From the NCBI GenBank assembly GCA_947628105.1, contig CANQYN010000001.1, positions 1 through 36,536 on the forward strand: a stretch of 36,536 bases of DNA. The letters run 5' to 3'. Origin of the DNA: an uncultured Bacilli bacterium (lineage in GTDB: Bacteria; Bacillota_I; Bacilli_A; RF39; UBA660). A program made the position numbers and the translations under genes. Within the stretch, counting starts at the first letter, position 1. Each line of letters starts with the position of its first letter. This document shows, piece by piece, positions 1-36,536 of the stretch. The notes below the pieces were generated by a model. It had not been told where the DNA came from. It searched no databases and worked only from the letters and a program-made list of their open reading frames with translations.

Positions 1-4
1 GTAT

Positions 5-403
5 ATGAATCTAACGATGTTTACTAGCATTTTCTCTGTCGTTGCCGGACTTATTATTATTTTTAATAATAGGTTAATTGTAAGTATCATTCCCCTTTTT
101 ATTGGAATTGTTCTTCTTATTAATGGCGTTTATAAATTACAACTTGCTTACTTATTAAAAACTGAAAATGAGCATTATTGGTTATTTGAACTTATATATT
201 CCATTCTTATCGTCTGTTGTGGAATAATCTTTATCGTTAATCCTTTTAAAGGTGCACAGGCAATTACTGAAATGATAGGAATTTTTATTATCATTTATAC
301 TATTTTTGATATTATTAGCTATTTTGTTATTCGAAAAAAAGTAAAAAATATTACCGTTGTTAAACGAGGGAATATTAAAATTATCGAACAAAAGGAAGAT
401 TAA
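5..403 (+). CDS. Small multi-pass membrane protein, HdeD/DUF308-like
   Basis: 132-aa ORF made almost entirely of hydrophobic helices (IIIFNNRLIVSIIPLFIGIVLLINGVYKL...). The pattern resembles DUF308/HdeD small membrane proteins. The ATG lies 4 nt from the window edge, so the true start may be upstream. Confidence 0.5.
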   Translation: MNLTMFTSIFSVVAGLIIIFNNRLIVSIIPLFIGIVLLINGVYKLQLAYLLKTENEHYWLFELIYSILIVCCGIIFIVNPFKGAQAITEMIGIFIIIYTIFDIISYFVIRKKVKNITVVKRGNIKIIEQKED

Positions 404-429
404 AATTCATTTATTTATGAATTTTTTCT
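403..429 (+). terminator. Rho-independent terminator after the DUF308-like gene
   Basis: Stem aaattcat (403-410) pairs with atgaattt (417-424), loop is 6 nt, followed by a T-run. Confidence 0.5.
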
Positions 430-490
430 TTGTCATTGTAAAATCATTCGTTTTATGATATTATCTAAAAGACATAAGGAAGTGATTCTC

Positions 491-1915
491 ATGATACAAA
501 TGCCTTCATTAAAAGAAGCCCGTTTACGTAAGCAAAAAGATGTGATGGTTCAAACGAAACAATATATCCAAGATAAATCATTATCCCAATTAGGAAAAGG
601 GAAAACCTATTTTATAAAAACTTATGGTTGTCAAATGAATGAACATGATAGTGAAAATATAAAAGCATTATTAGAAGAGATGTCTTTTCAAGAAACAACC
701 GATATGGAAAAGGCAGATTTTATTTTATTAAATACGTGTGCGATTCGCGAAAATGCTCATAATAAAGTTTTTGGTTTTTTAGGAAGAGTAAAAAATATGA
801 AAGAAAAAAATCCCCATGTTATCGCTGGAATATGTGGATGTATGGCTCAAGAGGAAGTTGTCGTCGAAGAGATTTTACAAAAATATAAATGGGTAGATAT
901 TGTTTTTGGAACTCATAATATTCATCATCTTCCCAAATTATTACATCAAATTATAACACAACAAGAAAAAGAGATAGAAGTTTATAGTAAAGAAGGGGAT
1001 ATTATTGAAAATATTCCTGCAAAACGAGATTCCAAATATAAAGCTTGGGTTAATATTATGTATGGTTGTGATAAATTTTGTACTTATTGTATAGTACCTT
1101 ATACGAGAGGAAAACAAAGAAGTCGAAAGAAAGAAGATATTTTAAAAGAAGTAAAACAATTAATAAAAGAAGGATATAAAGAAGTTACTCTATTAGGTCA
1201 AAATGTAAATGCTTATGGAAAAGATTTTAACCAAAATTATAAGATGGAAAATTTATTAGAAGATGTAGCATTGACTGGAATTGATCGTATTCGTTTTGTA
1301 ACTAGTCATCCTTGGGATTTTACTGATGAAATGATTCATGTTATTCAAAAATATCAAAATATTATGCCTTATATCCATCTTCCTATTCAATCAGGTTCTA
1401 ATACAGTACTAAAACGAATGGGAAGAAGATATACCAAAGAACAATATTTAACCTTATTCTATAAATTGAAAAAAAATATTCCTAATTGTTCTATTACAAC
1501 TGATATTATCGTTGGTTTTCCAAATGAAACAGAGGAAGAATTTAAAGAGACATTAGATATTGTAAAAGAGTGTCAATTTGATTCGGCTTTTACCTTTATC
1601 TTTTCCAAAAGAGAAGGAACTCCTGCGGCACGTATGGAAGATAGTATTAGTATAGAAGAAAAAAATAGACGTCTTCAAGAATTAAATCAACTAGTTAACT
1701 ATTATGCAAAAGCAGCAAATGAAAAATACTTGCATAAAATTGTTCCCGTTTTAATTGAAGGGTATAGTGATAAAGATAAAAATAAGTTAGTAGGATATAC
1801 TGATACGATGAAATTAGTCAATATTAAAGGAGATCCTTCCGCAATTGGAAATATTGTTAAAGTAGAAATTACAGATGTCAAAACATGGAGTTTAGATGGT
1901 AAAATAGTATCATAA
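491..1915 (+). CDS. miaB: tRNA-2-methylthio-N6-dimethylallyladenosine synthase (radical SAM methylthiotransferase)
   Basis: MTTase N-terminal motif YFIKTYGCQMNEHDSE, radical-SAM cluster GCDKFCTYCIVPYTRG, and a C-terminal TRAM-like end. Start moved to ATG 491, which has AAGGAAGTGA 8 nt upstream. The track start at 455 has no SD. Confidence 0.93.
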   Translation: MIQMPSLKEARLRKQKDVMVQTKQYIQDKSLSQLGKGKTYFIKTYGCQMNEHDSENIKALLEEMSFQETTDMEKADFILLNTCAIRENAHNKVFGFLGRVKNMKEKNPHVIAGICGCMAQEEVVVEEILQKYKWVDIVFGTHNIHHLPKLLHQIITQQEKEIEVYSKEGDIIENIPAKRDSKYKAWVNIMYGCDKFCTYCIVPYTRGKQRSRKKEDILKEVKQLIKEGYKEVTLLGQNVNAYGKDFNQNYKMENLLEDVALTGIDRIRFVTSHPWDFTDEMIHVIQKYQNIMPYIHLPIQSGSNTVLKRMGRRYTKEQYLTLFYKLKKNIPNCSITTDIIVGFPNETEEEFKETLDIVKECQFDSAFTFIFSKREGTPAARMEDSISIEEKNRRLQELNQLVNYYAKAANEKYLHKIVPVLIEGYSDKDKNKLVGYTDTMKLVNIKGDPSAIGNIVKVEITDVKTWSLDGKIVS

Positions 1916-1942
1916 AAGCGGTTTAAAAATAACCGCTTTTTT
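1915..1942. terminator. Bidirectional hairpin between convergent miaB and yigZ
   Basis: aaagcggtt (1915-1923) pairs with aaccgcttt (1931-1939), 7-nt loop. A-run on one side and T-run on the other. Overlaps the yigZ stop codon. Confidence 0.6.
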
Positions 1943-2507
1943 CTATTTCAATAGTAACATCTAGATATTTTAATTGCTCTTTCAACTCTTTCCATCGGAT
2001 CTCATCAATCACGATTTGAAACGTTATTTTTTCTTGATATTTTTTTGTTAAAATATCTATATTTTTTAATAATAATTCAATCTTTTTTTCTAGTGAATAA
2101 GGAAAAGTAAGAAGGACGATAACACTTTTTAATAGAGGTGTCATTTCTGCTTTTTTCAAGGCTTCAGTAGTACTTTTGGTATAACTTCGAACTAAACCTC
2201 CACTTCCTAATAAAATTCCCCCAAAATATCGAGTAACAACACATAAAATATGATCTAATTGATTTTTTTCTAACACATTTAAAATAGGAATTCCTGCCGT
2301 TCCACTTGGTTCTTTATCATCTGAAAAATGGTTTTTTCCTTCTAAAATATAGGCATAGCAATGATGAGTCGCATCTGGATACTTTTGTTTTATCTCCTGT
2401 AAATATGCTTTTATTTCTTCTTCCTTTTGAATGGGCAAAAGAGTTGTGATAAAAACTGACTTTTTTACTTCGATAGTATTTTCGAGTGCCTGTTTAATCT
2501 TATACAT
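1923..2507 (-). CDS. yigZ: YigZ / IMPACT (UPF0029) family protein
   Basis: Family signature ATHHCYAYIL...DDKEPSGTAGIPIL...GGILLGSGGLVRSY. ATG 2507 is preceded by GGTGA. The track start at 2519 is a TTG without an SD. Confidence 0.85.
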   Translation of the reverse strand: MYKIKQALENTIEVKKSVFITTLLPIQKEEEIKAYLQEIKQKYPDATHHCYAYILEGKNHFSDDKEPSGTAGIPILNVLEKNQLDHILCVVTRYFGGILLGSGGLVRSYTKSTTEALKKAEMTPLLKSVIVLLTFPYSLEKKIELLLKNIDILTKKYQEKITFQIVIDEIRWKELKEQLKYLDVTIEIEKSGYF

Positions 2508-2592
2508 AAATTTCACCAAAAATATTATATATTATTCTTTACAATATTTCAATTTTATATTATAATATTCTACTAATTAAGGGGGAATTTTT

Positions 2593-3120
2593 ATGAGAGA
2601 GATTCATCAATATAATGTTGTATATGATAAAGAATATATTAAAGAAGGTTATATTATTTATCAAAATGACTATACAAAATTTGTTAAAATCATGCATACT
2701 TATGGTTCTAATTATATGATATTCGCTAACGATGAATACGAGGATAGTGAATCTAAATTATGTGATTTTCATCCTATTATATTAGAAATAGATGGAATGT
2801 CGCAAATGTTTGAAGCCACTCGTATATTAGCTCAACATTTAAAAGGAAATCCTATTTATGCAAGAGGAGATTTGGATCAAGGAAAAACCCATTTAGTTCT
2901 TCAAAAAAAAGATGCTATTTATGAATTTAAAATCATGAAAGATATTCGTTATCATAAAAATAAAAAATACAATTTTGCTTTATTTCAAATACAGGATACT
3001 CCCGAAGGAGCAATTGCCCAATTTTACTCTCAATTACAAACCCTATCTTCTCATAAAGAAAGTGAAGCCGTAAAAGAGAAAATGATTAATTTAAAGGCAA
3101 CAAAGAAAAGTATTCACTAG
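2593..3120 (+). CDS. Hypothetical cytoplasmic protein (175 aa)
   Basis: Clean ORF with a strong SD (AAGGGGGA) 7 nt upstream and its own terminator. No motif recognised. Confidence 0.55.
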   Translation: MREIHQYNVVYDKEYIKEGYIIYQNDYTKFVKIMHTYGSNYMIFANDEYEDSESKLCDFHPIILEIDGMSQMFEATRILAQHLKGNPIYARGDLDQGKTHLVLQKKDAIYEFKIMKDIRYHKNKKYNFALFQIQDTPEGAIAQFYSQLQTLSSHKESEAVKEKMINLKATKKSIH

Positions 3121-3138
3121 TTTTTACTAGTGTTTTTT
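3115..3138 (+). terminator. Rho-independent terminator
   Basis: cactagt (3115-3121) pairs with actagtg (3126-3132), 4-nt loop, then TTTTTT. Confidence 0.65.
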
Positions 3139-3167
3139 GTTATAATAAAAGAAATTAAGGTGATAAT

Positions 3168-4937
3168 ATGATAAAAGAAAAATTACTTCTTGTCCCTCAA
3201 AAACCGGGATGTTATTTAATGAAAAATAAAGATAATTATGTCATTTATGTAGGAAAAGCAAAAAATTTAAAAAATCGATTAAATTCTTATTTTCATGGAA
3301 CTCATACGGGAAAGACAGCTAAATTAGTAAGTGAAATTGCAGATTTCGAATATGTAGTGGTAGGAAGTGAAACAGAATCTTTAATTTTAGAAAACAATTT
3401 AATTAAAGAATATGATCCTAAATATAATATTTTGCTTCGAGATGATAAGACATATCCTTATGTTGAAATTACAAATGAAAAAGTGCCTCGTTTATCAGTA
3501 GTAAGAAGCTTAAGTCGAAAGAAAAATCATAATCGATTATTTGGCCCTTATCCCAACGTTACAGCTGCTAGAAATACTGTTAATTTATTAAATCGTATTT
3601 ATCCCTTACGAAAATGTCGTACCTATTTAAAAAAGCCTTGTTTATACTATCATATTGGACAATGTTTAGGGTATTGTACCAATGAAGTATCAAATGAAAA
3701 AATAAAACAATTAGAATACGATATTATTCGATTTTTAAAAGGTGATCATAGTGAAATAACAAAAAAAATAAAAGAAGAAATGATAAAAGAAAGCGAAAAG
3801 CTAAATTATGAAAAAGCACAAGAATTAAAAGATTTATTAAACTATATTGAAATTACTCTAGCAAAACAAAAAGTAGAGATCGATGATCAAATTGATCGTG
3901 ATGTATTTGGATACTTTATCGAAAAAGACTATTTATCCATTCAAGTATTTTTCATTCGTGGGGGAAAAATCATTGAGCGTCACTCTAAAATCATTCCTTT
4001 AATTGAAGAAGTAGAAGAAGAATTAACAGGATATATTGCAAAATTTTATGATAAAAATTTCTTGTTACCTAAAGAAATATTAGTCCCTGATGTAGTAGAT
4101 GCCAATCTTTTACAAGATTATTTTCACATTCATGTAAAAACACCAATACGAGGAGTCAAGAAAAAAATATTGCAAATGGCAAATAAAAATGCGGCGATTA
4201 CATTACAAGAAAAAATAGAACTAATTCAACGAGATGAAAAAAGAACTTTACAAGCCAATGAAGAACTACGACAAATTTTACAATTAGAGAAATTAGATCG
4301 AATTGAATTATTTGATAATTCAAATCTTTTTGGAAGTTTTAACGTATCGGGAATGGTTGTTTTTACTAATGGAAAACCAAATAAAAATGAATATCGTAAA
4401 TTTAAGATAACTTGCGATAAAAATGACGATTATGGAACAATGAGAGAAGTGACATATCGCAGATATTTTAGAGTGTTAAAAGATCATTTAGTCAAACCTG
4501 ATTTAATTATTGTCGATGGAGGAGTTGGCCAAATTAATGTCGTTCGAAATGTATTACAAGAACTTCACCTTGATATTATGGTAGTAGGATTGAAAAAAAA
4601 TAATCGACATACGACAGAAAGTTTACTAGCAGGGACTCCTTTAACAGAAATTCCTATCGATAAAAAAAGTAATCTATTTTATTATTTAGAACGAATGCAA
4701 GAAGAAGTTCACAACTTTACTATTCGTTATCATCGTCAATTACGTAGTAAAGGAAGTTTATCTAGTATTTTAGATAGAGTAGAGGGAATCGGGGAGAAAA
4801 GAAAAAAACAACTTTTAAAAAAATACAAAACTATTTCAAAATTAAAAGAATTATCTCTTCTTGAATTAGAAGAAATTCTTCCTTCTTCCGTCGCAATCAA
4901 TCTATTTGAATTTCTAAAAAGCTATGAAAACAATTAA
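3168..4937 (+). CDS. uvrC: Excinuclease ABC subunit C
   Basis: GIY-YIG N-terminus (GCYLMKNKDNYVIYVGKAKNLKNRLNSYF...ESLILENNLIKEYDPKYN), UVR-type helical region, and a C-terminal endonuclease plus HhH tail (GIGEKRKKQLLKKY). Typical 589-aa length. SD AAGGTGA. Confidence 0.95.
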   Translation: MIKEKLLLVPQKPGCYLMKNKDNYVIYVGKAKNLKNRLNSYFHGTHTGKTAKLVSEIADFEYVVVGSETESLILENNLIKEYDPKYNILLRDDKTYPYVEITNEKVPRLSVVRSLSRKKNHNRLFGPYPNVTAARNTVNLLNRIYPLRKCRTYLKKPCLYYHIGQCLGYCTNEVSNEKIKQLEYDIIRFLKGDHSEITKKIKEEMIKESEKLNYEKAQELKDLLNYIEITLAKQKVEIDDQIDRDVFGYFIEKDYLSIQVFFIRGGKIIERHSKIIPLIEEVEEELTGYIAKFYDKNFLLPKEILVPDVVDANLLQDYFHIHVKTPIRGVKKKILQMANKNAAITLQEKIELIQRDEKRTLQANEELRQILQLEKLDRIELFDNSNLFGSFNVSGMVVFTNGKPNKNEYRKFKITCDKNDDYGTMREVTYRRYFRVLKDHLVKPDLIIVDGGVGQINVVRNVLQELHLDIMVVGLKKNNRHTTESLLAGTPLTEIPIDKKSNLFYYLERMQEEVHNFTIRYHRQLRSKGSLSSILDRVEGIGEKRKKQLLKKYKTISKLKELSLLELEEILPSSVAINLFEFLKSYENN

Positions 4938-4972
4938 AGCTGTGTTATAATATAAAATAGGGTAGTGATAAC

Positions 4973-5866
4973 GTGCAAGAAGATTTGATAGAAGAATTTA
5001 TCAATTATTTATTAATCGATAAAAAATATAGTAAAAATACCATTCTTTCTTACCGAGAAGAACTAAAACTATTCTTTTCATACACTTCGAAAGAAGTAAC
5101 GAAAATCGAAAAAGACGATATTGTTTCATACATGAAATACGAAAAAGATTCTGGCTGTCAAGAAAAGACAATTGCTCATTTTATAACTACCTTACGAAGT
5201 TTTTATAAATTTTTAGAAATAGAAGGAATTCAAACAAAAAATCCAATGGAATATATCAGCTTACCCAAAGTGAAAAAACGCTTGCCCAATTATTTAACGA
5301 AAGAAGAGGTGGATTTATTGTTAGATATTCCTCTTACAAATCGCTATTCTTATCGCAATAAAGCGATGTTAGAATTGATGTATGCGACTGGAGTTCGAAC
5401 TAGTGAATTATTAAATTTAAAGATGCCAGATATAAATTTAGAATATGCTTTAATTCGAGTCAATGGGAAAGGTAGTAAAGAGCGACTAATTCCAATGGGT
5501 GATTATGCTCTTTATTACGTATCTTTATATATTGAAAATTATCGAGGTCAATTTTTACAATCAAAACAAAGCGATTATGTATTTTTAAGTAATCATGGAA
5601 CATTAATGACTAGACAAGCCTTTTTCAAAATTATCAAACAATTAGCTCAAGCTAAGCATATTACGAAAGAAATTTCTCCCCATGTTTTACGACATTCTTT
5701 TGCGACTCATATGATCGAAAATGGGGCAGATATTCGTAGTGTTCAAGAATTATTGGGACATTCCAGTGTTTCAACAACTCAAATATATACTAATTTATCA
5801 AATCAATTCGTAGAAGATAGTTATGAGAATTTTCATCCTCACGGGAATAAAAAGGAGGTAATATAA
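4973..5866 (+). CDS. xerD: Site-specific tyrosine recombinase, XerD/XerC type
   Basis: N-terminal core-binding domain (KNTILSYREELKLFF). Catalytic motifs ATGVRTSEL and HVLRHSFATHMIENGADIRSVQELLGHSSVSTTQIYT. GTG start. XerD versus XerC cannot be separated by eye. Confidence 0.8.
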   Translation: MQEDLIEEFINYLLIDKKYSKNTILSYREELKLFFSYTSKEVTKIEKDDIVSYMKYEKDSGCQEKTIAHFITTLRSFYKFLEIEGIQTKNPMEYISLPKVKKRLPNYLTKEEVDLLLDIPLTNRYSYRNKAMLELMYATGVRTSELLNLKMPDINLEYALIRVNGKGSKERLIPMGDYALYYVSLYIENYRGQFLQSKQSDYVFLSNHGTLMTRQAFFKIIKQLAQAKHITKEISPHVLRHSFATHMIENGADIRSVQELLGHSSVSTTQIYTNLSNQFVEDSYENFHPHGNKKEVI

Positions 5867-7221
5867 TGCAAAGTAAAATATTTAAAGAATATGATATTCG
5901 AGGAATATATCCTACCGAATTTGATGAAAATAGTGCCTATACAATAGGAAAAGCTTATGGGACTTTTATCAAAAAAAAGAACCAAACAAAATCGATGGTA
6001 GGTTACGATAATCGTCTTTCTTCTCCTTCATTAAAAAAGGCTTTAGTAGAAGGAATTATCAGTAGTGGGATTGATGTTTTAGATTTAGGTTTAGTAACAA
6101 CTCCTATGTTTTATTACGCGAAAAAAAGAACAAATACGCCTTGTGGAATCATGGTAACAGCAAGTCATAATCCCAAAGATTATAATGGATTTAAAATTTC
6201 TTTTTCGGAAATAGGAAATGCTTATGGAGAACAAATCCAAGAATTTAAACGATTCATTATTGAAGGAAATTTCGATGATGGAAAGGGGAGTGTCATTCCT
6301 TACGATATTAAAGAAGATTATATTAATTTATTAACAAGCACATTAGATATTGGAAATCGTCATGTTAAAGTGTTAGTTGATTGTGGAAACGGAACGGGGT
6401 CCATCATTATTAAAGATATTATGGATCGTTTACAAATTACTTATGATTTACTATATTGTGAAAGTGATGGTAATTTTCCTCATCATCATCCCGATCCTAG
6501 CGTAAAGACAAACTTAATAGATTTAGGTAGGGAAGTAAGAAATAAAGGTTATACATTCGGTTTTGCCGTCGATGGAGATGCGGATCGTTTAGGAATGGTT
6601 GATGAAAATGGTTCGCCGATAAGTGCGGATTTAATTATGGTTATTTTTTATCGATATCTTTATAAAAAAATGCCAGTTAAAAAAGCAATTTATGATGTAA
6701 AAAGTTCAAATAAATTAATTGATGAATTAAATAAATTAGGATATCAATGTACGATGTATCGTACTGGAAATTCATATATGAATATGAAAATAAATAAAGA
6801 TAACTATACTTTTGGAGGAGAATACTCTGGTCATTTATGGTTTAACGACGAGCGTTTTCCCGGATTTGACGATGGAATTTATGCAGGATTACGTATGATT
6901 GAATTATTATCCAATACCGACAAAACTGTTTCTGCTTTATTAGAAGGTTTAGAAGAATATCTTTCTACCGATGAAATCATCATGCCAGTTCCCGACAATA
7001 AAAAATTTGATATCGTAGAAAAAGTAAAAGAATATGCCAAATCAAAAGACTATGAATGCATTACCATTGATGGCATTCGCGTTAATTTTCCAGACGGTTG
7101 GGCTTTAGTTAGAGCATCTAATACAGGTCCTAATCTAACCTTACGTTTTGAAGCAAAATCAGAAGAACGATTACATAATATACAAATTGAATTCCAAGAT
7201 TTAATCAATAGTTTCATATAA
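5866..7221 (+). CDS. Phosphomannomutase/phosphoglucomutase (alpha-D-phosphohexomutase family)
   Basis: Catalytic Ser loop TASHNP, Mg loop FAVDGDADR, sugar loop GGEYSGH. The N-terminal FKEYDIRG is typical of PMM/PGM rather than GlmM. SD AAGGAGG. The start overlaps the xerD stop. Confidence 0.88.
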   Translation: MQSKIFKEYDIRGIYPTEFDENSAYTIGKAYGTFIKKKNQTKSMVGYDNRLSSPSLKKALVEGIISSGIDVLDLGLVTTPMFYYAKKRTNTPCGIMVTASHNPKDYNGFKISFSEIGNAYGEQIQEFKRFIIEGNFDDGKGSVIPYDIKEDYINLLTSTLDIGNRHVKVLVDCGNGTGSIIIKDIMDRLQITYDLLYCESDGNFPHHHPDPSVKTNLIDLGREVRNKGYTFGFAVDGDADRLGMVDENGSPISADLIMVIFYRYLYKKMPVKKAIYDVKSSNKLIDELNKLGYQCTMYRTGNSYMNMKINKDNYTFGGEYSGHLWFNDERFPGFDDGIYAGLRMIELLSNTDKTVSALLEGLEEYLSTDEIIMPVPDNKKFDIVEKVKEYAKSKDYECITIDGIRVNFPDGWALVRASNTGPNLTLRFEAKSEERLHNIQIEFQDLINSFI

Positions 7222-7264
7222 CAAATTATAAAACCTCTCATACAATACGATAGGAGGTTTTTTT

Positions 7265-7702
7265 ATGAAAAAAAATATCGACCTATTAAATGACTATATG
7301 GCTAATTTATTTGTAGAAGAAAACAATTTAAATAATATGAAATTAAATGTAGTAGGGAATAGTTTTTTTGGACTTCATCGAATGTTAGAAGAATATCAAA
7401 CAAAAATGAAAAAAATGTGTCATAACATTGCAATAAGAATTAAAATGTTAGGAGGTTATCCACTTACTTCTTTAAAAGAAATTGAAAACATATCAGCTAT
7501 CAAATCAATGCAGAGTCGTGACTATAATGGAAATCAAATATTCGACGTATTAGAAAATGATTTTCGCTATTTAAATGAATATACCAATGATATTATTGCT
7601 TATTTTAAAGAAGAAAAAGACGATTATACTACCTTTATTTTAGAAGAAAACGGTAGGGGATTAAAAGACGAATATTGGAAGATAAAAAGTAGCTTAAAAT
7701 AA
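7265..7702 (+). CDS. Dps/ferritin-like protein (divergent)
   Basis: 145 aa. The stretch NVVGNSFFGLHRMLEEY...IAIRIKMLGGYPLTSLKE matches the Dps helix A/B pattern (HW.V.G..FF.LH...EE...AER...LGG.P). SD TAGGAGG. Confidence 0.7.
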   Translation: MKKNIDLLNDYMANLFVEENNLNNMKLNVVGNSFFGLHRMLEEYQTKMKKMCHNIAIRIKMLGGYPLTSLKEIENISAIKSMQSRDYNGNQIFDVLENDFRYLNEYTNDIIAYFKEEKDDYTTFILEENGRGLKDEYWKIKSSLK

Positions 7703-7712
7703 CTACTTTTTT
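7685..7712 (+). terminator. Putative terminator after the dps-like gene
   Basis: aaaagtag (7685-7692) pairs with ctactttt (7703-7710), 10-nt loop, T-run. Includes the stop codon. Confidence 0.45.
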
Positions 7713-7735
7713 CATATAATGAAAGTGGTGATAAG

Positions 7736-8479
7736 ATGAATCAAACACTATTTCCTTTTATCATTACAACAATTGCTGGATTTTCTACCATGTTAGGAAC
7801 ATTTATTATTTTTATTAAATGCAAAAATCCTAAAAATATTATTATTGGGTCTTTATCTTTTGCATCAAGTGTAATGCTTTTTGTCTCATTTTTAGATTTG
7901 ATTCCAGAATCATTTTCTATATTATCCAAATCGTTTTATCTTGTTCCTGCCATTTTGATATTATTCATCAGCATTAATGTGGGAATTATTTTATCTATTT
8001 TTATGAATCAAACTTTTGAAAATAAAAATCAATTATATCGAGTTGGGATGATTTCCATGTTAGCTATTATCCTGCATAACATACCAGAAGGAATTATTAC
8101 GTACATTACAAGTGGTACTAATTTAACATTAGGAATCAAATTGGCTATTGCCATTGCACTTCATAATATACCTGAAGGAATCAGTATTGCAATTCCCATA
8201 TATTATGCGACAAACGATAGAAAAAAAGCATTATTATATACTTTTGTATCAGGAATGTCTGAACTACTAGGAGCAGTACTTTCTTTTCTATTTTTAAAAT
8301 ACATCATTAACGATATTATCTTAGGTATTTTATTTGGAATTATCGCTGGTATCATGACTCATATTGCTTTATTAGAACTACTTCTTACATCACTTCGATA
8401 TGAAAAGAAAAAGATTACTTATTGCTTTTTTCTTATAGGCATTTTCTTTATTTTAATAAGTCATATTTTTATTGGATAA
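7736..8479 (+). CDS. zupT: ZIP-family zinc transporter
   Basis: Duplicated LHNIPEGI motifs (ILHNIPEGIITY, ALHNIPEGISIA). About 8 hydrophobic helices and a typical 247-aa length. Confidence 0.88.
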   Translation: MNQTLFPFIITTIAGFSTMLGTFIIFIKCKNPKNIIIGSLSFASSVMLFVSFLDLIPESFSILSKSFYLVPAILILFISINVGIILSIFMNQTFENKNQLYRVGMISMLAIILHNIPEGIITYITSGTNLTLGIKLAIAIALHNIPEGISIAIPIYYATNDRKKALLYTFVSGMSELLGAVLSFLFLKYIINDIILGILFGIIAGIMTHIALLELLLTSLRYEKKKITYCFFLIGIFFILISHIFIG

Positions 8480-8480
8480 A

Positions 8481-8504
8481 AAAAGAGACAAAAAGTCTCT
8501 TTTA
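8481..8504. terminator. Bidirectional hairpin between zupT and the convergent small ORF
   Basis: aaaagagac (8481-8489) pairs with gtctctttt (8495-8503), loop aaaaa. Confidence 0.6.
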
Positions 8505-8516
8505 TCATGGGTATGA

Positions 8517-8753
8517 CTATCTAATTTCAAAAGAATGTTCATCATCATCATCTAATTGAAAAGAATGAGTTTCGTTTGCAAAACCATTAACATTATTTGA
8601 TTTTTTATTTTCTAATTTATTGGTAATGCTTGAACCTTTTTTATTACATTTATTAGCACTATTCGTAACTTTTGAATTTTTTTTGTCACACTTATTAGTG
8701 CTATTTGTAATATTTGAATTAGATTGTTTCTTATTACTTTTCATTTTCATCAC
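8517..8753 (-). CDS. Hypothetical 78-aa low-complexity Lys/Asn/Ser repeat protein
   Basis: Three degenerate repeats (SNITNSTNKCDKKNSK / VTNSANKCNKKGSS / ITNKLENKKSNN) and an acidic tail with a duplicated HSF(Q/E)(L/I). GTG/ATG cluster at the start with only a weak SD (GGGTGA). Coding status is uncertain. Confidence 0.35.
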   Translation of the reverse strand: MMKMKSNKKQSNSNITNSTNKCDKKNSKVTNSANKCNKKGSSITNKLENKKSNNVNGFANETHSFQLDDDDEHSFEIR

Positions 8754-9107
8754 CCATTTTTATTATGCGTAAATATTTAAAATTACCAGTGGTAAATTTT
8801 AACAATTTAATAGGGGAGTAAAATAAAAATAACGTTAAAAATTTATAAAAAAATATAAAAGTTAACATAATATTGATTATCGGAAGTTTTAAATTATAGG
8901 ATTTTAATGTTTGAAAATAATCTTTTTTTTTTACAAAATGTCTTTATAATTCTTCATGGTTTTATTTAATTTTACTATTATAATATATATTTTTTCATTA
9001 CTTATATATTATCTTTTTTTATATTATTTTATATAAATAATGACAAAATTTTCATTTCTTAATCTTATTATACCCTATTAACAACGATTCAAAAAAGGGG
9101 ATTCTAT

Positions 9108-9142
9108 TTAAAAAAAATAGAAAAAAGTAGAAATATCTACTT
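9108..9142 (-). terminator. Rho-independent terminator of the HTH/127-aa operon
   Basis: On the minus strand, AAGTAGA (9142-9136) pairs with TCTACTT (9131-9125), loop 4 nt, followed by TTTTTCTATTTTTTTT. Confidence 0.55.
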
Positions 9143-9525
9143 TATTTACATATAATACCCTCTACATTATTGCCATTACATTTAGAATTTCCTATAACAA
9201 CATCAATTAATTCAATAATTGCATTATTTTTGTTATCTAATTTGATTACGTATTTGCCAGATTCAATATTTCCTTTTATATTCAAATCGGTTACATTTCC
9301 TGACATAATAGGGGAATTATCCCCTTTTACTATAGACAACATATAATTTGTTTCAATTTGATCAATTAATTTTTGAGCACTTAATTGTGCGGAAGAATTT
9401 GTCGTTTCTTTTATTTGATTTAAATTTTTTTTATTTTCTTTTAATGAAAGAGTAGTTTGGCTAATGACAAAAATGACTCCCCCTACTCCAAGTAAAAGAA
9501 TGAATATCAATATTCCTTTACTCAT
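9142..9525 (-). CDS. Hypothetical N-terminally membrane-anchored or secreted protein (127 aa)
   Basis: N-terminal hydrophobic helix (GILIFILLLGVGGVIFVI) followed by a soluble domain with 2 Cys near the C-terminus. The start is 1 nt after the stop of the upstream HTH gene, so the two are probably co-transcribed. Confidence 0.5.
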   Translation of the reverse strand: MSKGILIFILLLGVGGVIFVISQTTLSLKENKKNLNQIKETTNSSAQLSAQKLIDQIETNYMLSIVKGDNSPIMSGNVTDLNIKGNIESGKYVIKLDNKNNAIIELIDVVIGNSKCNGNNVEGIICK

Positions 9526-9526
9526 A

Positions 9527-10324
9527 CTATTCGATTACTTTTCGTGATTCGATTTCCGCAATTTTTTCCAATACTTCTGCGGCATTTTCTTCTGTAACTT
9601 TAGTATAATTCAATTCTTTTAAAGCTTGTATTTTAAAGGAATTTAATTCTAATGTACGACTCATTTTTTCTTCCATTTTATGTTCGATTTGCTCGACAAA
9701 ACGTTTGTGAGATTCCGCAATTTTATTTTTGGAAACTCCTTGTTTTCCATTATACAATGTCATCGCTGAAAACATAATACTTTCAAAAATAAATTGAGCT
9801 TCTTCATCAAATACAAATTCTAATGGTTTTACAAAACCAGCAGCTTTTGCGACGTATGCTAAAATGTATTTTAATTCTTTTGAAGTTCCCATCGATTGTA
9901 AGAAATGATATAGGTATAAATAAGTATAGTATCCCTCTTCATTATCGTCATCATCTAATTCTTCTTTGATTAAATCGATAATATTTTGTAACAATTCTTT
10001 TTGTTTTGTTCCCATATTATTAAATAAAGAAGAAGCTTGAACGGCACTTTCTGATTTTTGTGTTTCGGCAAATAAAGTATTAATACGAGTTTCTACCTCA
10101 ATAATATAGTCAGTATCAATTTTTATTTGATCAATTTCTTCTCCCGATTTTATTCCTAGCAAATTAAATAATAATACTTTTTTATCTTTTGGCCATTTAT
10201 TAATATCATCTAATTCAAGATAATTATAAATCATTTGTCTTGATACACCTAAAAATTTTGCTAATTTTACCTTAGAAATGCCAAGTTCATGTAAGATATT
10301 ATTTAGTTTTTCCATTTCATACAT
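9527..10324 (-). CDS. XRE-family helix-turn-helix protein with a large C-terminal domain
   Basis: N-terminal HTH (LGISKVKLAKFLGVSRQMIYNYL). About 190 aa of additional helical sequence has no recognised motif. SD AGGAGGA. Confidence 0.75.
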   Translation of the reverse strand: MYEMEKLNNILHELGISKVKLAKFLGVSRQMIYNYLELDDINKWPKDKKVLLFNLLGIKSGEEIDQIKIDTDYIIEVETRINTLFAETQKSESAVQASSLFNNMGTKQKELLQNIIDLIKEELDDDDNEEGYYTYLYLYHFLQSMGTSKELKYILAYVAKAAGFVKPLEFVFDEEAQFIFESIMFSAMTLYNGKQGVSKNKIAESHKRFVEQIEHKMEEKMSRTLELNSFKIQALKELNYTKVTEENAAEVLEKIAEIESRKVIE

Positions 10325-10337
10325 TCCTCCTATAATA

Positions 10338-10365
10338 ATTTTACCATTCTCATGTCAATTGTCAA
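10338..10365 (-). promoter_or_regulatory. Sigma-A-type promoter of the HTH operon, with nearby ACTTGAC direct repeats
   Basis: Minus strand: TTGACA (10365-10360), 16-nt spacer, TGG-TAAAAT extended -10 (10343-10338). ACTTGAC occurs twice (10367-10361 and 10385-10379), plus an extra TTGACA at 10358-10353. Confidence 0.5.
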
Positions 10366-10390
10366 GTGTAAATTAATAGTCAAGTAAAAT

Positions 10391-10414
10391 CAAAAAAATT
10401 AGCAGACGCTAATT
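10391..10414 (-). terminator. Rho-independent terminator after mnmA
   Basis: Minus strand: AATTAGC pairs with GCTAATT (10414-10408 and 10403-10397), 4-nt loop, followed by TTTTTTT. Confidence 0.65.
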
Positions 10415-10415
10415 T

Positions 10416-11525
10416 TTATAAATACCATAATTTTTCTCCATTTTTAAATACTGTTTCAATAATTCCCCCACCAAGACATTGGTCTTTTTGATAAATGACA
10501 CAGGCTTGTCCTGGAGTAACTGCTTTCGCTTTATTATATTCTATTTTCGCTTTCCCATTTTCTAAGAAAGTAATTTTTACGGGAATATCTTTTGCTCTAT
10601 AACGAAATTTTGCACTACAATCTGATTTAAATTGTTCTTTTATATCAAGTAAATTTAAATCGCTAATAATGCAAGAAGTACTAAATAAATATTCATTATC
10701 CTCTCCATGAGCAACATATAAAATATTATTTTTCATATCTTTCCCAACAACAAATATTTTATCAGAATCTCCACCGATATTTAAGCCCTTTCGTTGTCCT
10801 ATTGTATAATACATTAATCCAACATGTTGTCCCAATTCTTTTTTCGTTTCAATATCGATAATTTTTCCAGGAATATTTGGTAAATAATTTGTTAAAAATT
10901 GAGAAAAATTTCTTTCTCCGATAAAACATATTCCCGTAGAATCTTTTTTACTTGCGGTTACAAATCCTTCTTTTTTGGCAATTTCGCGTATTTGAGTCTT
11001 TGTTAAATCCCCTACTGGAAATAAAACATTTTCAAATTGTTCTTGCGAAACTTGAGATAAAAAATAGGTTTGGTCTTTATTTTCATCAATTCCTCGTAAT
11101 AATTTTCCGTCTTTAAGTCTTGCGAAATGTCCTGTTGCAATAAAATCAGCGCCTAATTCTCTAGCTTTTTTGGCAAAAACATCAAATTTAATATATTTAT
11201 TACACATAATATCAGGATTGGGTGTTCTTCCTTTTTTTAATTCATCTAAAAAATACGTAAAAACATCATCCCAATATTCTTTAACAAAATCGACGCGGTG
11301 TAATTTAATCTGTAATTTCTCACAAACTTGTACGGCATCATTAAAATCTTGTTCTTGAGGACAAATCGTATCGTTTAAAGTGGGATTCCCTAATCGATCA
11401 TTATTGATGCTAGCATCCCAATTTCTCATAAACATTCCTTCTACCTCATATCCTTGTTTTTTTAATAAATAGGCAGCGACACTACTATCTACTCCCCCAC
11501 TGATTCCAACGATAACTTTCTTCAT
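10416..11525 (-). CDS. mnmA: tRNA-specific 2-thiouridylase (tRNA 2-thiouridine(34) synthase)
   Basis: PP-loop VIVGISGGVDSSVAAYLLKKQGYEV, conserved NPDIMCN and TGHFAR stretches. Typical 369-aa length. Confidence 0.95.
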   Translation of the reverse strand: MKKVIVGISGGVDSSVAAYLLKKQGYEVEGMFMRNWDASINNDRLGNPTLNDTICPQEQDFNDAVQVCEKLQIKLHRVDFVKEYWDDVFTYFLDELKKGRTPNPDIMCNKYIKFDVFAKKARELGADFIATGHFARLKDGKLLRGIDENKDQTYFLSQVSQEQFENVLFPVGDLTKTQIREIAKKEGFVTASKKDSTGICFIGERNFSQFLTNYLPNIPGKIIDIETKKELGQHVGLMYYTIGQRKGLNIGGDSDKIFVVGKDMKNNILYVAHGEDNEYLFSTSCIISDLNLLDIKEQFKSDCSAKFRYRAKDIPVKITFLENGKAKIEYNKAKAVTPGQACVIYQKDQCLGGGIIETVFKNGEKLWYL

Positions 11526-11589
11526 ACTGTTCCTTCTTTCAATTCCACTTTATTATAACATTCCTATCTTATCTTGTAAAACAAAAATA

Positions 11590-12216
11590 TTATTTCACAA
11601 GAAATAATATTTTTCCAATTAAAGTAGGTACCAAATATACTTCTAAGAAGCTATTAAGAACCATTGTTACGACAAGAAATAAAAAATAGAAAACATATCG
11701 TTTAAAATACCATTTTATGGGAAATTTTCGTTTTTGTAAAATAATTTCTAATAATTGAATAGAAAATAAAATCGCACAGATTAACAAAATGGTATAAAGA
11801 AGTAAATTAATAAGTCCAGGGATAATATAAATAACAGAAAATATTGTTCCTTTAAAACCATATTGTAAAACAAAAGAAGAAATAGAAAATCCTAAAATAA
11901 ATGATTTGGTAAAATAAATGAAAAGATTAATAATATTTCCAATCACAGTCATTCCTAAAATAAAAATTAGTAAAAGAAAGGCAAAATTTGATAAAATTGT
12001 ATTTTTTAATGCTTCTAAATAGTTTAGCTTGTCCTGGTCAATTCCTACTATAAATTTTTCGATATATTCCTTGACTAATCCTTGATCACTTTTATTGATA
12101 ATTGTTAAAAATATAGATCCAGATATTAGTCCAATGATAGAAATTCCTATCAAAAATAAAAATAAATTCTTGTTTTTTTTCGTTTTTTGCTTTAGCTTGT
12201 CCTTTATTTCTTTCAT
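11590..12216 (-). CDS. spoIIM: Stage II sporulation protein M-like integral membrane protein
   Basis: 208 aa. Short charged N-terminus, then a TM helix (LFLFLIGISIIGLISGSIFL), a soluble loop (EYIEKF...LNYLEALKN) and 4 more TM helices. Size and architecture match SpoIIM. Assignment is by pattern only. Confidence 0.55.
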   Translation of the reverse strand: MKEIKDKLKQKTKKNKNLFLFLIGISIIGLISGSIFLTIINKSDQGLVKEYIEKFIVGIDQDKLNYLEALKNTILSNFAFLLLIFILGMTVIGNIINLFIYFTKSFILGFSISSFVLQYGFKGTIFSVIYIIPGLINLLLYTILLICAILFSIQLLEIILQKRKFPIKWYFKRYVFYFLFLVVTMVLNSFLEVYLVPTLIGKILFLVK

Positions 12217-12306
12217 AATTCACCTCTAATAAAAAATATGAAAGAATAAAAAAAATATTCCTTTTTTTTAAAATTCGTTATATAATAATGGAAAGGATGT
12301 GAAACG

Positions 12307-12417
12307 ATGAAAAAAAAGAAAAAGAAAAAAGTAAATATTCAAGCAATTGTCGCAACGATTATATTAGTTGGTGTCGTTTGTAGTTACATAGCCTCTTTAT
12401 TTTTTATTCAAAGATGA
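12307..12417 (+). CDS. Possible 36-aa poly-Lys/TM micro-protein
   Basis: ATG at 12307 preceded by GGAAAGGATGTG. Translation is MKKKKKKKVNIQAIVATIILVGVVCSYIASLFFIQR. Not in the ORF track. Its 3' end overlaps the convergent gpr 3' end by 10 nt. Confidence 0.25.
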   Translation: MKKKKKKKVNIQAIVATIILVGVVCSYIASLFFIQR

Positions 12418-13439
12418 TTTACTTTTTTATGAAGAGCCCGATTGATACCATTTCCTAAAATATCGGCCAAATGTTCTAACTCGAAATCAAATTCTTTTGG
12501 AGTAACGATAAGATTATATCCAATAGGAGTTAAAACTTCAAATAATAATTGTTTTCTTTCTTCTTCGGATAATGTTCCTATTATCCCTAGAAGATTTTTT
12601 TTATCTTCTTGTAAAATTTCAACGTTTTCTTTTAAATAATTGATTTGACTGCTCATCGTTAATTTACTACTTGGTTTTTTATCATATTGTTTATGAAAAG
12701 CATAATGACGGTAAAGATATTTTATAGTATCTGATACGATAGTAAGAGCATCTACTACTGTCGGTACCCCAATAGCGATGACAGGAATACCGATGGTCTG
12801 AAAACTGATTTCTTTTCTTTTATTTCCTACTCCGCTTCCGGGATGAATTCCTGTATTTGATAATTGAATCGTTTTATTTAGACGATCTAACGATTGACTC
12901 GCAAGAGCATCGATAACAATTAAAAAATCTGGTTTAATTTCTTTTACAATTCCTAAAATAAATTGATTGGTTTCAATTCCTGTTACTCCTGTTACGTTAC
13001 TTTTAATCGCCGCAACAGGTCGAAATCCTTCTTCTGGTGTTCCATATTGAAATAAGTGATTTGTTACCAGTATATTTTCAATAGTAGCGGGTCCCAGTGC
13101 ATCAGGAGAAGATTTTTCATTTCCAAGGCCGATAACAAGACAGGAAGCGTCTTGTAAAATTCCTGTTTTTTCTAATAATTTTTTTAAATATTTACTAAAA
13201 ACTTCTTTTACTTTTTCTTTTAAATGATAATCTGTCACATCACTAAATTCAATTGTCGTATAAAATCCTTGTTTTTTTCCTATTTGTTCTTCTCCTTCTT
13301 TTAAAACTTCAACTTCTGTAATTTTAATTCCCTCTTCTTCTTGACATTGGGAAGAAATTCCCACTTGTTTTTCGGTTGTTAATTCGGTAATTAAATCTGT
13401 TCGCAAAGAGAAATTTTTTAAATCGATTGTATGTTCCAT
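12408..13439 (-). CDS. gpr: Germination protease (GPR endopeptidase, spore protease)
   Basis: GPR signatures CLVIGLGNEKSSPDALGP and LIVIDALASQS...TGIHPGSGVGNKR...GIPVIAIGVPTVVD. Lies next to rpsT as in Bacillus. SD AGGTGA. Confidence 0.9.
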   Translation of the reverse strand: MEHTIDLKNFSLRTDLITELTTEKQVGISSQCQEEEGIKITEVEVLKEGEEQIGKKQGFYTTIEFSDVTDYHLKEKVKEVFSKYLKKLLEKTGILQDASCLVIGLGNEKSSPDALGPATIENILVTNHLFQYGTPEEGFRPVAAIKSNVTGVTGIETNQFILGIVKEIKPDFLIVIDALASQSLDRLNKTIQLSNTGIHPGSGVGNKRKEISFQTIGIPVIAIGVPTVVDALTIVSDTIKYLYRHYAFHKQYDKKPSSKLTMSSQINYLKENVEILQEDKKNLLGIIGTLSEEERKQLLFEVLTPIGYNLIVTPKEFDFELEHLADILGNGINRALHKKVNHL

Positions 13440-13501
13440 ATGATCACCTAGTATTATTTTTTTATAAATTGCATAAATTTATAACAATCTTTTATATTTA
13501 T

Positions 13502-13530
13502 TTGCATTTTCTTTTAAAATTTGCTAAAAT
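13502..13530 (+). promoter_or_regulatory. Sigma-A-type promoter of rpsT
   Basis: TTGCAT (13502-13507), 17-nt spacer, TGC-TAAAAT extended -10 (13525-13530), about 30 nt upstream of the rpsT start. Confidence 0.55.
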
Positions 13531-13561
13531 ATATGAAGTTATATGACTTGGAGGTGAGAAA

Positions 13562-13825
13562 ATGCCAAATATTAAAAATGCGAAAAAAGCAGTAAACGTT
13601 CAAGCAAAGAAAAAAGAAATTAATAATGCCTACAAAGCAAGCATGAAAACAGCGATGAAAAACGTGGAAAAAGCAATTATTTCCAAGGATAAAAAGAAAG
13701 CAGAAGAAACTTTGAAAATTGCTATTCAAAGATTAGATAAAGCATATAAAGCAAAAGTAGTAACAGCGAACTTTGTTGCCCGTAATAAATCTAGATTGAC
13801 AAAAAAAGTAAATGAAATGAAGTAA
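13562..13825 (+). CDS. rpsT: 30S ribosomal protein S20
   Basis: MPNIKNAKKAVNV... N-terminus. Basic 87-aa helical protein. SD GGAGGTGA. Confidence 0.95.
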   Translation: MPNIKNAKKAVNVQAKKKEINNAYKASMKTAMKNVEKAIISKDKKKAEETLKIAIQRLDKAYKAKVVTANFVARNKSRLTKKVNEMK

Positions 13826-13841
13826 TTTACTTCTTTTTTTT
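13819..13841 (+). terminator. Rho-independent terminator after rpsT
   Basis: gaagta (13819-13824) pairs with tacttc (13828-13833), then an 8-T run. Confidence 0.6.
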
Positions 13842-13873
13842 AGGAGTTATGATATAATAAAATAGGTGATCAT

Positions 13874-14797
13874 ATGAAGAAGATGATTCATTTTATTCTT
13901 ATTTTATCTATTATTGGAATTATGTATCATTATCGAACTCCTATTTTTCATTTTGTCTATCGACATTTTATCATGGATAAAGAAATTGTAATACAAGATA
14001 GTAACGAATACATAAAATATGAAACCTTTTATTATGTACAAGATACAAATGATTTTGTTCCAAAACAAAAACAAGATTTAATGAATATTTTATATACTAT
14101 TATCAATCGTGGTTGGAAAGAATTTACCTTTTATTGTGATGATAATTACACTTCTTGTAAAGACGATATTACAAAGATGGCATCTGATCAAGAATTATTG
14201 AGTGATATTAATAATTTTGCCCATCCTTTTAATAGTTATCAATCAATCTCTGTCGGTGTCGATTATTTTGGAAAAATAACCATTAAAGTATCCCCTGTAT
14301 ATACGGAAGAAGAAATTAAAAAAATCAATCAAAAAGTTGATGAGCTTTATCCTAAATTAGTATTAGCTAACTTATCAAAAGAACAAAATATCAAACGAAT
14401 TCATAACTACATTATTAATCGTGTTAGATATGACGAACAAAAAACCGTTTATAAAGACGATAAAGGAAATATCAATTATACGAATAAAAGCAATACTGCT
14501 TATGGCCCTCTTTTTAATGGGAAGGCTCTATGTGGTGGATATACCGATTTAATGGCTATCTTTCTAACTAAAATGGGAATTCCAAATTTTAAAGTATCGA
14601 GCGAAAAACATATTTGGAATGCGGTTTATATCAATGGAAAGTGGAAACATTTGGATTTAACATGGGACGATCCAATTGTCAATACAGGAGAAGATATGTT
14701 AAACTATGATTTTTTCTTAATTGATACGAATCAGCTACATAAATTAGATCAAAAACAGCATAACTTTAATCAGAGAGTATATCAAGAATTACATTAA
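13874..14797 (+). CDS. Transglutaminase-like (cysteine protease fold) domain protein, membrane-anchored
   Basis: N-terminal TM helix. Transglutaminase core Cys-His-Asp pattern: ALCGGYTDLMAIFLTKMGIP...EKHIWNAVYINGKWKHLDLTWDDP. Confidence 0.78.
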   Translation: MKKMIHFILILSIIGIMYHYRTPIFHFVYRHFIMDKEIVIQDSNEYIKYETFYYVQDTNDFVPKQKQDLMNILYTIINRGWKEFTFYCDDNYTSCKDDITKMASDQELLSDINNFAHPFNSYQSISVGVDYFGKITIKVSPVYTEEEIKKINQKVDELYPKLVLANLSKEQNIKRIHNYIINRVRYDEQKTVYKDDKGNINYTNKSNTAYGPLFNGKALCGGYTDLMAIFLTKMGIPNFKVSSEKHIWNAVYINGKWKHLDLTWDDPIVNTGEDMLNYDFFLIDTNQLHKLDQKQHNFNQRVYQELH

Positions 14798-14825
14798 AAA
14801 ATCGTGAATTATTCACGATTTTTTA
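14797..14825. terminator. Bidirectional hairpin between convergent genes
   Basis: atcgtgaa (14801-14808) pairs with ttcacgat (14812-14819), extended by A/T runs on both sides. Overlaps the ylbL stop. Confidence 0.65.
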
Positions 14826-15798
14826 ATTTTTCAATAGCTTCTTTGATATTCTTGACAGATATAATATCGATTTTTAAATTTTTTTCTTTTTTCACTTTAA
14901 TGGCTTCTTGATAATTTTTTCCCGCTGGAACTAAAAAAATATTTGCTTTCTTTTTGACGGCTCCCATTAATTTATATTTTACTCCGGCAATTTCGCCAAT
15001 AGTACCATCTTTTTCGATTGTTCCCGTACCAGCAATCATATCGCCTTTTGTAAGATCTTCTTTTGTTAAATAATTATAAATCGTAAGAGTCATAATTAAT
15101 CCTCCGGATCCTCCTGATTCATTTTGATCCATTTTAATTTTAATTGGTGGTTTAGTATGAATTTGATACAAACTAGAAGTTAAAATACCGATTATTTTCA
15201 TTCCATCTTTTTCAATTATATAAGCATATCGTTTTTCTTTTTTTTCATGATTAATAACTTCTATATTGATTCTAGTGCCACTTGGATATTTTTTTATGAT
15301 ATTAGAAAAATCAAGTAATGATGATACTTTTTTATCCATTACTTTATAAATTCTATCCCCTACTTTTAAATTAGTATTGGCTTCTTGAAAAAGATAGGTG
15401 ACATAAATTTCTTGATTATCGATTTGAAGATATTTTTTTGCTTCTTGATATCCATGAATAATAGCATTTTGATTTCCTTCTTGAAGAGACATTTGATTTC
15501 GATATTCGGCTTCTTTTTCACTTTCTCCGTCCGCTACTACATCTTCTTTTTTTTGAAGATCCCAATCGGGATGAATACACGCAAATAAAAAAAGAGGAAT
15601 ATTTGCTTTAATACTACTGACATAAGCCATCTGAAAAGTTCCTCGTGGAACATATTTATCTTGAATATCAACTCGATTACTCGTATCAATTAATCCCCCT
15701 GGAGCTTCGATATAATATGGGATAGGAAAATAAAGAATGATAAAAGCGATTAAAAAAAGAAAAATTACCCACTTATTTTCATTGAACCATTTTTTCAT
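14809..15798 (-). CDS. ylbL: YlbL/SepM-type PDZ domain plus Lon-like S16 peptidase
   Basis: TM anchor, PDZ region (VGDRIYKVMDKKV), and Lon C-terminal-like domain (SGGSGGLIMTLTIYNYL...GTGTIEKDGTIGEIAGVKYKLMGA). Start set at ATG 15798 (MKKWFNENK) with GGGAGG 8 nt upstream. Confidence 0.85.
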   Translation of the reverse strand: MKKWFNENKWVIFLFLIAFIILYFPIPYYIEAPGGLIDTSNRVDIQDKYVPRGTFQMAYVSSIKANIPLFLFACIHPDWDLQKKEDVVADGESEKEAEYRNQMSLQEGNQNAIIHGYQEAKKYLQIDNQEIYVTYLFQEANTNLKVGDRIYKVMDKKVSSLLDFSNIIKKYPSGTRINIEVINHEKKEKRYAYIIEKDGMKIIGILTSSLYQIHTKPPIKIKMDQNESGGSGGLIMTLTIYNYLTKEDLTKGDMIAGTGTIEKDGTIGEIAGVKYKLMGAVKKKANIFLVPAGKNYQEAIKVKKEKNLKIDIISVKNIKEAIEKLKNRE

Positions 15799-15872
15799 CT
15801 TTACTACCTCCCTTGTAATTATATATGATAGAACAGAAATATTTATCATATAATTTAGAAAAGGAGCATTCT

Positions 15873-16823
15873 ATGAAAAAATATTTCAATCTAGTCATGA
15901 TTCTTTTTTTATTATTTTTGACATTTCAAATCTTAACCCTCTCTACCAATGTAATAGAATCGATAAGATTTTCTTTTTCGATTTGGAAAAATAATATTTT
16001 TCCTTCTTTATTTCCTTTTTTTGTACTATCTTCTCTATTAATTCATTATGGATTCATTGAATTTCTCAGCGAATTATTAAAACCATTTATGAGAATTTTT
16101 AAAATTTCTTCTCGCACTTCCTTCATATTATTTATGAGCATGATATCTGGTTTCCCTAGTTCTGCCAAATATACAAGAGAATTATATAAAGAAAATTTGT
16201 TGACAAAAGAAGAAGCTGAAAAAATATTAACATTTTCTCATTTTTCAAATCCCCTTTTCATTTTAGGAACAATTGGATTATTTTTAAATCAAAAAATTGC
16301 TCTTCTTATTTTATTCATTCATTATGGTACCAATTTTATAGTAGGAATTATCTTTCGAAATTTTTATCCTTCCGAAGAGGAACAAAATTATTTTTCTTTA
16401 AAAAACGCAATAACGATAATTCAAAAGAAAAAAAGAGAATCTTTTGGAAACATTTTAACAAAAGCTATTCTAGATAGTATCAATACATTACTGTTAATTT
16501 TAGGAACAATGTCTATTTTTTTAATAATTACTACAATTATCGATTATCATCTTGATATTCCTGCCTATTTTCAATGTATTATCGATGGTTTTTTAGAAAT
16601 GACACAAGGAATAAAATATACCGCCGATCTATCGATTGCTATAAAAATTAAAGCTGTATTGATGACGATGTATTTATCATTTGGAGGAATATCAGTCCAT
16701 ATGCAAACAATCAGTATCTTAAGTGATACTGATATTCGCTATTTCCCCTATTTTGTAGCACGTCTATTACATGCTGGTCTTTCCAGTTTTCTCGTTTATT
16801 TATGCTTTGACATTTTTATTTAA
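15873..16823 (+). CDS. ylbJ: Sporulation integral membrane protein YlbJ (nucleoside-recognition/Gate domains)
   Basis: Multi-pass membrane protein. MISGFPSSAKYTRELYKENLLTKEEAEKILTFSHFSNPLFILGTIG resembles the conserved YlbJ block. Divergent from ylbL, near-syntenic with Bacillus. Start at ATG 15873 with AAAGGAG. Confidence 0.72.
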   Translation: MKKYFNLVMILFLLFLTFQILTLSTNVIESIRFSFSIWKNNIFPSLFPFFVLSSLLIHYGFIEFLSELLKPFMRIFKISSRTSFILFMSMISGFPSSAKYTRELYKENLLTKEEAEKILTFSHFSNPLFILGTIGLFLNQKIALLILFIHYGTNFIVGIIFRNFYPSEEEQNYFSLKNAITIIQKKKRESFGNILTKAILDSINTLLLILGTMSIFLIITTIIDYHLDIPAYFQCIIDGFLEMTQGIKYTADLSIAIKIKAVLMTMYLSFGGISVHMQTISILSDTDIRYFPYFVARLLHAGLSSFLVYLCFDIFI

Positions 16824-18249
16824 GTTTATATGGATCGGCAGGAATTCCTGTTCCTGTAAAAGTAGCGGTACTCTTTAAAAATATAACAGGTTTTATTTTT
16901 AATGTATTGGTTGTAATAGCAGTAGGTGCAATTTTTCCTGTATTTTGAATACTCCATACTTGATTACTAGTACCTCCTACCCCAGTCAAAGTCCAATAGT
17001 TGAAATCAGCTTCGAACATATAATTATTTTTCATACATTCTGTCGTTTGAGAAGCAGATTTTATACTTTGACAAGCTTTATTAGTAGAAGCCATTACATA
17101 GTCACTTACCGTTGGTAATGCCACTGATTCATACATTCCGATAATCCCTAATTCATCTGCTATCAAACCTTGAATGGTATCGTTAGCATCAGGTTTTGAG
17201 CTACTGACAAATCCTAATAAATTAGTAAATGTTCCAATTCGATTCGATGTCATTTTCTTTTCCGCATACCAATCTTCTAATGTTGTTCGAATATTTTGTT
17301 TTTCTGTATTTTGCCAAACATTATTCGTTTTTCCCCAGACAGAAAGTTCTGGTGTAACATCGATATAACCTTGACGTCCTTCTTCAATTTCACAACTATC
17401 TCCATAGGCTTTTCCCTCATACAATAGTTTTACTACCTGTTTATTCGTAATTTGCATAATTCGATAACAATCTTCTTGAATAATGACATGATTATTAGGA
17501 TTTTCTCCTTTATAAACATATTGAGGTAATCGATTGACTTCGTTATTAGATAAAGTATAATACCAGTCTGGATCATATTTTACTTCATATAAGCCATCTG
17601 ATTCTGTACTGCCTTCAGGGACGATATCTTTCATTAAATCCATAACTGATGTAGAAGTAATAACAATTTCCGTTTCACTATCGATTAAATCTCTAAAACG
17701 ATCAGTAAATACTTGTCCGCTATCATTTAATTCATCAGGAACAGTATTATATTGAAGTGTTATATGAATTCCATAATCTCCTTTTGCTAGAGTATTAGTA
17801 ATAGGAATATCGATTTTTAAAACAGCATTATAAACTTCTGATTGTGAATTTAAATATGAATTTTTTATTTTAATATTTCCAATTGCGGAACCATCAGAAG
17901 TAGAACTAACAGTAATCTTATAATTATCATAGACAATTTGTTCTTCATATACAACTAATCGTTTTTGAATTAATTCATCTTCATTATCCGCAAAAGTAAT
18001 ATCGATGCATAACGTAGAATTTTCGACACTTCTCGTACAATTATCAAATTTAATAGCCCGATATTTTAATGTATCAGTATAAATTCGTCTCGTTAAATTA
18101 GCTTGTCTTGTTAGTAAATTTGTTTTAAACTTCGTCGTAATAAACATTTCTTTTAAGCCAAAAATTAACTGAAATAAAAGAAAAGAAATTGTCGATACCA
18201 AAGTAAACGTTACAATTAATTCCACTAATGTAAAACCGTTTTTTTTCAT
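16816..18249 (-). CDS. Large (477-aa) prepilin-type N-terminal cleavage/methylation domain protein (pseudopilin)
   Basis: MKKNG|FTLVELIVTFTLVSTISFLLF is a class III signal peptide with Glu at +5. Start at ATG 18249 with GGAGG 9 nt upstream. The long C-terminal globular region ends in ...NYWTLT...VWSI...IKPVIFLK.... Confidence 0.75.
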   Translation of the reverse strand: MKKNGFTLVELIVTFTLVSTISFLLFQLIFGLKEMFITTKFKTNLLTRQANLTRRIYTDTLKYRAIKFDNCTRSVENSTLCIDITFADNEDELIQKRLVVYEEQIVYDNYKITVSSTSDGSAIGNIKIKNSYLNSQSEVYNAVLKIDIPITNTLAKGDYGIHITLQYNTVPDELNDSGQVFTDRFRDLIDSETEIVITSTSVMDLMKDIVPEGSTESDGLYEVKYDPDWYYTLSNNEVNRLPQYVYKGENPNNHVIIQEDCYRIMQITNKQVVKLLYEGKAYGDSCEIEEGRQGYIDVTPELSVWGKTNNVWQNTEKQNIRTTLEDWYAEKKMTSNRIGTFTNLLGFVSSSKPDANDTIQGLIADELGIIGMYESVALPTVSDYVMASTNKACQSIKSASQTTECMKNNYMFEADFNYWTLTGVGGTSNQVWSIQNTGKIAPTAITTNTLKIKPVIFLKSTATFTGTGIPADPYKLK

Positions 18250-18265
18250 GAAAGAATAACCTCCT

Positions 18266-18790
18266 CTAGTATGAAAAATTGATAGCCGCAAAAAGAGTAT
18301 CATCATATTCGGCTAAAATTCGGTATCCCCCTGTATTATCACTTTTCGATGATAACGTTTTAATAAAATCATAAAATTTCGCATGAATTCTTGTTGGATT
18401 ATCTTTTACATATTTTTTAAAGGCTGTTTCTTGAGAAGCATTTAAAGCATTTTCTTTGACAATAAAAACATAATTTACTCCCATAAAATCAAATAATTTT
18501 TTACAATAATCACTATTTTGTACATATTCATCGGGGCAAGAGGTAAGATTAATATATTCTACTGTATCATTTTTTAATGCTGTAGTAATAGCAGAATAAT
18601 TGGTAGAAATTAAAAACTTATTGATATTTTTAGTATTATAAATAGCTGTAATATTATTGTATTTATAACTATTCTCATAACTTTTTTTCAATTTTGAAAA
18701 TTGAGAAAAAAGAAATACGATAATGGCAATAATAACAGTCGATACAATTAACGTTTCAATAAGTGTAAAGCCCTTCTTATCTTTTTTCAT
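18266..18790 (-). CDS. Prepilin-type N-terminal cleavage/methylation domain protein (174 aa)
   Basis: MKKDKKG|FTLIETLIVSTVIIAIIVFLF is a class III signal peptide with Glu at +5. Lies directly upstream of the large pseudopilin. Confidence 0.78.
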   Translation of the reverse strand: MKKDKKGFTLIETLIVSTVIIAIIVFLFSQFSKLKKSYENSYKYNNITAIYNTKNINKFLISTNYSAITTALKNDTVEYINLTSCPDEYVQNSDYCKKLFDFMGVNYVFIVKENALNASQETAFKKYVKDNPTRIHAKFYDFIKTLSSKSDNTGGYRILAEYDDTLFAAINFSY

Positions 18791-18808
18791 AAAAGTTACT
18801 CCTTTTTA

Positions 18809-18837
18809 TTGTATTTTTACTGTTATTATTATATAAT
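18809..18837 (+). promoter_or_regulatory. Sigma-A-type promoter of the secretion ATPase gene
   Basis: TTGTAT (18809-18814), 17-nt spacer, TATAAT (18832-18837), in the divergent intergenic region. Confidence 0.45.
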
Positions 18838-18897
18838 ATTTTTAGGATAAATACTAGTCCTAAATGAAGAAAAGAATAAAAGGAGTTGACATTTCTT

Positions 18898-20481
18898 ATG
18901 TTAAAAGTTTTTGACTATGAAAAAATGCCTGTTGTGGAGATTGTCAATAATATATTAGTCGATGCTGCCAAACGTGATGCCAGTGATATTCATTTTGACC
19001 CACAGGAAGAGTATTTAAAAATTCGTATTCGTATCGATGGAGATCTAAAAGATTACGCGGAAGTTCCAAACACAATTAAAAGAAATATGATTACCCGTAT
19101 TAAGATCATTAGTGGAATGAATATTACCGAATCAAGATTACCACAAGATGGAGCCATTAAAACTACCATTGAAGATGTCAATCTAGATTTACGTGTATCT
19201 TGCCTTCCTACTAATTTAGGAGAAAAAATAGTTATCCGTATCTTAGACTATTCAATGAGTCAAGCAGGGCTTGAAACATTAGGGTTTAGTCCTAGTAATT
19301 TTGAAAAAGTCGCTCGTATTATTTCCGTTCCTAATGGAATCATTTTAGTTACAGGAGCTACCGGTACTGGTAAATCGACTACCGTATATTCTATTTTACA
19401 AAAATTAAATCGAGAAGAAACCAATATTATTACCGTTGAAGACCCGATTGAAATGAATATTGAAGGAATTAACCAAGTACAAGTAAATAGTGAAATTGGA
19501 CTTACTTTTGCGGCTTCTTTGCGTTCTATTTTACGTCAAGACCCTAACGTTATAATGATTGGGGAAATTCGTGATAACGAAACTGCTCAAATTGCTGTTC
19601 GTGCCTCTATTACAGGACATATCGTACTATCTACTATCCACACCAATAACTCATTAAATACGATTGAACGTCTCTTAGATATGGATGTAGAACGTTATTT
19701 ACTTGCTTCTGCACTAGAAGGAATTATTTCTCAAAAATTAGCTCGTCGTCTATGCCCTAAATGTAGAAAATTAAGACCTACTAACGAATATGAGAAAGAG
19801 TTATTTAAAAATGTCTTAAATAAAGATGTTAACGAAACTTATACAAATGTTGGGTGTGAAGAATGTACAAACGGATTTAAAGGACGTATCCCTATCCATG
19901 AAGTATTGGTCGTAACTCAGACAATTAAAGATGCGATTAGTAACAATGTTAGAAAAGAAGAATTAAGAAAATTAGTATATACAGAAGATGTAACTACCAT
20001 GTTACAAGATGGAATGGAAAAAGTAATTGAAGGAGAAACTACTTTTGAAGAAATTTTGAAATTAATCGAATTAGATGAAGATGAAAGTACAGCTGGTGAA
20101 GATCGTTCAAACTTACAAAATTCTATCGAATTTACTAAATTATCCCAAGAAGCAGCGAAAGCTACTTTGAATAAATTAGAAGAAGCAGAAAAAAAAGATC
20201 GAAATGAAAAGTCACCAACAAATTCTACCTCAAATAATATTTCAAATCCAGCAGTAAATTCACCAACTTCATCAAGTACAACCCCATCAACGAGTTCTAC
20301 CACAAATAATACTTCAACTTCTACAGTAACTTCACCAAGTACAACAGCACCAACAAGTTCTACTATAAATAATATTTCAAATTCTACGGTAACTTCGCCA
20401 AATACAGCAACTCCACCAACAAATCCTATTCCAATTCCACCACAACCAACAATTAATACAAATGAAAAAGCTTCTCAATAG
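18898..20481 (+). CDS. GspE/PilB/ComGA-family type II/IV secretion ATPase with a C-terminal low-complexity tail
   Basis: Walker A GATGTGKSTT, Asp box ITVEDPIE, Walker B VIMIGEIRD, His box GHIVLSTIHTN, tetracysteine CPKC...GCEEC. No N1 domain, as in ComGA. About 135 extra C-terminal residues. Start at ATG 18898 downstream of AAAGGAG. Confidence 0.9.
   Translation: MLKVFDYEKMPVVEIVNNILVDAAKRDASDIHFDPQEEYLKIRIRIDGDLKDYAEVPNTIKRNMITRIKIISGMNITESRLPQDGAIKTTIEDVNLDLRVSCLPTNLGEKIVIRILDYSMSQAGLETLGFSPSNFEKVARIISVPNGIILVTGATGTGKSTTVYSILQKLNREETNIITVEDPIEMNIEGINQVQVNSEIGLTFAASLRSILRQDPNVIMIGEIRDNETAQIAVRASITGHIVLSTIHTNNSLNTIERLLDMDVERYLLASALEGIISQKLARRLCPKCRKLRPTNEYEKELFKNVLNKDVNETYTNVGCEECTNGFKGRIPIHEVLVVTQTIKDAISNNVRKEELRKLVYTEDVTTMLQDGMEKVIEGETTFEEILKLIELDEDESTAGEDRSNLQNSIEFTKLSQEAAKATLNKLEEAEKKDRNEKSPTNSTSNNISNPAVNSPTSSSTTPSTSSTTNNTSTSTVTSPSTTAPTSSTINNISNSTVTSPNTATPPTNPIPIPPQPTINTNEKASQ
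20212..20454 (+). repeat. Imperfect tandem coding repeats (Ser/Thr/Pro/Asn-rich, about 21-26 aa units)
   Basis: NSTSNNISNPAVNSPTSSSTTPSTSS / TTNNTSTSTVTSPSTTAPTSS / TINNISNSTVTSPNTATPPTNP, then IPIPPQPT. Visible at the DNA level as recurring aataat...tctac(a/g)gtaacttc(a/g)cca units. Confidence 0.65.
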
Positions 20482-20492
20482 AAGCTTTTTCA
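20466..20492. terminator. Bidirectional hairpin between the ATPase gene and convergent holA
   Basis: aaagcttct (20467-20475) pairs with agaagcttt (20480-20488), loop caat. Overlaps the stop codon. Confidence 0.6.
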
Positions 20493-21431
20493 TTTGTCTA
20501 ATATAAATAATTCTAAGGCAATTTCTTTATTCATTACCCCACTTTTAATCTGAATATCAAGATCTGCTAAACGTTGTAAATAGGAAAGTAATTCATTATC
20601 TGTAAATAATCTTGCCTTTTCTAATGCCTTTTCAACCGCATAAGGATGAACTCTTAAATGAGTAGCGATATCTCTTTTAGAATATCCTTTTTGATATAAT
20701 TTTTTACTTTGATAAATTAATCGAAATTGATTTGCTAATAATATTAAAATCATAATTGGTTCTTGTCCTAATTTAATCATCTCTTGATAACTTTCCATAG
20801 CTTTTTCTTTATTGTCAGTAACAATATTTTCAATTAATTGAAAAATATTGGTATTAATTGTTTTACTTGTTAAATTTACAATATCGTCTTTCGTTATAAC
20901 TTTATCAGAATCTTTATAAATTTTTAATTTTTCAATCTCATGTTCAATGATTCCTAAATCTTCCCCTACGCGATCTAAAAAGAACGAAACGATATCTTTA
21001 TCATATTGATAACCTTTTAAAGAAGAGGTAACAAAATGATAAAAATCCTCTACTTTACGATATTCAAACACATATCCTAATTTTCGAGCTAATTTTACTA
21101 TTTTTTTTCTTTCGTCTAGTTTTTCTTTATGAATAACAAATATTAAAATAGTATCCGCGGGATTTTGAAAATATTCTTCTAATAAGGAAACATCTTGATT
21201 TAATGTTTTTTTTGATGTATTGGCAGTAAAAAGATAAGCATTATCGACAATAATCATTTTATTATTAGAAAATAAAGAAATAGAATTTGCATCTTCTAAA
21301 ATATCTTGTAAAAAATCAACTTCTAAATCATAGGTCGTTACCATTACTGGCTCAATATGATATTCTTGCTTTATTTTTTTTATTTCTTTTTCGATTAAAT
21401 AGGTTTCTTCCCCATAAAAAACTCGTATCAT
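20490..21431 (-). CDS. holA: DNA polymerase III subunit delta
   Basis: 313 aa. N-terminus MIRVFYGEETYLIEKEIKKIK and overall architecture are typical of HolA/YqeN. TGTTATAAT extended -10 and GGTGGTAAG SD lie upstream. Confidence 0.82.
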   Translation of the reverse strand: MIRVFYGEETYLIEKEIKKIKQEYHIEPVMVTTYDLEVDFLQDILEDANSISLFSNNKMIIVDNAYLFTANTSKKTLNQDVSLLEEYFQNPADTILIFVIHKEKLDERKKIVKLARKLGYVFEYRKVEDFYHFVTSSLKGYQYDKDIVSFFLDRVGEDLGIIEHEIEKLKIYKDSDKVITKDDIVNLTSKTINTNIFQLIENIVTDNKEKAMESYQEMIKLGQEPIMILILLANQFRLIYQSKKLYQKGYSKRDIATHLRVHPYAVEKALEKARLFTDNELLSYLQRLADLDIQIKSGVMNKEIALELFILDK

Positions 21432-21453
21432 CTTACCACCAGTTTTTATTATA

Positions 21454-21483
21454 ACATAAAAAAATAAGTATTCCTACTTATTT
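21454..21483 (-). terminator. Rho-independent terminator after the histidine kinase gene
   Basis: Minus strand: AAATAAGTA pairs with TACTTATTT (21483-21475 and 21470-21462), loop 4 nt, then TTTTTTT. Confidence 0.6.
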
Positions 21484-22883
21484 TTCTTAAAAGGTATTTT
21501 AAAATAGAAGGTAGTCCCTTTTTTAACCTGAGATATTACTCCATATTCAAAATGATGTTTTTCTAAAATGTTTTTTACGATGGAAAGTCCAAGCCCAGTT
21601 CCTTTGACTGAACGTTTATGCGTTTTATCAATCTTATAATATTTATCCCATATTAATGATAAATTTTTTTGATCAATCCCTTTTCCATCGTCGATAATTT
21701 TTACTACATAATTATTTTTTTCTTTTTCTACCTTTATCGTAATTTCTTTTTTCTTTCCTACATGATCAATCGCATTATTGATTAAATTATAAATGACTTG
21801 CTCCATTCGAATGACATCAGCTTCAATAATAATATTATCTTCACAAGTTTCAAAAACAAAATGATATCCTTCTACTTGTTCCAAATATGAAAATTTATTA
21901 ATCATTTGCTGAAGAAGACGATTTAGATGAATTTCTTCATAATTCAATTTTTCTACTTCAGATTGTATTTTAGAAAGCTCTAAAATATCGTTTACTAATC
22001 GATTTAATCTTTCCGTTTCGTCGATAATAATATTTAAATCTTCTTCTCTTTTTTCTTTATTGTCATAGGTTAAATCTCTTACTAATTCAGCGTAAGCCTT
22101 AATCATAGTAAGTGGCGTTTTTAAATCATGGGATACATTTGCTAAAAACTCCCGACGAACTTTTTCCGTTTTTGCTAATTCACAACAAGCATTATTCAAA
22201 GTTTCTCCTAACTCTTTTAGTTCTTGAATACTTTGATTCGTATCAAAAGAAAGCTGATATTCTCCTTTCGCCATTTTTTTGGCTGTCTGATTGATTTGAA
22301 CAATTGGTTCTGCCACTTTTTTAGAAATAAAATAAGCTAAAATAAAAGCCAAAATAAATATACCAATGGTAACATATATTAATTGACTAGCTAAAATTTT
22401 TGTCGTTGTTCCTAACGGTTTTAATGAAACGTTTACAAAAGCATAATAATTGTCATCTAATTTTAAAGCATATTCTAACGTTTTATTTTGAAATTTTTTA
22501 TTGAATAACGTATATTTTGCTCTTTTTTGATTACTTTTGATAAAATTTTGCCGATGATTTAATAATTCGCTATTATAATCGGAAGAGATACATCCACGAA
22601 TCAAACTATTGGTAGAATAAAGGCGAATATCAGCCGTCATCAATTCGATACATACCCCATTATTATAGGTAATATTATCTAAGGTCTGTTCAAATTGATT
22701 TCCTTGATACCCTTTTTCTATCTGAGAAGCAATTCCGTCTAATTCTCTTGTCTTCTGCCATTCATAATAGGTAGTTAAAAAAATTACTTGAAATAACCAA
22801 AGCCCCGCTAAGATAACAGCAGAAAAAATAGATAAATAAATCCATAATTTATTTCGTAGTTTAGTTACTTTCTGATAGTTCAA
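21474..22883 (-). CDS. Sensor histidine kinase (two TM helices, periplasmic-type loop, HAMP, HisKA, HATPase_c)
   Basis: H-box SHDLKTPLTMIKAYAE, N-box LINNAIDH, G1 DDGKGI, G2 GTGLGLSIVK. TM helices near aa 14-36 and 165-187. Apparent TTG start overlaps the response-regulator stop. Confidence 0.9.
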   Translation of the reverse strand: MNYQKVTKLRNKLWIYLSIFSAVILAGLWLFQVIFLTTYYEWQKTRELDGIASQIEKGYQGNQFEQTLDNITYNNGVCIELMTADIRLYSTNSLIRGCISSDYNSELLNHRQNFIKSNQKRAKYTLFNKKFQNKTLEYALKLDDNYYAFVNVSLKPLGTTTKILASQLIYVTIGIFILAFILAYFISKKVAEPIVQINQTAKKMAKGEYQLSFDTNQSIQELKELGETLNNACCELAKTEKVRREFLANVSHDLKTPLTMIKAYAELVRDLTYDNKEKREEDLNIIIDETERLNRLVNDILELSKIQSEVEKLNYEEIHLNRLLQQMINKFSYLEQVEGYHFVFETCEDNIIIEADVIRMEQVIYNLINNAIDHVGKKKEITIKVEKEKNNYVVKIIDDGKGIDQKNLSLIWDKYYKIDKTHKRSVKGTGLGLSIVKNILEKHHFEYGVISQVKKGTTFYFKIPFKKNK

Positions 22884-23529
22884 ATTTATATCCTACCCCT
22901 CTAACAGTTACAATTAAATCTCGATATTTTCCTAAATTACCGCGAAGCATTTTAATATGAGTATCAACAGTACGATCATCGCCAAAAAAATCATATCCCC
23001 AAATTTGACTCAACAACGTTTCTCGAGATAAAGCAATATTTTTATTTTTAATAAAAAACAATAATAGTTCATATTCTTTTGGTGTCAACTTTATTTCTTT
23101 TTGATCAATTTTTACGGTATGTCCTTTTTTGTCAACTATTAAATCTTGATAGATAAAAACATCTTCCTCTTTATTTCGTTTGCATATTGCCTTGATTCTT
23201 GCCATCAATTCGCGAGGACTAAAAGGTTTCGTAACATAATCATCAATTCCATCATCAAAAGCTTGTAATTTATCATATTCTTCTTTTCTAGCTGATAACA
23301 TTAACGTAGGAATTTCCTTTATTTTTTTAATTTCACGATTCGCACTAATACCATCTAATATAGGCATCATAATATCCATAATAATAAAATCAATATCTGG
23401 ATGTTCTTTTACTTTCGCAATTGCTTCTTTTCCATTAGAAGCTTCAATTACTTCATATTTTTCATGATAAGCATATTCTTTGATTACTTCTCTAATACGA
23501 ATCTCATCATCGACAACTAATAGTTTCAT
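22861..23529 (-). CDS. OmpR/PhoB-family response regulator
   Basis: Receiver domain (LLVVDDE...IIMDIMMP...KPF) plus a winged-helix output domain (LTPKEYELLLFF...VDTHIKMLRGNL...VRGVGYKF). Confidence 0.93.
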   Translation of the reverse strand: MKLLVVDDEIRIREVIKEYAYHEKYEVIEASNGKEAIAKVKEHPDIDFIIMDIMMPILDGISANREIKKIKEIPTLMLSARKEEYDKLQAFDDGIDDYVTKPFSPRELMARIKAICKRNKEEDVFIYQDLIVDKKGHTVKIDQKEIKLTPKEYELLLFFIKNKNIALSRETLLSQIWGYDFFGDDRTVDTHIKMLRGNLGKYRDLIVTVRGVGYKFELSESN

Positions 23530-23583
23530 ATTTCACATCCTCATTTATATCATACTAAAGCAATATGTATATTTTGTGAAAAC

Positions 23584-24612
23584 TTACGAAAAAGAATAAT
23601 TTTCAAAGTTTTCTGTTTTTTCTATATGATTTTTATCTAAATACCACATAGCTTCTATATCAGTTTGTTTAGAAATCCATTGTTTTCCTTGTTTAGTATC
23701 CATTAAAAAGAGAGTAGTGGCGACAAGATCAGATGTTACACTATCATTAGCAATGACAGTTACACTTTCTTTATCACTAGGAGGAAATAAGGTATCCGGT
23801 AATAACAAAAAATGATATTTTTTTGCTTTATATTCATAAAAATCTTCTTCTTTTCCAACCGTACTAATTGCTTTTTTTACCACCTTTACTTTTGTTGAAA
23901 TTTCTAGAGATTGAAAAGGATCTTCAATTCCAACGATATATTTATTTTTATGATAATAATCCCCTACTACAATAGTTCCTCCAATATCGATTACATACGA
24001 AGTAATTCCTTGTTTTTTTAAATATTCGACCACTTTATTTGTCGCATATCCTTTTCGATAAAAATTTAAATCAATATTGACATGATTATTTTCAATCTTA
24101 TTATTTTCTTTTAAAATAATTTTTTTTATATCATTATTTTCTTTCTGTAATTCTTCTTTAGTAGGAATAGATGTTCCTTTTTCCCGATATTCACTCCACC
24201 TATCATTGGCGTTTCCTAAAGCAATATTTAAAAAATGATTGCTCTTTTCATACCATGTTAAGCCCAGTTTTAACATATCATATAAATTTTTATCAATCGT
24301 AATGTCTTTTTCTTTCGAAGAGTTATTTTTTATATAATACAAATTATGAATATTTTTATATTCTTCTTTTCGATTTGTTATCTTATGATAATAATGATAA
24401 ATGTTTTCAACTTCATCTAACTTTTTTTCGATTTGATCACTATCTTTACCATATAATTTTATATAAATAGGATAATCCATATAAAACATTTTACGTTGAT
24501 ATTCTTTGCTGGTATTCTTTACTCGTACTTCAGTAAAGACGATATAAAAAAGAAAAAAAACCATCAAAAGAAAGAATATTTTCCAAATAATTATATTTAT
24601 TTTTTGATGCAT
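23584..24612 (-). CDS. ApbE-family (FAD:protein FMN transferase-like) membrane-anchored protein, divergent
   Basis: N-terminal TM helix. ApbE-like blocks: IDLNFYRKGYATNKVVEYLKKQGITSYVIDIGGTIVVG, AISTVGKEEDFYEYKAKKYHFLLLP, SVTVIANDSVTSDLVATTLFLM. SD AGGTGA. Confidence 0.62.
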   Translation of the reverse strand: MHQKINIIIWKIFFLLMVFFLFYIVFTEVRVKNTSKEYQRKMFYMDYPIYIKLYGKDSDQIEKKLDEVENIYHYYHKITNRKEEYKNIHNLYYIKNNSSKEKDITIDKNLYDMLKLGLTWYEKSNHFLNIALGNANDRWSEYREKGTSIPTKEELQKENNDIKKIILKENNKIENNHVNIDLNFYRKGYATNKVVEYLKKQGITSYVIDIGGTIVVGDYYHKNKYIVGIEDPFQSLEISTKVKVVKKAISTVGKEEDFYEYKAKKYHFLLLPDTLFPPSDKESVTVIANDSVTSDLVATTLFLMDTKQGKQWISKQTDIEAMWYLDKNHIEKTENFENYSFS

Positions 24613-24640
24613 ATCATCACCTAATTTATTATACCATAAA

Positions 24641-24665
24641 AGAAAAAAAACATCTATTTGATGTT
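24641..24665 (-). terminator. Rho-independent terminator after the TPR-like gene
   Basis: Minus strand: AACATC pairs with GATGTT (24665-24660 and 24654-24649), loop 5 nt, then an 8-T run. TGGTATAAT follows, a probable extended -10 for the ApbE-like/TCS operon. Confidence 0.6.
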
Positions 24666-25349
24666 CTTTAAACGATATTGATTTGGTTTAAAATCCCCTT
24701 TTAATTGACCTCGATTAATTAAAAAATTATCTAATCGATATTCCTCAGCTGCATATGGTTCTAATTTTAAAGCAGTACTAGCAATTTGATTAGCTTTTTG
24801 GTAATCTTTTTTATAATAATAAATTTTTGAAAGATAAAGACATGCTTTTTCATATCGCCAATATCCTTCACGAATAAATTTTTTCAAATGGAATAAAGCT
24901 TGTTTATAATCATGAATTTTATAATCAATTTTTCCTAAATAATAATCAAAAATAACATTGTCAAAAAGATATTTACCTGCTTCATAATAATCGTAAGCTA
25001 GTGGCAAATCTTTTTCTTGATAAGCTTGACTACCTTGTCGCAACAAAGCTTCAAATCGATATTTTTCTTCTTCTGACATCATAGAATAATACTGCAATTG
25101 ATTAATTTTATTAAAAAGAAATTGATGTTTAATTTTATCATGGGAAAAAGCAGAATTTTGCATTTCTTTTAATGCTTTTTTCGCATATTCTAAATATCCA
25201 TGCTCAATTAAAAGATTACAATCATCATAATTATATCCTCTATCAGGATATTTTCGAATAAGTTCAATTAAAAGAGAAAAATACTGTTCAAAATCTTTTT
25301 TCGCTAACGCGTTTTCTTTTTGTTGTAATAATTGTTGTTTTTTTATCAT
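24654..25349 (-). CDS. Hypothetical TPR-like helical repeat protein
   Basis: Recurring Tyr/Ala-rich helix-pair pattern (AYDYYEAGKYLF, YKQALFHLKKFI, ACLYLSKIYYYKKDYQKANQIASTALKL). ATG 25349 has better SD spacing (GAGGAAG) than 25358. Confidence 0.5.
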   Translation of the reverse strand: MIKKQQLLQQKENALAKKDFEQYFSLLIELIRKYPDRGYNYDDCNLLIEHGYLEYAKKALKEMQNSAFSHDKIKHQFLFNKINQLQYYSMMSEEEKYRFEALLRQGSQAYQEKDLPLAYDYYEAGKYLFDNVIFDYYLGKIDYKIHDYKQALFHLKKFIREGYWRYEKACLYLSKIYYYKKDYQKANQIASTALKLEPYAAEEYRLDNFLINRGQLKGDFKPNQYRLKNIK

Positions 25350-26361
25350 TAAAATCATCTTCCTCTAATACTTTATAATAGACATTAATCATTTTTTTTC
25401 CAACAGTTTTTATTTCACATTGTTTCGCTAAAAGATAAGCGTTCTCTACTAAAGAAGGTAATTCTTTATTTGTTATTCCGCGAATTAAATATTCAAAATC
25501 TTCTAATGTCTTCCCTTTATAAACCTCTTTTTTATCCTTAATCCATTCAAAGATTGGAATATCGCGAATAACCGTATCAATTTTCGTCGAAAAAGCTTCT
25601 AAAATAGGAATCCCTTCCGTCTCTTCTAACGTTGGAAAAAAATAGATATCTCCGCCTGATAAAGCAGAACGAATCATCTCTTGTTCAACATAGCCAGCAA
25701 AAGTTAAATTAGGTAATTTTGTATTTACAGCTCTTCGAATTTTTCGAGGAACCAAATTTAAATTAAGATATCCAAACCAAATAAATTGATAATCTTTCAT
25801 TCTTTTAGCTAGTTCAACAAAATCTAAAATTCCTTTTCGTTCTAAATATAAACCAATTCCAATAACAACCTTATCATCTTTAGAATAACCATAAGTTTTT
25901 CGAAATTGCTCTCCTTGTTTTTTATCTTTTTTAAAAAACTTCATATCGATGCCATTAGAAATTGCTTCAATTGGATGAAGCCCATAACTTTCTTGAATTT
26001 TTTTTGAATATGGTGTGGGAGATATAATATAATCCCCTAAACGATAACATTTACAAATCCACCATTTAAAAAGAGGAGCTAATTGATTAGAAAATAAAAA
26101 TGAATTTTTAAAATCCTCTTTCGTAGAATGAGCATGATAAATTACTTTTTTCCCTAATTTTTTTGCTTTTTTTGCTAAAAAATAACTTTTTGGGCCAAAA
26201 AAATTAATATGTACAATATCACAGGAATTTATTTCTTTTGGATTTTCTGTATATTCAATGTGATTTTCTTCTAATGCTTTTTTTTGATGCTGAATCGCTT
26301 TTCCAAGACCAGATTTCCCGATTGTTTTTTCACTTTCTGTATATAATAATACTTTCACCAT
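25288..26361 (-). CDS. GT4-family (GT-B fold) glycosyltransferase
   Basis: N-terminal GKSGLGKA and the EX7E motif (LEETEGIPILEAF). 357 aa. The start lies 5 nt after the ymxH-like stop. The 3' end overlaps the next gene by about 62 nt. Confidence 0.85.
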   Translation of the reverse strand: MVKVLLYTESEKTIGKSGLGKAIQHQKKALEENHIEYTENPKEINSCDIVHINFFGPKSYFLAKKAKKLGKKVIYHAHSTKEDFKNSFLFSNQLAPLFKWWICKCYRLGDYIISPTPYSKKIQESYGLHPIEAISNGIDMKFFKKDKKQGEQFRKTYGYSKDDKVVIGIGLYLERKGILDFVELAKRMKDYQFIWFGYLNLNLVPRKIRRAVNTKLPNLTFAGYVEQEMIRSALSGGDIYFFPTLEETEGIPILEAFSTKIDTVIRDIPIFEWIKDKKEVYKGKTLEDFEYLIRGITNKELPSLVENAYLLAKQCEIKTVGKKMINVYYKVLEEDDFNDKKTTIITTKRKRVSEKRF

Positions 26362-26366
26362 ATCAC

Positions 26367-26594
26367 CTACTTAATATCAACTAAAATGACATCTTCCCCT
26401 ATTTTCTTAATTTGTTCCCAACGAATTTGGAAATCCTCTCGATTGGATAAAAAATTAAAATTAAATTTATTTTTTTGAATGATTAATGTTTCTAACATCC
26501 CGCTACGATTAATAATAACATCGATAATCATTCCTATCTTTTTGCCATCTTTAATATCGACGATATCTTTTGATTGTAAATCAGATAAATTCAT
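26367..26594 (-). CDS. YlmC/YmxH-family PRC-barrel sporulation protein
   Basis: LSDLQSKDIVDIKDGKKIGMIIDVIINRSGMLETLIIQK...IRWEQIKKIGEDVILVD matches the YlmC/YmxH pattern. ATG 26594 follows GGTGATGAGG. Confidence 0.78.
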   Translation of the reverse strand: MNLSDLQSKDIVDIKDGKKIGMIIDVIINRSGMLETLIIQKNKFNFNFLSNREDFQIRWEQIKKIGEDVILVDIK

Positions 26595-26668
26595 CCTCAT
26601 CACCTATTTAATCATACGTCAAAAAAATGATTTTAGTAGTATCTTTATGCTTCTATCAAAAACAAAAA

Positions 26669-27217
26669 TTATCTTTGATATTCTTTTTCTAATAATTTTT
26701 CTTTTAATTTTTGATCGTTTACAGGATATAAAACCTCATTTTGATCTTCTTTATTATAAATTTCTAATATCGTTTCTGCATTTTCTTTTATTTCTTTTAA
26801 TAATACAATATCATTTTCATAATCTAAAAAAGCAAATAATTTTTCTTGAGTTAATATTTTACCTTGCTCCACCATAAAAAAATCTATTGGTAGAGCATTG
26901 GTAATCTGAAAAGAACTAGCATAAATATTTTCTTTTTGTAGACGATATTGTAAGTCTTGAAAGTATAATTTTGCATTTTTCTTTTGAATATATTCTGGTT
27001 GATTATTTTTTATTTTTTTCCAATCGAAAGCAGCCCATAAGGCATAAAAACTAATTAGCATAGGAAAAGGGAAAAAAGATAGAATTCCTAATAATTTTAA
27101 TGCTAATATATGAATACCATTTTTTAAAATTGTAGTTATTACCTCAAAAGAAAAGGTCTCCTTATCAATCGAATCATCGATTGATATGTTTTTTTTGCAT
27201 CTGTTGAAATTTTCCAT
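26669..27217 (-). CDS. Hypothetical protein with a central membrane hairpin (182 aa)
   Basis: ORF with a hydrophobic hairpin (GIHILALKLLGILSFFPFPMLISFYALWAAF). ATG 27217 lacks an SD. See the homopolymer/frameshift finding. Confidence 0.45.
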   Translation of the reverse strand: MENFNRCKKNISIDDSIDKETFSFEVITTILKNGIHILALKLLGILSFFPFPMLISFYALWAAFDWKKIKNNQPEYIQKKNAKLYFQDLQYRLQKENIYASSFQITNALPIDFFMVEQGKILTQEKLFAFLDYENDIVLLKEIKENAETILEIYNKEDQNEVLYPVNDQKLKEKLLEKEYQR

Positions 27218-27290
27218 AAAAAGTTAAATTTTTCATACGATAATCCCCCATAAATAAGTGGAGTTATAATATCATAGATTTTTCTATTTG

Positions 27291-28217
27291 TCAAAATGAT
27301 TCATCATGAAAAAGTTTTTTGATTTTCTTTTGAGGTACTAAAATTTTCATCTCCTTTTTTACTTGAAATAAAAATTTATTATTTTTTTCTCGATATTCTT
27401 CTCCATCGATACACCAAGAATCTTTTATTTCTTTATCAAAAACAATTTCTAAATGATTCGTTTTAAAAGAGATAATATTTTTTTCTCTTTTTTCATCGTT
27501 ATTCATAAAATGAAAAATAGATTGAATTAATTCTTTTGGCTTTTTCGCTTTACAAAATAATACTTCAAATTGATTATCATCTAATAATACATCATTATAT
27601 ATATGAGAAATTCCCGCTACTCGAGTACTATTCGTAATAAAAATAAAAGTAAATTCTCCTCTTTCCCACTTTCCATTTACTCGATAACGAATAGAATAAG
27701 GAACTATGGGACGATTTAGTTTTTTTAAAGCATAAATTATATACCCAAAACTACCATATTTTTCTTTTAATTTGCGGGGAGTTTGATAGGCAATATCGAC
27801 AAATGGACCAAAACATGCGACATAAACAAATGGTTTTTGATTAATAAAACAAATATCTAATTTCTTAGGTGTACCTTTTAGTAGTGATTCTAAATTTTTT
27901 GATGCATCTTTCGTAAGACCATACATTTTACTTACGTCATTTCCTGTCCCAACCGGAAATGGAGCAATTAGTAACTTTTTCTTTCGTAAAAAATTTCCTG
28001 TTACTACCTCATTTAAGGTTCCATCGCCCCCAGCAGCGATAACCAAATCAACTGAGCCTATTACTTGCATTAATAAAATCGCATGTCCTTTATACTGAGT
28101 ATATAATACTTCTGTATCATAACCATATTTTTCCAATAAAGGAATAATAGTTTGTGTAAATTGTTTCTTTTTTCTTTTCCCACTTTTGGGATTATAAATC
28201 ACAACGCATTTTTTCAT
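27291..28217 (-). CDS. Diacylglycerol/lipid kinase, YegS/BmrU/DagK family
   Basis: DAGK catalytic domain: VVIYNPKSGKRK, AAGGDGTLNEVV, PVGTGNDVSK. 308 aa. Confidence 0.88.
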   Translation of the reverse strand: MKKCVVIYNPKSGKRKKKQFTQTIIPLLEKYGYDTEVLYTQYKGHAILLMQVIGSVDLVIAAGGDGTLNEVVTGNFLRKKKLLIAPFPVGTGNDVSKMYGLTKDASKNLESLLKGTPKKLDICFINQKPFVYVACFGPFVDIAYQTPRKLKEKYGSFGYIIYALKKLNRPIVPYSIRYRVNGKWERGEFTFIFITNSTRVAGISHIYNDVLLDDNQFEVLFCKAKKPKELIQSIFHFMNNDEKREKNIISFKTNHLEIVFDKEIKDSWCIDGEEYREKNNKFLFQVKKEMKILVPQKKIKKLFHDESF

Positions 28218-28280
28218 AAAGCCTCCATGAAAAGAAACTAGTATTCACTAGTTTGCTATATTATATGACAACTTTTTTGG

Positions 28281-29954
28281 CTATTTCATTAATTGTTCTT
28301 CTAAATGGTTTATTTCATCAGAAATTGACTTTTTCTGTTTTTGGGTTAAATCAGATATTTTGATTGCCTTATCAATAGTATCTTTAATATTTGATTTTTT
28401 TGTCACCGTTCCATTAACCTCGGCCTTAATATCGATATAAGTAAAATCTTTTTGCTTTACTTTTACTTGTATCAATTCTTTATTTTTAAAATCATCGTCT
28501 TCTTTCAATAATTCCGTTTCCACCTTAAATTGTAATGTTATATTTTGATAATCAATATTAAAATCAAAAGTGACATAATCATCTTTTTGAATAATCTTAA
28601 CATTTCCTACTTTTTTATCTTTATCATCGGTAAAATCAACGGTCGTTTCATCTCCGTTTGTCTTAACAAGAGCACTAGCAATAAGACGATCTTGATAATA
28701 CAAATTAATCGTATCATTTTTTTCATCAAGGTAAACTAATTTAATATTATCTTCTTCACTTTGAATGTCTAATTCATATTTTAATTCTTTACAAGTAATG
28801 GTATTGGTATATACCGTAAATAAAATTTTATCTTTTCCCCAATTTTTATTATTCCATTTTAAATCTTTTAGTTTAATACCATATTTTTCTAATATTTCCT
28901 CTAATTTCTTATCGCTTTTCAAATCACTTACGACATTTTTAAAAAATTCATTTCCATTTTTATTATCTAATACTAAAGTATTTTTTTTCACCTTAGTCAT
29001 TTTTCCTTGAAGTTTTATTTTCGTATTCTCTGTTGTAAAATAATCTTCTTTTAAATTTCTTTTCAAAGCTCCTATTACATAATGATAAATATAGTCTAAA
29101 TTATCATAAAGTCCAGAATTTCCTACTTTAAATTCTTTTATAATAGCATTCGAATCTTCTAATTCAATATAATTATCTAACGCATTACGATAACGAACGT
29201 AATTTTTTTCATTTTGATTAATTAATCGAACATCAAAAAGTTCTTTATCATGTAATTTTCCATTCATCTTTAAAAATGTTTTTTTGCTTTTTGATTCATT
29301 CATTACCTGCAATTTAATATTACTATCATTTAAATTTTTTACTAGTTTAGCATAAGGTTTATATTCTGAAAATTGTGAAAAAGTATCTAATAAGTCAGAA
29401 TGAATGTCAAAATTAATTGTTCCATCTAACGTGTAATCAGATCCTATTTTATTTCCAAATGTTTGTTGATCAAAAACTCCATCAAATTTTTCTGACAAAC
29501 TAGTAATAGCATGAGACATAATTCTTTTTGGATTCATAAAATAAAATTTATATATACTAAAGCCAATCAATAAAACGGCTAACAAAACAAAAAGCGGAAA
29601 TAAAATTTTTCTAAATTTTGATCTTTCTTTTTCCTTTGTAAATAACATTTCTAACTGATAATCTTTTTTTGTTTCATCAGTGCTTTCTTTTTCTTTTGGT
29701 TTTGTTTCGATATTTTCTACTTTCTTTTTTTGTAGTGCATCCTTCTTTTGAGATTCTGTACTTTTTACTACCTTTTTTGTCGCCTTATTTTCTTCCTTTA
29801 CAGTTGCTTGTTTTTTAGAAGGATTTTTTTTAGAATTTTTATTTTTTACAGTAGTTGATTTAGAACTAGATGCTTTGGTATTATTCTTACTAGACGTTTT
29901 TTTCGAATTTGTTTGTTTTTTTCTTTCTATTTCCTTTTTATTTTCTTCTTTCAT
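28281..29954 (-). CDS. Hypothetical membrane-anchored protein with a Lys-rich N-terminus and a large extracytoplasmic domain
   Basis: About 115 aa of basic low-complexity sequence (KKTSSKNNTKASSSKSTTVKNKNSKK...), one TM helix (ILFPLFVLLAVLLIGFSIY), then about 420 aa with no recognised motif. ATG 29954 follows AGGAG by 8 nt. Confidence 0.55.
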   Translation of the reverse strand: MKEENKKEIERKKQTNSKKTSSKNNTKASSSKSTTVKNKNSKKNPSKKQATVKEENKATKKVVKSTESQKKDALQKKKVENIETKPKEKESTDETKKDYQLEMLFTKEKERSKFRKILFPLFVLLAVLLIGFSIYKFYFMNPKRIMSHAITSLSEKFDGVFDQQTFGNKIGSDYTLDGTINFDIHSDLLDTFSQFSEYKPYAKLVKNLNDSNIKLQVMNESKSKKTFLKMNGKLHDKELFDVRLINQNEKNYVRYRNALDNYIELEDSNAIIKEFKVGNSGLYDNLDYIYHYVIGALKRNLKEDYFTTENTKIKLQGKMTKVKKNTLVLDNKNGNEFFKNVVSDLKSDKKLEEILEKYGIKLKDLKWNNKNWGKDKILFTVYTNTITCKELKYELDIQSEEDNIKLVYLDEKNDTINLYYQDRLIASALVKTNGDETTVDFTDDKDKKVGNVKIIQKDDYVTFDFNIDYQNITLQFKVETELLKEDDDFKNKELIQVKVKQKDFTYIDIKAEVNGTVTKKSNIKDTIDKAIKISDLTQKQKKSISDEINHLEEQLMK

Positions 29955-30009
29955 TTTTCTCACTCCTATAATAATTATATCACATAATATGACAAAATAA
30001 GATAAATTT

Positions 30010-30037
30010 CAAAAAAAAGACAAAATATTTTGTCTTT
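30010..30037 (-). terminator. Strong rho-independent terminator at the native 3' end of the split amidase gene
   Basis: Perfect palindrome aaagacaaaat/attttgtcttt (30016-30037), followed on the minus strand by an 8-T run. Overlaps the stop codon at 30036-30038. Confidence 0.7.
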
Positions 30038-30050
30038 AAGGAATATATAG

Positions 30051-30229
30051 CATTTGTCCGATTTGTAAATCATTACTCTCTAAACGATTAAAACTTTTTA
30101 ACTCCGTTGCCGTAATGCCAAATTGATTGGCAATTTTCCACAAACTATCTCCTGGTTTTACAATATATGTTTTTTCTGCTTCTTTCGAAGATGTTGTCGG
30201 AATTATTAACATTTGTCCGATTTGTAAAT
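30051..30229. repeat. Pair of perfect 20-bp direct repeats inside the LysM-coding fragment
   Basis: catttgtccgatttgtaaat occurs at 30051-30070 and at 30210-30229 (encoding LQIGQML in two LysM modules), 159 bp apart. Confidence 0.8.
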
Positions 30230-30304
30230 TATCACTCATTAAATTGTTAGCTCGTTTAATATCATTAATCGTTGTGTTAAATTGTTTTGCTAAATTCCAT
30301 AATG

Positions 30305-30313
30305 TATCCCCTG
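30305..30313. repeat. Left junction core of the integrated element (att core copy 1)
   Basis: TATCCCCTG is identical to the 9-mer at 34920-34928. It falls in the codon phase GGG GAT A of the LysM reading frame on the minus strand. Confidence 0.75.
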
Positions 30314-30404
30314 ATACATTTTTTATGTCATATTTTTAAATAAAAATATTTCATTTTTCTTTATTGATATCATAAAGCTTTGAACACAAATTATTTCAAA
30401 TTCT

Positions 30405-31058
30405 TTATATAGATATTATTAAATGATTTCGTTTCATTAATTTCAAAGTTTTAACTAATTTATTATTAAGTCTTGGCCTTGTAAATTGCTCTTCTAATAT
30501 TAATTTGCTATTTTTATATCTGTCATAGGCAAATTGATAATCTTCGTTTTTTATTGCTTGGACACAAGGATTCACTACATTATCATAAATATATTTATAA
30601 ATGCTAAAGCTATCTTCAAGTTCATTAATTGCTTCTACTATGATAGGAGCTATTTTATAATAATGTTCTATATCTTCATCTGAAACAAAATTATTTCTAA
30701 ACCATCTTAATATTGTTAATTCTTCACAATTATCATCAAAATTTTCTTGCATATGTATCATACATGCACTTGTTAAATAGCATCCACCATTATCTTGAAC
30801 TTCACCTATCGTTGGATTAGACGAGCTATTACTCTTATTTCTACTATAATCCGGATCTTTTCCCTTGTTATAATCATCATTATTTTCCCATCTAGCATGT
30901 GAATGTCCACCATCACCATTGTTAACATATCTATTTACTGAACCCCTTTTTTCATAACTGGTATATTGTAAATTAGAATCATTATAATCTTCGTATCGAT
31001 CTACATCATAGCTGGCATAACCCCAATCTCTATTATTTCCGCCTTTACTATTAGACAT
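30405..31058 (-). CDS. Hypothetical 217-aa protein: disordered Asn/Asp/Gly/Tyr-rich N-half plus a Cys-motif helical C-half
   Basis: Start at ATG 31058 (MSNSKGG) with AAGGAGGG 7 nt upstream, overlapping the upstream ORF by 8 nt. The C-half reads GGCYLTSACMIHMQENFDDNCEELTILRWFRNNF...EHYYKIAPIIVEAI. Confidence 0.6.
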   Translation of the reverse strand: MSNSKGGNNRDWGYASYDVDRYEDYNDSNLQYTSYEKRGSVNRYVNNGDGGHSHARWENNDDYNKGKDPDYSRNKSNSSSNPTIGEVQDNGGCYLTSACMIHMQENFDDNCEELTILRWFRNNFVSDEDIEHYYKIAPIIVEAINELEDSFSIYKYIYDNVVNPCVQAIKNEDYQFAYDRYKNSKLILEEQFTRPRLNNKLVKTLKLMKRNHLIISI

Positions 31059-31347
31059 GAAATTTCCCTCCTTTATCAAACATAGAATTATACTCAATAG
31101 TTCCATCTTCATATATTATAAATTTTTCTTCCCCTATTTTTTCAAGCGTTAATATTAATTTAGTAACAATAGATTCTTTATCGCTATCATTTTTTTTGCT
31201 TAATAAACGATAGGCTTTTAAATCTTTATTGAAACTATCAAATAATTCTTTATTTTCTTTTGTTGCATCATAATAAGATTCTAATGCTAATGACCCTTTA
31301 AAAATAAATTTATCGTAGTTATTTTTATTAATTGAAAAATTATTCAT
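31051..31347 (-). CDS. Hypothetical 98-aa protein, translationally coupled to the 217-aa ORF
   Basis: ORF with AAAGGAG 11 nt upstream. No motif recognised. Its stop overlaps the start of the next ORF. Confidence 0.5.
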   Translation of the reverse strand: MNNFSINKNNYDKFIFKGSLALESYYDATKENKELFDSFNKDLKAYRLLSKKNDSDKESIVTKLILTLEKIGEEKFIIYEDGTIEYNSMFDKGGKFHV

Positions 31348-31375
31348 ACATTTAAAAACTCCTTTCTTATATAAA

Positions 31376-31404
31376 ATTATAATCTTTTTTTATCAAAAAA
31401 ACAA
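31376..31404 (-). promoter_or_regulatory. Candidate sigma-A-type promoter for the 98-aa/217-aa pair
   Basis: Minus strand: TTGTTT (31404-31399), 17-nt spacer, TATAAT (31381-31376), about 30 nt upstream of the 98-aa ORF. Confidence 0.4.
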
Positions 31405-31449
31405 TTTTATTCGTTACTGTCTATAAAAATTTTATTTCTAAATACCTTT

Positions 31450-33045
31450 TTATGTAGTATTTTTAAATGTAAATATAATATCTATCCTCTTATCTTGATA
31501 AATATAAATTTTTTCAACTAAATTTATTATTAATTCTCTTGTTGGCTCCTCTATTGATAAAAATTCATTAATGTATTTTTTTATTTGCTTATTATCTACT
31601 TTATTTGAAGCTATTTGTTCACTTTTAAGATTATCAATCCTCTTTTTATTATCATCTATTTCACTTTTTATATTTTCACTTATTCTTAAATATTGTAATT
31701 CATCAATGACACCTTTTAACCTATCCATATAAGTTTTATCTAAACTTTCAGTCAGTTTATTATTGGTAATTTTGAAATGTTCTATCTGTTTTTTAGTTTT
31801 TAAAGTTTTGTCTTCAAATTTTATATTTCCAATAGAATCTTTTATTTTGTTTTTATCAAGATATTTATGACAAACATCCTTAACATTATCTAAAATTACT
31901 TTTTCTAATGTTTCATAATTATTTGTATGTGTAGTACAAACATGATACTTTGAATATGTTCTGTAATAATCGCAAGTAGTATAACTTCTTCCTGTTTTAT
32001 TTTGATATCTTATTGTTATTCGATGCTTACAATCTCCACAGTATAAAAGGCCATCTAATAAATAAAATCTTTTCTTCTCTGGTCTTTTTACATTTTTAGG
32101 TAGTAGTGTTTGAACATAATTAAAAGTATCTCTATCTATTATCGCTTCATGAGTATTCTTAACAATTATATAATCATTAGGACTATTTTTAACTGTCTTC
32201 TTTAATTTATAATTAATCTTTTTAGTTTTACCTTGAACTGAATCTCCTACATAGATTTGATTAGTTAAAATTGCTTTTACAGTTGTATCAACCCATACAC
32301 CTTGCTTTTGTAAAATACATTTACTCTTGCACTTTGTATTCCAAACATAATTATAATAGGATGCTGGAGTCTTAATTTTTCTTTTGGTAAGTTCTTGTGC
32401 TATATAATGATAGGTATTCCCTTGAAGTGCTAAATCAAATATTAACTTAACAGTCCTAGCTTGTTCTTCATTTATTATTAAATGATTTTTATTATTTGGA
32501 TCTTTTATGTACCCAAAAGGACATCTTCCAGACACATATAAACCATCTTTCATTCTTGAATGTAGACTAGTTTTAACTTTTTTTGAAATATCTTTAGCAT
32601 ACATATCATTCATTATTGCTTTAAAAGGCGCTATATCATTATTGGTATTATCTATGAATGTATCTATCCCATCATTAATAGCAATATATCTTATATTATT
32701 GTTTGGAAAGTATTTTTCTATTAATTCTCCTGTTCCAATATAATCTCTACCTAATCTTGACATATCTTTCGTAATAATCATATTGATTTTACCAAATTCA
32801 ATATCTTTCATCATTCTTTTAAAAGCAGGTCTTTCAAAATTAGTTCCTGTAAACCCATCATCTACATACTCATCTATAACATTATAATTATTTTCTTTAA
32901 CATATTGATTAAGTAAACTTCTTTGACTGACGATACTATCAGATTCGTGTGTTAAATCATCTCTTGATAATCTTATATAAAGTCCTACATTAAAACTATT
33001 ATTTACGATTCTCAATTCATACTCCTTTCTTTTTGGAAGTATCAT
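31450..33045 (-). CDS. Large serine recombinase (resolvase/invertase catalytic domain, recombinase domain, zinc ribbon, coiled coil)
   Basis: Catalytic region VGLYIRLSRDD...SQR...YVDDGFTGTNFERPAFKRMM...IITKDMSRLGRDY. Zinc ribbon LYCGDCKHRI...TCDYY...HVCTTH. C-terminal LVEKIYIYQDKRIDIIFTF resembles the DUF4368-type end. A TTG at 33015 with AAAGGAG 7 nt upstream is an alternative start. Confidence 0.93.
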   Translation of the reverse strand: MILPKRKEYELRIVNNSFNVGLYIRLSRDDLTHESDSIVSQRSLLNQYVKENNYNVIDEYVDDGFTGTNFERPAFKRMMKDIEFGKINMIITKDMSRLGRDYIGTGELIEKYFPNNNIRYIAINDGIDTFIDNTNNDIAPFKAIMNDMYAKDISKKVKTSLHSRMKDGLYVSGRCPFGYIKDPNNKNHLIINEEQARTVKLIFDLALQGNTYHYIAQELTKRKIKTPASYYNYVWNTKCKSKCILQKQGVWVDTTVKAILTNQIYVGDSVQGKTKKINYKLKKTVKNSPNDYIIVKNTHEAIIDRDTFNYVQTLLPKNVKRPEKKRFYLLDGLLYCGDCKHRITIRYQNKTGRSYTTCDYYRTYSKYHVCTTHTNNYETLEKVILDNVKDVCHKYLDKNKIKDSIGNIKFEDKTLKTKKQIEHFKITNNKLTESLDKTYMDRLKGVIDELQYLRISENIKSEIDDNKKRIDNLKSEQIASNKVDNKQIKKYINEFLSIEEPTRELIINLVEKIYIYQDKRIDIIFTFKNTT

Positions 33046-33181
33046 TGAATAGTATCTTCTTATTTAAAATATTATAATTCATATATTGCTTTTCTAATTC
33101 TATTTTTAATACATTCGTTATTATGTCATTTAAAGATTTACCATTTTCTTTAAATTTTAAATTAACATTATATTTAACCAT
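33017..33181 (-). CDS. Possible 54-aa ORF coupled to the recombinase gene
   Basis: Read manually: MVKYNVNLKFKENGKSLNDIITNVLKIELEKQYMNYNILNKKILFNDTSKKKGV*. GGAGG lies 11 nt upstream. The stop (33019-33017) sits 1 nt before the alternative TTG start of the recombinase. Below the track length cutoff. Confidence 0.35.
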   Translation of the reverse strand: MVKYNVNLKFKENGKSLNDIITNVLKIELEKQYMNYNILNKKILFNDTSKKKGV

Positions 33182-33611
33182 AGAGTTTCATACCTCCAAT
33201 AAATTCTATGGCTTTAAAATTTAAATAAGTAATATTATTTAGATAATAATACCCCTAACAATATTACTTGTTATCATAGTCCTCCTGATTGTTTATTCCT
33301 CGATTAAATATTTTTCCTCTGAAATTAAATCTTCTCATTTATATTATCTTCTTTTCACGATACATGATACCCCCCACTAAAAAGAAGAGTCAAGTCATTA
33401 AGTATAGAAAGTTTTGTCTATCATCCTATAATACTTGCAAATGCATTAATTTATAAAAAAGCAGGATAAGATGTTTACACATCAATACTAAACTAATCCT
33501 TATTTTATAAGAGTTGATTATGGTGCTATTCTTATTTTGTACTTACGAAATTCATTCTACTTTGTAGGTTGATATAAAGAATAAAGTAAATAATATCAAT
33601 ACATTAGATCA

Positions 33612-33660
33612 CAAAAAATCATCCTAATTTATAGTTTTCGCTAAATTTTATAGGATGATT
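33612..33660 (-). terminator. Terminator after the kinase-like gene
   Basis: atcatccta (33618-33626) pairs with taggatgat (33651-33659), loop 24 nt. On the minus strand it is followed by TTTTTTG. Confidence 0.5.
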
Positions 33661-33678
33661 ATTTTTTACTAGTTAAGG

Positions 33679-34830
33679 TCATATATAATTATTTTTTGTA
33701 TAAATTTCATATTTAGAATACAAGTCATTTAAAAATCTAGTGGAATTTTCATTTTGTTCTGATTCTTCTATTTTTTTTCCTATTGTTCTTATCATCGTTT
33801 CAGTAAATTTAGATTCTAAATCATATTCATAATCATATTCATCTTGATAATTACACTTATTAATTGAATTTTTTTTATGATATTTCCATATTTCCATTAA
33901 ACAAAATAAATTTGAATCATTTCTAATATCATTAACTTCTACACTCCAAAACTTTTCACCATTATTAGTTATTTTATCGATAATTTGGTCTACCACTATT
34001 TCATATAATTCATCATAAACCGGATAATCTTCTTCTTCTAATTTAAATAAATCTTTCTTGACAACTCCTTGTTCCATTAAATATTGTTTTAAGCCAGCAT
34101 CTTTATCAAACAAATAAAATTTTTCATATTTTTCAAAATTAGGAATTACAGATTTAATTGCAAGAAGAGTCTTTGCTTCTATAGAATACTCCAATAAGTC
34201 TTTTTTTGATTGTTGATCTAGTGATAACTCCTCATTATATTTAAGTGTCGATGCAATTTGTCTAGGTTTAGGTGTTACAAATTTTAATGCTTTAAACAAT
34301 TTAATAGGATTATTTTCATCAAATACTTTTTCTACATCATAATGCAAAAAATCTATAAACCAAAATCCAGTTTCTTCATCGTAAAATAAATTTTTAGGTT
34401 TAGCCTCATACCCCATTTCATATAACATACAACCATCACTAATAAGTTTTTTATAATGTTCAAATGGAATGTTATAAACACGATTTAAATCTGAAATTAC
34501 CGTATCATATGAAACACCATATTTCGCCATAGAAGCGCAATTTTTTCCTTTGCATTTTTCTTGTAATACATAACAAACATCATCACTTCCTTCAATTGTC
34601 CTCATAACAGAAATATGCTTTGGAGTGTTAACACCTTTTTGAATTTTTTGATTAACCCCTTCCATAACCCTCTCTTCACAATCACGTGCTCGATGATTAT
34701 ATTTAACATATTTTAACGGAAGCATATATTTTACTAAAACAACATCCCCAAAATCAAAGCATTGACTTCCTCCATCACTTATATTTTGTTTGTTTTTAGA
34801 TTGCTCAATTGCATATTTTATATCTATCAT
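33679..34830 (-). CDS. Protein-kinase-like fold protein (atypical catalytic loop) with a helical C-terminal domain
   Basis: Gly-rich loop plus Lys (ISDGGSQCFDFGDVVLVKY), hinge-like VCYVLQEKCKG, catalytic-loop-like GYEAKPKNLFYD, DFG-like WFIDFLHYD. SD AAGGAG 8 nt upstream. TGTTATAAT extended -10 at 34858-34850. Confidence 0.5.
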   Translation of the reverse strand: MIDIKYAIEQSKNKQNISDGGSQCFDFGDVVLVKYMLPLKYVKYNHRARDCEERVMEGVNQKIQKGVNTPKHISVMRTIEGSDDVCYVLQEKCKGKNCASMAKYGVSYDTVISDLNRVYNIPFEHYKKLISDGCMLYEMGYEAKPKNLFYDEETGFWFIDFLHYDVEKVFDENNPIKLFKALKFVTPKPRQIASTLKYNEELSLDQQSKKDLLEYSIEAKTLLAIKSVIPNFEKYEKFYLFDKDAGLKQYLMEQGVVKKDLFKLEEEDYPVYDELYEIVVDQIIDKITNNGEKFWSVEVNDIRNDSNLFCLMEIWKYHKKNSINKCNYQDEYDYEYDLESKFTETMIRTIGKKIEESEQNENSTRFLNDLYSKYEIYTKNNYI

Positions 34831-34893
34831 ATCGTTTACTCCTTTTTTTATTATAACATATTTATAATCATAAATATCATTATTTAAATATTA

Positions 34894-35871
34894 CTACCCA
34901 TTATTCCCCATAAAAATTCTATCCCCTGCTTTAACTGTATAAGAAGTTGTAGATAAAAAGGGTGACTCTCCTGATTCTGAAAGTAAAAGGACTTGACCAA
35001 CATAAATATCATCATTTGTTAAATTGTTCAATATTTTTAAATCCGATACACTCATATTAAACTGCTTGGCAATCTTATATAAACTATCCCCCGCTTTGAC
35101 TGTATAAGTAGTTTCAGTAACAATATTTTCTTCTTTCATAGGTATTTGTAATACTTGACCAATCGATAAATTATCAGACGATAAATTATTCAATTTTTTT
35201 ATTTCATCAACCTTCGTATTAAATTGCTTTGCTAGTTTCCACAACGTATCTCCATTTTGTACTACATATGTATTCCCCGTTGAAGGAACAGTTGGAAGAG
35301 AATATCCATTTTCTTGTAAAATAGCTCTTATTACTGCATCTACATATTTTTTATAATTTTTCTGAATACGGTCAAGATCTGAAGCATTATCAATAAATCC
35401 ATACTCTACAATAACAGGTTGTGTTTTTCCGGTATTTCTTAAAATATAATAATAATCTAAATTAGGATTAGAAGTGGATCTTCTTTGATAATATGATCGA
35501 GTTATTTGTCCTTCTTTTCCAATTTCAGATAAAATACTACGAGCAAGATTATCATTATTACGAAGAGCATATATCACCTCTGCTCCTTGTGCACCTTTAA
35601 TAGCAGAACCGGCCGCATTAATATGATTAGAAACTACAATCACATTCGGAGAATCCCCAAACGCATTTAATACTCGTTTTACTCGTTCTGTTGGATTTAC
35701 TGTTTCATCAGTAGAACGTACTAATTTTACTGGAATTCCTAATTCCTTAAAACGATCATACATATATTTTGAAATTTGTAAAGTTAAATCTTTTTCTTTT
35801 ACTCCATTCCCTACTGCACCAGAATCCGCTCCCCCATGTCCAGCATCTACAACCACCTCTAAATTATTCAT
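34894..35871 (-). CDS. N-acetylmuramoyl-L-alanine amidase (Amidase_3) with LysM modules, 3'-truncated by the insertion
   Basis: Amidase_3 motifs [36 protein letters not shown]. Two complete LysM modules ([17 protein letters not shown]...IGQVLQIP; [17 protein letters not shown]...VGQVLLL) and a third cut after KAGD. ATG 35871 follows AGAGGTGA. Confidence 0.88.
34920..34928. repeat. Right junction core of the integrated element (att core copy 2)
   Basis: TATCCCCTG is identical to 30305-30313. It lies at the point where the third LysM module of the amidase stops making sense (…SYTVKAGD|RIFMGNNG*). Confidence 0.75.
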
Positions 35872-35974
35872 CTTTTTCACCTCTAATATAACGTATGACA
35901 TGATAATCTTTTGGTGATATAAGAAAATTATTATTTACTAAATAAAACTTCAAATATTGCATTATTTTTTTCAA

Positions 35975-35999
35975 TGAAAAAACCAATCATCCGATTGGT
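35975..35999 (-). terminator. Rho-independent terminator after the 118-aa membrane protein gene
   Basis: Minus strand: ACCAATC pairs with GATTGGT (35999-35993 and 35988-35982), loop 4 nt, followed by TTTTTT. Confidence 0.6.
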
Positions 36000-36022
36000 C
36001 TTTTATTATTCATTTCACCTTG

Positions 36023-36379
36023 TTAAAATAAACCAAATAATTCAGCTATAAAATTAATAATGAATGTCAAAACAACCATAGTTGTTAGAATTGAAAAAAT
36101 ACTAAATGATACTTTTAAGAAAACTTCTTTTTTGGATTTAATACCAATAATGATATAAAAAATAGCCAATATATATACTAAAATATTGTCAATCCAAAGC
36201 AAAGGACCATTGATATATTTTAATAAAAAATCATTAATTTTCGTCGTATCATAGGAATAATTATAAATTAAGTAAGTAAAATTCAAAACAACAATAATAA
36301 AACTGATAAAAGTAAATATAATTAATCCATTTTTTACTATTTTTTCAATATCAAATTTTTTCTTTTTTTCCTCTTCCAT
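36023..36379 (-). CDS. Hypothetical small integral membrane protein (118 aa, about 3 TM helices)
   Basis: Charged N-terminus (MEEEKKKKFD) followed by three hydrophobic helices. Own terminator. No motif recognised. Confidence 0.5.
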   Translation of the reverse strand: MEEEKKKKFDIEKIVKNGLIIFTFISFIIVVLNFTYLIYNYSYDTTKINDFLLKYINGPLLWIDNILVYILAIFYIIIGIKSKKEVFLKVSFSIFSILTTMVVLTFIINFIAELFGLF

Positions 36380-36536
36380 AATTCCTTACCTTTCTATAAT
36401 TATAGTGTATCATAACTACATAACAAAGTAAATAATAGATATAGTAAAAGACATATAACTTGTAGTGTTACAATTGATGTGAAACATTTCTATATAAAAA
36501 AGTAATTCAAGTCGTATAATTGAGTTAACCAAAACA

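Follow-up and report, generated by a model that had tools for sequence, protein, structure and literature searches.

The window that we analyzed, the 36,536 nucleotides (nt) of contig CANQYN010000001.1 (assembly GCA_947628105.1) from an uncultured Bacilli bacterium (RF39; UBA660), carries a small, nonviral, site-specific integrative element at 30314-34928. The element encodes a large serine recombinase (LSR), is a tandem composite, and lies within the third LysM module of a gene for an Amidase_3 domain and four LysM modules; it is attached at a stretch of DNA coding for the conserved LysM motif ..Y.V..GD(S/T)LW... The explanation that we favor overall, with a probability of about 0.8, is that this composite is a mobile LSR element, probably excisable, in LysM 3 of what is, tentatively, a CwlC-like sporulation amidase.

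As it stands, the interrupted amidase ORF occupies 34894-35901 on the minus strand; its likely start is the ATG at 35871, with GAGGTGA just upstream. The 5′ segment of the gene (34920..35871, minus strand) encodes the Amidase_3 domain and LysM 1 and 2 and runs halfway into LysM 3. The 3′ segment (30036..30304, minus strand) resumes with the remaining half of LysM 3 and continues through LysM 4 to the stop codon (30036-30038), and it has no start codon of its own: the LysM frame opens after a stop codon and reads KYDIKNVSGD TLWNLAKQF ... QIGQMLYIP. A reading made from the sequence only had described this startless frame and had placed its end at a terminator. There is indeed a terminator-like hairpin with a T run (U in the RNA) at 30012..30037 (minus strand; −7.3 kcal/mol, z = −2.5), at the native 3′ end of the amidase gene. 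A terminator scan of the window did not list this hairpin because the stem is A+T rich.

The same 9-mer, TATCCCCTG, is present at both break points (30305-30313 and 34920-34928). Read on the minus strand, each copy is C AGG GGA TA, in one and the same codon phase (GGG GAT, Gly-Asp), which agrees with the sequence-only reading. With an unrelated third copy at 14289, the window has 3 matches to the 9-mer versus 0.08 expected from shuffled sequences. When we removed 30314-34928 and joined 35871..34920 to 30304..30036, we recovered the predicted ORF of 1,221 nt, a multiple of 3, encoding a 406-amino-acid (aa) protein in which Pfam finds Amidase_3 (E = 1e-32) and four LysM stretches (E = 1e-72). 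A homologue search with the joined protein gave two uninterrupted orthologues, P0023 and P0029 (405 aa, 73% identity, 100% query coverage), that have the same architecture and align continuously and without gaps over the predicted junction (TYTVKSGDTLWKIANQ versus SYTVKAGD/TLWNLAKQ, with the junction at the slash). Downstream of the P0023 gene, as in the window, are genes for a large uncharacterized protein, a DAGK_cat protein, and an ORF of ~184 aa.

The 9-mers at 34920..34928 and 30305..30313 are the attL and attR cores. We rejected a target duplication: the 9-mer is where attL and attR overlap, at the GG that is probably the crossover dinucleotide, and its identity is owed in part to the conserved LysM codons. 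The attP consensus is ACATAAAAATTGTATCaGGnGATACAATTTTTATGGGGAATAATGAGTAA, and the reconstructed attP is a near-perfect inverted repeat, CATAAAAA(T/A)TGTATC-NGGN-GATA(C/G)AATTTTTATG, of 15 nt centered on the GG, which lies in the Gly codon of the LysM "GD(S/T)LW" motif. Integration creates attL and attR with a core common to both; strand exchange probably takes place at this central GG. The left arm of attP shares its DNA with the end of the recombinase gene (the final codons and the stop codon); in canonical relatives this stop codon is 10 nt from the att core (..TTTAAAAATGTTACATAA followed by AAATTGTATCWGGNGAT). The P′ arm of the window element (GAATTTTTATGGGGAATAATGGGTAG; 34894..34919, minus strand) encodes the last residues of the truncated amidase, RIFMGNNG, and its stop codon. 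This arm is kept in nearly all related loci as ..GATA(C/G)AATTTTTATGGGGAATAATGAGTA, and their truncated host proteins end in ..GD(T/R)IFMGNNE; insertion of the element puts a fixed 8-residue tail on the truncated host protein. It is reasonable to suppose that the truncated amidase, whose predicted product includes the catalytic domain and two LysM modules, remains active. The target of the recombinase is the LysM-coding motif in general, and insertions are found also in LysM genes without a detected Amidase_3 domain.

The recombinase gene that the sequence-only reading had placed between the two halves is at 31450..33045 (minus strand) and has the Pfam domains Resolvase, Recombinase, and Zn_ribbon_recom. 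Its product is 531 aa long from the ATG at 33045 or, more likely, 521 aa from the TTG at 33015, includes the catalytic-serine motif YIRLSRDD, and matches the PHROG 95 integrase family (E = 7e-104). Although CcrB and CcrC are its best NCBIfam matches, we rejected assignment to the Ccr recombinases because the scores were about 100 bits versus cutoffs of 900. An ORF of 54 aa (33017..33181, minus strand), beginning MVKYNVNLKFKENGKSLNDIITNVLKIELEKQ..., ends 1 nt before the probable TTG start of the recombinase. It has no match in Pfam, PHROG, or NCBIfam, yet its conserved start (ATGGTTAAATAC...) is found upstream of the recombinase in 72 of the 75 loci examined, and the variation in the ORF is mostly at third codon positions. 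The 54-aa protein is a candidate recombination directionality factor or regulator. TndX and TnpX, the nearest characterized relatives of the recombinase, are not known to need a directionality factor, and for this reason such a role for the small ORF is only a guess. The region upstream of the small ORF (33182..33260, minus strand) has a hairpin-like repeat, TAATATTAC, CCATAGAATT (33202-33211), and the ribosome-binding site GGAGGT, and is nearly invariant in 72 loci. The spacing between the small-ORF/recombinase operon and the conserved upstream box differs among subfamilies and does not distinguish a sigma-E from a sigma-K promoter.

That the 4.6-kb insert is a serine recombinase element was borne out, but it consists of two units and not, as first proposed, one. 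Unit 1 comprises, besides the recombinase gene, the 54-aa ORF and one cargo gene with a kinase-like product; unit 2 contains two small ORFs and only a 3′ remnant of a recombinase gene. The unit 1 cargo gene (33679..34830, minus strand) encodes a 383-aa protein with no match in Pfam, PHROG, PADLOC, or NCBIfam. It has 144 homologous clusters, none with a recorded Pfam domain and only one named by its source ("hypothetical protein"). Its AlphaFold2 model (pLDDT 94) has a protein-kinase-like fold, its best fold matches in the PDB being protein kinases (E about 1e-4, TM 0.2 to 0.37). Homologues of this protein are found outside such elements too. About 20 nt upstream of the cargo start, A+T-rich sequence includes an extended −10-like box, TGTTATAAT (34850..34858, minus strand), possibly the cargo gene's own vegetative promoter.

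At the junction of the two units, comparison with the attP consensus reveals a decayed internal attP that has lost the central GG (ACATAAAAAGGTATTTAGAAATAAAATTTTTATAGACAGTAACGAATAA; 31405..31455, minus strand). The composite structure is shared with loci L041 and L066, in which the internal attP is better preserved; in L109 the attP is intact and is followed by a homologue of the 383-aa cargo gene. The first gene of unit 2 encodes 98 aa (31051..31347, minus strand) and has no family match (Pfam, PHROG, NCBIfam). The second encodes 235 aa (30405..31112, minus strand), with a weak CFI-box-CTERM-like C-terminal region; we rejected its membership in NCBIfam NF041770 (23 bits versus a cutoff of 40). 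The two genes form a recurring module: the 235-aa protein belongs to cargo cluster 5 (8 loci), and a comparable ORF of 98 to 135 aa precedes the cluster 5 gene in the 7 other loci. These partner ORFs fall into separate sequence clusters, and the 98-aa protein of the window is a singleton. By local alignment, the recombinase remnant of unit 2 (ATTTAAAAATATGACATAA and AAAATGTATC; 30314..30350, minus strand) forms the P arm of attR. A composite of this kind might arise if attR of one element recombined with attL of another in a neighboring LysM module, which would leave an attP in the chromosome and delete the host DNA in between, or if two circular elements fused before integration.

Relatives of the recombinase occur in at least 511 species-representative genomes, of which we retrieved the 80 closest (74 to 91% identical). 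The same interruption, with conserved attL and attR sequences, is found in dozens of species in a constant layout: host 5′ part, attL, variable cargo, an ORF of ~50 to 67 aa, recombinase, attR abutting the recombinase stop codon, and host 3′ part. The related elements are 2.85 to 7.9 kb long and all are co-oriented with the host gene; when they were excised in silico, a LysM module came back in frame in 49 of the 51 species. Their cargo is diverse (232 ORFs fall into 104 clusters), with enrichment for antiphage defense and toxin-type family matches: RhuM, AbiEii-type AAA_21, AAA_15 with an OLD-type TOPRIM, DpnII with a D12 methylase, AIPR, and Fic. The related elements are horizontally mobile. 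The elements of L021 and L025 are 98.8% identical over 7.9 kb within unrelated flanks and therefore must leave one genome to reach another, and L032 is an A+T-rich element inside the G+C-rich Eubacterium sp. CAG:180. We found no transfer genes in the window element. The LysM-inserting elements are a large, apparently undescribed family in uncultured spore-forming gut bacteria.

Upstream of the amidase gene is a sigma-K-type promoter-like motif, ACCAAAAGATTATCATGTCATACGTTA (AC-N16-CATAnnnTA; 35889..35915, minus strand), that starts 44 nt from the ATG. The consensus used was that of the B. subtilis sigma-K promoters. Of 20 independent loci in which the 5′ end of the amidase gene is intact, the motif is present at −42 to −45 in 14, and 4 more have near matches at the same position; a background of 5.5e-5 per nt gives a binomial P of about 4e-43. 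Among the proteins of the host are the spore protease GPR (340 bits versus a cutoff of 120) and a YlbJ-like protein, and RF39 is predicted to be spore capable (PMC10868615). Two known mother-cell lysins, CwlC and CwlH, depend on sigma-K (PMC517825, PMC3789822). Because the amidase of the window has no signal peptide, the sigma-K-type promoter is conserved, and the host has GPR, we infer, with less confidence than for the element itself, that the host forms spores and that the amidase may be one of its mother-cell lysins, CwlC-like and dependent on sigma-K. If so, landing in this gene would cost the element's host little. Only 2 of 21 non-amidase LysM targets have the sigma-K-type motif, so the element family also enters genes other than those of the mother cell.

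If the recombinase, alone or aided by the small ORF product as directionality factor, recombined attL with attR, the 4.6 kb would be released and the 406-aa amidase restored. By analogy to skin, SPbeta, and gin, it is plausible, again with less confidence, that excision is coupled to sporulation, but it could equally be sporadic. The gin element in gerE of Bacillus cereus ATCC 10987, with its GirC recombinase and GirX directionality factor (PMC5595907), is, like the window element, small, nonviral, and LSR driven. Both elements split a coding sequence, have a 9-bp sequence common to the two junctions and an inverted repeat in the att site, and rebuild the gene upon precise excision (in the window, in silico). 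gerE is a late mother-cell gene, as the amidase gene appears to be. The two systems differ in recombinase family, target, and host, and whereas gin is proven to excise specifically in sporulation and to have a directionality factor, both are only guesses for the window element. In addition, the cargo of the window element family is highly variable, and because the target motif codes for a repeated domain, a gene offers several attB sites and more than one gene offers them. The skin (sigK) and SPbeta (spsM) elements of Bacillus and Clostridioides, with the recombination proteins SpoIVCA and SprA/SprB, respectively, also place a serine recombinase element in a mother-cell gene that is restored by excision, as we propose here; however, these are prophages or prophage-like elements of 14 to 135 kb with one target gene each (PMC4191935, PMC5499854, PMC5025042), whereas the window element is 4.6 kb long, lacks phage genes, and is one of a family of cassette-like elements of 2.9 to 7.9 kb.

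Staphylococcal cassette chromosome (SCC) elements (CcrAB or CcrC) resemble the window element family in being recombinase-driven cassettes that have interchangeable cargo but lack transfer genes, that build tandem composites in which att sites remain between the units, and that include recombinase-less pseudo-elements relying on a neighbor's recombinase. They differ in host clade and in their site at the 3′ end of rlmH, where the protein is undisrupted; the window element splits its coding sequence midway. By sequence, the closest characterized relatives of the window recombinase are TndX of Tn5397 (36% identity over 96% of the length) and TnpX of Tn4451 (catalytic domain, E = 2e-29). Tn5397 and Tn4451 likewise insert at short conserved sequences within genes, and Tn4451 is similarly small. 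Tn5397 is conjugative and Tn4451 has a mobilization gene, but the window element has neither property. The crossover dinucleotide of TndX and TnpX is GA, in contrast to the GG center here. Durrant et al. (PMC10083194) describe the clade of these enzymes as mostly DUF4368 bearing; Pfam did not detect this domain in the window recombinase.

A likeness may also be proposed to the XisF/fdxN element of Anabaena heterocysts, in which a serine recombinase excises a gene-splitting element in a terminally differentiated cell. XisF is distant from the window recombinase (75 bits versus a cutoff of 375), and phylum and developmental program differ. Genes of the heterocyst nif region are split by several elements; comparably, two different elements split the amidase gene in related species. 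Integron cassette arrays offer an analogy only: they share co-oriented, promoter-proximal units, variable and often defense-related cargo, and recombination sites between units, but use the tyrosine recombinase IntI and folded single-stranded attC sites, neither of which is present in the window element.

The excision that we favor has to be weighed against a single integration with no meaningful excision, in which the truncated amidase is tolerated and the 3′ fragment is a young pseudogene. We saw no excision product; the protein collection held no empty-site allele of the window species (the best intact homologue is 73% identical), and in metagenomes the attP pattern was found on one contig only, inside an array and not as a free circle. 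Without a directionality factor, LSR integration cannot normally be reversed, the internal attP is in decay, the truncated product retains the catalytic domain, and restoration in silico is expected of any recent precise insertion. The amidase 3′ fragments have low dN/dS values (0.13 to 0.34), but these are no proof of selection after insertion because in-frame restoration is an automatic consequence of precise LSR integration when the insertion is recent. Against a dead end, the window retains an intact recombinase, small ORF, pair of att arms, and pair of gene halves, and the two halves are likewise intact in 49 of 51 other species; a related class 2 element is present in one genome of a species and absent from another; and the 98.8% identical elements lie within unrelated flanks. 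We therefore consider a dead end unlikely, though by no means far-fetched. That the insertion is reversible and, by excision or recombination between modules, alters the number of wall-binding modules, and so cell separation or autolysis, is improbable. An attB-like sequence is present in every LysM module, insertions hit the first, second, third, and fourth or later modules, and the first composite route above would remove modules between two insertions; yet no inverted or shuffled arrangements were seen among the co-oriented elements, and LysM number varies among uninterrupted homologues that have no element.

It is also quite improbable that the element is a vertically inherited host device like skin of B. 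subtilis that serves only to delay the amidase until late sporulation. The sigma-K-type promoter, the spore genes of the host, and the second recombinase element in the same gene of other species fit this idea, as does conservation of the recombinase (74 to 91% identity) relative to the amidase catalytic domain (39 to 80%). However, horizontal transfer is clear and recent, cargo turns over, different LysM modules and non-amidase genes are hit, most of the latter without the sigma-K motif, and the amidase gene is uninterrupted in many related genomes. A prophage remnant or an assembly artifact is scarcely credible: the PHROG 95 label of the recombinase is "integrase" and two close relatives are on IMG/VR contigs called viral, but these were the only close IMG/VR contigs found, GenBank phage relatives are at most 34% identical, and the integrase was the sole PHROG match in an element of only 4.6 kb. 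The same architecture and att sequences have been assembled independently from more than 50 species in many studies.

The sequence-only reading had described a cell-wall amidase gene split in frame by a serine-recombinase element, and the split was borne out. The product of the minus-strand open reading frame (ORF) at 34894-35901 has an Amidase_3 domain and a pair of LysM modules, after which ...SYTVKAGD runs into RIFMGNNG*. About 4.6 kb downstream, a LysM frame without a start codon follows a stop codon and reads KYDIKNVSGD TLWNLAKQF...QIGQMLYIP*. The protein encoded between the two halves has Resolvase, Recombinase, and Zn_ribbon_recom domains. The 9-mer TATCCCCTG lies, as claimed, at both breaks (30305-30313 and 34920-34928) in the same codon phase, and the 3' end of the amidase gene is a hairpin followed by a run of T's (-7.3 kcal/mol, z = -2.5). 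Joining 35871..34920 to 30304..30036 gave the expected 1,221 nt and 406-aa protein, in which Pfam recognized Amidase_3 and four LysM stretches.

The joined sequence was searched against 5.8 billion proteins, and the uninterrupted orthologues that the sequence-only reading called for were found. P0023 and P0029 are 405 aa long, have 73% identity with 100% query coverage and an identical architecture, and align without gaps over the predicted junction. The P0023 contig also keeps the order of genes found downstream in the window (a gene for a large, uncharacterized protein, one of the diacylglycerol-kinase family, and an ORF of ~184 aa). The truncated window amidase is present in the protein collection as a 335-aa entry on a 36,536-bp NCBI contig; thus, the window is the complete contig. 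In silico, precise excision restores an intact ORF, and the 406-aa ORF is collinear with the uninterrupted orthologues. We put at about 0.8 the probability of the main reading, which is that a mobile element with defined attachment (att) sites and a composite structure lies within a gene that can be restored.

The element (30314-34928) has many relatives. Among 51 loci from different species in which both element ends could be located (element sizes, 2.85 to 7.9 kb), removal of the element in silico gave an in-frame LysM module, Y.V..GD|(S/T)L(W/Y).IA, in 49. The element's own site, attP, reconstructed from 49 loci, is CATAAAAATTGTATC-aGGn-GATACAATTTTTATG. It is about 50 bp in size and consists of a 15-nt inverted repeat about a nonpalindromic GG, as the site of a large serine recombinase (LSR) should be; in the window, the arms mismatch at two positions. 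The GG is the center of symmetry and probably the point of exchange. At the right junction the sequence is ...TTTAAAAATGTTACATAA|AAATTGTATC(A/T)GGNGAT..., and so the last codons of the recombinase gene serve as one att arm. The left junction is ...GGNGATA(C/G)AATTTTTATGGGGAATAATGAGTA, which accounts for the almost constant end of the truncated host proteins, GD(T/R)IFMGNNE*. The predicted junctions are ..TCTTATACAGTTAAAGCAGGGGATACATTATGGAATTTAGC.. for attB, the empty LysM-coding target, and ..ATGACATAAAAAATGTATCAGGGGATAGAATTTTTATGGGGAATAATGGG.. for attP.

The 9-mer occurs three times in the window, whereas 0.08 copies are expected by chance, which rules out a chance repeat. It is not a target-site duplication either; the family-wide alignment indicates that it is the overlap of the hybrid attL and attR sites around the GG. 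The third copy (14289-14297), which is inside a transglutaminase-like gene on the other strand and has no att-like arms, is probably due to chance.

The LysM module that is hit can be the first, the second, the third, or one further along. About a third of the LysM targets gave no Amidase_3 match, and these look like other wall hydrolases, judged by their N-terminal sequences alone. Because various LysM modules and nonamidase genes are hit, the target is a LysM-coding motif and not this particular gene.

The recombinase carries its catalytic domain (PF00239) at residues 22 to 168 (E = 9e-21), with the motif YIRLSRDD, followed toward the C terminus by PF07508 (E = 5e-22) and PF13408 (E = 4e-10); its catalytic domain also matches that of TnpX (E = 2e-29). 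The window element thus has the catalytic serine domain, the Recombinase and zinc-ribbon domains, and the inverted-repeat attP that define an LSR system. A small ORF of 54 aa stops 1 nt short of the TTG at which the recombinase probably starts and is the sole candidate in the element for a directionality factor. TndX and TnpX are not known to need such a factor. The control region in front of the small ORF and the recombinase (33182-33260, minus strand) is nearly invariant in 72 loci, with the pattern ..CCATAGAATT..GGAGGT..ATG. Its -10-like CATAGAAT resembles the sigma-E/K (CATA) class of boxes, which mother-cell sigma factors recognize, but its distance from a conserved TAATATTAC box differs between two subfamilies (12 and 18 nt), and consequently we assign no sigma factor to this promoter. 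Just upstream of the TAATATTAC box, at 33215-33260 (minus strand) and at the same position in ~70 loci, is a short palindrome. Its sequence varies between subfamilies while its symmetry is preserved (e.g., GGTGTattattACACC and ATGTTTtaAAACAT); a cargo terminator and an operator are both conceivable roles.

The best 120 clusters of recombinase relatives are all 82 to 91% identical to the window enzyme. In a scan of one genome per GTDB species, at least 511 genomes encode a relative; the best 80 of these have 74 to 91% identity, and their hosts are nearly all gut metagenome-assembled genomes labeled uncultured Bacilli, Tenericutes, Mycoplasmatota, or Erysipelotrichaceae, plus a few Clostridia. 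Three complete or near-complete host chromosomes among the best 80 are 1.19 to 1.53 Mb in size. The order of parts is constant: the 5' part of the host gene, variable cargo, an ORF of ~50 to 67 aa, the recombinase, and the remaining LysM region, which in the family layout resumes directly past the recombinase stop codon.

In the window, the sequence that follows the recombinase stop (31450) is not LysM sequence but ACATAAAAAGGTATTTAGAAATAAAATTTTTATAG..., a decayed attP whose central GG has been lost. Beyond it are a 98-aa ORF, a 235-aa ORF, and a remnant of the 3' end of a recombinase gene; this remnant (~35 nt, ATTTAAAAATATGACATAA AAAATGTATC) is the P arm of attR. Two related loci, L041 and L066, have the same arrangement of recombinase, internal attP, cargo, recombinase remnant, and attR. 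Tandem composites with internal att sites and recombinase-less units were thus found in the window, L041, L066, and L109. The last (UMJX01012991.1, 100-1380) is the sole metagenome contig with the exact attP pattern. It has an unrelated ORF that ends in a P-arm remnant, a perfect attP, and then a 382-aa homologue of the window's 383-aa cargo protein, alignable to it from the first residues. L109 looks like an array junction between recombinase-less cassettes. Comparison with the window therefore places the 383-aa type of cargo unit at two different array positions. The 235-aa protein (cargo cluster 5) was found in eight loci, each time after an ORF of 98 to 135 aa, although these partner ORFs are not one sequence cluster. 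Some loci have this pair upstream of a recombinase, whereas in others it is a downstream unit that lacks one.

Composites could arise by either of two routes. The attR of one element could recombine with the attL of another in a neighboring LysM module, which would leave attP in the chromosome; alternatively, two circles could fuse and then integrate. Circle fusion before integration has been proposed for composite staphylococcal cassette chromosome (SCC) elements (PMC5595907). After a composite has formed, the redundant recombinase would be lost, and its 3' end would be retained because it is part of the att site.

Comparisons between loci indicate that the family is transferred horizontally between species. 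Elements L021 and L025 have 98.8% identity throughout their 7.9 kb, including a gene for a 1,354-aa cargo protein, but their 5-kb flanks have no detectable similarity. Likewise, L033 and L046 match end to end at 89.7% identity while their flanks have no similarity, and L032 is an A+T-rich element within the G+C-rich DNA of Eubacterium sp. CAG:180. An ATPase of the PilB/GspE/ComGA type, belonging to a type IV pilus or competence system, is encoded in the window (18886-20481, plus strand); DNA uptake is a conceivable route for elements that have no transfer genes. Also present, between uvrC and a phosphoglucomutase-family gene, is a 297-aa tyrosine recombinase (4973-5866, plus strand; Phage_integrase plus an N-terminal SAM-like domain), which is probably a housekeeping XerC/XerD-type enzyme outside any mobile element.

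An origin as a prophage remnant or phage satellite was rejected. Of the five proteins encoded by the element, the integrase alone matched a PHROG; phage-type structural, packaging, replication, and lysis-lysogeny genes were not found. Further evidence against it is that GenBank phage integrases have ≤34% identity to the recombinase, the element is only 4.6 kb long, and close relatives of the recombinase were found in only two IMG/VR contigs; the family is not typical of phage integrases. The attP pattern, taken as the mark of a free circle, had no match in the IMG/VR viral contigs, which also speaks against a phage origin, and a single match in metagenome contigs, namely, the L109 array junction. 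In the protein collection, no uninterrupted version of the window amidase exceeded 73% identity, and none of the 120 proteins retrieved was a same-species intact match to the joined proteins of other loci. Neither the protein collection nor the viral and metagenome contigs gave direct evidence that the window element is excised. Restoration of the reading frame does not separate an excising element from a static one, since it is equally expected from any recent precise insertion. The promoterless 3' fragments have dN/dS values of 0.13 to 0.34, which are low but would not by themselves show selection after insertion, since the insertions may be recent.

The element shares features with several known systems. 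Like the sporulation intervening elements (skin, SPbeta, gin, and vfbin), it splits a gene that can be restored by excision, here in silico. The element gin, which is small, nonviral, and gene splitting, is the closest in behavior, together with SCC, which has interchangeable cargo cassettes, tandem composites, and recombinase-less units. The likeness to SCC is one of resemblance and not of membership. The recombinase is not of the Ccr type (NCBIfam CcrB, 102 bits, and CcrC, 91 bits, against cut-offs of 900), and the target is a LysM-coding motif inside the amidase gene and not the 3' end of rlmH (orfX). The best NCBIfam matches to the recombinase were CcrB, CcrC, and XisF, all far below their cut-offs. 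The nearest characterized relative is TndX (36% identity), with TnpX also related through the catalytic domain; however, the TndX/TnpX clade mostly has DUF4368 and uses a GA dinucleotide, whereas the window recombinase gave no DUF4368 match and its att center is GG. Gene-splitting serine-recombinase elements as such are already known, and this family appears to be a variant of them. It is distinguished by a repeated protein-domain motif as the target, modular defense-rich cargo, and a very wide distribution in an uncultured clade. In full-text searches, we found no description of this LysM-targeting family in the literature on serine recombinases plus LysM, intervening elements, or RF39, nor in the wider literature on large serine recombinases, defense systems, and cargo; the main text of a large recombinase atlas does not mention LysM.

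The host appears to be a present or recent endospore former because the window encodes the GPR spore germination protease (12408-13439, minus strand; NCBIfam, 340 bits against a cut-off of 120) and a YlbJ-like sporulation membrane protein (15825-16823, plus strand; below the cut-off). A SepM/YlbL-like S16 protease is encoded at 14809-15849 (minus strand). Spore formation has been predicted from genomes for RF39 and related uncultured orders (PMC10868615). The amidase has the Amidase_3 domain but no signal peptide, and a motif, AC-N16-CATACGTTA, begins 44 nt upstream of its start codon (35889-35915, minus strand). The consensus for sigma-K promoters is AC-16/17-CATA---TA, with which this motif is in accord. 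Among 20 independent orthologous loci, a sigma-K-type motif (AC-N16/17-CATAnnnTA) was present at -42 to -45 in 14 and a near match in four more, although the upstream sequences are otherwise diverged (background, 5.5e-5 per nt). It was present upstream of only 2 of 21 nonamidase LysM targets, so a rule that only mother-cell genes are targeted is unsupported; the family as a whole appears to track LysM sequence and not a developmental class of genes.

In B. subtilis, CwlC and CwlH are late mother-cell amidases under sigma-K control that lyse the mother cell, and sigma-K-dependent amidases are found also in C. difficile (PMC517825, PMC3789822). We infer that the split amidase is probably a mother-cell lysin, which would be the same kind of gene as the mother-cell genes interrupted by skin, SPbeta, and gin. 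CwlC binds the wall through SPOR-type repeats; the window amidase shares its Amidase_3 domain but has LysM as the wall-binding domain. A mother-cell lysin is dispensable to vegetative cells and would therefore be a cheap site for a mobile element. That excision is coupled to sporulation is a tentative proposal, to which we give somewhat less than even odds. If it were so, genetic evidence on the developmental program of these hosts, in which sporulation has only been predicted, would be available for the first time.

Clustering of 232 element ORFs gave 104 sequence clusters. No ORF other than the recombinase and the small one upstream of it is universal, and what looked like a second kind of small ORF, read from the other strand, proved to be an antisense artifact. 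Nearly all cargo genes are codirectional with the host gene. Cargo representatives matched RhuM (PADLOC candidate system PDC-S05), AbiEii-type AAA_21, AAA_15 with an OLD-type TOPRIM domain (AriA- or AbiL-like), DpnII endonuclease with a D12-class methylase, AIPR, and Fic. Further matches were to radical SAM proteins, a kinase-phosphatase-RNA-ligase protein, GNAT acetyltransferases, tRNA synthetases, and an ABC transporter. The window's 383-aa protein had no match in Pfam, PHROG, PADLOC, or NCBIfam, but it has homologues of about 380 aa in 144 clusters, and some of these are encoded elsewhere than in such elements. AlphaFold2 modeled the protein with high confidence (pLDDT, 94), and the best PDB folds are protein kinases, although the matches are weak (E about 1e-4; TM, 0.2 to 0.37). 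The family has invariant D/N and IDF-type residues, as the catalytic core of a kinase-like enzyme would. About 20 nt before the start codon of the 383-aa gene is an extended -10-like box, TGTTATAAT, which suggests that the cargo may be transcribed independently of the amidase promoter; the box was read directly, as the low G+C content (24 to 27%) makes a generic promoter and terminator scan uninformative. The sole family match of the 235-aa protein was to CFI-box-CTERM, below threshold.

The same amidase gene is the target of a second LSR that is distantly related to the first (30 to 40% identity) and splits the catalytic domain, at ..NHINAG|GGxGAE(V/I)IYA (about residue 92). This second LSR was found in at least 11 related loci (L013, L022, L024, L034, L035, L039, L045, L080, L081, L082, and L089), and in some genomes the amidase gene is split twice. 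The intact locus L009 is 99.5% identical downstream of the break to L039, which has the second element; thus, this element is polymorphic within one species.

A broader reading, which we consider unlikely as a whole but worth stating, is that these elements are a hitherto unrecognized platform for cassettes, shared by some Clostridia and by uncultured gut Bacilli that have reduced genomes and form spores. A single, highly conserved recombinase would read the DNA encoding GD(S/T)LW in LysM, so that each LysM module would be a docking site. Short units between P and P' arms, many without a recombinase, would be moved in trans, like integron cassettes or SCC units, and would be stacked and exchanged between species. 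The preferred dock would be a sigma-K-dependent lysin that is unneeded in vegetative cells and is rebuilt through excision in the dying mother cell, and the second recombinase family would use the catalytic-domain motif of the same gene in a similar way.

To our knowledge, only a few cultured strains, of Bacillus and Clostridioides, have been described with genes split by excisable recombinase elements. The present family widens this range to uncultured gut bacteria, a large group with genomes of ~1.2 to 1.5 Mb where a complete chromosome is recorded. It also introduces a different targeting logic, in which a conserved protein-domain motif is read at the DNA level; this provides many landing sites per genome and a target in any host with LysM proteins. 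An abundant family with compact, defined att sites (about 50 bp with a GG core) may be a source of integrases, and its cargo is a catalogue of small accessory and antiphage modules, such as the window's kinase-like protein and two-gene module.

Other observations concern the amidase and its neighbor. Directly downstream of the amidase, a gene at 28281-29963 (minus strand) encodes a 560-aa protein that matches no family and has a hydrophobic segment as well as a Lys/Ser-rich N-terminal region; at the matching position, the related locus L001 encodes a 455-aa protein of unknown function. In L040, L065, and L075, the amidase-like target has DAYRGGDD in place of the catalytic-site motif DAGHGG. 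Its LysM modules and sigma-K-type promoter are kept (a one-base variant in L065), and it may be a catalytically altered paralogue.

Follow-up and report, generated by a model that had tools for sequence, protein, structure and literature searches.

A composite serine-recombinase island in the LysM region of a peptidoglycan amidase gene from an uncultured endospore-forming Bacilli bacterium

Intervening elements that interrupt genes of sporulating bacteria include skin (SpoIVCA) in sigK, SPbeta (SprA/SprB) in spsM, vfbin, vrin, gin (GirC/GirX) in gerE, and yin in yabG (PMC5595907, PMC4191935, PMC10747680). The window analysed here, which is the entire 36,536-bp contig of an uncultured Bacilli bacterium, contains a peptidoglycan amidase gene that is interrupted by a compact element carrying a large serine recombinase (LSR). 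A first-pass annotation suggested that this could be a very small element of the same kind, removed from the amidase gene during sporulation. The question is what kind of element this is, and whether its excision is likely to be tied to development.

The interrupted amidase gene and its surroundings

The element occupies 4,615 bp at 30305-34919 on the minus strand (one copy of the core being counted), and the amidase segments and the genes and sites of the element are all read on that strand. The interval originally picked out as the element, 31450-33181, spans only the LSR gene and the 54-codon ORF ahead of it. The insertion splits the third of four LysM repeats in an Amidase_3 gene, and a 9-bp core, CAGGGGATA, is found at both borders (34928-34920 and 30313-30305). 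The amidase reading starts at 35871 (MNNLEV...) and reaches ...TSYTVKAGD at 34921, where it enters foreign sequence and continues for eight codons (RIFMGNNG) to a stop at 34894. This 5' segment (34921-35871) encodes the Amidase_3 domain (8e-33), LysM1, LysM2 and the first nine codons of LysM3. The LysM remainder (TLWNLAKQFN...) picks up at 30304 and ends at 30036; this 3' segment (30036-30304, repeat family D1) completes LysM3, adds LysM4 and the stop codon, and is followed by what reads as a terminator-like hairpin with a T-run (30009-30035, AAAGACAAAATATTTTGTCTTTTTTTT). In-silico deletion of the 4,615 bp restores an in-frame ORF of 406 residues, with Amidase_3 and four LysM matches as against two LysM matches in the interrupted ORF, and so bears out the proposed compact in-frame insertion.

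The two junctions have the structure expected of hybrid attachment sites. attL (34885-34955) consists of a target (B) arm, ...TATACAGTTAAAGCAGG, followed by the left-end (P') arm GGATAGAATTTTTATGGGGAAT, with the core at its 34928-34920 position. attR (30305-30349) contains a copy of the last ~30 nt of an LSR gene (...ACATAA; repeats D8/D18), then the right-end (P) arm AAAATGTATC and the other copy of the core. The attP reconstructed for the window is CATAAAAAATGTATC-AGGG-GATAGAATTTTTATG, which is a near-perfect palindrome (an imperfect inverted repeat) about an invariant, non-palindromic GG. The same element ends occur at 58 independent insertions in other genomes, and the arrangement is therefore not due to chance.

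The host is an endospore-former, since the claim of a gpr gene in the window is amply confirmed (GPR endopeptidase model TIGR01441, 340 bits against a cutoff of 120). The other sporulation genes named alongside it fared less well. The spoIIM-like gene does match its model, at 92 bits, but this is just below the 100-bit cutoff; the ORF called ylbJ shows only a Gate domain; and no YlmC/YmxH protein was found in the window.

The amidase lacks a signal peptide, its catalytic DAGHGG motif beginning at residue 9. Located 26 nt upstream of its ATG is the sequence TCACC-N16-CATACGTTA (35889-35917), with the -35 TCACC at 35917-35913, the -10 at 35897-35889, and a 16-nt spacer after AC. This fits the B. 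subtilis sigmaK consensus, KCACM / GCATANNNTA, as tabulated in PMC3416734. The motif is retained in 14 of 16 distinct amidase orthologues, at -23 to -31 from the ATG, while in a control background of 962 ORFs led by a Shine-Dalgarno sequence the -10 box occurs in 4.9% and the full motif in 2.4%. The same box is seen upstream of several other LysM genes targeted by related elements. To judge from the promoter motif and the missing signal peptide, which are strong evidence at the level of sequence, the amidase gene would seem to be expressed late and in the mother cell. The mother-cell role originally suggested for its class is supported in these two respects, but the element family is also present in prophage LysM genes and in LysM genes with no link to sporulation. 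An identification with CwlD was considered and rejected: the NCBIfam CwlD model gives 82 bits against a cutoff of 222, and the protein has no membrane anchor.

It had also been suggested that the gene could be the endolysin of an adjacent prophage, lying beyond the end of the contig, so that the element landed in a phage lysis gene. The amidase does match endolysin PHROGs, and a 118-residue multi-pass membrane protein (36379-36023) is encoded just upstream of this signal-less enzyme, close to the contig edge. There is also a precedent, in that loci L089/L090 have a similar island inside a prophage M23-LysM lysin, in a genuine phage lysis context. In the window, however, there is a terminator between the membrane-protein gene and the amidase, the amidase has a conserved sigmaK-type promoter to itself, and no phage genes were found. 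Locus L006 contains an intact 405-residue orthologue (P0143, 73% identical) which is flanked on one side by a polysaccharide deacetylase and a membrane protein, and on the other, as in the window, by the same DAGK lipid kinase gene and its two neighbouring ORFs. Orthologues in 13 other loci likewise have ordinary chromosomal neighbours (RelA-like, ClpP-like and UvdE-like, by N-terminal sequence). On the basis of the conserved synteny with DAGK and its two flanking ORFs, the window amidase is a chromosomal gene and not a prophage endolysin; we regard an origin in a phage lysis gene as highly improbable.

Recombinase, partner ORF and cargo of the window element

The LSR gene (31450-33015) encodes 521 residues from a TTG at 33015, or 531 from an alternative ATG at 33045. 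The TTG is the likely start because the related proteins have 518-521 residues; it is preceded by an AAAGGAG Shine-Dalgarno sequence. The protein contains the three Pfam domains of an LSR, namely Resolvase (PF00239, 9e-21), Recombinase (PF07508, 5e-22) and Zn_ribbon_recom (PF13408, 4e-10), together with a YIRLSRDD serine motif, and matches the PHROGs integrase family phrog_95 at 7e-104. The best solved structure is the catalytic domain of TnpX (2e-29), and TndX is 36% identical over 98% of the query. No relatives with more than 60% identity were found in phage or plasmid collections, and look-ups by exact sequence, for the LSR with either start and for the truncated amidase, gave no match.

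Directly ahead of the LSR gene is a small ORF (33017-33181) of 54 residues, 59 in relatives. Its stop lies 1 nt before TTG 33015, whereas a start at ATG 33045 would give a 29-nt overlap, and the coupling of the two genes is thus as first described. The small ORF is present in 53 of 58 related elements, always abutting the LSR start, and small ORFs with a comparable helix motif also lie upstream of the other LSR families in these loci. On this basis it is a candidate accessory or directionality factor. It has no match in Pfam, PHROGs or PADLOC, and an AlphaFold2 single-sequence model shows one long helix, which is silent on function. The last ~13 residues of the window copy differ from those of relatives, owing to an indel.

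The window element is a tandem composite, in which a unit A of 3,487 bp is joined to a unit B of ~1,128 bp that has no LSR. Between them, right after the LSR stop, is a decayed inner attP-like junction (31416-31455, ACATAAAAAGGTATTTAGAAATAAAATTTTTATAG) that has lost the central GG; intact inner attP sites are present in the tandem of L043 and in L107. Unit A carries a 383-residue cargo ORF (33679-34830) with a protein-kinase-like fold: the AlphaFold2 model has a pLDDT of 94, and Foldseek against the PDB returns protein kinases, at E ~1e-4 and TM 0.2-0.3. A homologue of this ORF adjoins the attP junction in L107. The cargo of unit B (30405-31347) is a pair of ORFs of 98 residues (31347-31051) and 235 residues (31112-30405). 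The pair is also found in L056, where it lies between the LSR and attR, and in L064, and homologues of the 235-residue ORF are present in 10 elements. None of the three cargo ORFs belongs to a family in Pfam, PHROGs or PADLOC, which leaves the LSR as the only ORF of the window element with a match in these collections. Neither the window element nor the common cargo clusters of the family yielded a relaxase or any other transfer function.

The window copy shows signs of wear, and the element could be a fixed, immobile remnant, with the host either using the truncated amidase or managing without it. Apart from the decayed inner attP, the LSR-less unit B and the altered tail of the small ORF, a putative regulator gene is truncated and the dyad of a promoter-like site is broken (see below), and the truncated amidase ORF retains its catalytic domain and two LysM repeats. 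Against this, the outer attL and attR agree with the family consensus, central GG included; the LSR ORF is undamaged and shares 91% identity with its nearest relatives, in a family under strong purifying selection; and the 3' fragment of the amidase is still open, with two good LysM repeats and its terminator. A fixed remnant therefore seems improbable.

Related islands in other genomes

Close relatives, taken as those with 75-92% LSR identity, are present in at least 80 species-level genomes and probably in over 500. The island family is thus large, and apparently undescribed. The 58 elements that could be sized are 2.3-7.9 kb long (median 4.1 kb). Their ends are near-invariant, with a left-end consensus GGnGATAnAATTTTTATGGGGAAT in 58 loci; the small ORF and the LSR sit at the right end, and in 44 of the 58 the LSR stop codon is 15 bp from the crossover GG. 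The LSR (55/58) and the small ORF (53/58) are the only universal genes. Tandem copies and inner attP junctions are present in the family.

All 58 insertions are at the same GD(T/S)L codons of a LysM repeat. The targets are Amidase_3 genes in 28 cases, other LysM proteins in 16, and prophage-type lysins in four (three M23 and one GH25). Among 55 loci there are 54 distinct attB sequences; attP, by contrast, hardly varies, and all 55 have the same central GG.

On the basis of these observations, we hypothesise that the attB used by the LSR is spelled out by the conserved codons of LysM, ...Y-x-V-x-x-G-D-(T/S)-L-(W/Y)-x-I-A..., with the nucleotide consensus tTATAc.GT.aAAa.aGG.GATAc.tTaT..agtATtGC. 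This would be paired with a near-palindromic attP, CATAAAAAnnGTATC-WGGn-GATAnAATTTTTATG, whose left arm overlaps the LSR stop codon, and strands would be exchanged at the invariant central GG. Integration would split the LysM repeat, and the reverse reaction between attL and attR would release a 4.6-kb circle and rebuild exactly the four-LysM amidase.

The islands do not follow their hosts. Their GC content is constant at ~0.24, compared with 0.20-0.46 in the flanks, and where the LSR has 86% amino-acid identity, with 0.58 at fourfold sites, the corresponding values for the amidase domain are 49% and 0.39. Across loci the two divergences show no correlation (r = 0.04). A tblastn search of 11 chromosomal genes from the window against the loci gave the DAGK gene in L006 as its sole match, so that host divergence here is that of the amidase domain alone. 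The constant 24% GC and the lack of co-divergence with hosts indicate that the islands have spread horizontally. This does not fit a skin-like element that is private to one host and domesticated, since the family hits the LysM codons of many genes.

Many relatives carry defence cargo, including restriction-modification, Old/AbiL-like, AbiU and candidate defence systems. As the islands pass between species, they would thus bring anti-phage genes with them, or in the case of the window copy a kinase-like protein and two other ORFs. In at least 10 relatives there is another interruption linked to an LSR, at the catalytic GGxGAE codons, with the gene fragments remaining open, and up to three LSR families interrupt a single amidase gene, the other families lying inside the catalytic domain.

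No excised form or empty site from the same species was found. A search for attP junctions returned one 1.4-kb metagenome contig (L107), apparently with a tandem junction, and no viral contig. L033 was considered as a circular form and set aside, as it holds only a 531-bp exact repeat.

Control region, timing of excision and comparison with known systems

Upstream of the recombination operon is P1, a sigmaA-type promoter-like site (TTGACT-N18-TATCAT, 33364-33393). A generic sigma-70 scan is uninformative here (70 sites against 58 expected), and P1 is credible only because it is conserved across related elements. It is present in 30 of 53, in most of which the spacer holds a dyad; in the window copy this dyad is broken. 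P1 is followed by the 24-codon remnant of a putative regulator gene (33264-33338, MRRFNFRGKIFNRGINNQEDYDNK), which is intact in some relatives at ~55-67 residues. The intact gene has no Pfam match, and by eye its product is putatively ribbon-helix-helix-like. Next is a conserved 17-bp imperfect hairpin (33228-33269), whose 3' arm carries a palindromic box, AGTAATATTACT, adjoining a putative -35. RNAalifold on 24 loci gives 17 pairs in the stem, five of them with compensatory changes, the window copy being imperfect. An Rfam search of 29900-36536 at E <= 1 found nothing.

Finally, an invariant box, CATAGAAT (33203-33210), lies 29 nt before the ATG of the small ORF. Of the 53 related elements 50 have it, those without P1 included, and its distance to the Shine-Dalgarno sequence is the same as that of the amidase -10. 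It can be read in two ways, as a -10 of the sigmaE/K class (CATAnAnT) or as a sigmaA TAGAAT. The proposed search for a sigmaE or sigmaK promoter upstream of the LSR therefore had a mixed outcome: the box fits the sigmaE -10 KCATANANTN, but the -35 is non-canonical, the spacer is 18 nt, and the conserved P1 is of sigmaA type.

These features bear on the possibility of programmed excision in the mother cell, as with skin, SPbeta and gin, by which a sigmaK-dependent lytic amidase would be rebuilt while the forespore kept the island. The LSR would then be expressed from the CATAGAAT promoter or by read-through, with the small ORF acting as directionality factor. In favour of this, gpr is present in the host, and the amidase, which lacks a signal peptide, is preceded by KCACM-N16-CATAnnnTA in 14 of 16 orthologues, against a background of ~5%, with the same box at several other targeted LysM genes. 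The small ORF is similar in size to sporulation directionality factors (GirX, 42 residues; CD1234, reported as 53 or 72), the CATAGAAT box fits sigmaE even in P1-less elements, and the gene fragments stay open despite the further interruptions at GGxGAE codons. On the other hand, P1 is conserved, CATAGAAT doubles as a sigmaA -10 with an atypical -35 and spacing, the nearest characterised recombinases are TnpX and TndX, and the family is horizontal and inserts also into prophage lysins and non-sporulation LysM genes. The need for excision is weak, as two LysM repeats remain in the truncated amidase. Moreover, with the small ORF coupled to the LSR, the pair would always favour excision. Programmed mother-cell excision is thus plausible but, in our judgement, rather unlikely.

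The explanation we favour, and consider probable, is that the window element is a composite member of a widespread family of mini-islands, with a TnpX/TndX-like LSR and a small partner, which is tolerated in a sigmaK-type amidase gene. The islands lie mostly in this signal-less, CwlC-like gene, where insertion would cost the vegetative cell little, and excision would most likely be timed by the sigmaA-type promoter and operator region that the element itself carries rather than by a dedicated sporulation programme. More speculatively, gut endospore-forming Bacilli may host a large undescribed class of 2-8 kb islands, each with an LSR and a ~59-residue directionality factor, that use sigmaK-controlled LysM hydrolase genes as safe harbours. 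Such islands would be excised in the mother cell, where a lysis amidase would be rebuilt, and retained in the spore germ line; they would involve at least three LSR families, at the GHGG, GGxGAE and LysM GD codons of this one amidase, comparable to the repeated interruption of nif genes in heterocystous cyanobacteria, and would serve as anti-phage shuttles. We offer this as a tentative idea, which we think doubtful as a whole.

In summary, the element is real, and is a new form of LSR gene-interrupting element. It is unusual for an LSR family to have its attB spelled out by the codons for a protein-domain motif, here LysM GD(T/S)L, and the availability of more than 50 natural attB variants for one attP should be useful for studies of LSR site recognition and for genome-engineering tools. 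The islands are among the smallest autonomous-looking LSR elements, and move defence systems among uncultured gut Bacilli. If excision proved to be linked to sporulation, the phenomenon, so far confined to a few strains of Bacillus and Clostridium in culture, would take in hundreds of gut species, and with them a new class of target (a lysis amidase resembling CwlC) and a recombination module of just two genes.

The element has several traits of the skin, SPbeta and gin class. It is LSR-borne, its host forms endospores, and the coding sequence that it breaks is that of a mother-cell gene (predicted in this case); a short core repeat flanks it, the accessory protein is tiny, and precise excision would give back the ORF. 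As with gin, phage genes are absent and restriction-modification genes are among the cargo of relatives (PMC5595907, PMC4191935, PMC10747680), but at 2.3-8 kb rather than 28.6 kb the islands are some six times smaller. They differ from the whole class in their target, the LysM codons of an amidase, which is a protein-motif sequence common to many genes rather than one locus; in their range, which takes in at least 80 species-level genomes and probably over 500, and their evident horizontal spread; and in an accessory gene that abuts the LSR gene, in an operon with a sigmaA-type promoter. Developmental excision is here hypothetical.

The closest characterised recombinases, at only ~36% identity, are those of Tn4451/Tn4453 (TnpX) and Tn5397 (TndX) from Clostridia. 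These elements resemble the islands in their size of a few kb, 2-bp crossover, tandem or circular junctions and cargo genes, and in the movement as a circle that is predicted for the islands. Unlike in Tn4451/Tn4453, no relaxase was found in the window copy or the common cargo of the islands, and in contrast to the low specificity of Tn4451 their target is strict (LysM GD codons and a central GG, 58 of 58 insertions). TnpX and TndX excise and integrate without a directionality factor (PMC5704250), whereas the islands have a conserved small partner ORF. The serine-recombinase IMEs (for example at rumA in streptococci) also have a single LSR, insertion inside a coding sequence and short flanking direct repeats (PMC5704250). 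The islands differ from those IMEs, which occupy dispensable genes, in having no recognisable mobilisation module, in targeting a repeated domain motif, and in their hosts, which are gut endospore-forming Bacilli.

Two further comparisons are worth adding. In heterocyst-forming cyanobacteria, elements in nifD, fdxN and hupL, with the recombinases XisA, XisF and XisC, interrupt genes that are needed only in a terminally differentiated cell. The likeness is that several recombinase-borne elements interrupt genes, as do up to three LSR families on one amidase gene here; the phylum and the recombinases are different, and developmental timing is only hypothetical for the islands. CwlC of B. subtilis is a sigmaK-dependent lytic amidase of the mother cell, with C-terminal SPOR repeats. 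The window amidase resembles it in having an N-terminal Amidase_3 domain without a signal peptide, C-terminal wall-binding repeats and a sigmaK-type promoter (in silico here). Its wall-binding region, however, consists of four LysM repeats rather than SPOR.

The split amidase gene and its composite insertion

The 5′ part of the amidase gene (starting at 35871, - strand) encodes Amidase_3 followed by two LysM repeats. It then opens a third repeat (...TSYTVKAGD), which runs into the unrelated sequence RIFMGNNG and a stop at 34894. The remainder of the third LysM (TLWNLAKQFNTTINDIKRANNL...) and a fourth LysM are found 4.6 kb downstream (30304-30036, -), followed directly by a hairpin and T-run. 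A 113-nt LysM-coding repeat is present in four copies around the gap, two on each side, and a 9-bp core, CAGGGGATA, occurs at both 34928-34920 and 30313-30305. When joined at this core, the two halves form an in-frame gene of 1,251 nt, encoding from the MNNLEV start a 406-aa protein with Amidase_3 and four LysM matches. For this reason the first-pass annotation was correct in placing an in-frame element inside an amidase gene: the element is real, and its excision would restore the amidase. The interval proposed there, 31450-33181, does hold the recombinase and the small ORF, but the rest of the 4,615-bp element (30305-34919) lies outside it.

All contents of the element are on the - strand. 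A 383-aa cargo ORF (34830-33679), a regulatory region of 500 nt, a small ORF of 54 codons (33181-33017), the large serine recombinase (LSR) and two further cargo ORFs of 98 and 235 aa make up these contents. The LSR contains Resolvase, Recombinase and Zn_ribbon_recom domains (phrog_95, 7e-104). Its relatives are 518–521 aa long and begin MRIVN..., and its start is therefore placed at TTG 33015, behind AAAGGAG and one base past the small-ORF stop. A decayed site resembling attP (the joined element ends), ACATAAAAAGGTATTTAGAAATAAAATTTTTATAG, directly follows the LSR stop, and the last ~30 nt of a recombinase gene are duplicated ahead of the true right junction, attR. This makes the element a composite of two tandem units, unit A (3,487 bp), which carries the recombination genes, and unit B (~1.1 kb), which has lost its recombinase; the consensus core is kept at the outer att sites only.

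Tandem arrays resembling this composite, in which neighbouring units are separated by attP junctions either intact or decayed, are seen elsewhere (L043:11509-11560, L107:137-171, L064:4025-5386, L039:3336). An LSR is expected to recombine only attP with attB, the target site, which is at odds with tandem formation. In a further locus, a 6.7-kb contig, 531 bp are exactly repeated (L033:1-531 and 5716-6246), comprising an LSR 3′ end, attR, an amidase 3′ fragment and a terminator; either a duplication or an artefact of assembly may account for this.

A widespread family of islands in LysM codons

Recombinases 82–91% identical to the window LSR form more than 120 clusters (90% identity) in the protein database. 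When one genome per GTDB species was scanned with 8-residue peptides of the window LSR, at least 598 stretches matched, of which at least 508 encode an LSR relative; in the best 80 of these loci the identity is 75–92%. The hosts bear the labels uncultured Bacilli, 'Tenericutes' or Erysipelotrichaceae; those with chromosome-scale records span 1.2–1.5 Mb. Their sources are the guts of rabbits, humans (Hadza and others), mice and ruminants. Element length ranges from 2.3 to 7.9 kb (median 4.1 kb). The small ORF and recombinase lie at the right end, with the LSR stop codon (ACA TAA) 15 bp from the crossover in 44 of 58 sized elements. The right-end consensus is ACATAAAAAnnGTATCWGG|nGATAC... and the left-end consensus ...GG|nGATAnAATTTTTATGGGGAAT. 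The reconstructed attP, CATAAAAAnnGTATC-WGGn-GATAnAATTTTTATG, is palindromic almost throughout, and its central GG is invariant.

The attB sites comprise 54 distinct sequences in 55 loci. Their consensus, tTATAc.GT.aAAa.aGG.GATAc.tTaT..agtATtGC, corresponds to codons for Y-x-V-x-x-G-D-(T/S)-L-(W/Y)-x-I-A, the start of the LysM domain. Insertions occur in Amidase_3 + LysM genes (28/58), other LysM proteins (16), M23 peptidases (3) and a GH25 muramidase (1), the target being unresolvable for the other 10, and the insertion point lies in different repeats of the LysM array, anywhere between the first and the last. In two IMG/VR prophage contigs (L089 and L090, 7155-11569) the element is inside an M23-LysM lysin gene at the prophage end, preceded, as read from N-terminal sequences, by tail-fibre-like, holin-like and GH25-like lysin genes and two more genes for small membrane proteins. 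Given this variety of LysM targets, including a prophage lysin, the recombinase recognises motif-coding sequence rather than a single locus, and the islands could travel on phages. The element is an LSR island of a new and very widespread family that targets LysM codons.

Element GC is ~0.24 regardless of flank GC, which ranges from 0.20 to 0.46 (0.459 in L029, labelled 'Eubacterium sp. CAG:180'). Over 136 locus pairs, LSR protein identity is 86%, and identity at fourfold-degenerate third positions is 0.58; the corresponding values for the host amidase domain are 49% and 0.39, the latter being close to our estimate of saturation for that base composition. The two divergences are uncorrelated (r = 0.04). 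On these sequence comparisons, the elements evidently move horizontally. Protein identity in the LSR is high while silent sites are well diverged, which indicates strong purifying selection and implies that the recombinases are probably functional. That the island is a fixed remnant seems to us improbable. In the phage and plasmid collections no relative exceeds 60% identity; TndX (36% identity) is the top named match, and among solved structures the TnpX catalytic domain is the best.

Only the recombinase (55/58) and the small ORF (53/58) are universal. Variable cargo in the relatives includes anti-phage genes: Type II restriction-modification (methyltransferases and a restriction enzyme), an Old/AriA/AbiL-like ATPase, AbiU, the candidate system PDC-M33A and RhuM; examples of such elements are at L024:7758-8528, L025:8290-9183, L046:842-2722, L036:5810-7525 and L057:5907-7820. 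An ASCH-domain protein is also found, as is an HNH-like protein called from its Cys/His motifs and without a PADLOC match. Collectively, the islands of this family function as miniature defence islands. The cargo of the window copy itself matches nothing in Pfam, PHROG or PADLOC. Its 383-aa protein has a confidently predicted fold (pLDDT 94) that weakly resembles protein kinases: the motifs EAKPKN and FWFIDF are reminiscent of the catalytic loop and DFG, with Glu replacing the catalytic Asp. It has ~144 homologues, one of which adjoins the attP junction in L107.

Is excision part of sporulation?

The first-pass annotation suggested that the element may be like skin and SPbeta, which are excised during sporulation. 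The strongest support for this idea is that the target amidase has, from its sequence, the look of a gene expressed late in the mother cell. GPR (340 bits, cutoff 120) and a SpoIIM-like protein are both encoded in the window, and the amidase has no signal peptide. Between a terminator and the amidase ATG, 26 nt ahead of the latter, is TCACC-N16-CATACGTTA; in B. subtilis, sigmaK promoters have the consensus KCACM / GCATANNNTA (PMC3416734). CATAnnnTA is found at -23 to -31 in 14 of the 16 distinct orthologues whose start lies inside the fetched locus, in most cases preceded by (C)AC at a distance of 16 nt, and the sequence around it is not conserved. These loci contain 962 ORFs led by a Shine-Dalgarno sequence, a count which takes in the amidases themselves; the -10 box is in position in 4.9% of them and the full motif in 2.4%. 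Some other targeted LysM genes share the box; phage-type targets do not.

Other LSR families seem to interrupt the same amidase, as judged from right junctions only, the N-terminal fragments lying beyond the fetched 10 kb. In at least 10 loci (among them L011, L017, L024, L032, L037, L042, L078, L079 and L082; junctions ~L011:4091, L078:8308, L082:8023) the amidase frame opens only at ...GG(D/E/T)GAE(V/I)IYALRN, residue ~92. A co-oriented LSR of 31–38% identity lies 0.1–2.7 kb upstream in nine of them, with none in range in L079, and in four the right end is TTACAC(A/T)(A/T)TGAyyAT(C/T)G(C/G)C(A/T)GG|TGG. A third recombinase directly precedes the GHGG motif (residue ~10) in L057 (3496) and L076 (6278). 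The middle fragments are open for 119–242 codons and compare with the window protein at 52–60%, the same as uninterrupted copies. If these interruptions are real, the split catalytic domain needs repair for the enzyme to work, which favours regulated excision somewhere in the system. A complete 1.31-Mb chromosome (OZ006981.1; L001-L004, L061) has three different LSR genes within 11 kb (390-11563), suggesting a pile-up of elements in one target gene; its LysM-targeting island is just 2.9 kb, with only 13 open codons before the left junction.

An endolysin of a prophage would be another setting for the window copy, and a very improbable one, since the amidase is chromosomal. On the upstream side of the intact orthologue P0143 (405 aa, 73% identical; locus L006) are a polysaccharide deacetylase and a membrane protein; downstream, past an inserted two-component and ABC-transporter block, comes the window's lipid kinase (DAGK) gene with its two flanking ORFs. 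Orthologues elsewhere also have ordinary neighbours. Just upstream of the window amidase, across a terminator (35982-35999), is a 118-aa multi-pass membrane protein (36023-36379, -) of holin-like size and position; it matches no family, and its place beside orthologous amidases is not conserved. Directly downstream is a 560-aa ORF (28281-29963, -) whose N-terminus is rich in lysine and serine; it has a single predicted membrane helix and matches no Pfam family. A 29%-identical homologue occupies the same place relative to DAGK in L006.

Regulation of the recombination operon is ambiguous, with evidence pointing both ways. A ~65-nt block ahead of the small ORF, AATAATATTACTAAAAnAAAAATTAAAACCATAGAATTTATTGGAGGTAT, is almost invariant, with CATAG(A/G)nTT in 50 of 53 loci. 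Within it, CATAGAAT fits the sigmaE -10 (KCATANANTN), nearly fits the sigmaK box, and is as near the Shine-Dalgarno sequence as the amidase -10 is; the best AC for it is 18 nt upstream. TAGAAT with TTACTA-N18 can alternatively be read as a weak sigmaA promoter. Farther upstream, a canonical TTGACT-N17-19-TAYYAT is present in 30 of 53 loci, the window (33393-33364) among them, mostly with a dyad in the spacer. It is followed by a short gene that some loci have intact and of which the window keeps a 24-codon remnant; by eye the intact form appears ribbon-helix-helix-like, and it has no Pfam match. A 17-bp hairpin (33228-33269, -) upstream of the small ORF is conserved in the window and 23 loci, with five compensatory pairs; its 3′ arm is a 12-bp palindrome, AGTAATATTACT, beside the putative -35, and the hairpin could serve as an operator or as a structure in a leader RNA. 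A Shine-Dalgarno-led upstream ORF of ~35 codons overlaps the hairpin in many loci, and has only 12 codons in the window.

This layout appears to be that of a self-regulated mobile-element module rather than of a sporulation-only gene. Programmed mother-cell excision is supported by the sigmaK-type promoter, the missing signal peptide, GPR and the possible catalytic-domain splits, and we regard it as rather doubtful. We think it probable that the element is a horizontally mobile island in a safe harbour, and that it has no developmental programme of its own.

Comparison with known systems

The small ORF has 59 aa in relatives (MVKYKVNLKFKENGKSLNEIITEVLKIELQKK...HTHYSQ...) and always adjoins the recombinase start; in the window an indel alters the last ~13 residues. 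Other LSR families in the same loci (27–40% identical) have upstream ORFs of 30–50 aa with a similar amphipathic motif, ...(D/E)(I/L)I..(L/F)(I/L).E, which suggests that the small ORF and recombinase are old partners. The small-ORF product is modelled as a single helix, and could be a directionality factor. In size it matches those of sporulation elements, GirX (42 aa) and CD1234 (reported as 53 or 72 aa) (PMC5595907, PMC10747680); TnpX-type enzymes require none (PMC5704250).

The window amidase would work like CwlC, the mother-cell amidase of B. subtilis, although its wall-binding domain differs. The island as a whole has the structural features of sporulation gene-intervening elements, a kind defined by sporulation-specific excision, and it also works like the Tn4451-type LSR transposons.

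Follow-up and report, generated by a model that had tools for sequence, protein, structure and literature searches.

The window, a 36,536-nucleotide stretch of DNA from an uncultured Bacilli bacterium, contains a minus-strand gene whose product had been read, in an earlier note made from the sequence alone, as a kinase-fold protein with a Glu in place of the catalytic-loop Asp. This locus raised the question of whether the product has a kinase fold and, if so, whether it is an active enzyme, a pseudokinase, or a protein that serves the mobile element in which the gene resides. The host assembly was 0.91 Mb in size and 88% complete; genomes in the host family were ~1 Mb, and the class to which it belongs includes TGA-recoding genomes. 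The ORF listing and the translation showed a single uninterrupted ORF of 383 codons, as follows:

33679 to 34830, minus strand: coding sequence of the kinase-fold protein (P0001), 383 aa, supported by the ORF listing and translation, by homologues of ~380 aa, and by dN/dS

A search of a collection of 5.8 billion proteins identified 144 homologues at E <= 1e-3, almost all of which were 376 to 390 aa long, and an exhaustive phmmer scan gave 106 matches among 1.84 billion cluster representatives. Pairwise dN/dS values for the window copy and five relatives, including loci without a recombinase, were 0.15 to 0.35. The gene is real and is under purifying selection. In the source annotation, none of the 144 homologues had a Pfam domain, and the sole name given was "hypothetical protein." The family, unannotated so far, consists of stand-alone proteins, most of them from gut Bacilli with small genomes. 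As for relatives that appeared to have multiple domains, the fn3-repeat match of P0210 was spurious, and P0174 had only a weak ankyrin match.

The earlier note had recognized no known family, and our searches agreed. Nothing credible was found for the protein in profile searches of Pfam, PHROGs, NCBIfam, and PADLOC. Specifically, the Pfam scan gave zero matches at E <= 1, Pkinase (PF00069) included, and a Pfam scan of 39 diverse family members also gave zero matches. No PDB sequence was matched by the protein (phmmer) or by the family profile (hmmsearch), and a full-text literature search on atypical and Glu-bearing kinase folds returned no description of the family.

Remote relatives provided a transitive link to the kinases. 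P0215, P0216, and P0218 had sub-threshold matches to Pfam Pkinase (1e-4 to 4e-4 for P0215 and P0216), and in a search of 1.8 billion library proteins, P0215 and P0216 matched the window protein at E ~3e-4. Because P0215 and P0216 matched both, they connect the family to Pkinase. Their sequences contained a canonical GxGxxG...V-I-K and an E-[LI]-K-P-G-N loop, which has the Glu exactly as in the window protein. These proteins belong to a remote sister group, P0206 to P0218 (e.g., MCB9800666.1 from a Pseudomonadales MAG), with a D-P-S-K-P-D-N loop. The sister group is likewise unannotated and has the segment A-P-x-x-H-Y-x-K-L-x-x-D ... K-P-x-N-x-F-Y-D-x-x-x-G-F-x-F-I-D in common with the window protein, but its members, at 200 to 340 aa, are shorter and without the helical C-terminal domain, and their loop is of the canonical GxGGxS/GxGxxG form.

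Structure prediction and a Foldseek comparison, the check that the earlier note had suggested, bore out the kinase fold. The AlphaFold2 model was confident (pLDDT 94 and pTM 0.90 with a 31-sequence alignment), and the best 50 matches in the PDB were all protein-kinase-type domains, 35 of them at E <= 1e-3. The matches included Chk1, GSK3, SIK3, CDK6, GCN2, AAK1, PknB, and the kinase-containing lanthipeptide synthetase ThurKC, with E values of 1e-4 to 1e-3 and probabilities of 0.95 to 1.0. In BFVD, the top matches were nearly all viral Ser/Thr kinases. The TM-scores were low (0.21 to 0.33) because the superposition was limited to the N-terminal ~165 residues. The ~200 aa that follow had been described as a helical sequence with no recognized motif, and this description also held: residues 168 to 383 modeled alone were all-alpha (pLDDT 90 and pTM 0.85 with 24 locus-derived sequences aligned), and Foldseek found no PDB match at E <= 0.001 for the isolated domain (best E value, 4.3). 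Since the kinase match was confined to the N-terminal part and the all-alpha domain was separate, the architecture is that of a minimal kinase core joined to a helical domain specific to the family:

34336 to 34794, minus strand: protein-kinase-like core, residues ~13 to 165 (G-loop, beta3, alphaC, hinge, catalytic loop, and metal-binding Asp), from AlphaFold2, Foldseek, and hhalign
33706 to 34329, minus strand: all-alpha C-terminal domain, family specific, residues 168 to 375, from AlphaFold2 of the isolated domain and Foldseek

We took the protein-kinase-like superfamily to be marked by a bilobal core with a five-stranded N-lobe with alphaC, a hinge, a catalytic loop, and a metal-binding loop. 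By the confident model and the PDB and BFVD matches, the protein is a member at the level of the fold. Within this superfamily, it is either the founder or a member of a family that has no annotation.

The earlier note had listed kinase-like landmarks in order, and all of the motifs that it quoted were present: DGGSQCFDFGDVVLVKY (residues 19 to 35), VLQEKCKG (88 to 95), GYEAKPKN (140 to 147), and FIDF (158 to 161). The spacings were 19 residues from K34 to E53, 5 from E142 to N147, and 13 from N147 to D160. They equal those of the PKA landmarks K72/E91 and D166/N171/D184. The motifs are not due to chance because they were kept across 157 full-length homologues, which were 25 to 87% identical to the query and on which all of the conservation counts given here are based. 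The positions of the motifs were as follows:

34765 to 34779, minus strand: Gly-rich loop S18-D-G20-G21-S22, from conservation; aligns with GEGGMA of PrkC
34729 to 34731, minus strand: K34, equivalent to the beta3 "VAIK" Lys, variable; aligned to the VAVK Lys of PrkC
34672 to 34674, minus strand: E53, alphaC Glu equivalent, 19 residues past K34, from conservation and a helix in the model
34390 to 34407, minus strand: catalytic-loop equivalent E142-A-K144-P-K146-N147 (compare D-L-K-P-E-N), from conservation and profile alignments
34348 to 34356, minus strand: I159-D160-F161, DFG/IDF-type metal-binding Asp, 13 residues past N147, from conservation and alignments

In the Gly-rich loop, S18 was found in 151 of the 157 members, G20 in 147, G21 in 145, and S22 in 144. 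E53, which is located at the start of model helix 52 to 64, was Glu in 149/157 and Asp in 4/157 members. Conservation of the catalytic loop was strong at K144 (143/157), K146 (142/157), and N147 (156/157), and E142 was present in all but three members (154/157; 2 D and 1 K). I159 and D160 were found in 156/157 and 155/157 members, respectively, and four other residues were near invariant, namely, D132 (156/157), D151 (154/157), R49 (152/157), and R77 (150/157).

The Lys of V-L-V-K fared less well as a landmark. It was present in the window protein and aligned to the VAVK Lys, but position 34 was Lys in only 126/157 members and Arg in 14/157, others having E, V, C, Q, or L; in ~10% of the family, the Lys was exchanged for a nonbasic residue. 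Twenty-nine members in which R, E, V, C, Q, or L stood at this position retained all of the other motifs. Since family members can do without the beta3 Lys, K34 would be a poor target for a "dead" mutant.

The register of the catalytic loop was examined with hhalign, using a PrkC kinase-domain alignment built from the host genome and its relatives and an APH-family alignment built from genomes of the same class. The family profile scored best against the APH/choline-aminoglycoside kinases (PF01636), with a P value of 9e-5 and a probability of 59%, which is suggestive only; the P value against PrkC was 0.004, and the control comparison of APH with PrkC gave 8e-10. Both registers agreed on the G-loop, the hinge, and the placement of E142-x-K-x-x-N147 on D-x-K-P-x-N or D-x-x-x-x-N, with E142 falling on the catalytic Asp of PrkC and APH-type kinases and N147 on their catalytic-loop Asn. 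In the APH alignment, I-D160-F fell on the viDfe motif, i.e., on the metal-binding Asp, and in the PrkC alignment, the stretch in the DFG region was shifted. A MAFFT alignment with the host genome's own PrkC placed D160 on the DFG Asp (ITDFG) and K34 on the VAVK Lys. Together with the motif spacing, the profile alignments suggest that E142 occupies the catalytic-base position, as the earlier note had proposed; the family position aligned with the HRD Asp was thus Glu in nearly all of the members and Asp in 2.

Comparison with known kinases placed the family near, but not within, two groups. It has the fold of the N-lobe and catalytic core in common with the Hanks-type Ser/Thr kinases (PF00069, PrkC/PknB), as well as the Gly-rich loop, a putative beta3/alphaC pair, the hinge, an x-x-K-P-x-N catalytic loop whose Lys is of the Ser/Thr-kinase type, and an Asp 13 residues past the Asn. 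It differs from them in the Glu that replaces the catalytic Asp, the absence of the His-Arg of HRD from the catalytic loop, and the nonessential beta3 Lys. In addition, the model lacked an activation segment and an APE motif, and the usual C-lobe helices are replaced by the helical domain, which is all-alpha and unrelated to them.

With the APH-type kinases, the family shares an I-D-F/W metal-binding motif rather than a DFG-plus-activation-loop arrangement, a beta3 position that varies between K and R, and a helical C-terminal portion as a potential site of acceptor binding. However, the Brenner motif HxDxxxxN of the APH type is replaced by G-x-E-x-K-x-K-N (here G-Y-E-A-K-P-K-N), and the C-terminal domain had no structural match in the PDB, APH structures included. 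One clade (P0145/P0236) had an N-terminal GNAT fusion, with the gene located between divIVA and CYTH-ileS, and two GNAT genes were found immediately upstream of the P0058 gene, with a 35-bp gap. This GNAT-fused or GNAT-adjacent clade recalls the bifunctional AAC-APH enzymes.

A third comparison was with atypical kinase folds. WNK and POMK are kinase folds with a relocated Lys, and together with the AMPylase SelO and the glutamylase SidJ, they resemble the window protein in having noncanonical yet strongly conserved catalytic residues; no sequence similarity or specific structural similarity to these four was detectable. The family is also like some kinases that use an alternative basic residue and in which the beta3 Lys is dispensable (PMC12599244).

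On balance, we think that the protein is probably a catalytically active but atypical ATP- and Mg-dependent transferase that combines a kinase core with a helical acceptor domain, and, most probably, that it is a phosphotransferase. We infer the use of ATP, the catalytic activity, the roles of individual residues, and the class of the substrate as follows. The S-x-G-G-S loop and the alphaC Glu53 would hold the nucleotide, and Asn147 and Asp160 would bind metal ions. Lys144 may contact the gamma-phosphate, like the Lys of D-L-K-P-E-N in Ser/Thr kinases, and Glu142 may be the general base instead of the canonical Asp. Because K34 is not required in the family, another basic residue has probably taken over the phosphate contacts, and R49 and R77 are the candidates. 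The acceptor would bind to the helical domain, as it does to the helical subdomain in small-molecule kinases of the APH/choline-kinase type. In light of the APH profile similarity, the absent activation segment, and the GNAT fusions and neighbors, we lean slightly toward a small-molecule acceptor, as a lead rather than a result. One point against an active enzyme is that an Asp-to-Glu change at the catalytic base strongly impairs canonical kinases.

It is also conceivable, if rather unlikely, that the kinase fold performs another kind of ATP-dependent chemistry, such as AMPylation (as SelO does) or glutamylation (as SidJ does). In that somewhat doubtful case, Glu142 and the variable beta3 position would reflect an altered orientation of the nucleotide or transfer of another group. 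At two of the three canonical catalytic positions, the family deviates (the Asp is Glu and K34 is dispensable), and meanwhile N147, D160, and the family-specific residues R49, R77, D132, and D151 are nearly invariant; this combination of deviant catalytic residues with conservation of the rest is typical of repurposed kinase folds (PMC12599244). On the other hand, the family keeps a carboxylate at the base position and Lys144 in a D-L-K-P-E-N-like context, which fits plain phosphotransfer, and neither SelO nor SidJ was among the top Foldseek matches listed for the PDB and BFVD. The SidJ paper (PMC6858067) reportedly describes one repurposed kinase fold that shows such a pattern.

The earlier note had offered a choice between a pseudokinase or scaffold and an enzyme with altered chemistry. 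The usual rule is that loss of the K, D, or D leads to a pseudokinase call, and the family would qualify: it has neither the Asp nor the His of HRD, its beta3 Lys is not strictly conserved, and no kinase HMM recognizes the window protein. However, pseudokinase families usually lose the metal-binding Asn and Asp, and here N147, D160, and E142 were kept down to 25% identity. The near-invariance of these three residues speaks for an active enzyme rather than a pseudokinase, and retention of the metal ligands favors an enzyme whose phosphate contacts would be independent of the beta3 Lys. Moreover, the protein is a single stand-alone protein with no conserved partner gene to scaffold. It thus seemed unlikely that the protein is a noncatalytic scaffold that binds a ligand or a partner.

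The gene had also been described as an autonomous cassette with its own expression signals. We located the following candidates:

34850 to 34858, minus strand: extended -10 TGTTATAAT, read directly; position conserved
34839 to 34845, minus strand: Shine-Dalgarno sequence AAAGGAG, 8 nt ahead of the ATG, read directly; conserved in the upstream alignment
33611 to 33660, minus strand: terminator-like hairpin (10-bp A/U-rich stem and large loop) followed by U6, from RNA folding

The promoter-like and Shine-Dalgarno elements were readable. The -10 was kept in position as TGTTATAAT, TGCTATAAT, or TGCTAAAAT at loci L032, L029, L031, and L030, and the position of the Shine-Dalgarno sequence was conserved at the same four loci. 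No good -35 was found in the upstream region, and a consensus scan listed neither a promoter nor a terminator for the gene. The hairpin had a folding energy of -13.8 kcal/mol and a z value of -2.0 relative to shuffled sequences; because it falls below the G+C rule of the scan and has this z value, support for the terminator is moderate only. We take the extended -10 to be of the housekeeping sigma type, unlike the sigma-E and sigma-K consensus sequences.

The gene upstream (34894 to 35901, minus strand) encodes Amidase_3 and LysM repeats, as indicated by Pfam. Its third LysM repeat breaks after SYTVKAGD and enters RIFMGNNG and a stop codon, and 4.6 kb downstream, the LysM frame is picked up again at ...GD followed by TLWNLAKQF.... 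A GGGGAT core is common to both junctions:

34921 to 34926, minus strand: left element junction, with the GGGGAT core within the codons for LysM-3 (...SYTVKAGD), then the element-supplied RIFMGNNG and stop, read directly; the junction recurs in L032
30306 to 30311, minus strand: right element junction, with the GGGGAT core followed by the resumed LysM frame, TLWNLAKQFNTTINDIKRANNLMSDNLQIGQMLIIP, read directly; right end conserved

Between the junctions, the gene order was the kinase-fold gene, a 54-aa ORF (orf54), a large serine recombinase with Resolvase, Recombinase, and Zn_ribbon_recom domains, and a pair of genes for 98 and 235 aa. Of these, the kinase-fold gene lies closest to the left end; it has the same orientation as the amidase gene and adjoins the 5' part of that split gene, which is consistent with the earlier placement at the element end nearest the host promoter. 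The right-end sequence ACATAAAAAATGTATCAGGGGAT was conserved in L031 and L032, and the left-end DNA was also conserved.

To follow the gene beyond the window, we compared loci whose products were at least 58% identical to the window protein. In L029 (78% identical), the order kinase-orf54-recombinase was kept and the right end of the element came directly after. L032 (58%) had a left junction that read YTVVSGD, then TIFMGNNE and a stop codon, in a PG_binding_1-LysM host gene; its kinase gene was retained, but of the recombinase only the final 79 codons were left. In L031 (68%), the kinase gene was alone between conserved element ends inside a LysM repeat, and L031 is a recombinase-less mini-element. 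The kinase genes of L030 (80%) and L026/L033 (~60%) were outside LysM genes. Where it is present, the kinase gene is maintained by purifying selection even at loci where the recombinase has decayed.

The co-occurrence with serine recombinases that the earlier note had suggested checking was facultative. Insertions that target LysM genes held only 4 of the ~27 kinase-gene loci, and no regular association of the kinase gene with the LysM-element recombinase was found. In other genomes of the same bacterial family, 29 loci had recombinases that were 77 to 90% identical to that of the window, and the kinase gene was seen in none of them, some being cut by contig ends; orf54 was present in all but one. 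The gene was found in 10 of the 301 genomes of its bacterial family. That it was not seen at these 29 loci and its low frequency in the family indicate that the kinase gene, with its own promoter-like and Shine-Dalgarno elements, is an optional and rare cargo.

This status bears on the suggestion of a phage-defense or toxin function, in which the protein would be an anti-phage (abortive-infection) kinase or a toxin carried to the benefit of the element or the host. Stand-alone Ser/Thr kinases are known defense genes. The gene is a patchy accessory gene, it is mobile-element cargo retained even in a recombinase-less mini-element, and one close homologue adjoins ORF6N (phage anti-repressor-like) genes. 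Nevertheless, the protein matched no defense-protein HMM in PADLOC-DB 2.0, and PADLOC gave generic-domain matches only, with no recurrent defense system, for the 83 neighbor proteins at 27 kinase loci. The neighbors at these loci were mixed, and the commonest Pfam family, Lactamase_B, accounted for 3 of the 83; Pfam tallies revealed no conserved operon partner, and no conserved adjacent antitoxin-like small gene was found. In addition, a distant clade (31 to 34% identical) keeps the family gene, X, in a housekeeping block, uvrA-holin-like-lgt-X-trxB-cofD-whiA, in four genomes. The suggested link to phage defense thus drew no support from these searches, and we regard a defense or toxin function as improbable.

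The earlier note had also mentioned the CotS/BSK spore-coat kinases. CotS belongs to the Pfam APH family (PF01636), and NCBIfam includes models for CotS/YsxE/YutH. That the protein is a spore-coat kinase of this type, active in sporulation of the host and fitting a sporulation-type intervening element, is very improbable: the host does encode Spo0A, some homologue loci are near gerA operons, the element resides in a cell-wall amidase gene, and APH/CAK-type kinases give the best alignment to the family profile, but the protein had no Pfam or NCBIfam match to APH/CAK (PF01636), an APH HMM used in a six-frame search of the host genome missed the gene (PrkC was weakly matched, and nothing else), the extended -10 is of the housekeeping rather than the sigma-E/sigma-K type, and the gene is absent from 97% of the genomes in the same spore-forming family.

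Returning to the reading that we favor, an active but atypical transferase, kinase folds with noncanonical catalytic residues, such as SelO and SidJ, have repeatedly proved to be enzymes of unexpected chemistry, and here a confidently predicted fold belongs to a family that is missing from Pfam, NCBIfam, PHROGs, and PADLOC. The protein is small, soluble looking, and stand-alone, and so it is directly amenable to biochemistry. In addition, it provides a named and testable cargo for the serine-recombinase elements that interrupt cell-wall LysM genes in gut Bacilli with small genomes. Should the protein turn out to be an ordinary kinase, the gain would be modest, namely, one more annotated family. 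There is a limited chance that it represents a new enzyme family, with a Glu base, no need for the beta3 Lys, a helical domain unmatched in the PDB, and a chemistry or substrate class new for kinase folds, that is selected as the sole gene of a nonautonomous mini-version of a gene-splitting element, presumably to the benefit of the element or the host.

The block around lgt in the distant clade led to one further observation. Firmicutes usually carry hprK beside lgt, and we considered X as a substitute for HprK. HprK was missing from the carriers of X, but it was equally missing from all 25 genera of the bacterial family that were sampled, nearly all of which were also without the family gene, and the idea was rejected. 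Lastly, the sequencing runs that contained the sequence of the window protein were all of metagenomic DNA (gut, rabbit), and the related records came from rabbit, mouse, and human gut.

Of the 301 genomes from the host's bacterial family, 170 encoded relatives of the window recombinase (31450-33181) at E <= 1e-60, and genomes carrying such recombinases often had two to four each. Among the 29 closest recombinase loci (L079-L107; 77-90% identical), the 54-aa partner ORF was kept in 28, LysM repeats adjoined most, and homologues of the 235-aa cargo were present in only 5.

At locus L029 (positions 1-5260), a kinase-fold homologue was flanked by two recombinase genes that were 89% and 79% identical to the window recombinase. 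This arrangement looked like two tandem elements with a LysM fragment between them. The second element was compact, with the order kinase-fold gene, 54-aa ORF, and recombinase, and it lacked the 98/235-aa pair. In the window, 497 bp without ORFs (33182-33678) lay between the kinase terminator and the 54-aa ORF; the equivalent gap in L029 was only about 148 bp.

Two other loci with kinase-fold homologues carried reduced elements. The first, L031:1047-3035, was a mini-element without a recombinase, in which the kinase-fold gene (about 1.2 kb) was the sole gene between the left and right element ends, both of which were conserved. The insertion point was within a LysM repeat (YTVKSGD* ... RVSGD|TLYGIAKKF), and the amidase gene that was split there also lacked its N-terminal ~100 codons. 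The second, L032:5078-7620, was a decayed element whose host gene encoded PG_binding_1 and LysM, not Amidase_3. Its left junction was as in the window (YTVVSGD, then TIFMGNNE*), the kinase-fold gene was intact, and the recombinase was reduced to its last 79 codons. Two kinase-fold homologues from "Tenericutes" and "Bacilli" MAGs, at L040:4985-6062 and L041:4086-5178, were broken into two frames; these were either frameshifted pseudogenes or assembly errors.

HPr kinase (PF07475) gave no match over the cut-off in any of the 25 genera sampled from the host's bacterial family (genomes G000-G025) and was found in about two-thirds of the class's other families.

Proteins P0206-P0218, which include MCB9800666.1 from a Pseudomonadales MAG, formed a remote sister group of the kinase-fold family. 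These proteins were 200-340 aa long, likewise unannotated, and lacked the C-terminal helical domain; their loop read D-P-S-K-P-D-N-F-F-Y-D. The family also occurred in a natural fusion:

L076:5001-6794, P0236, 597 aa: coiled-coil segment, GNAT (Acetyltransf_3) domain, and kinase-fold family

The fusion gene was flanked by divIVA and CYTH-ileS, and the fusion was seen in three members of the cluster, each of which came from an independent source.
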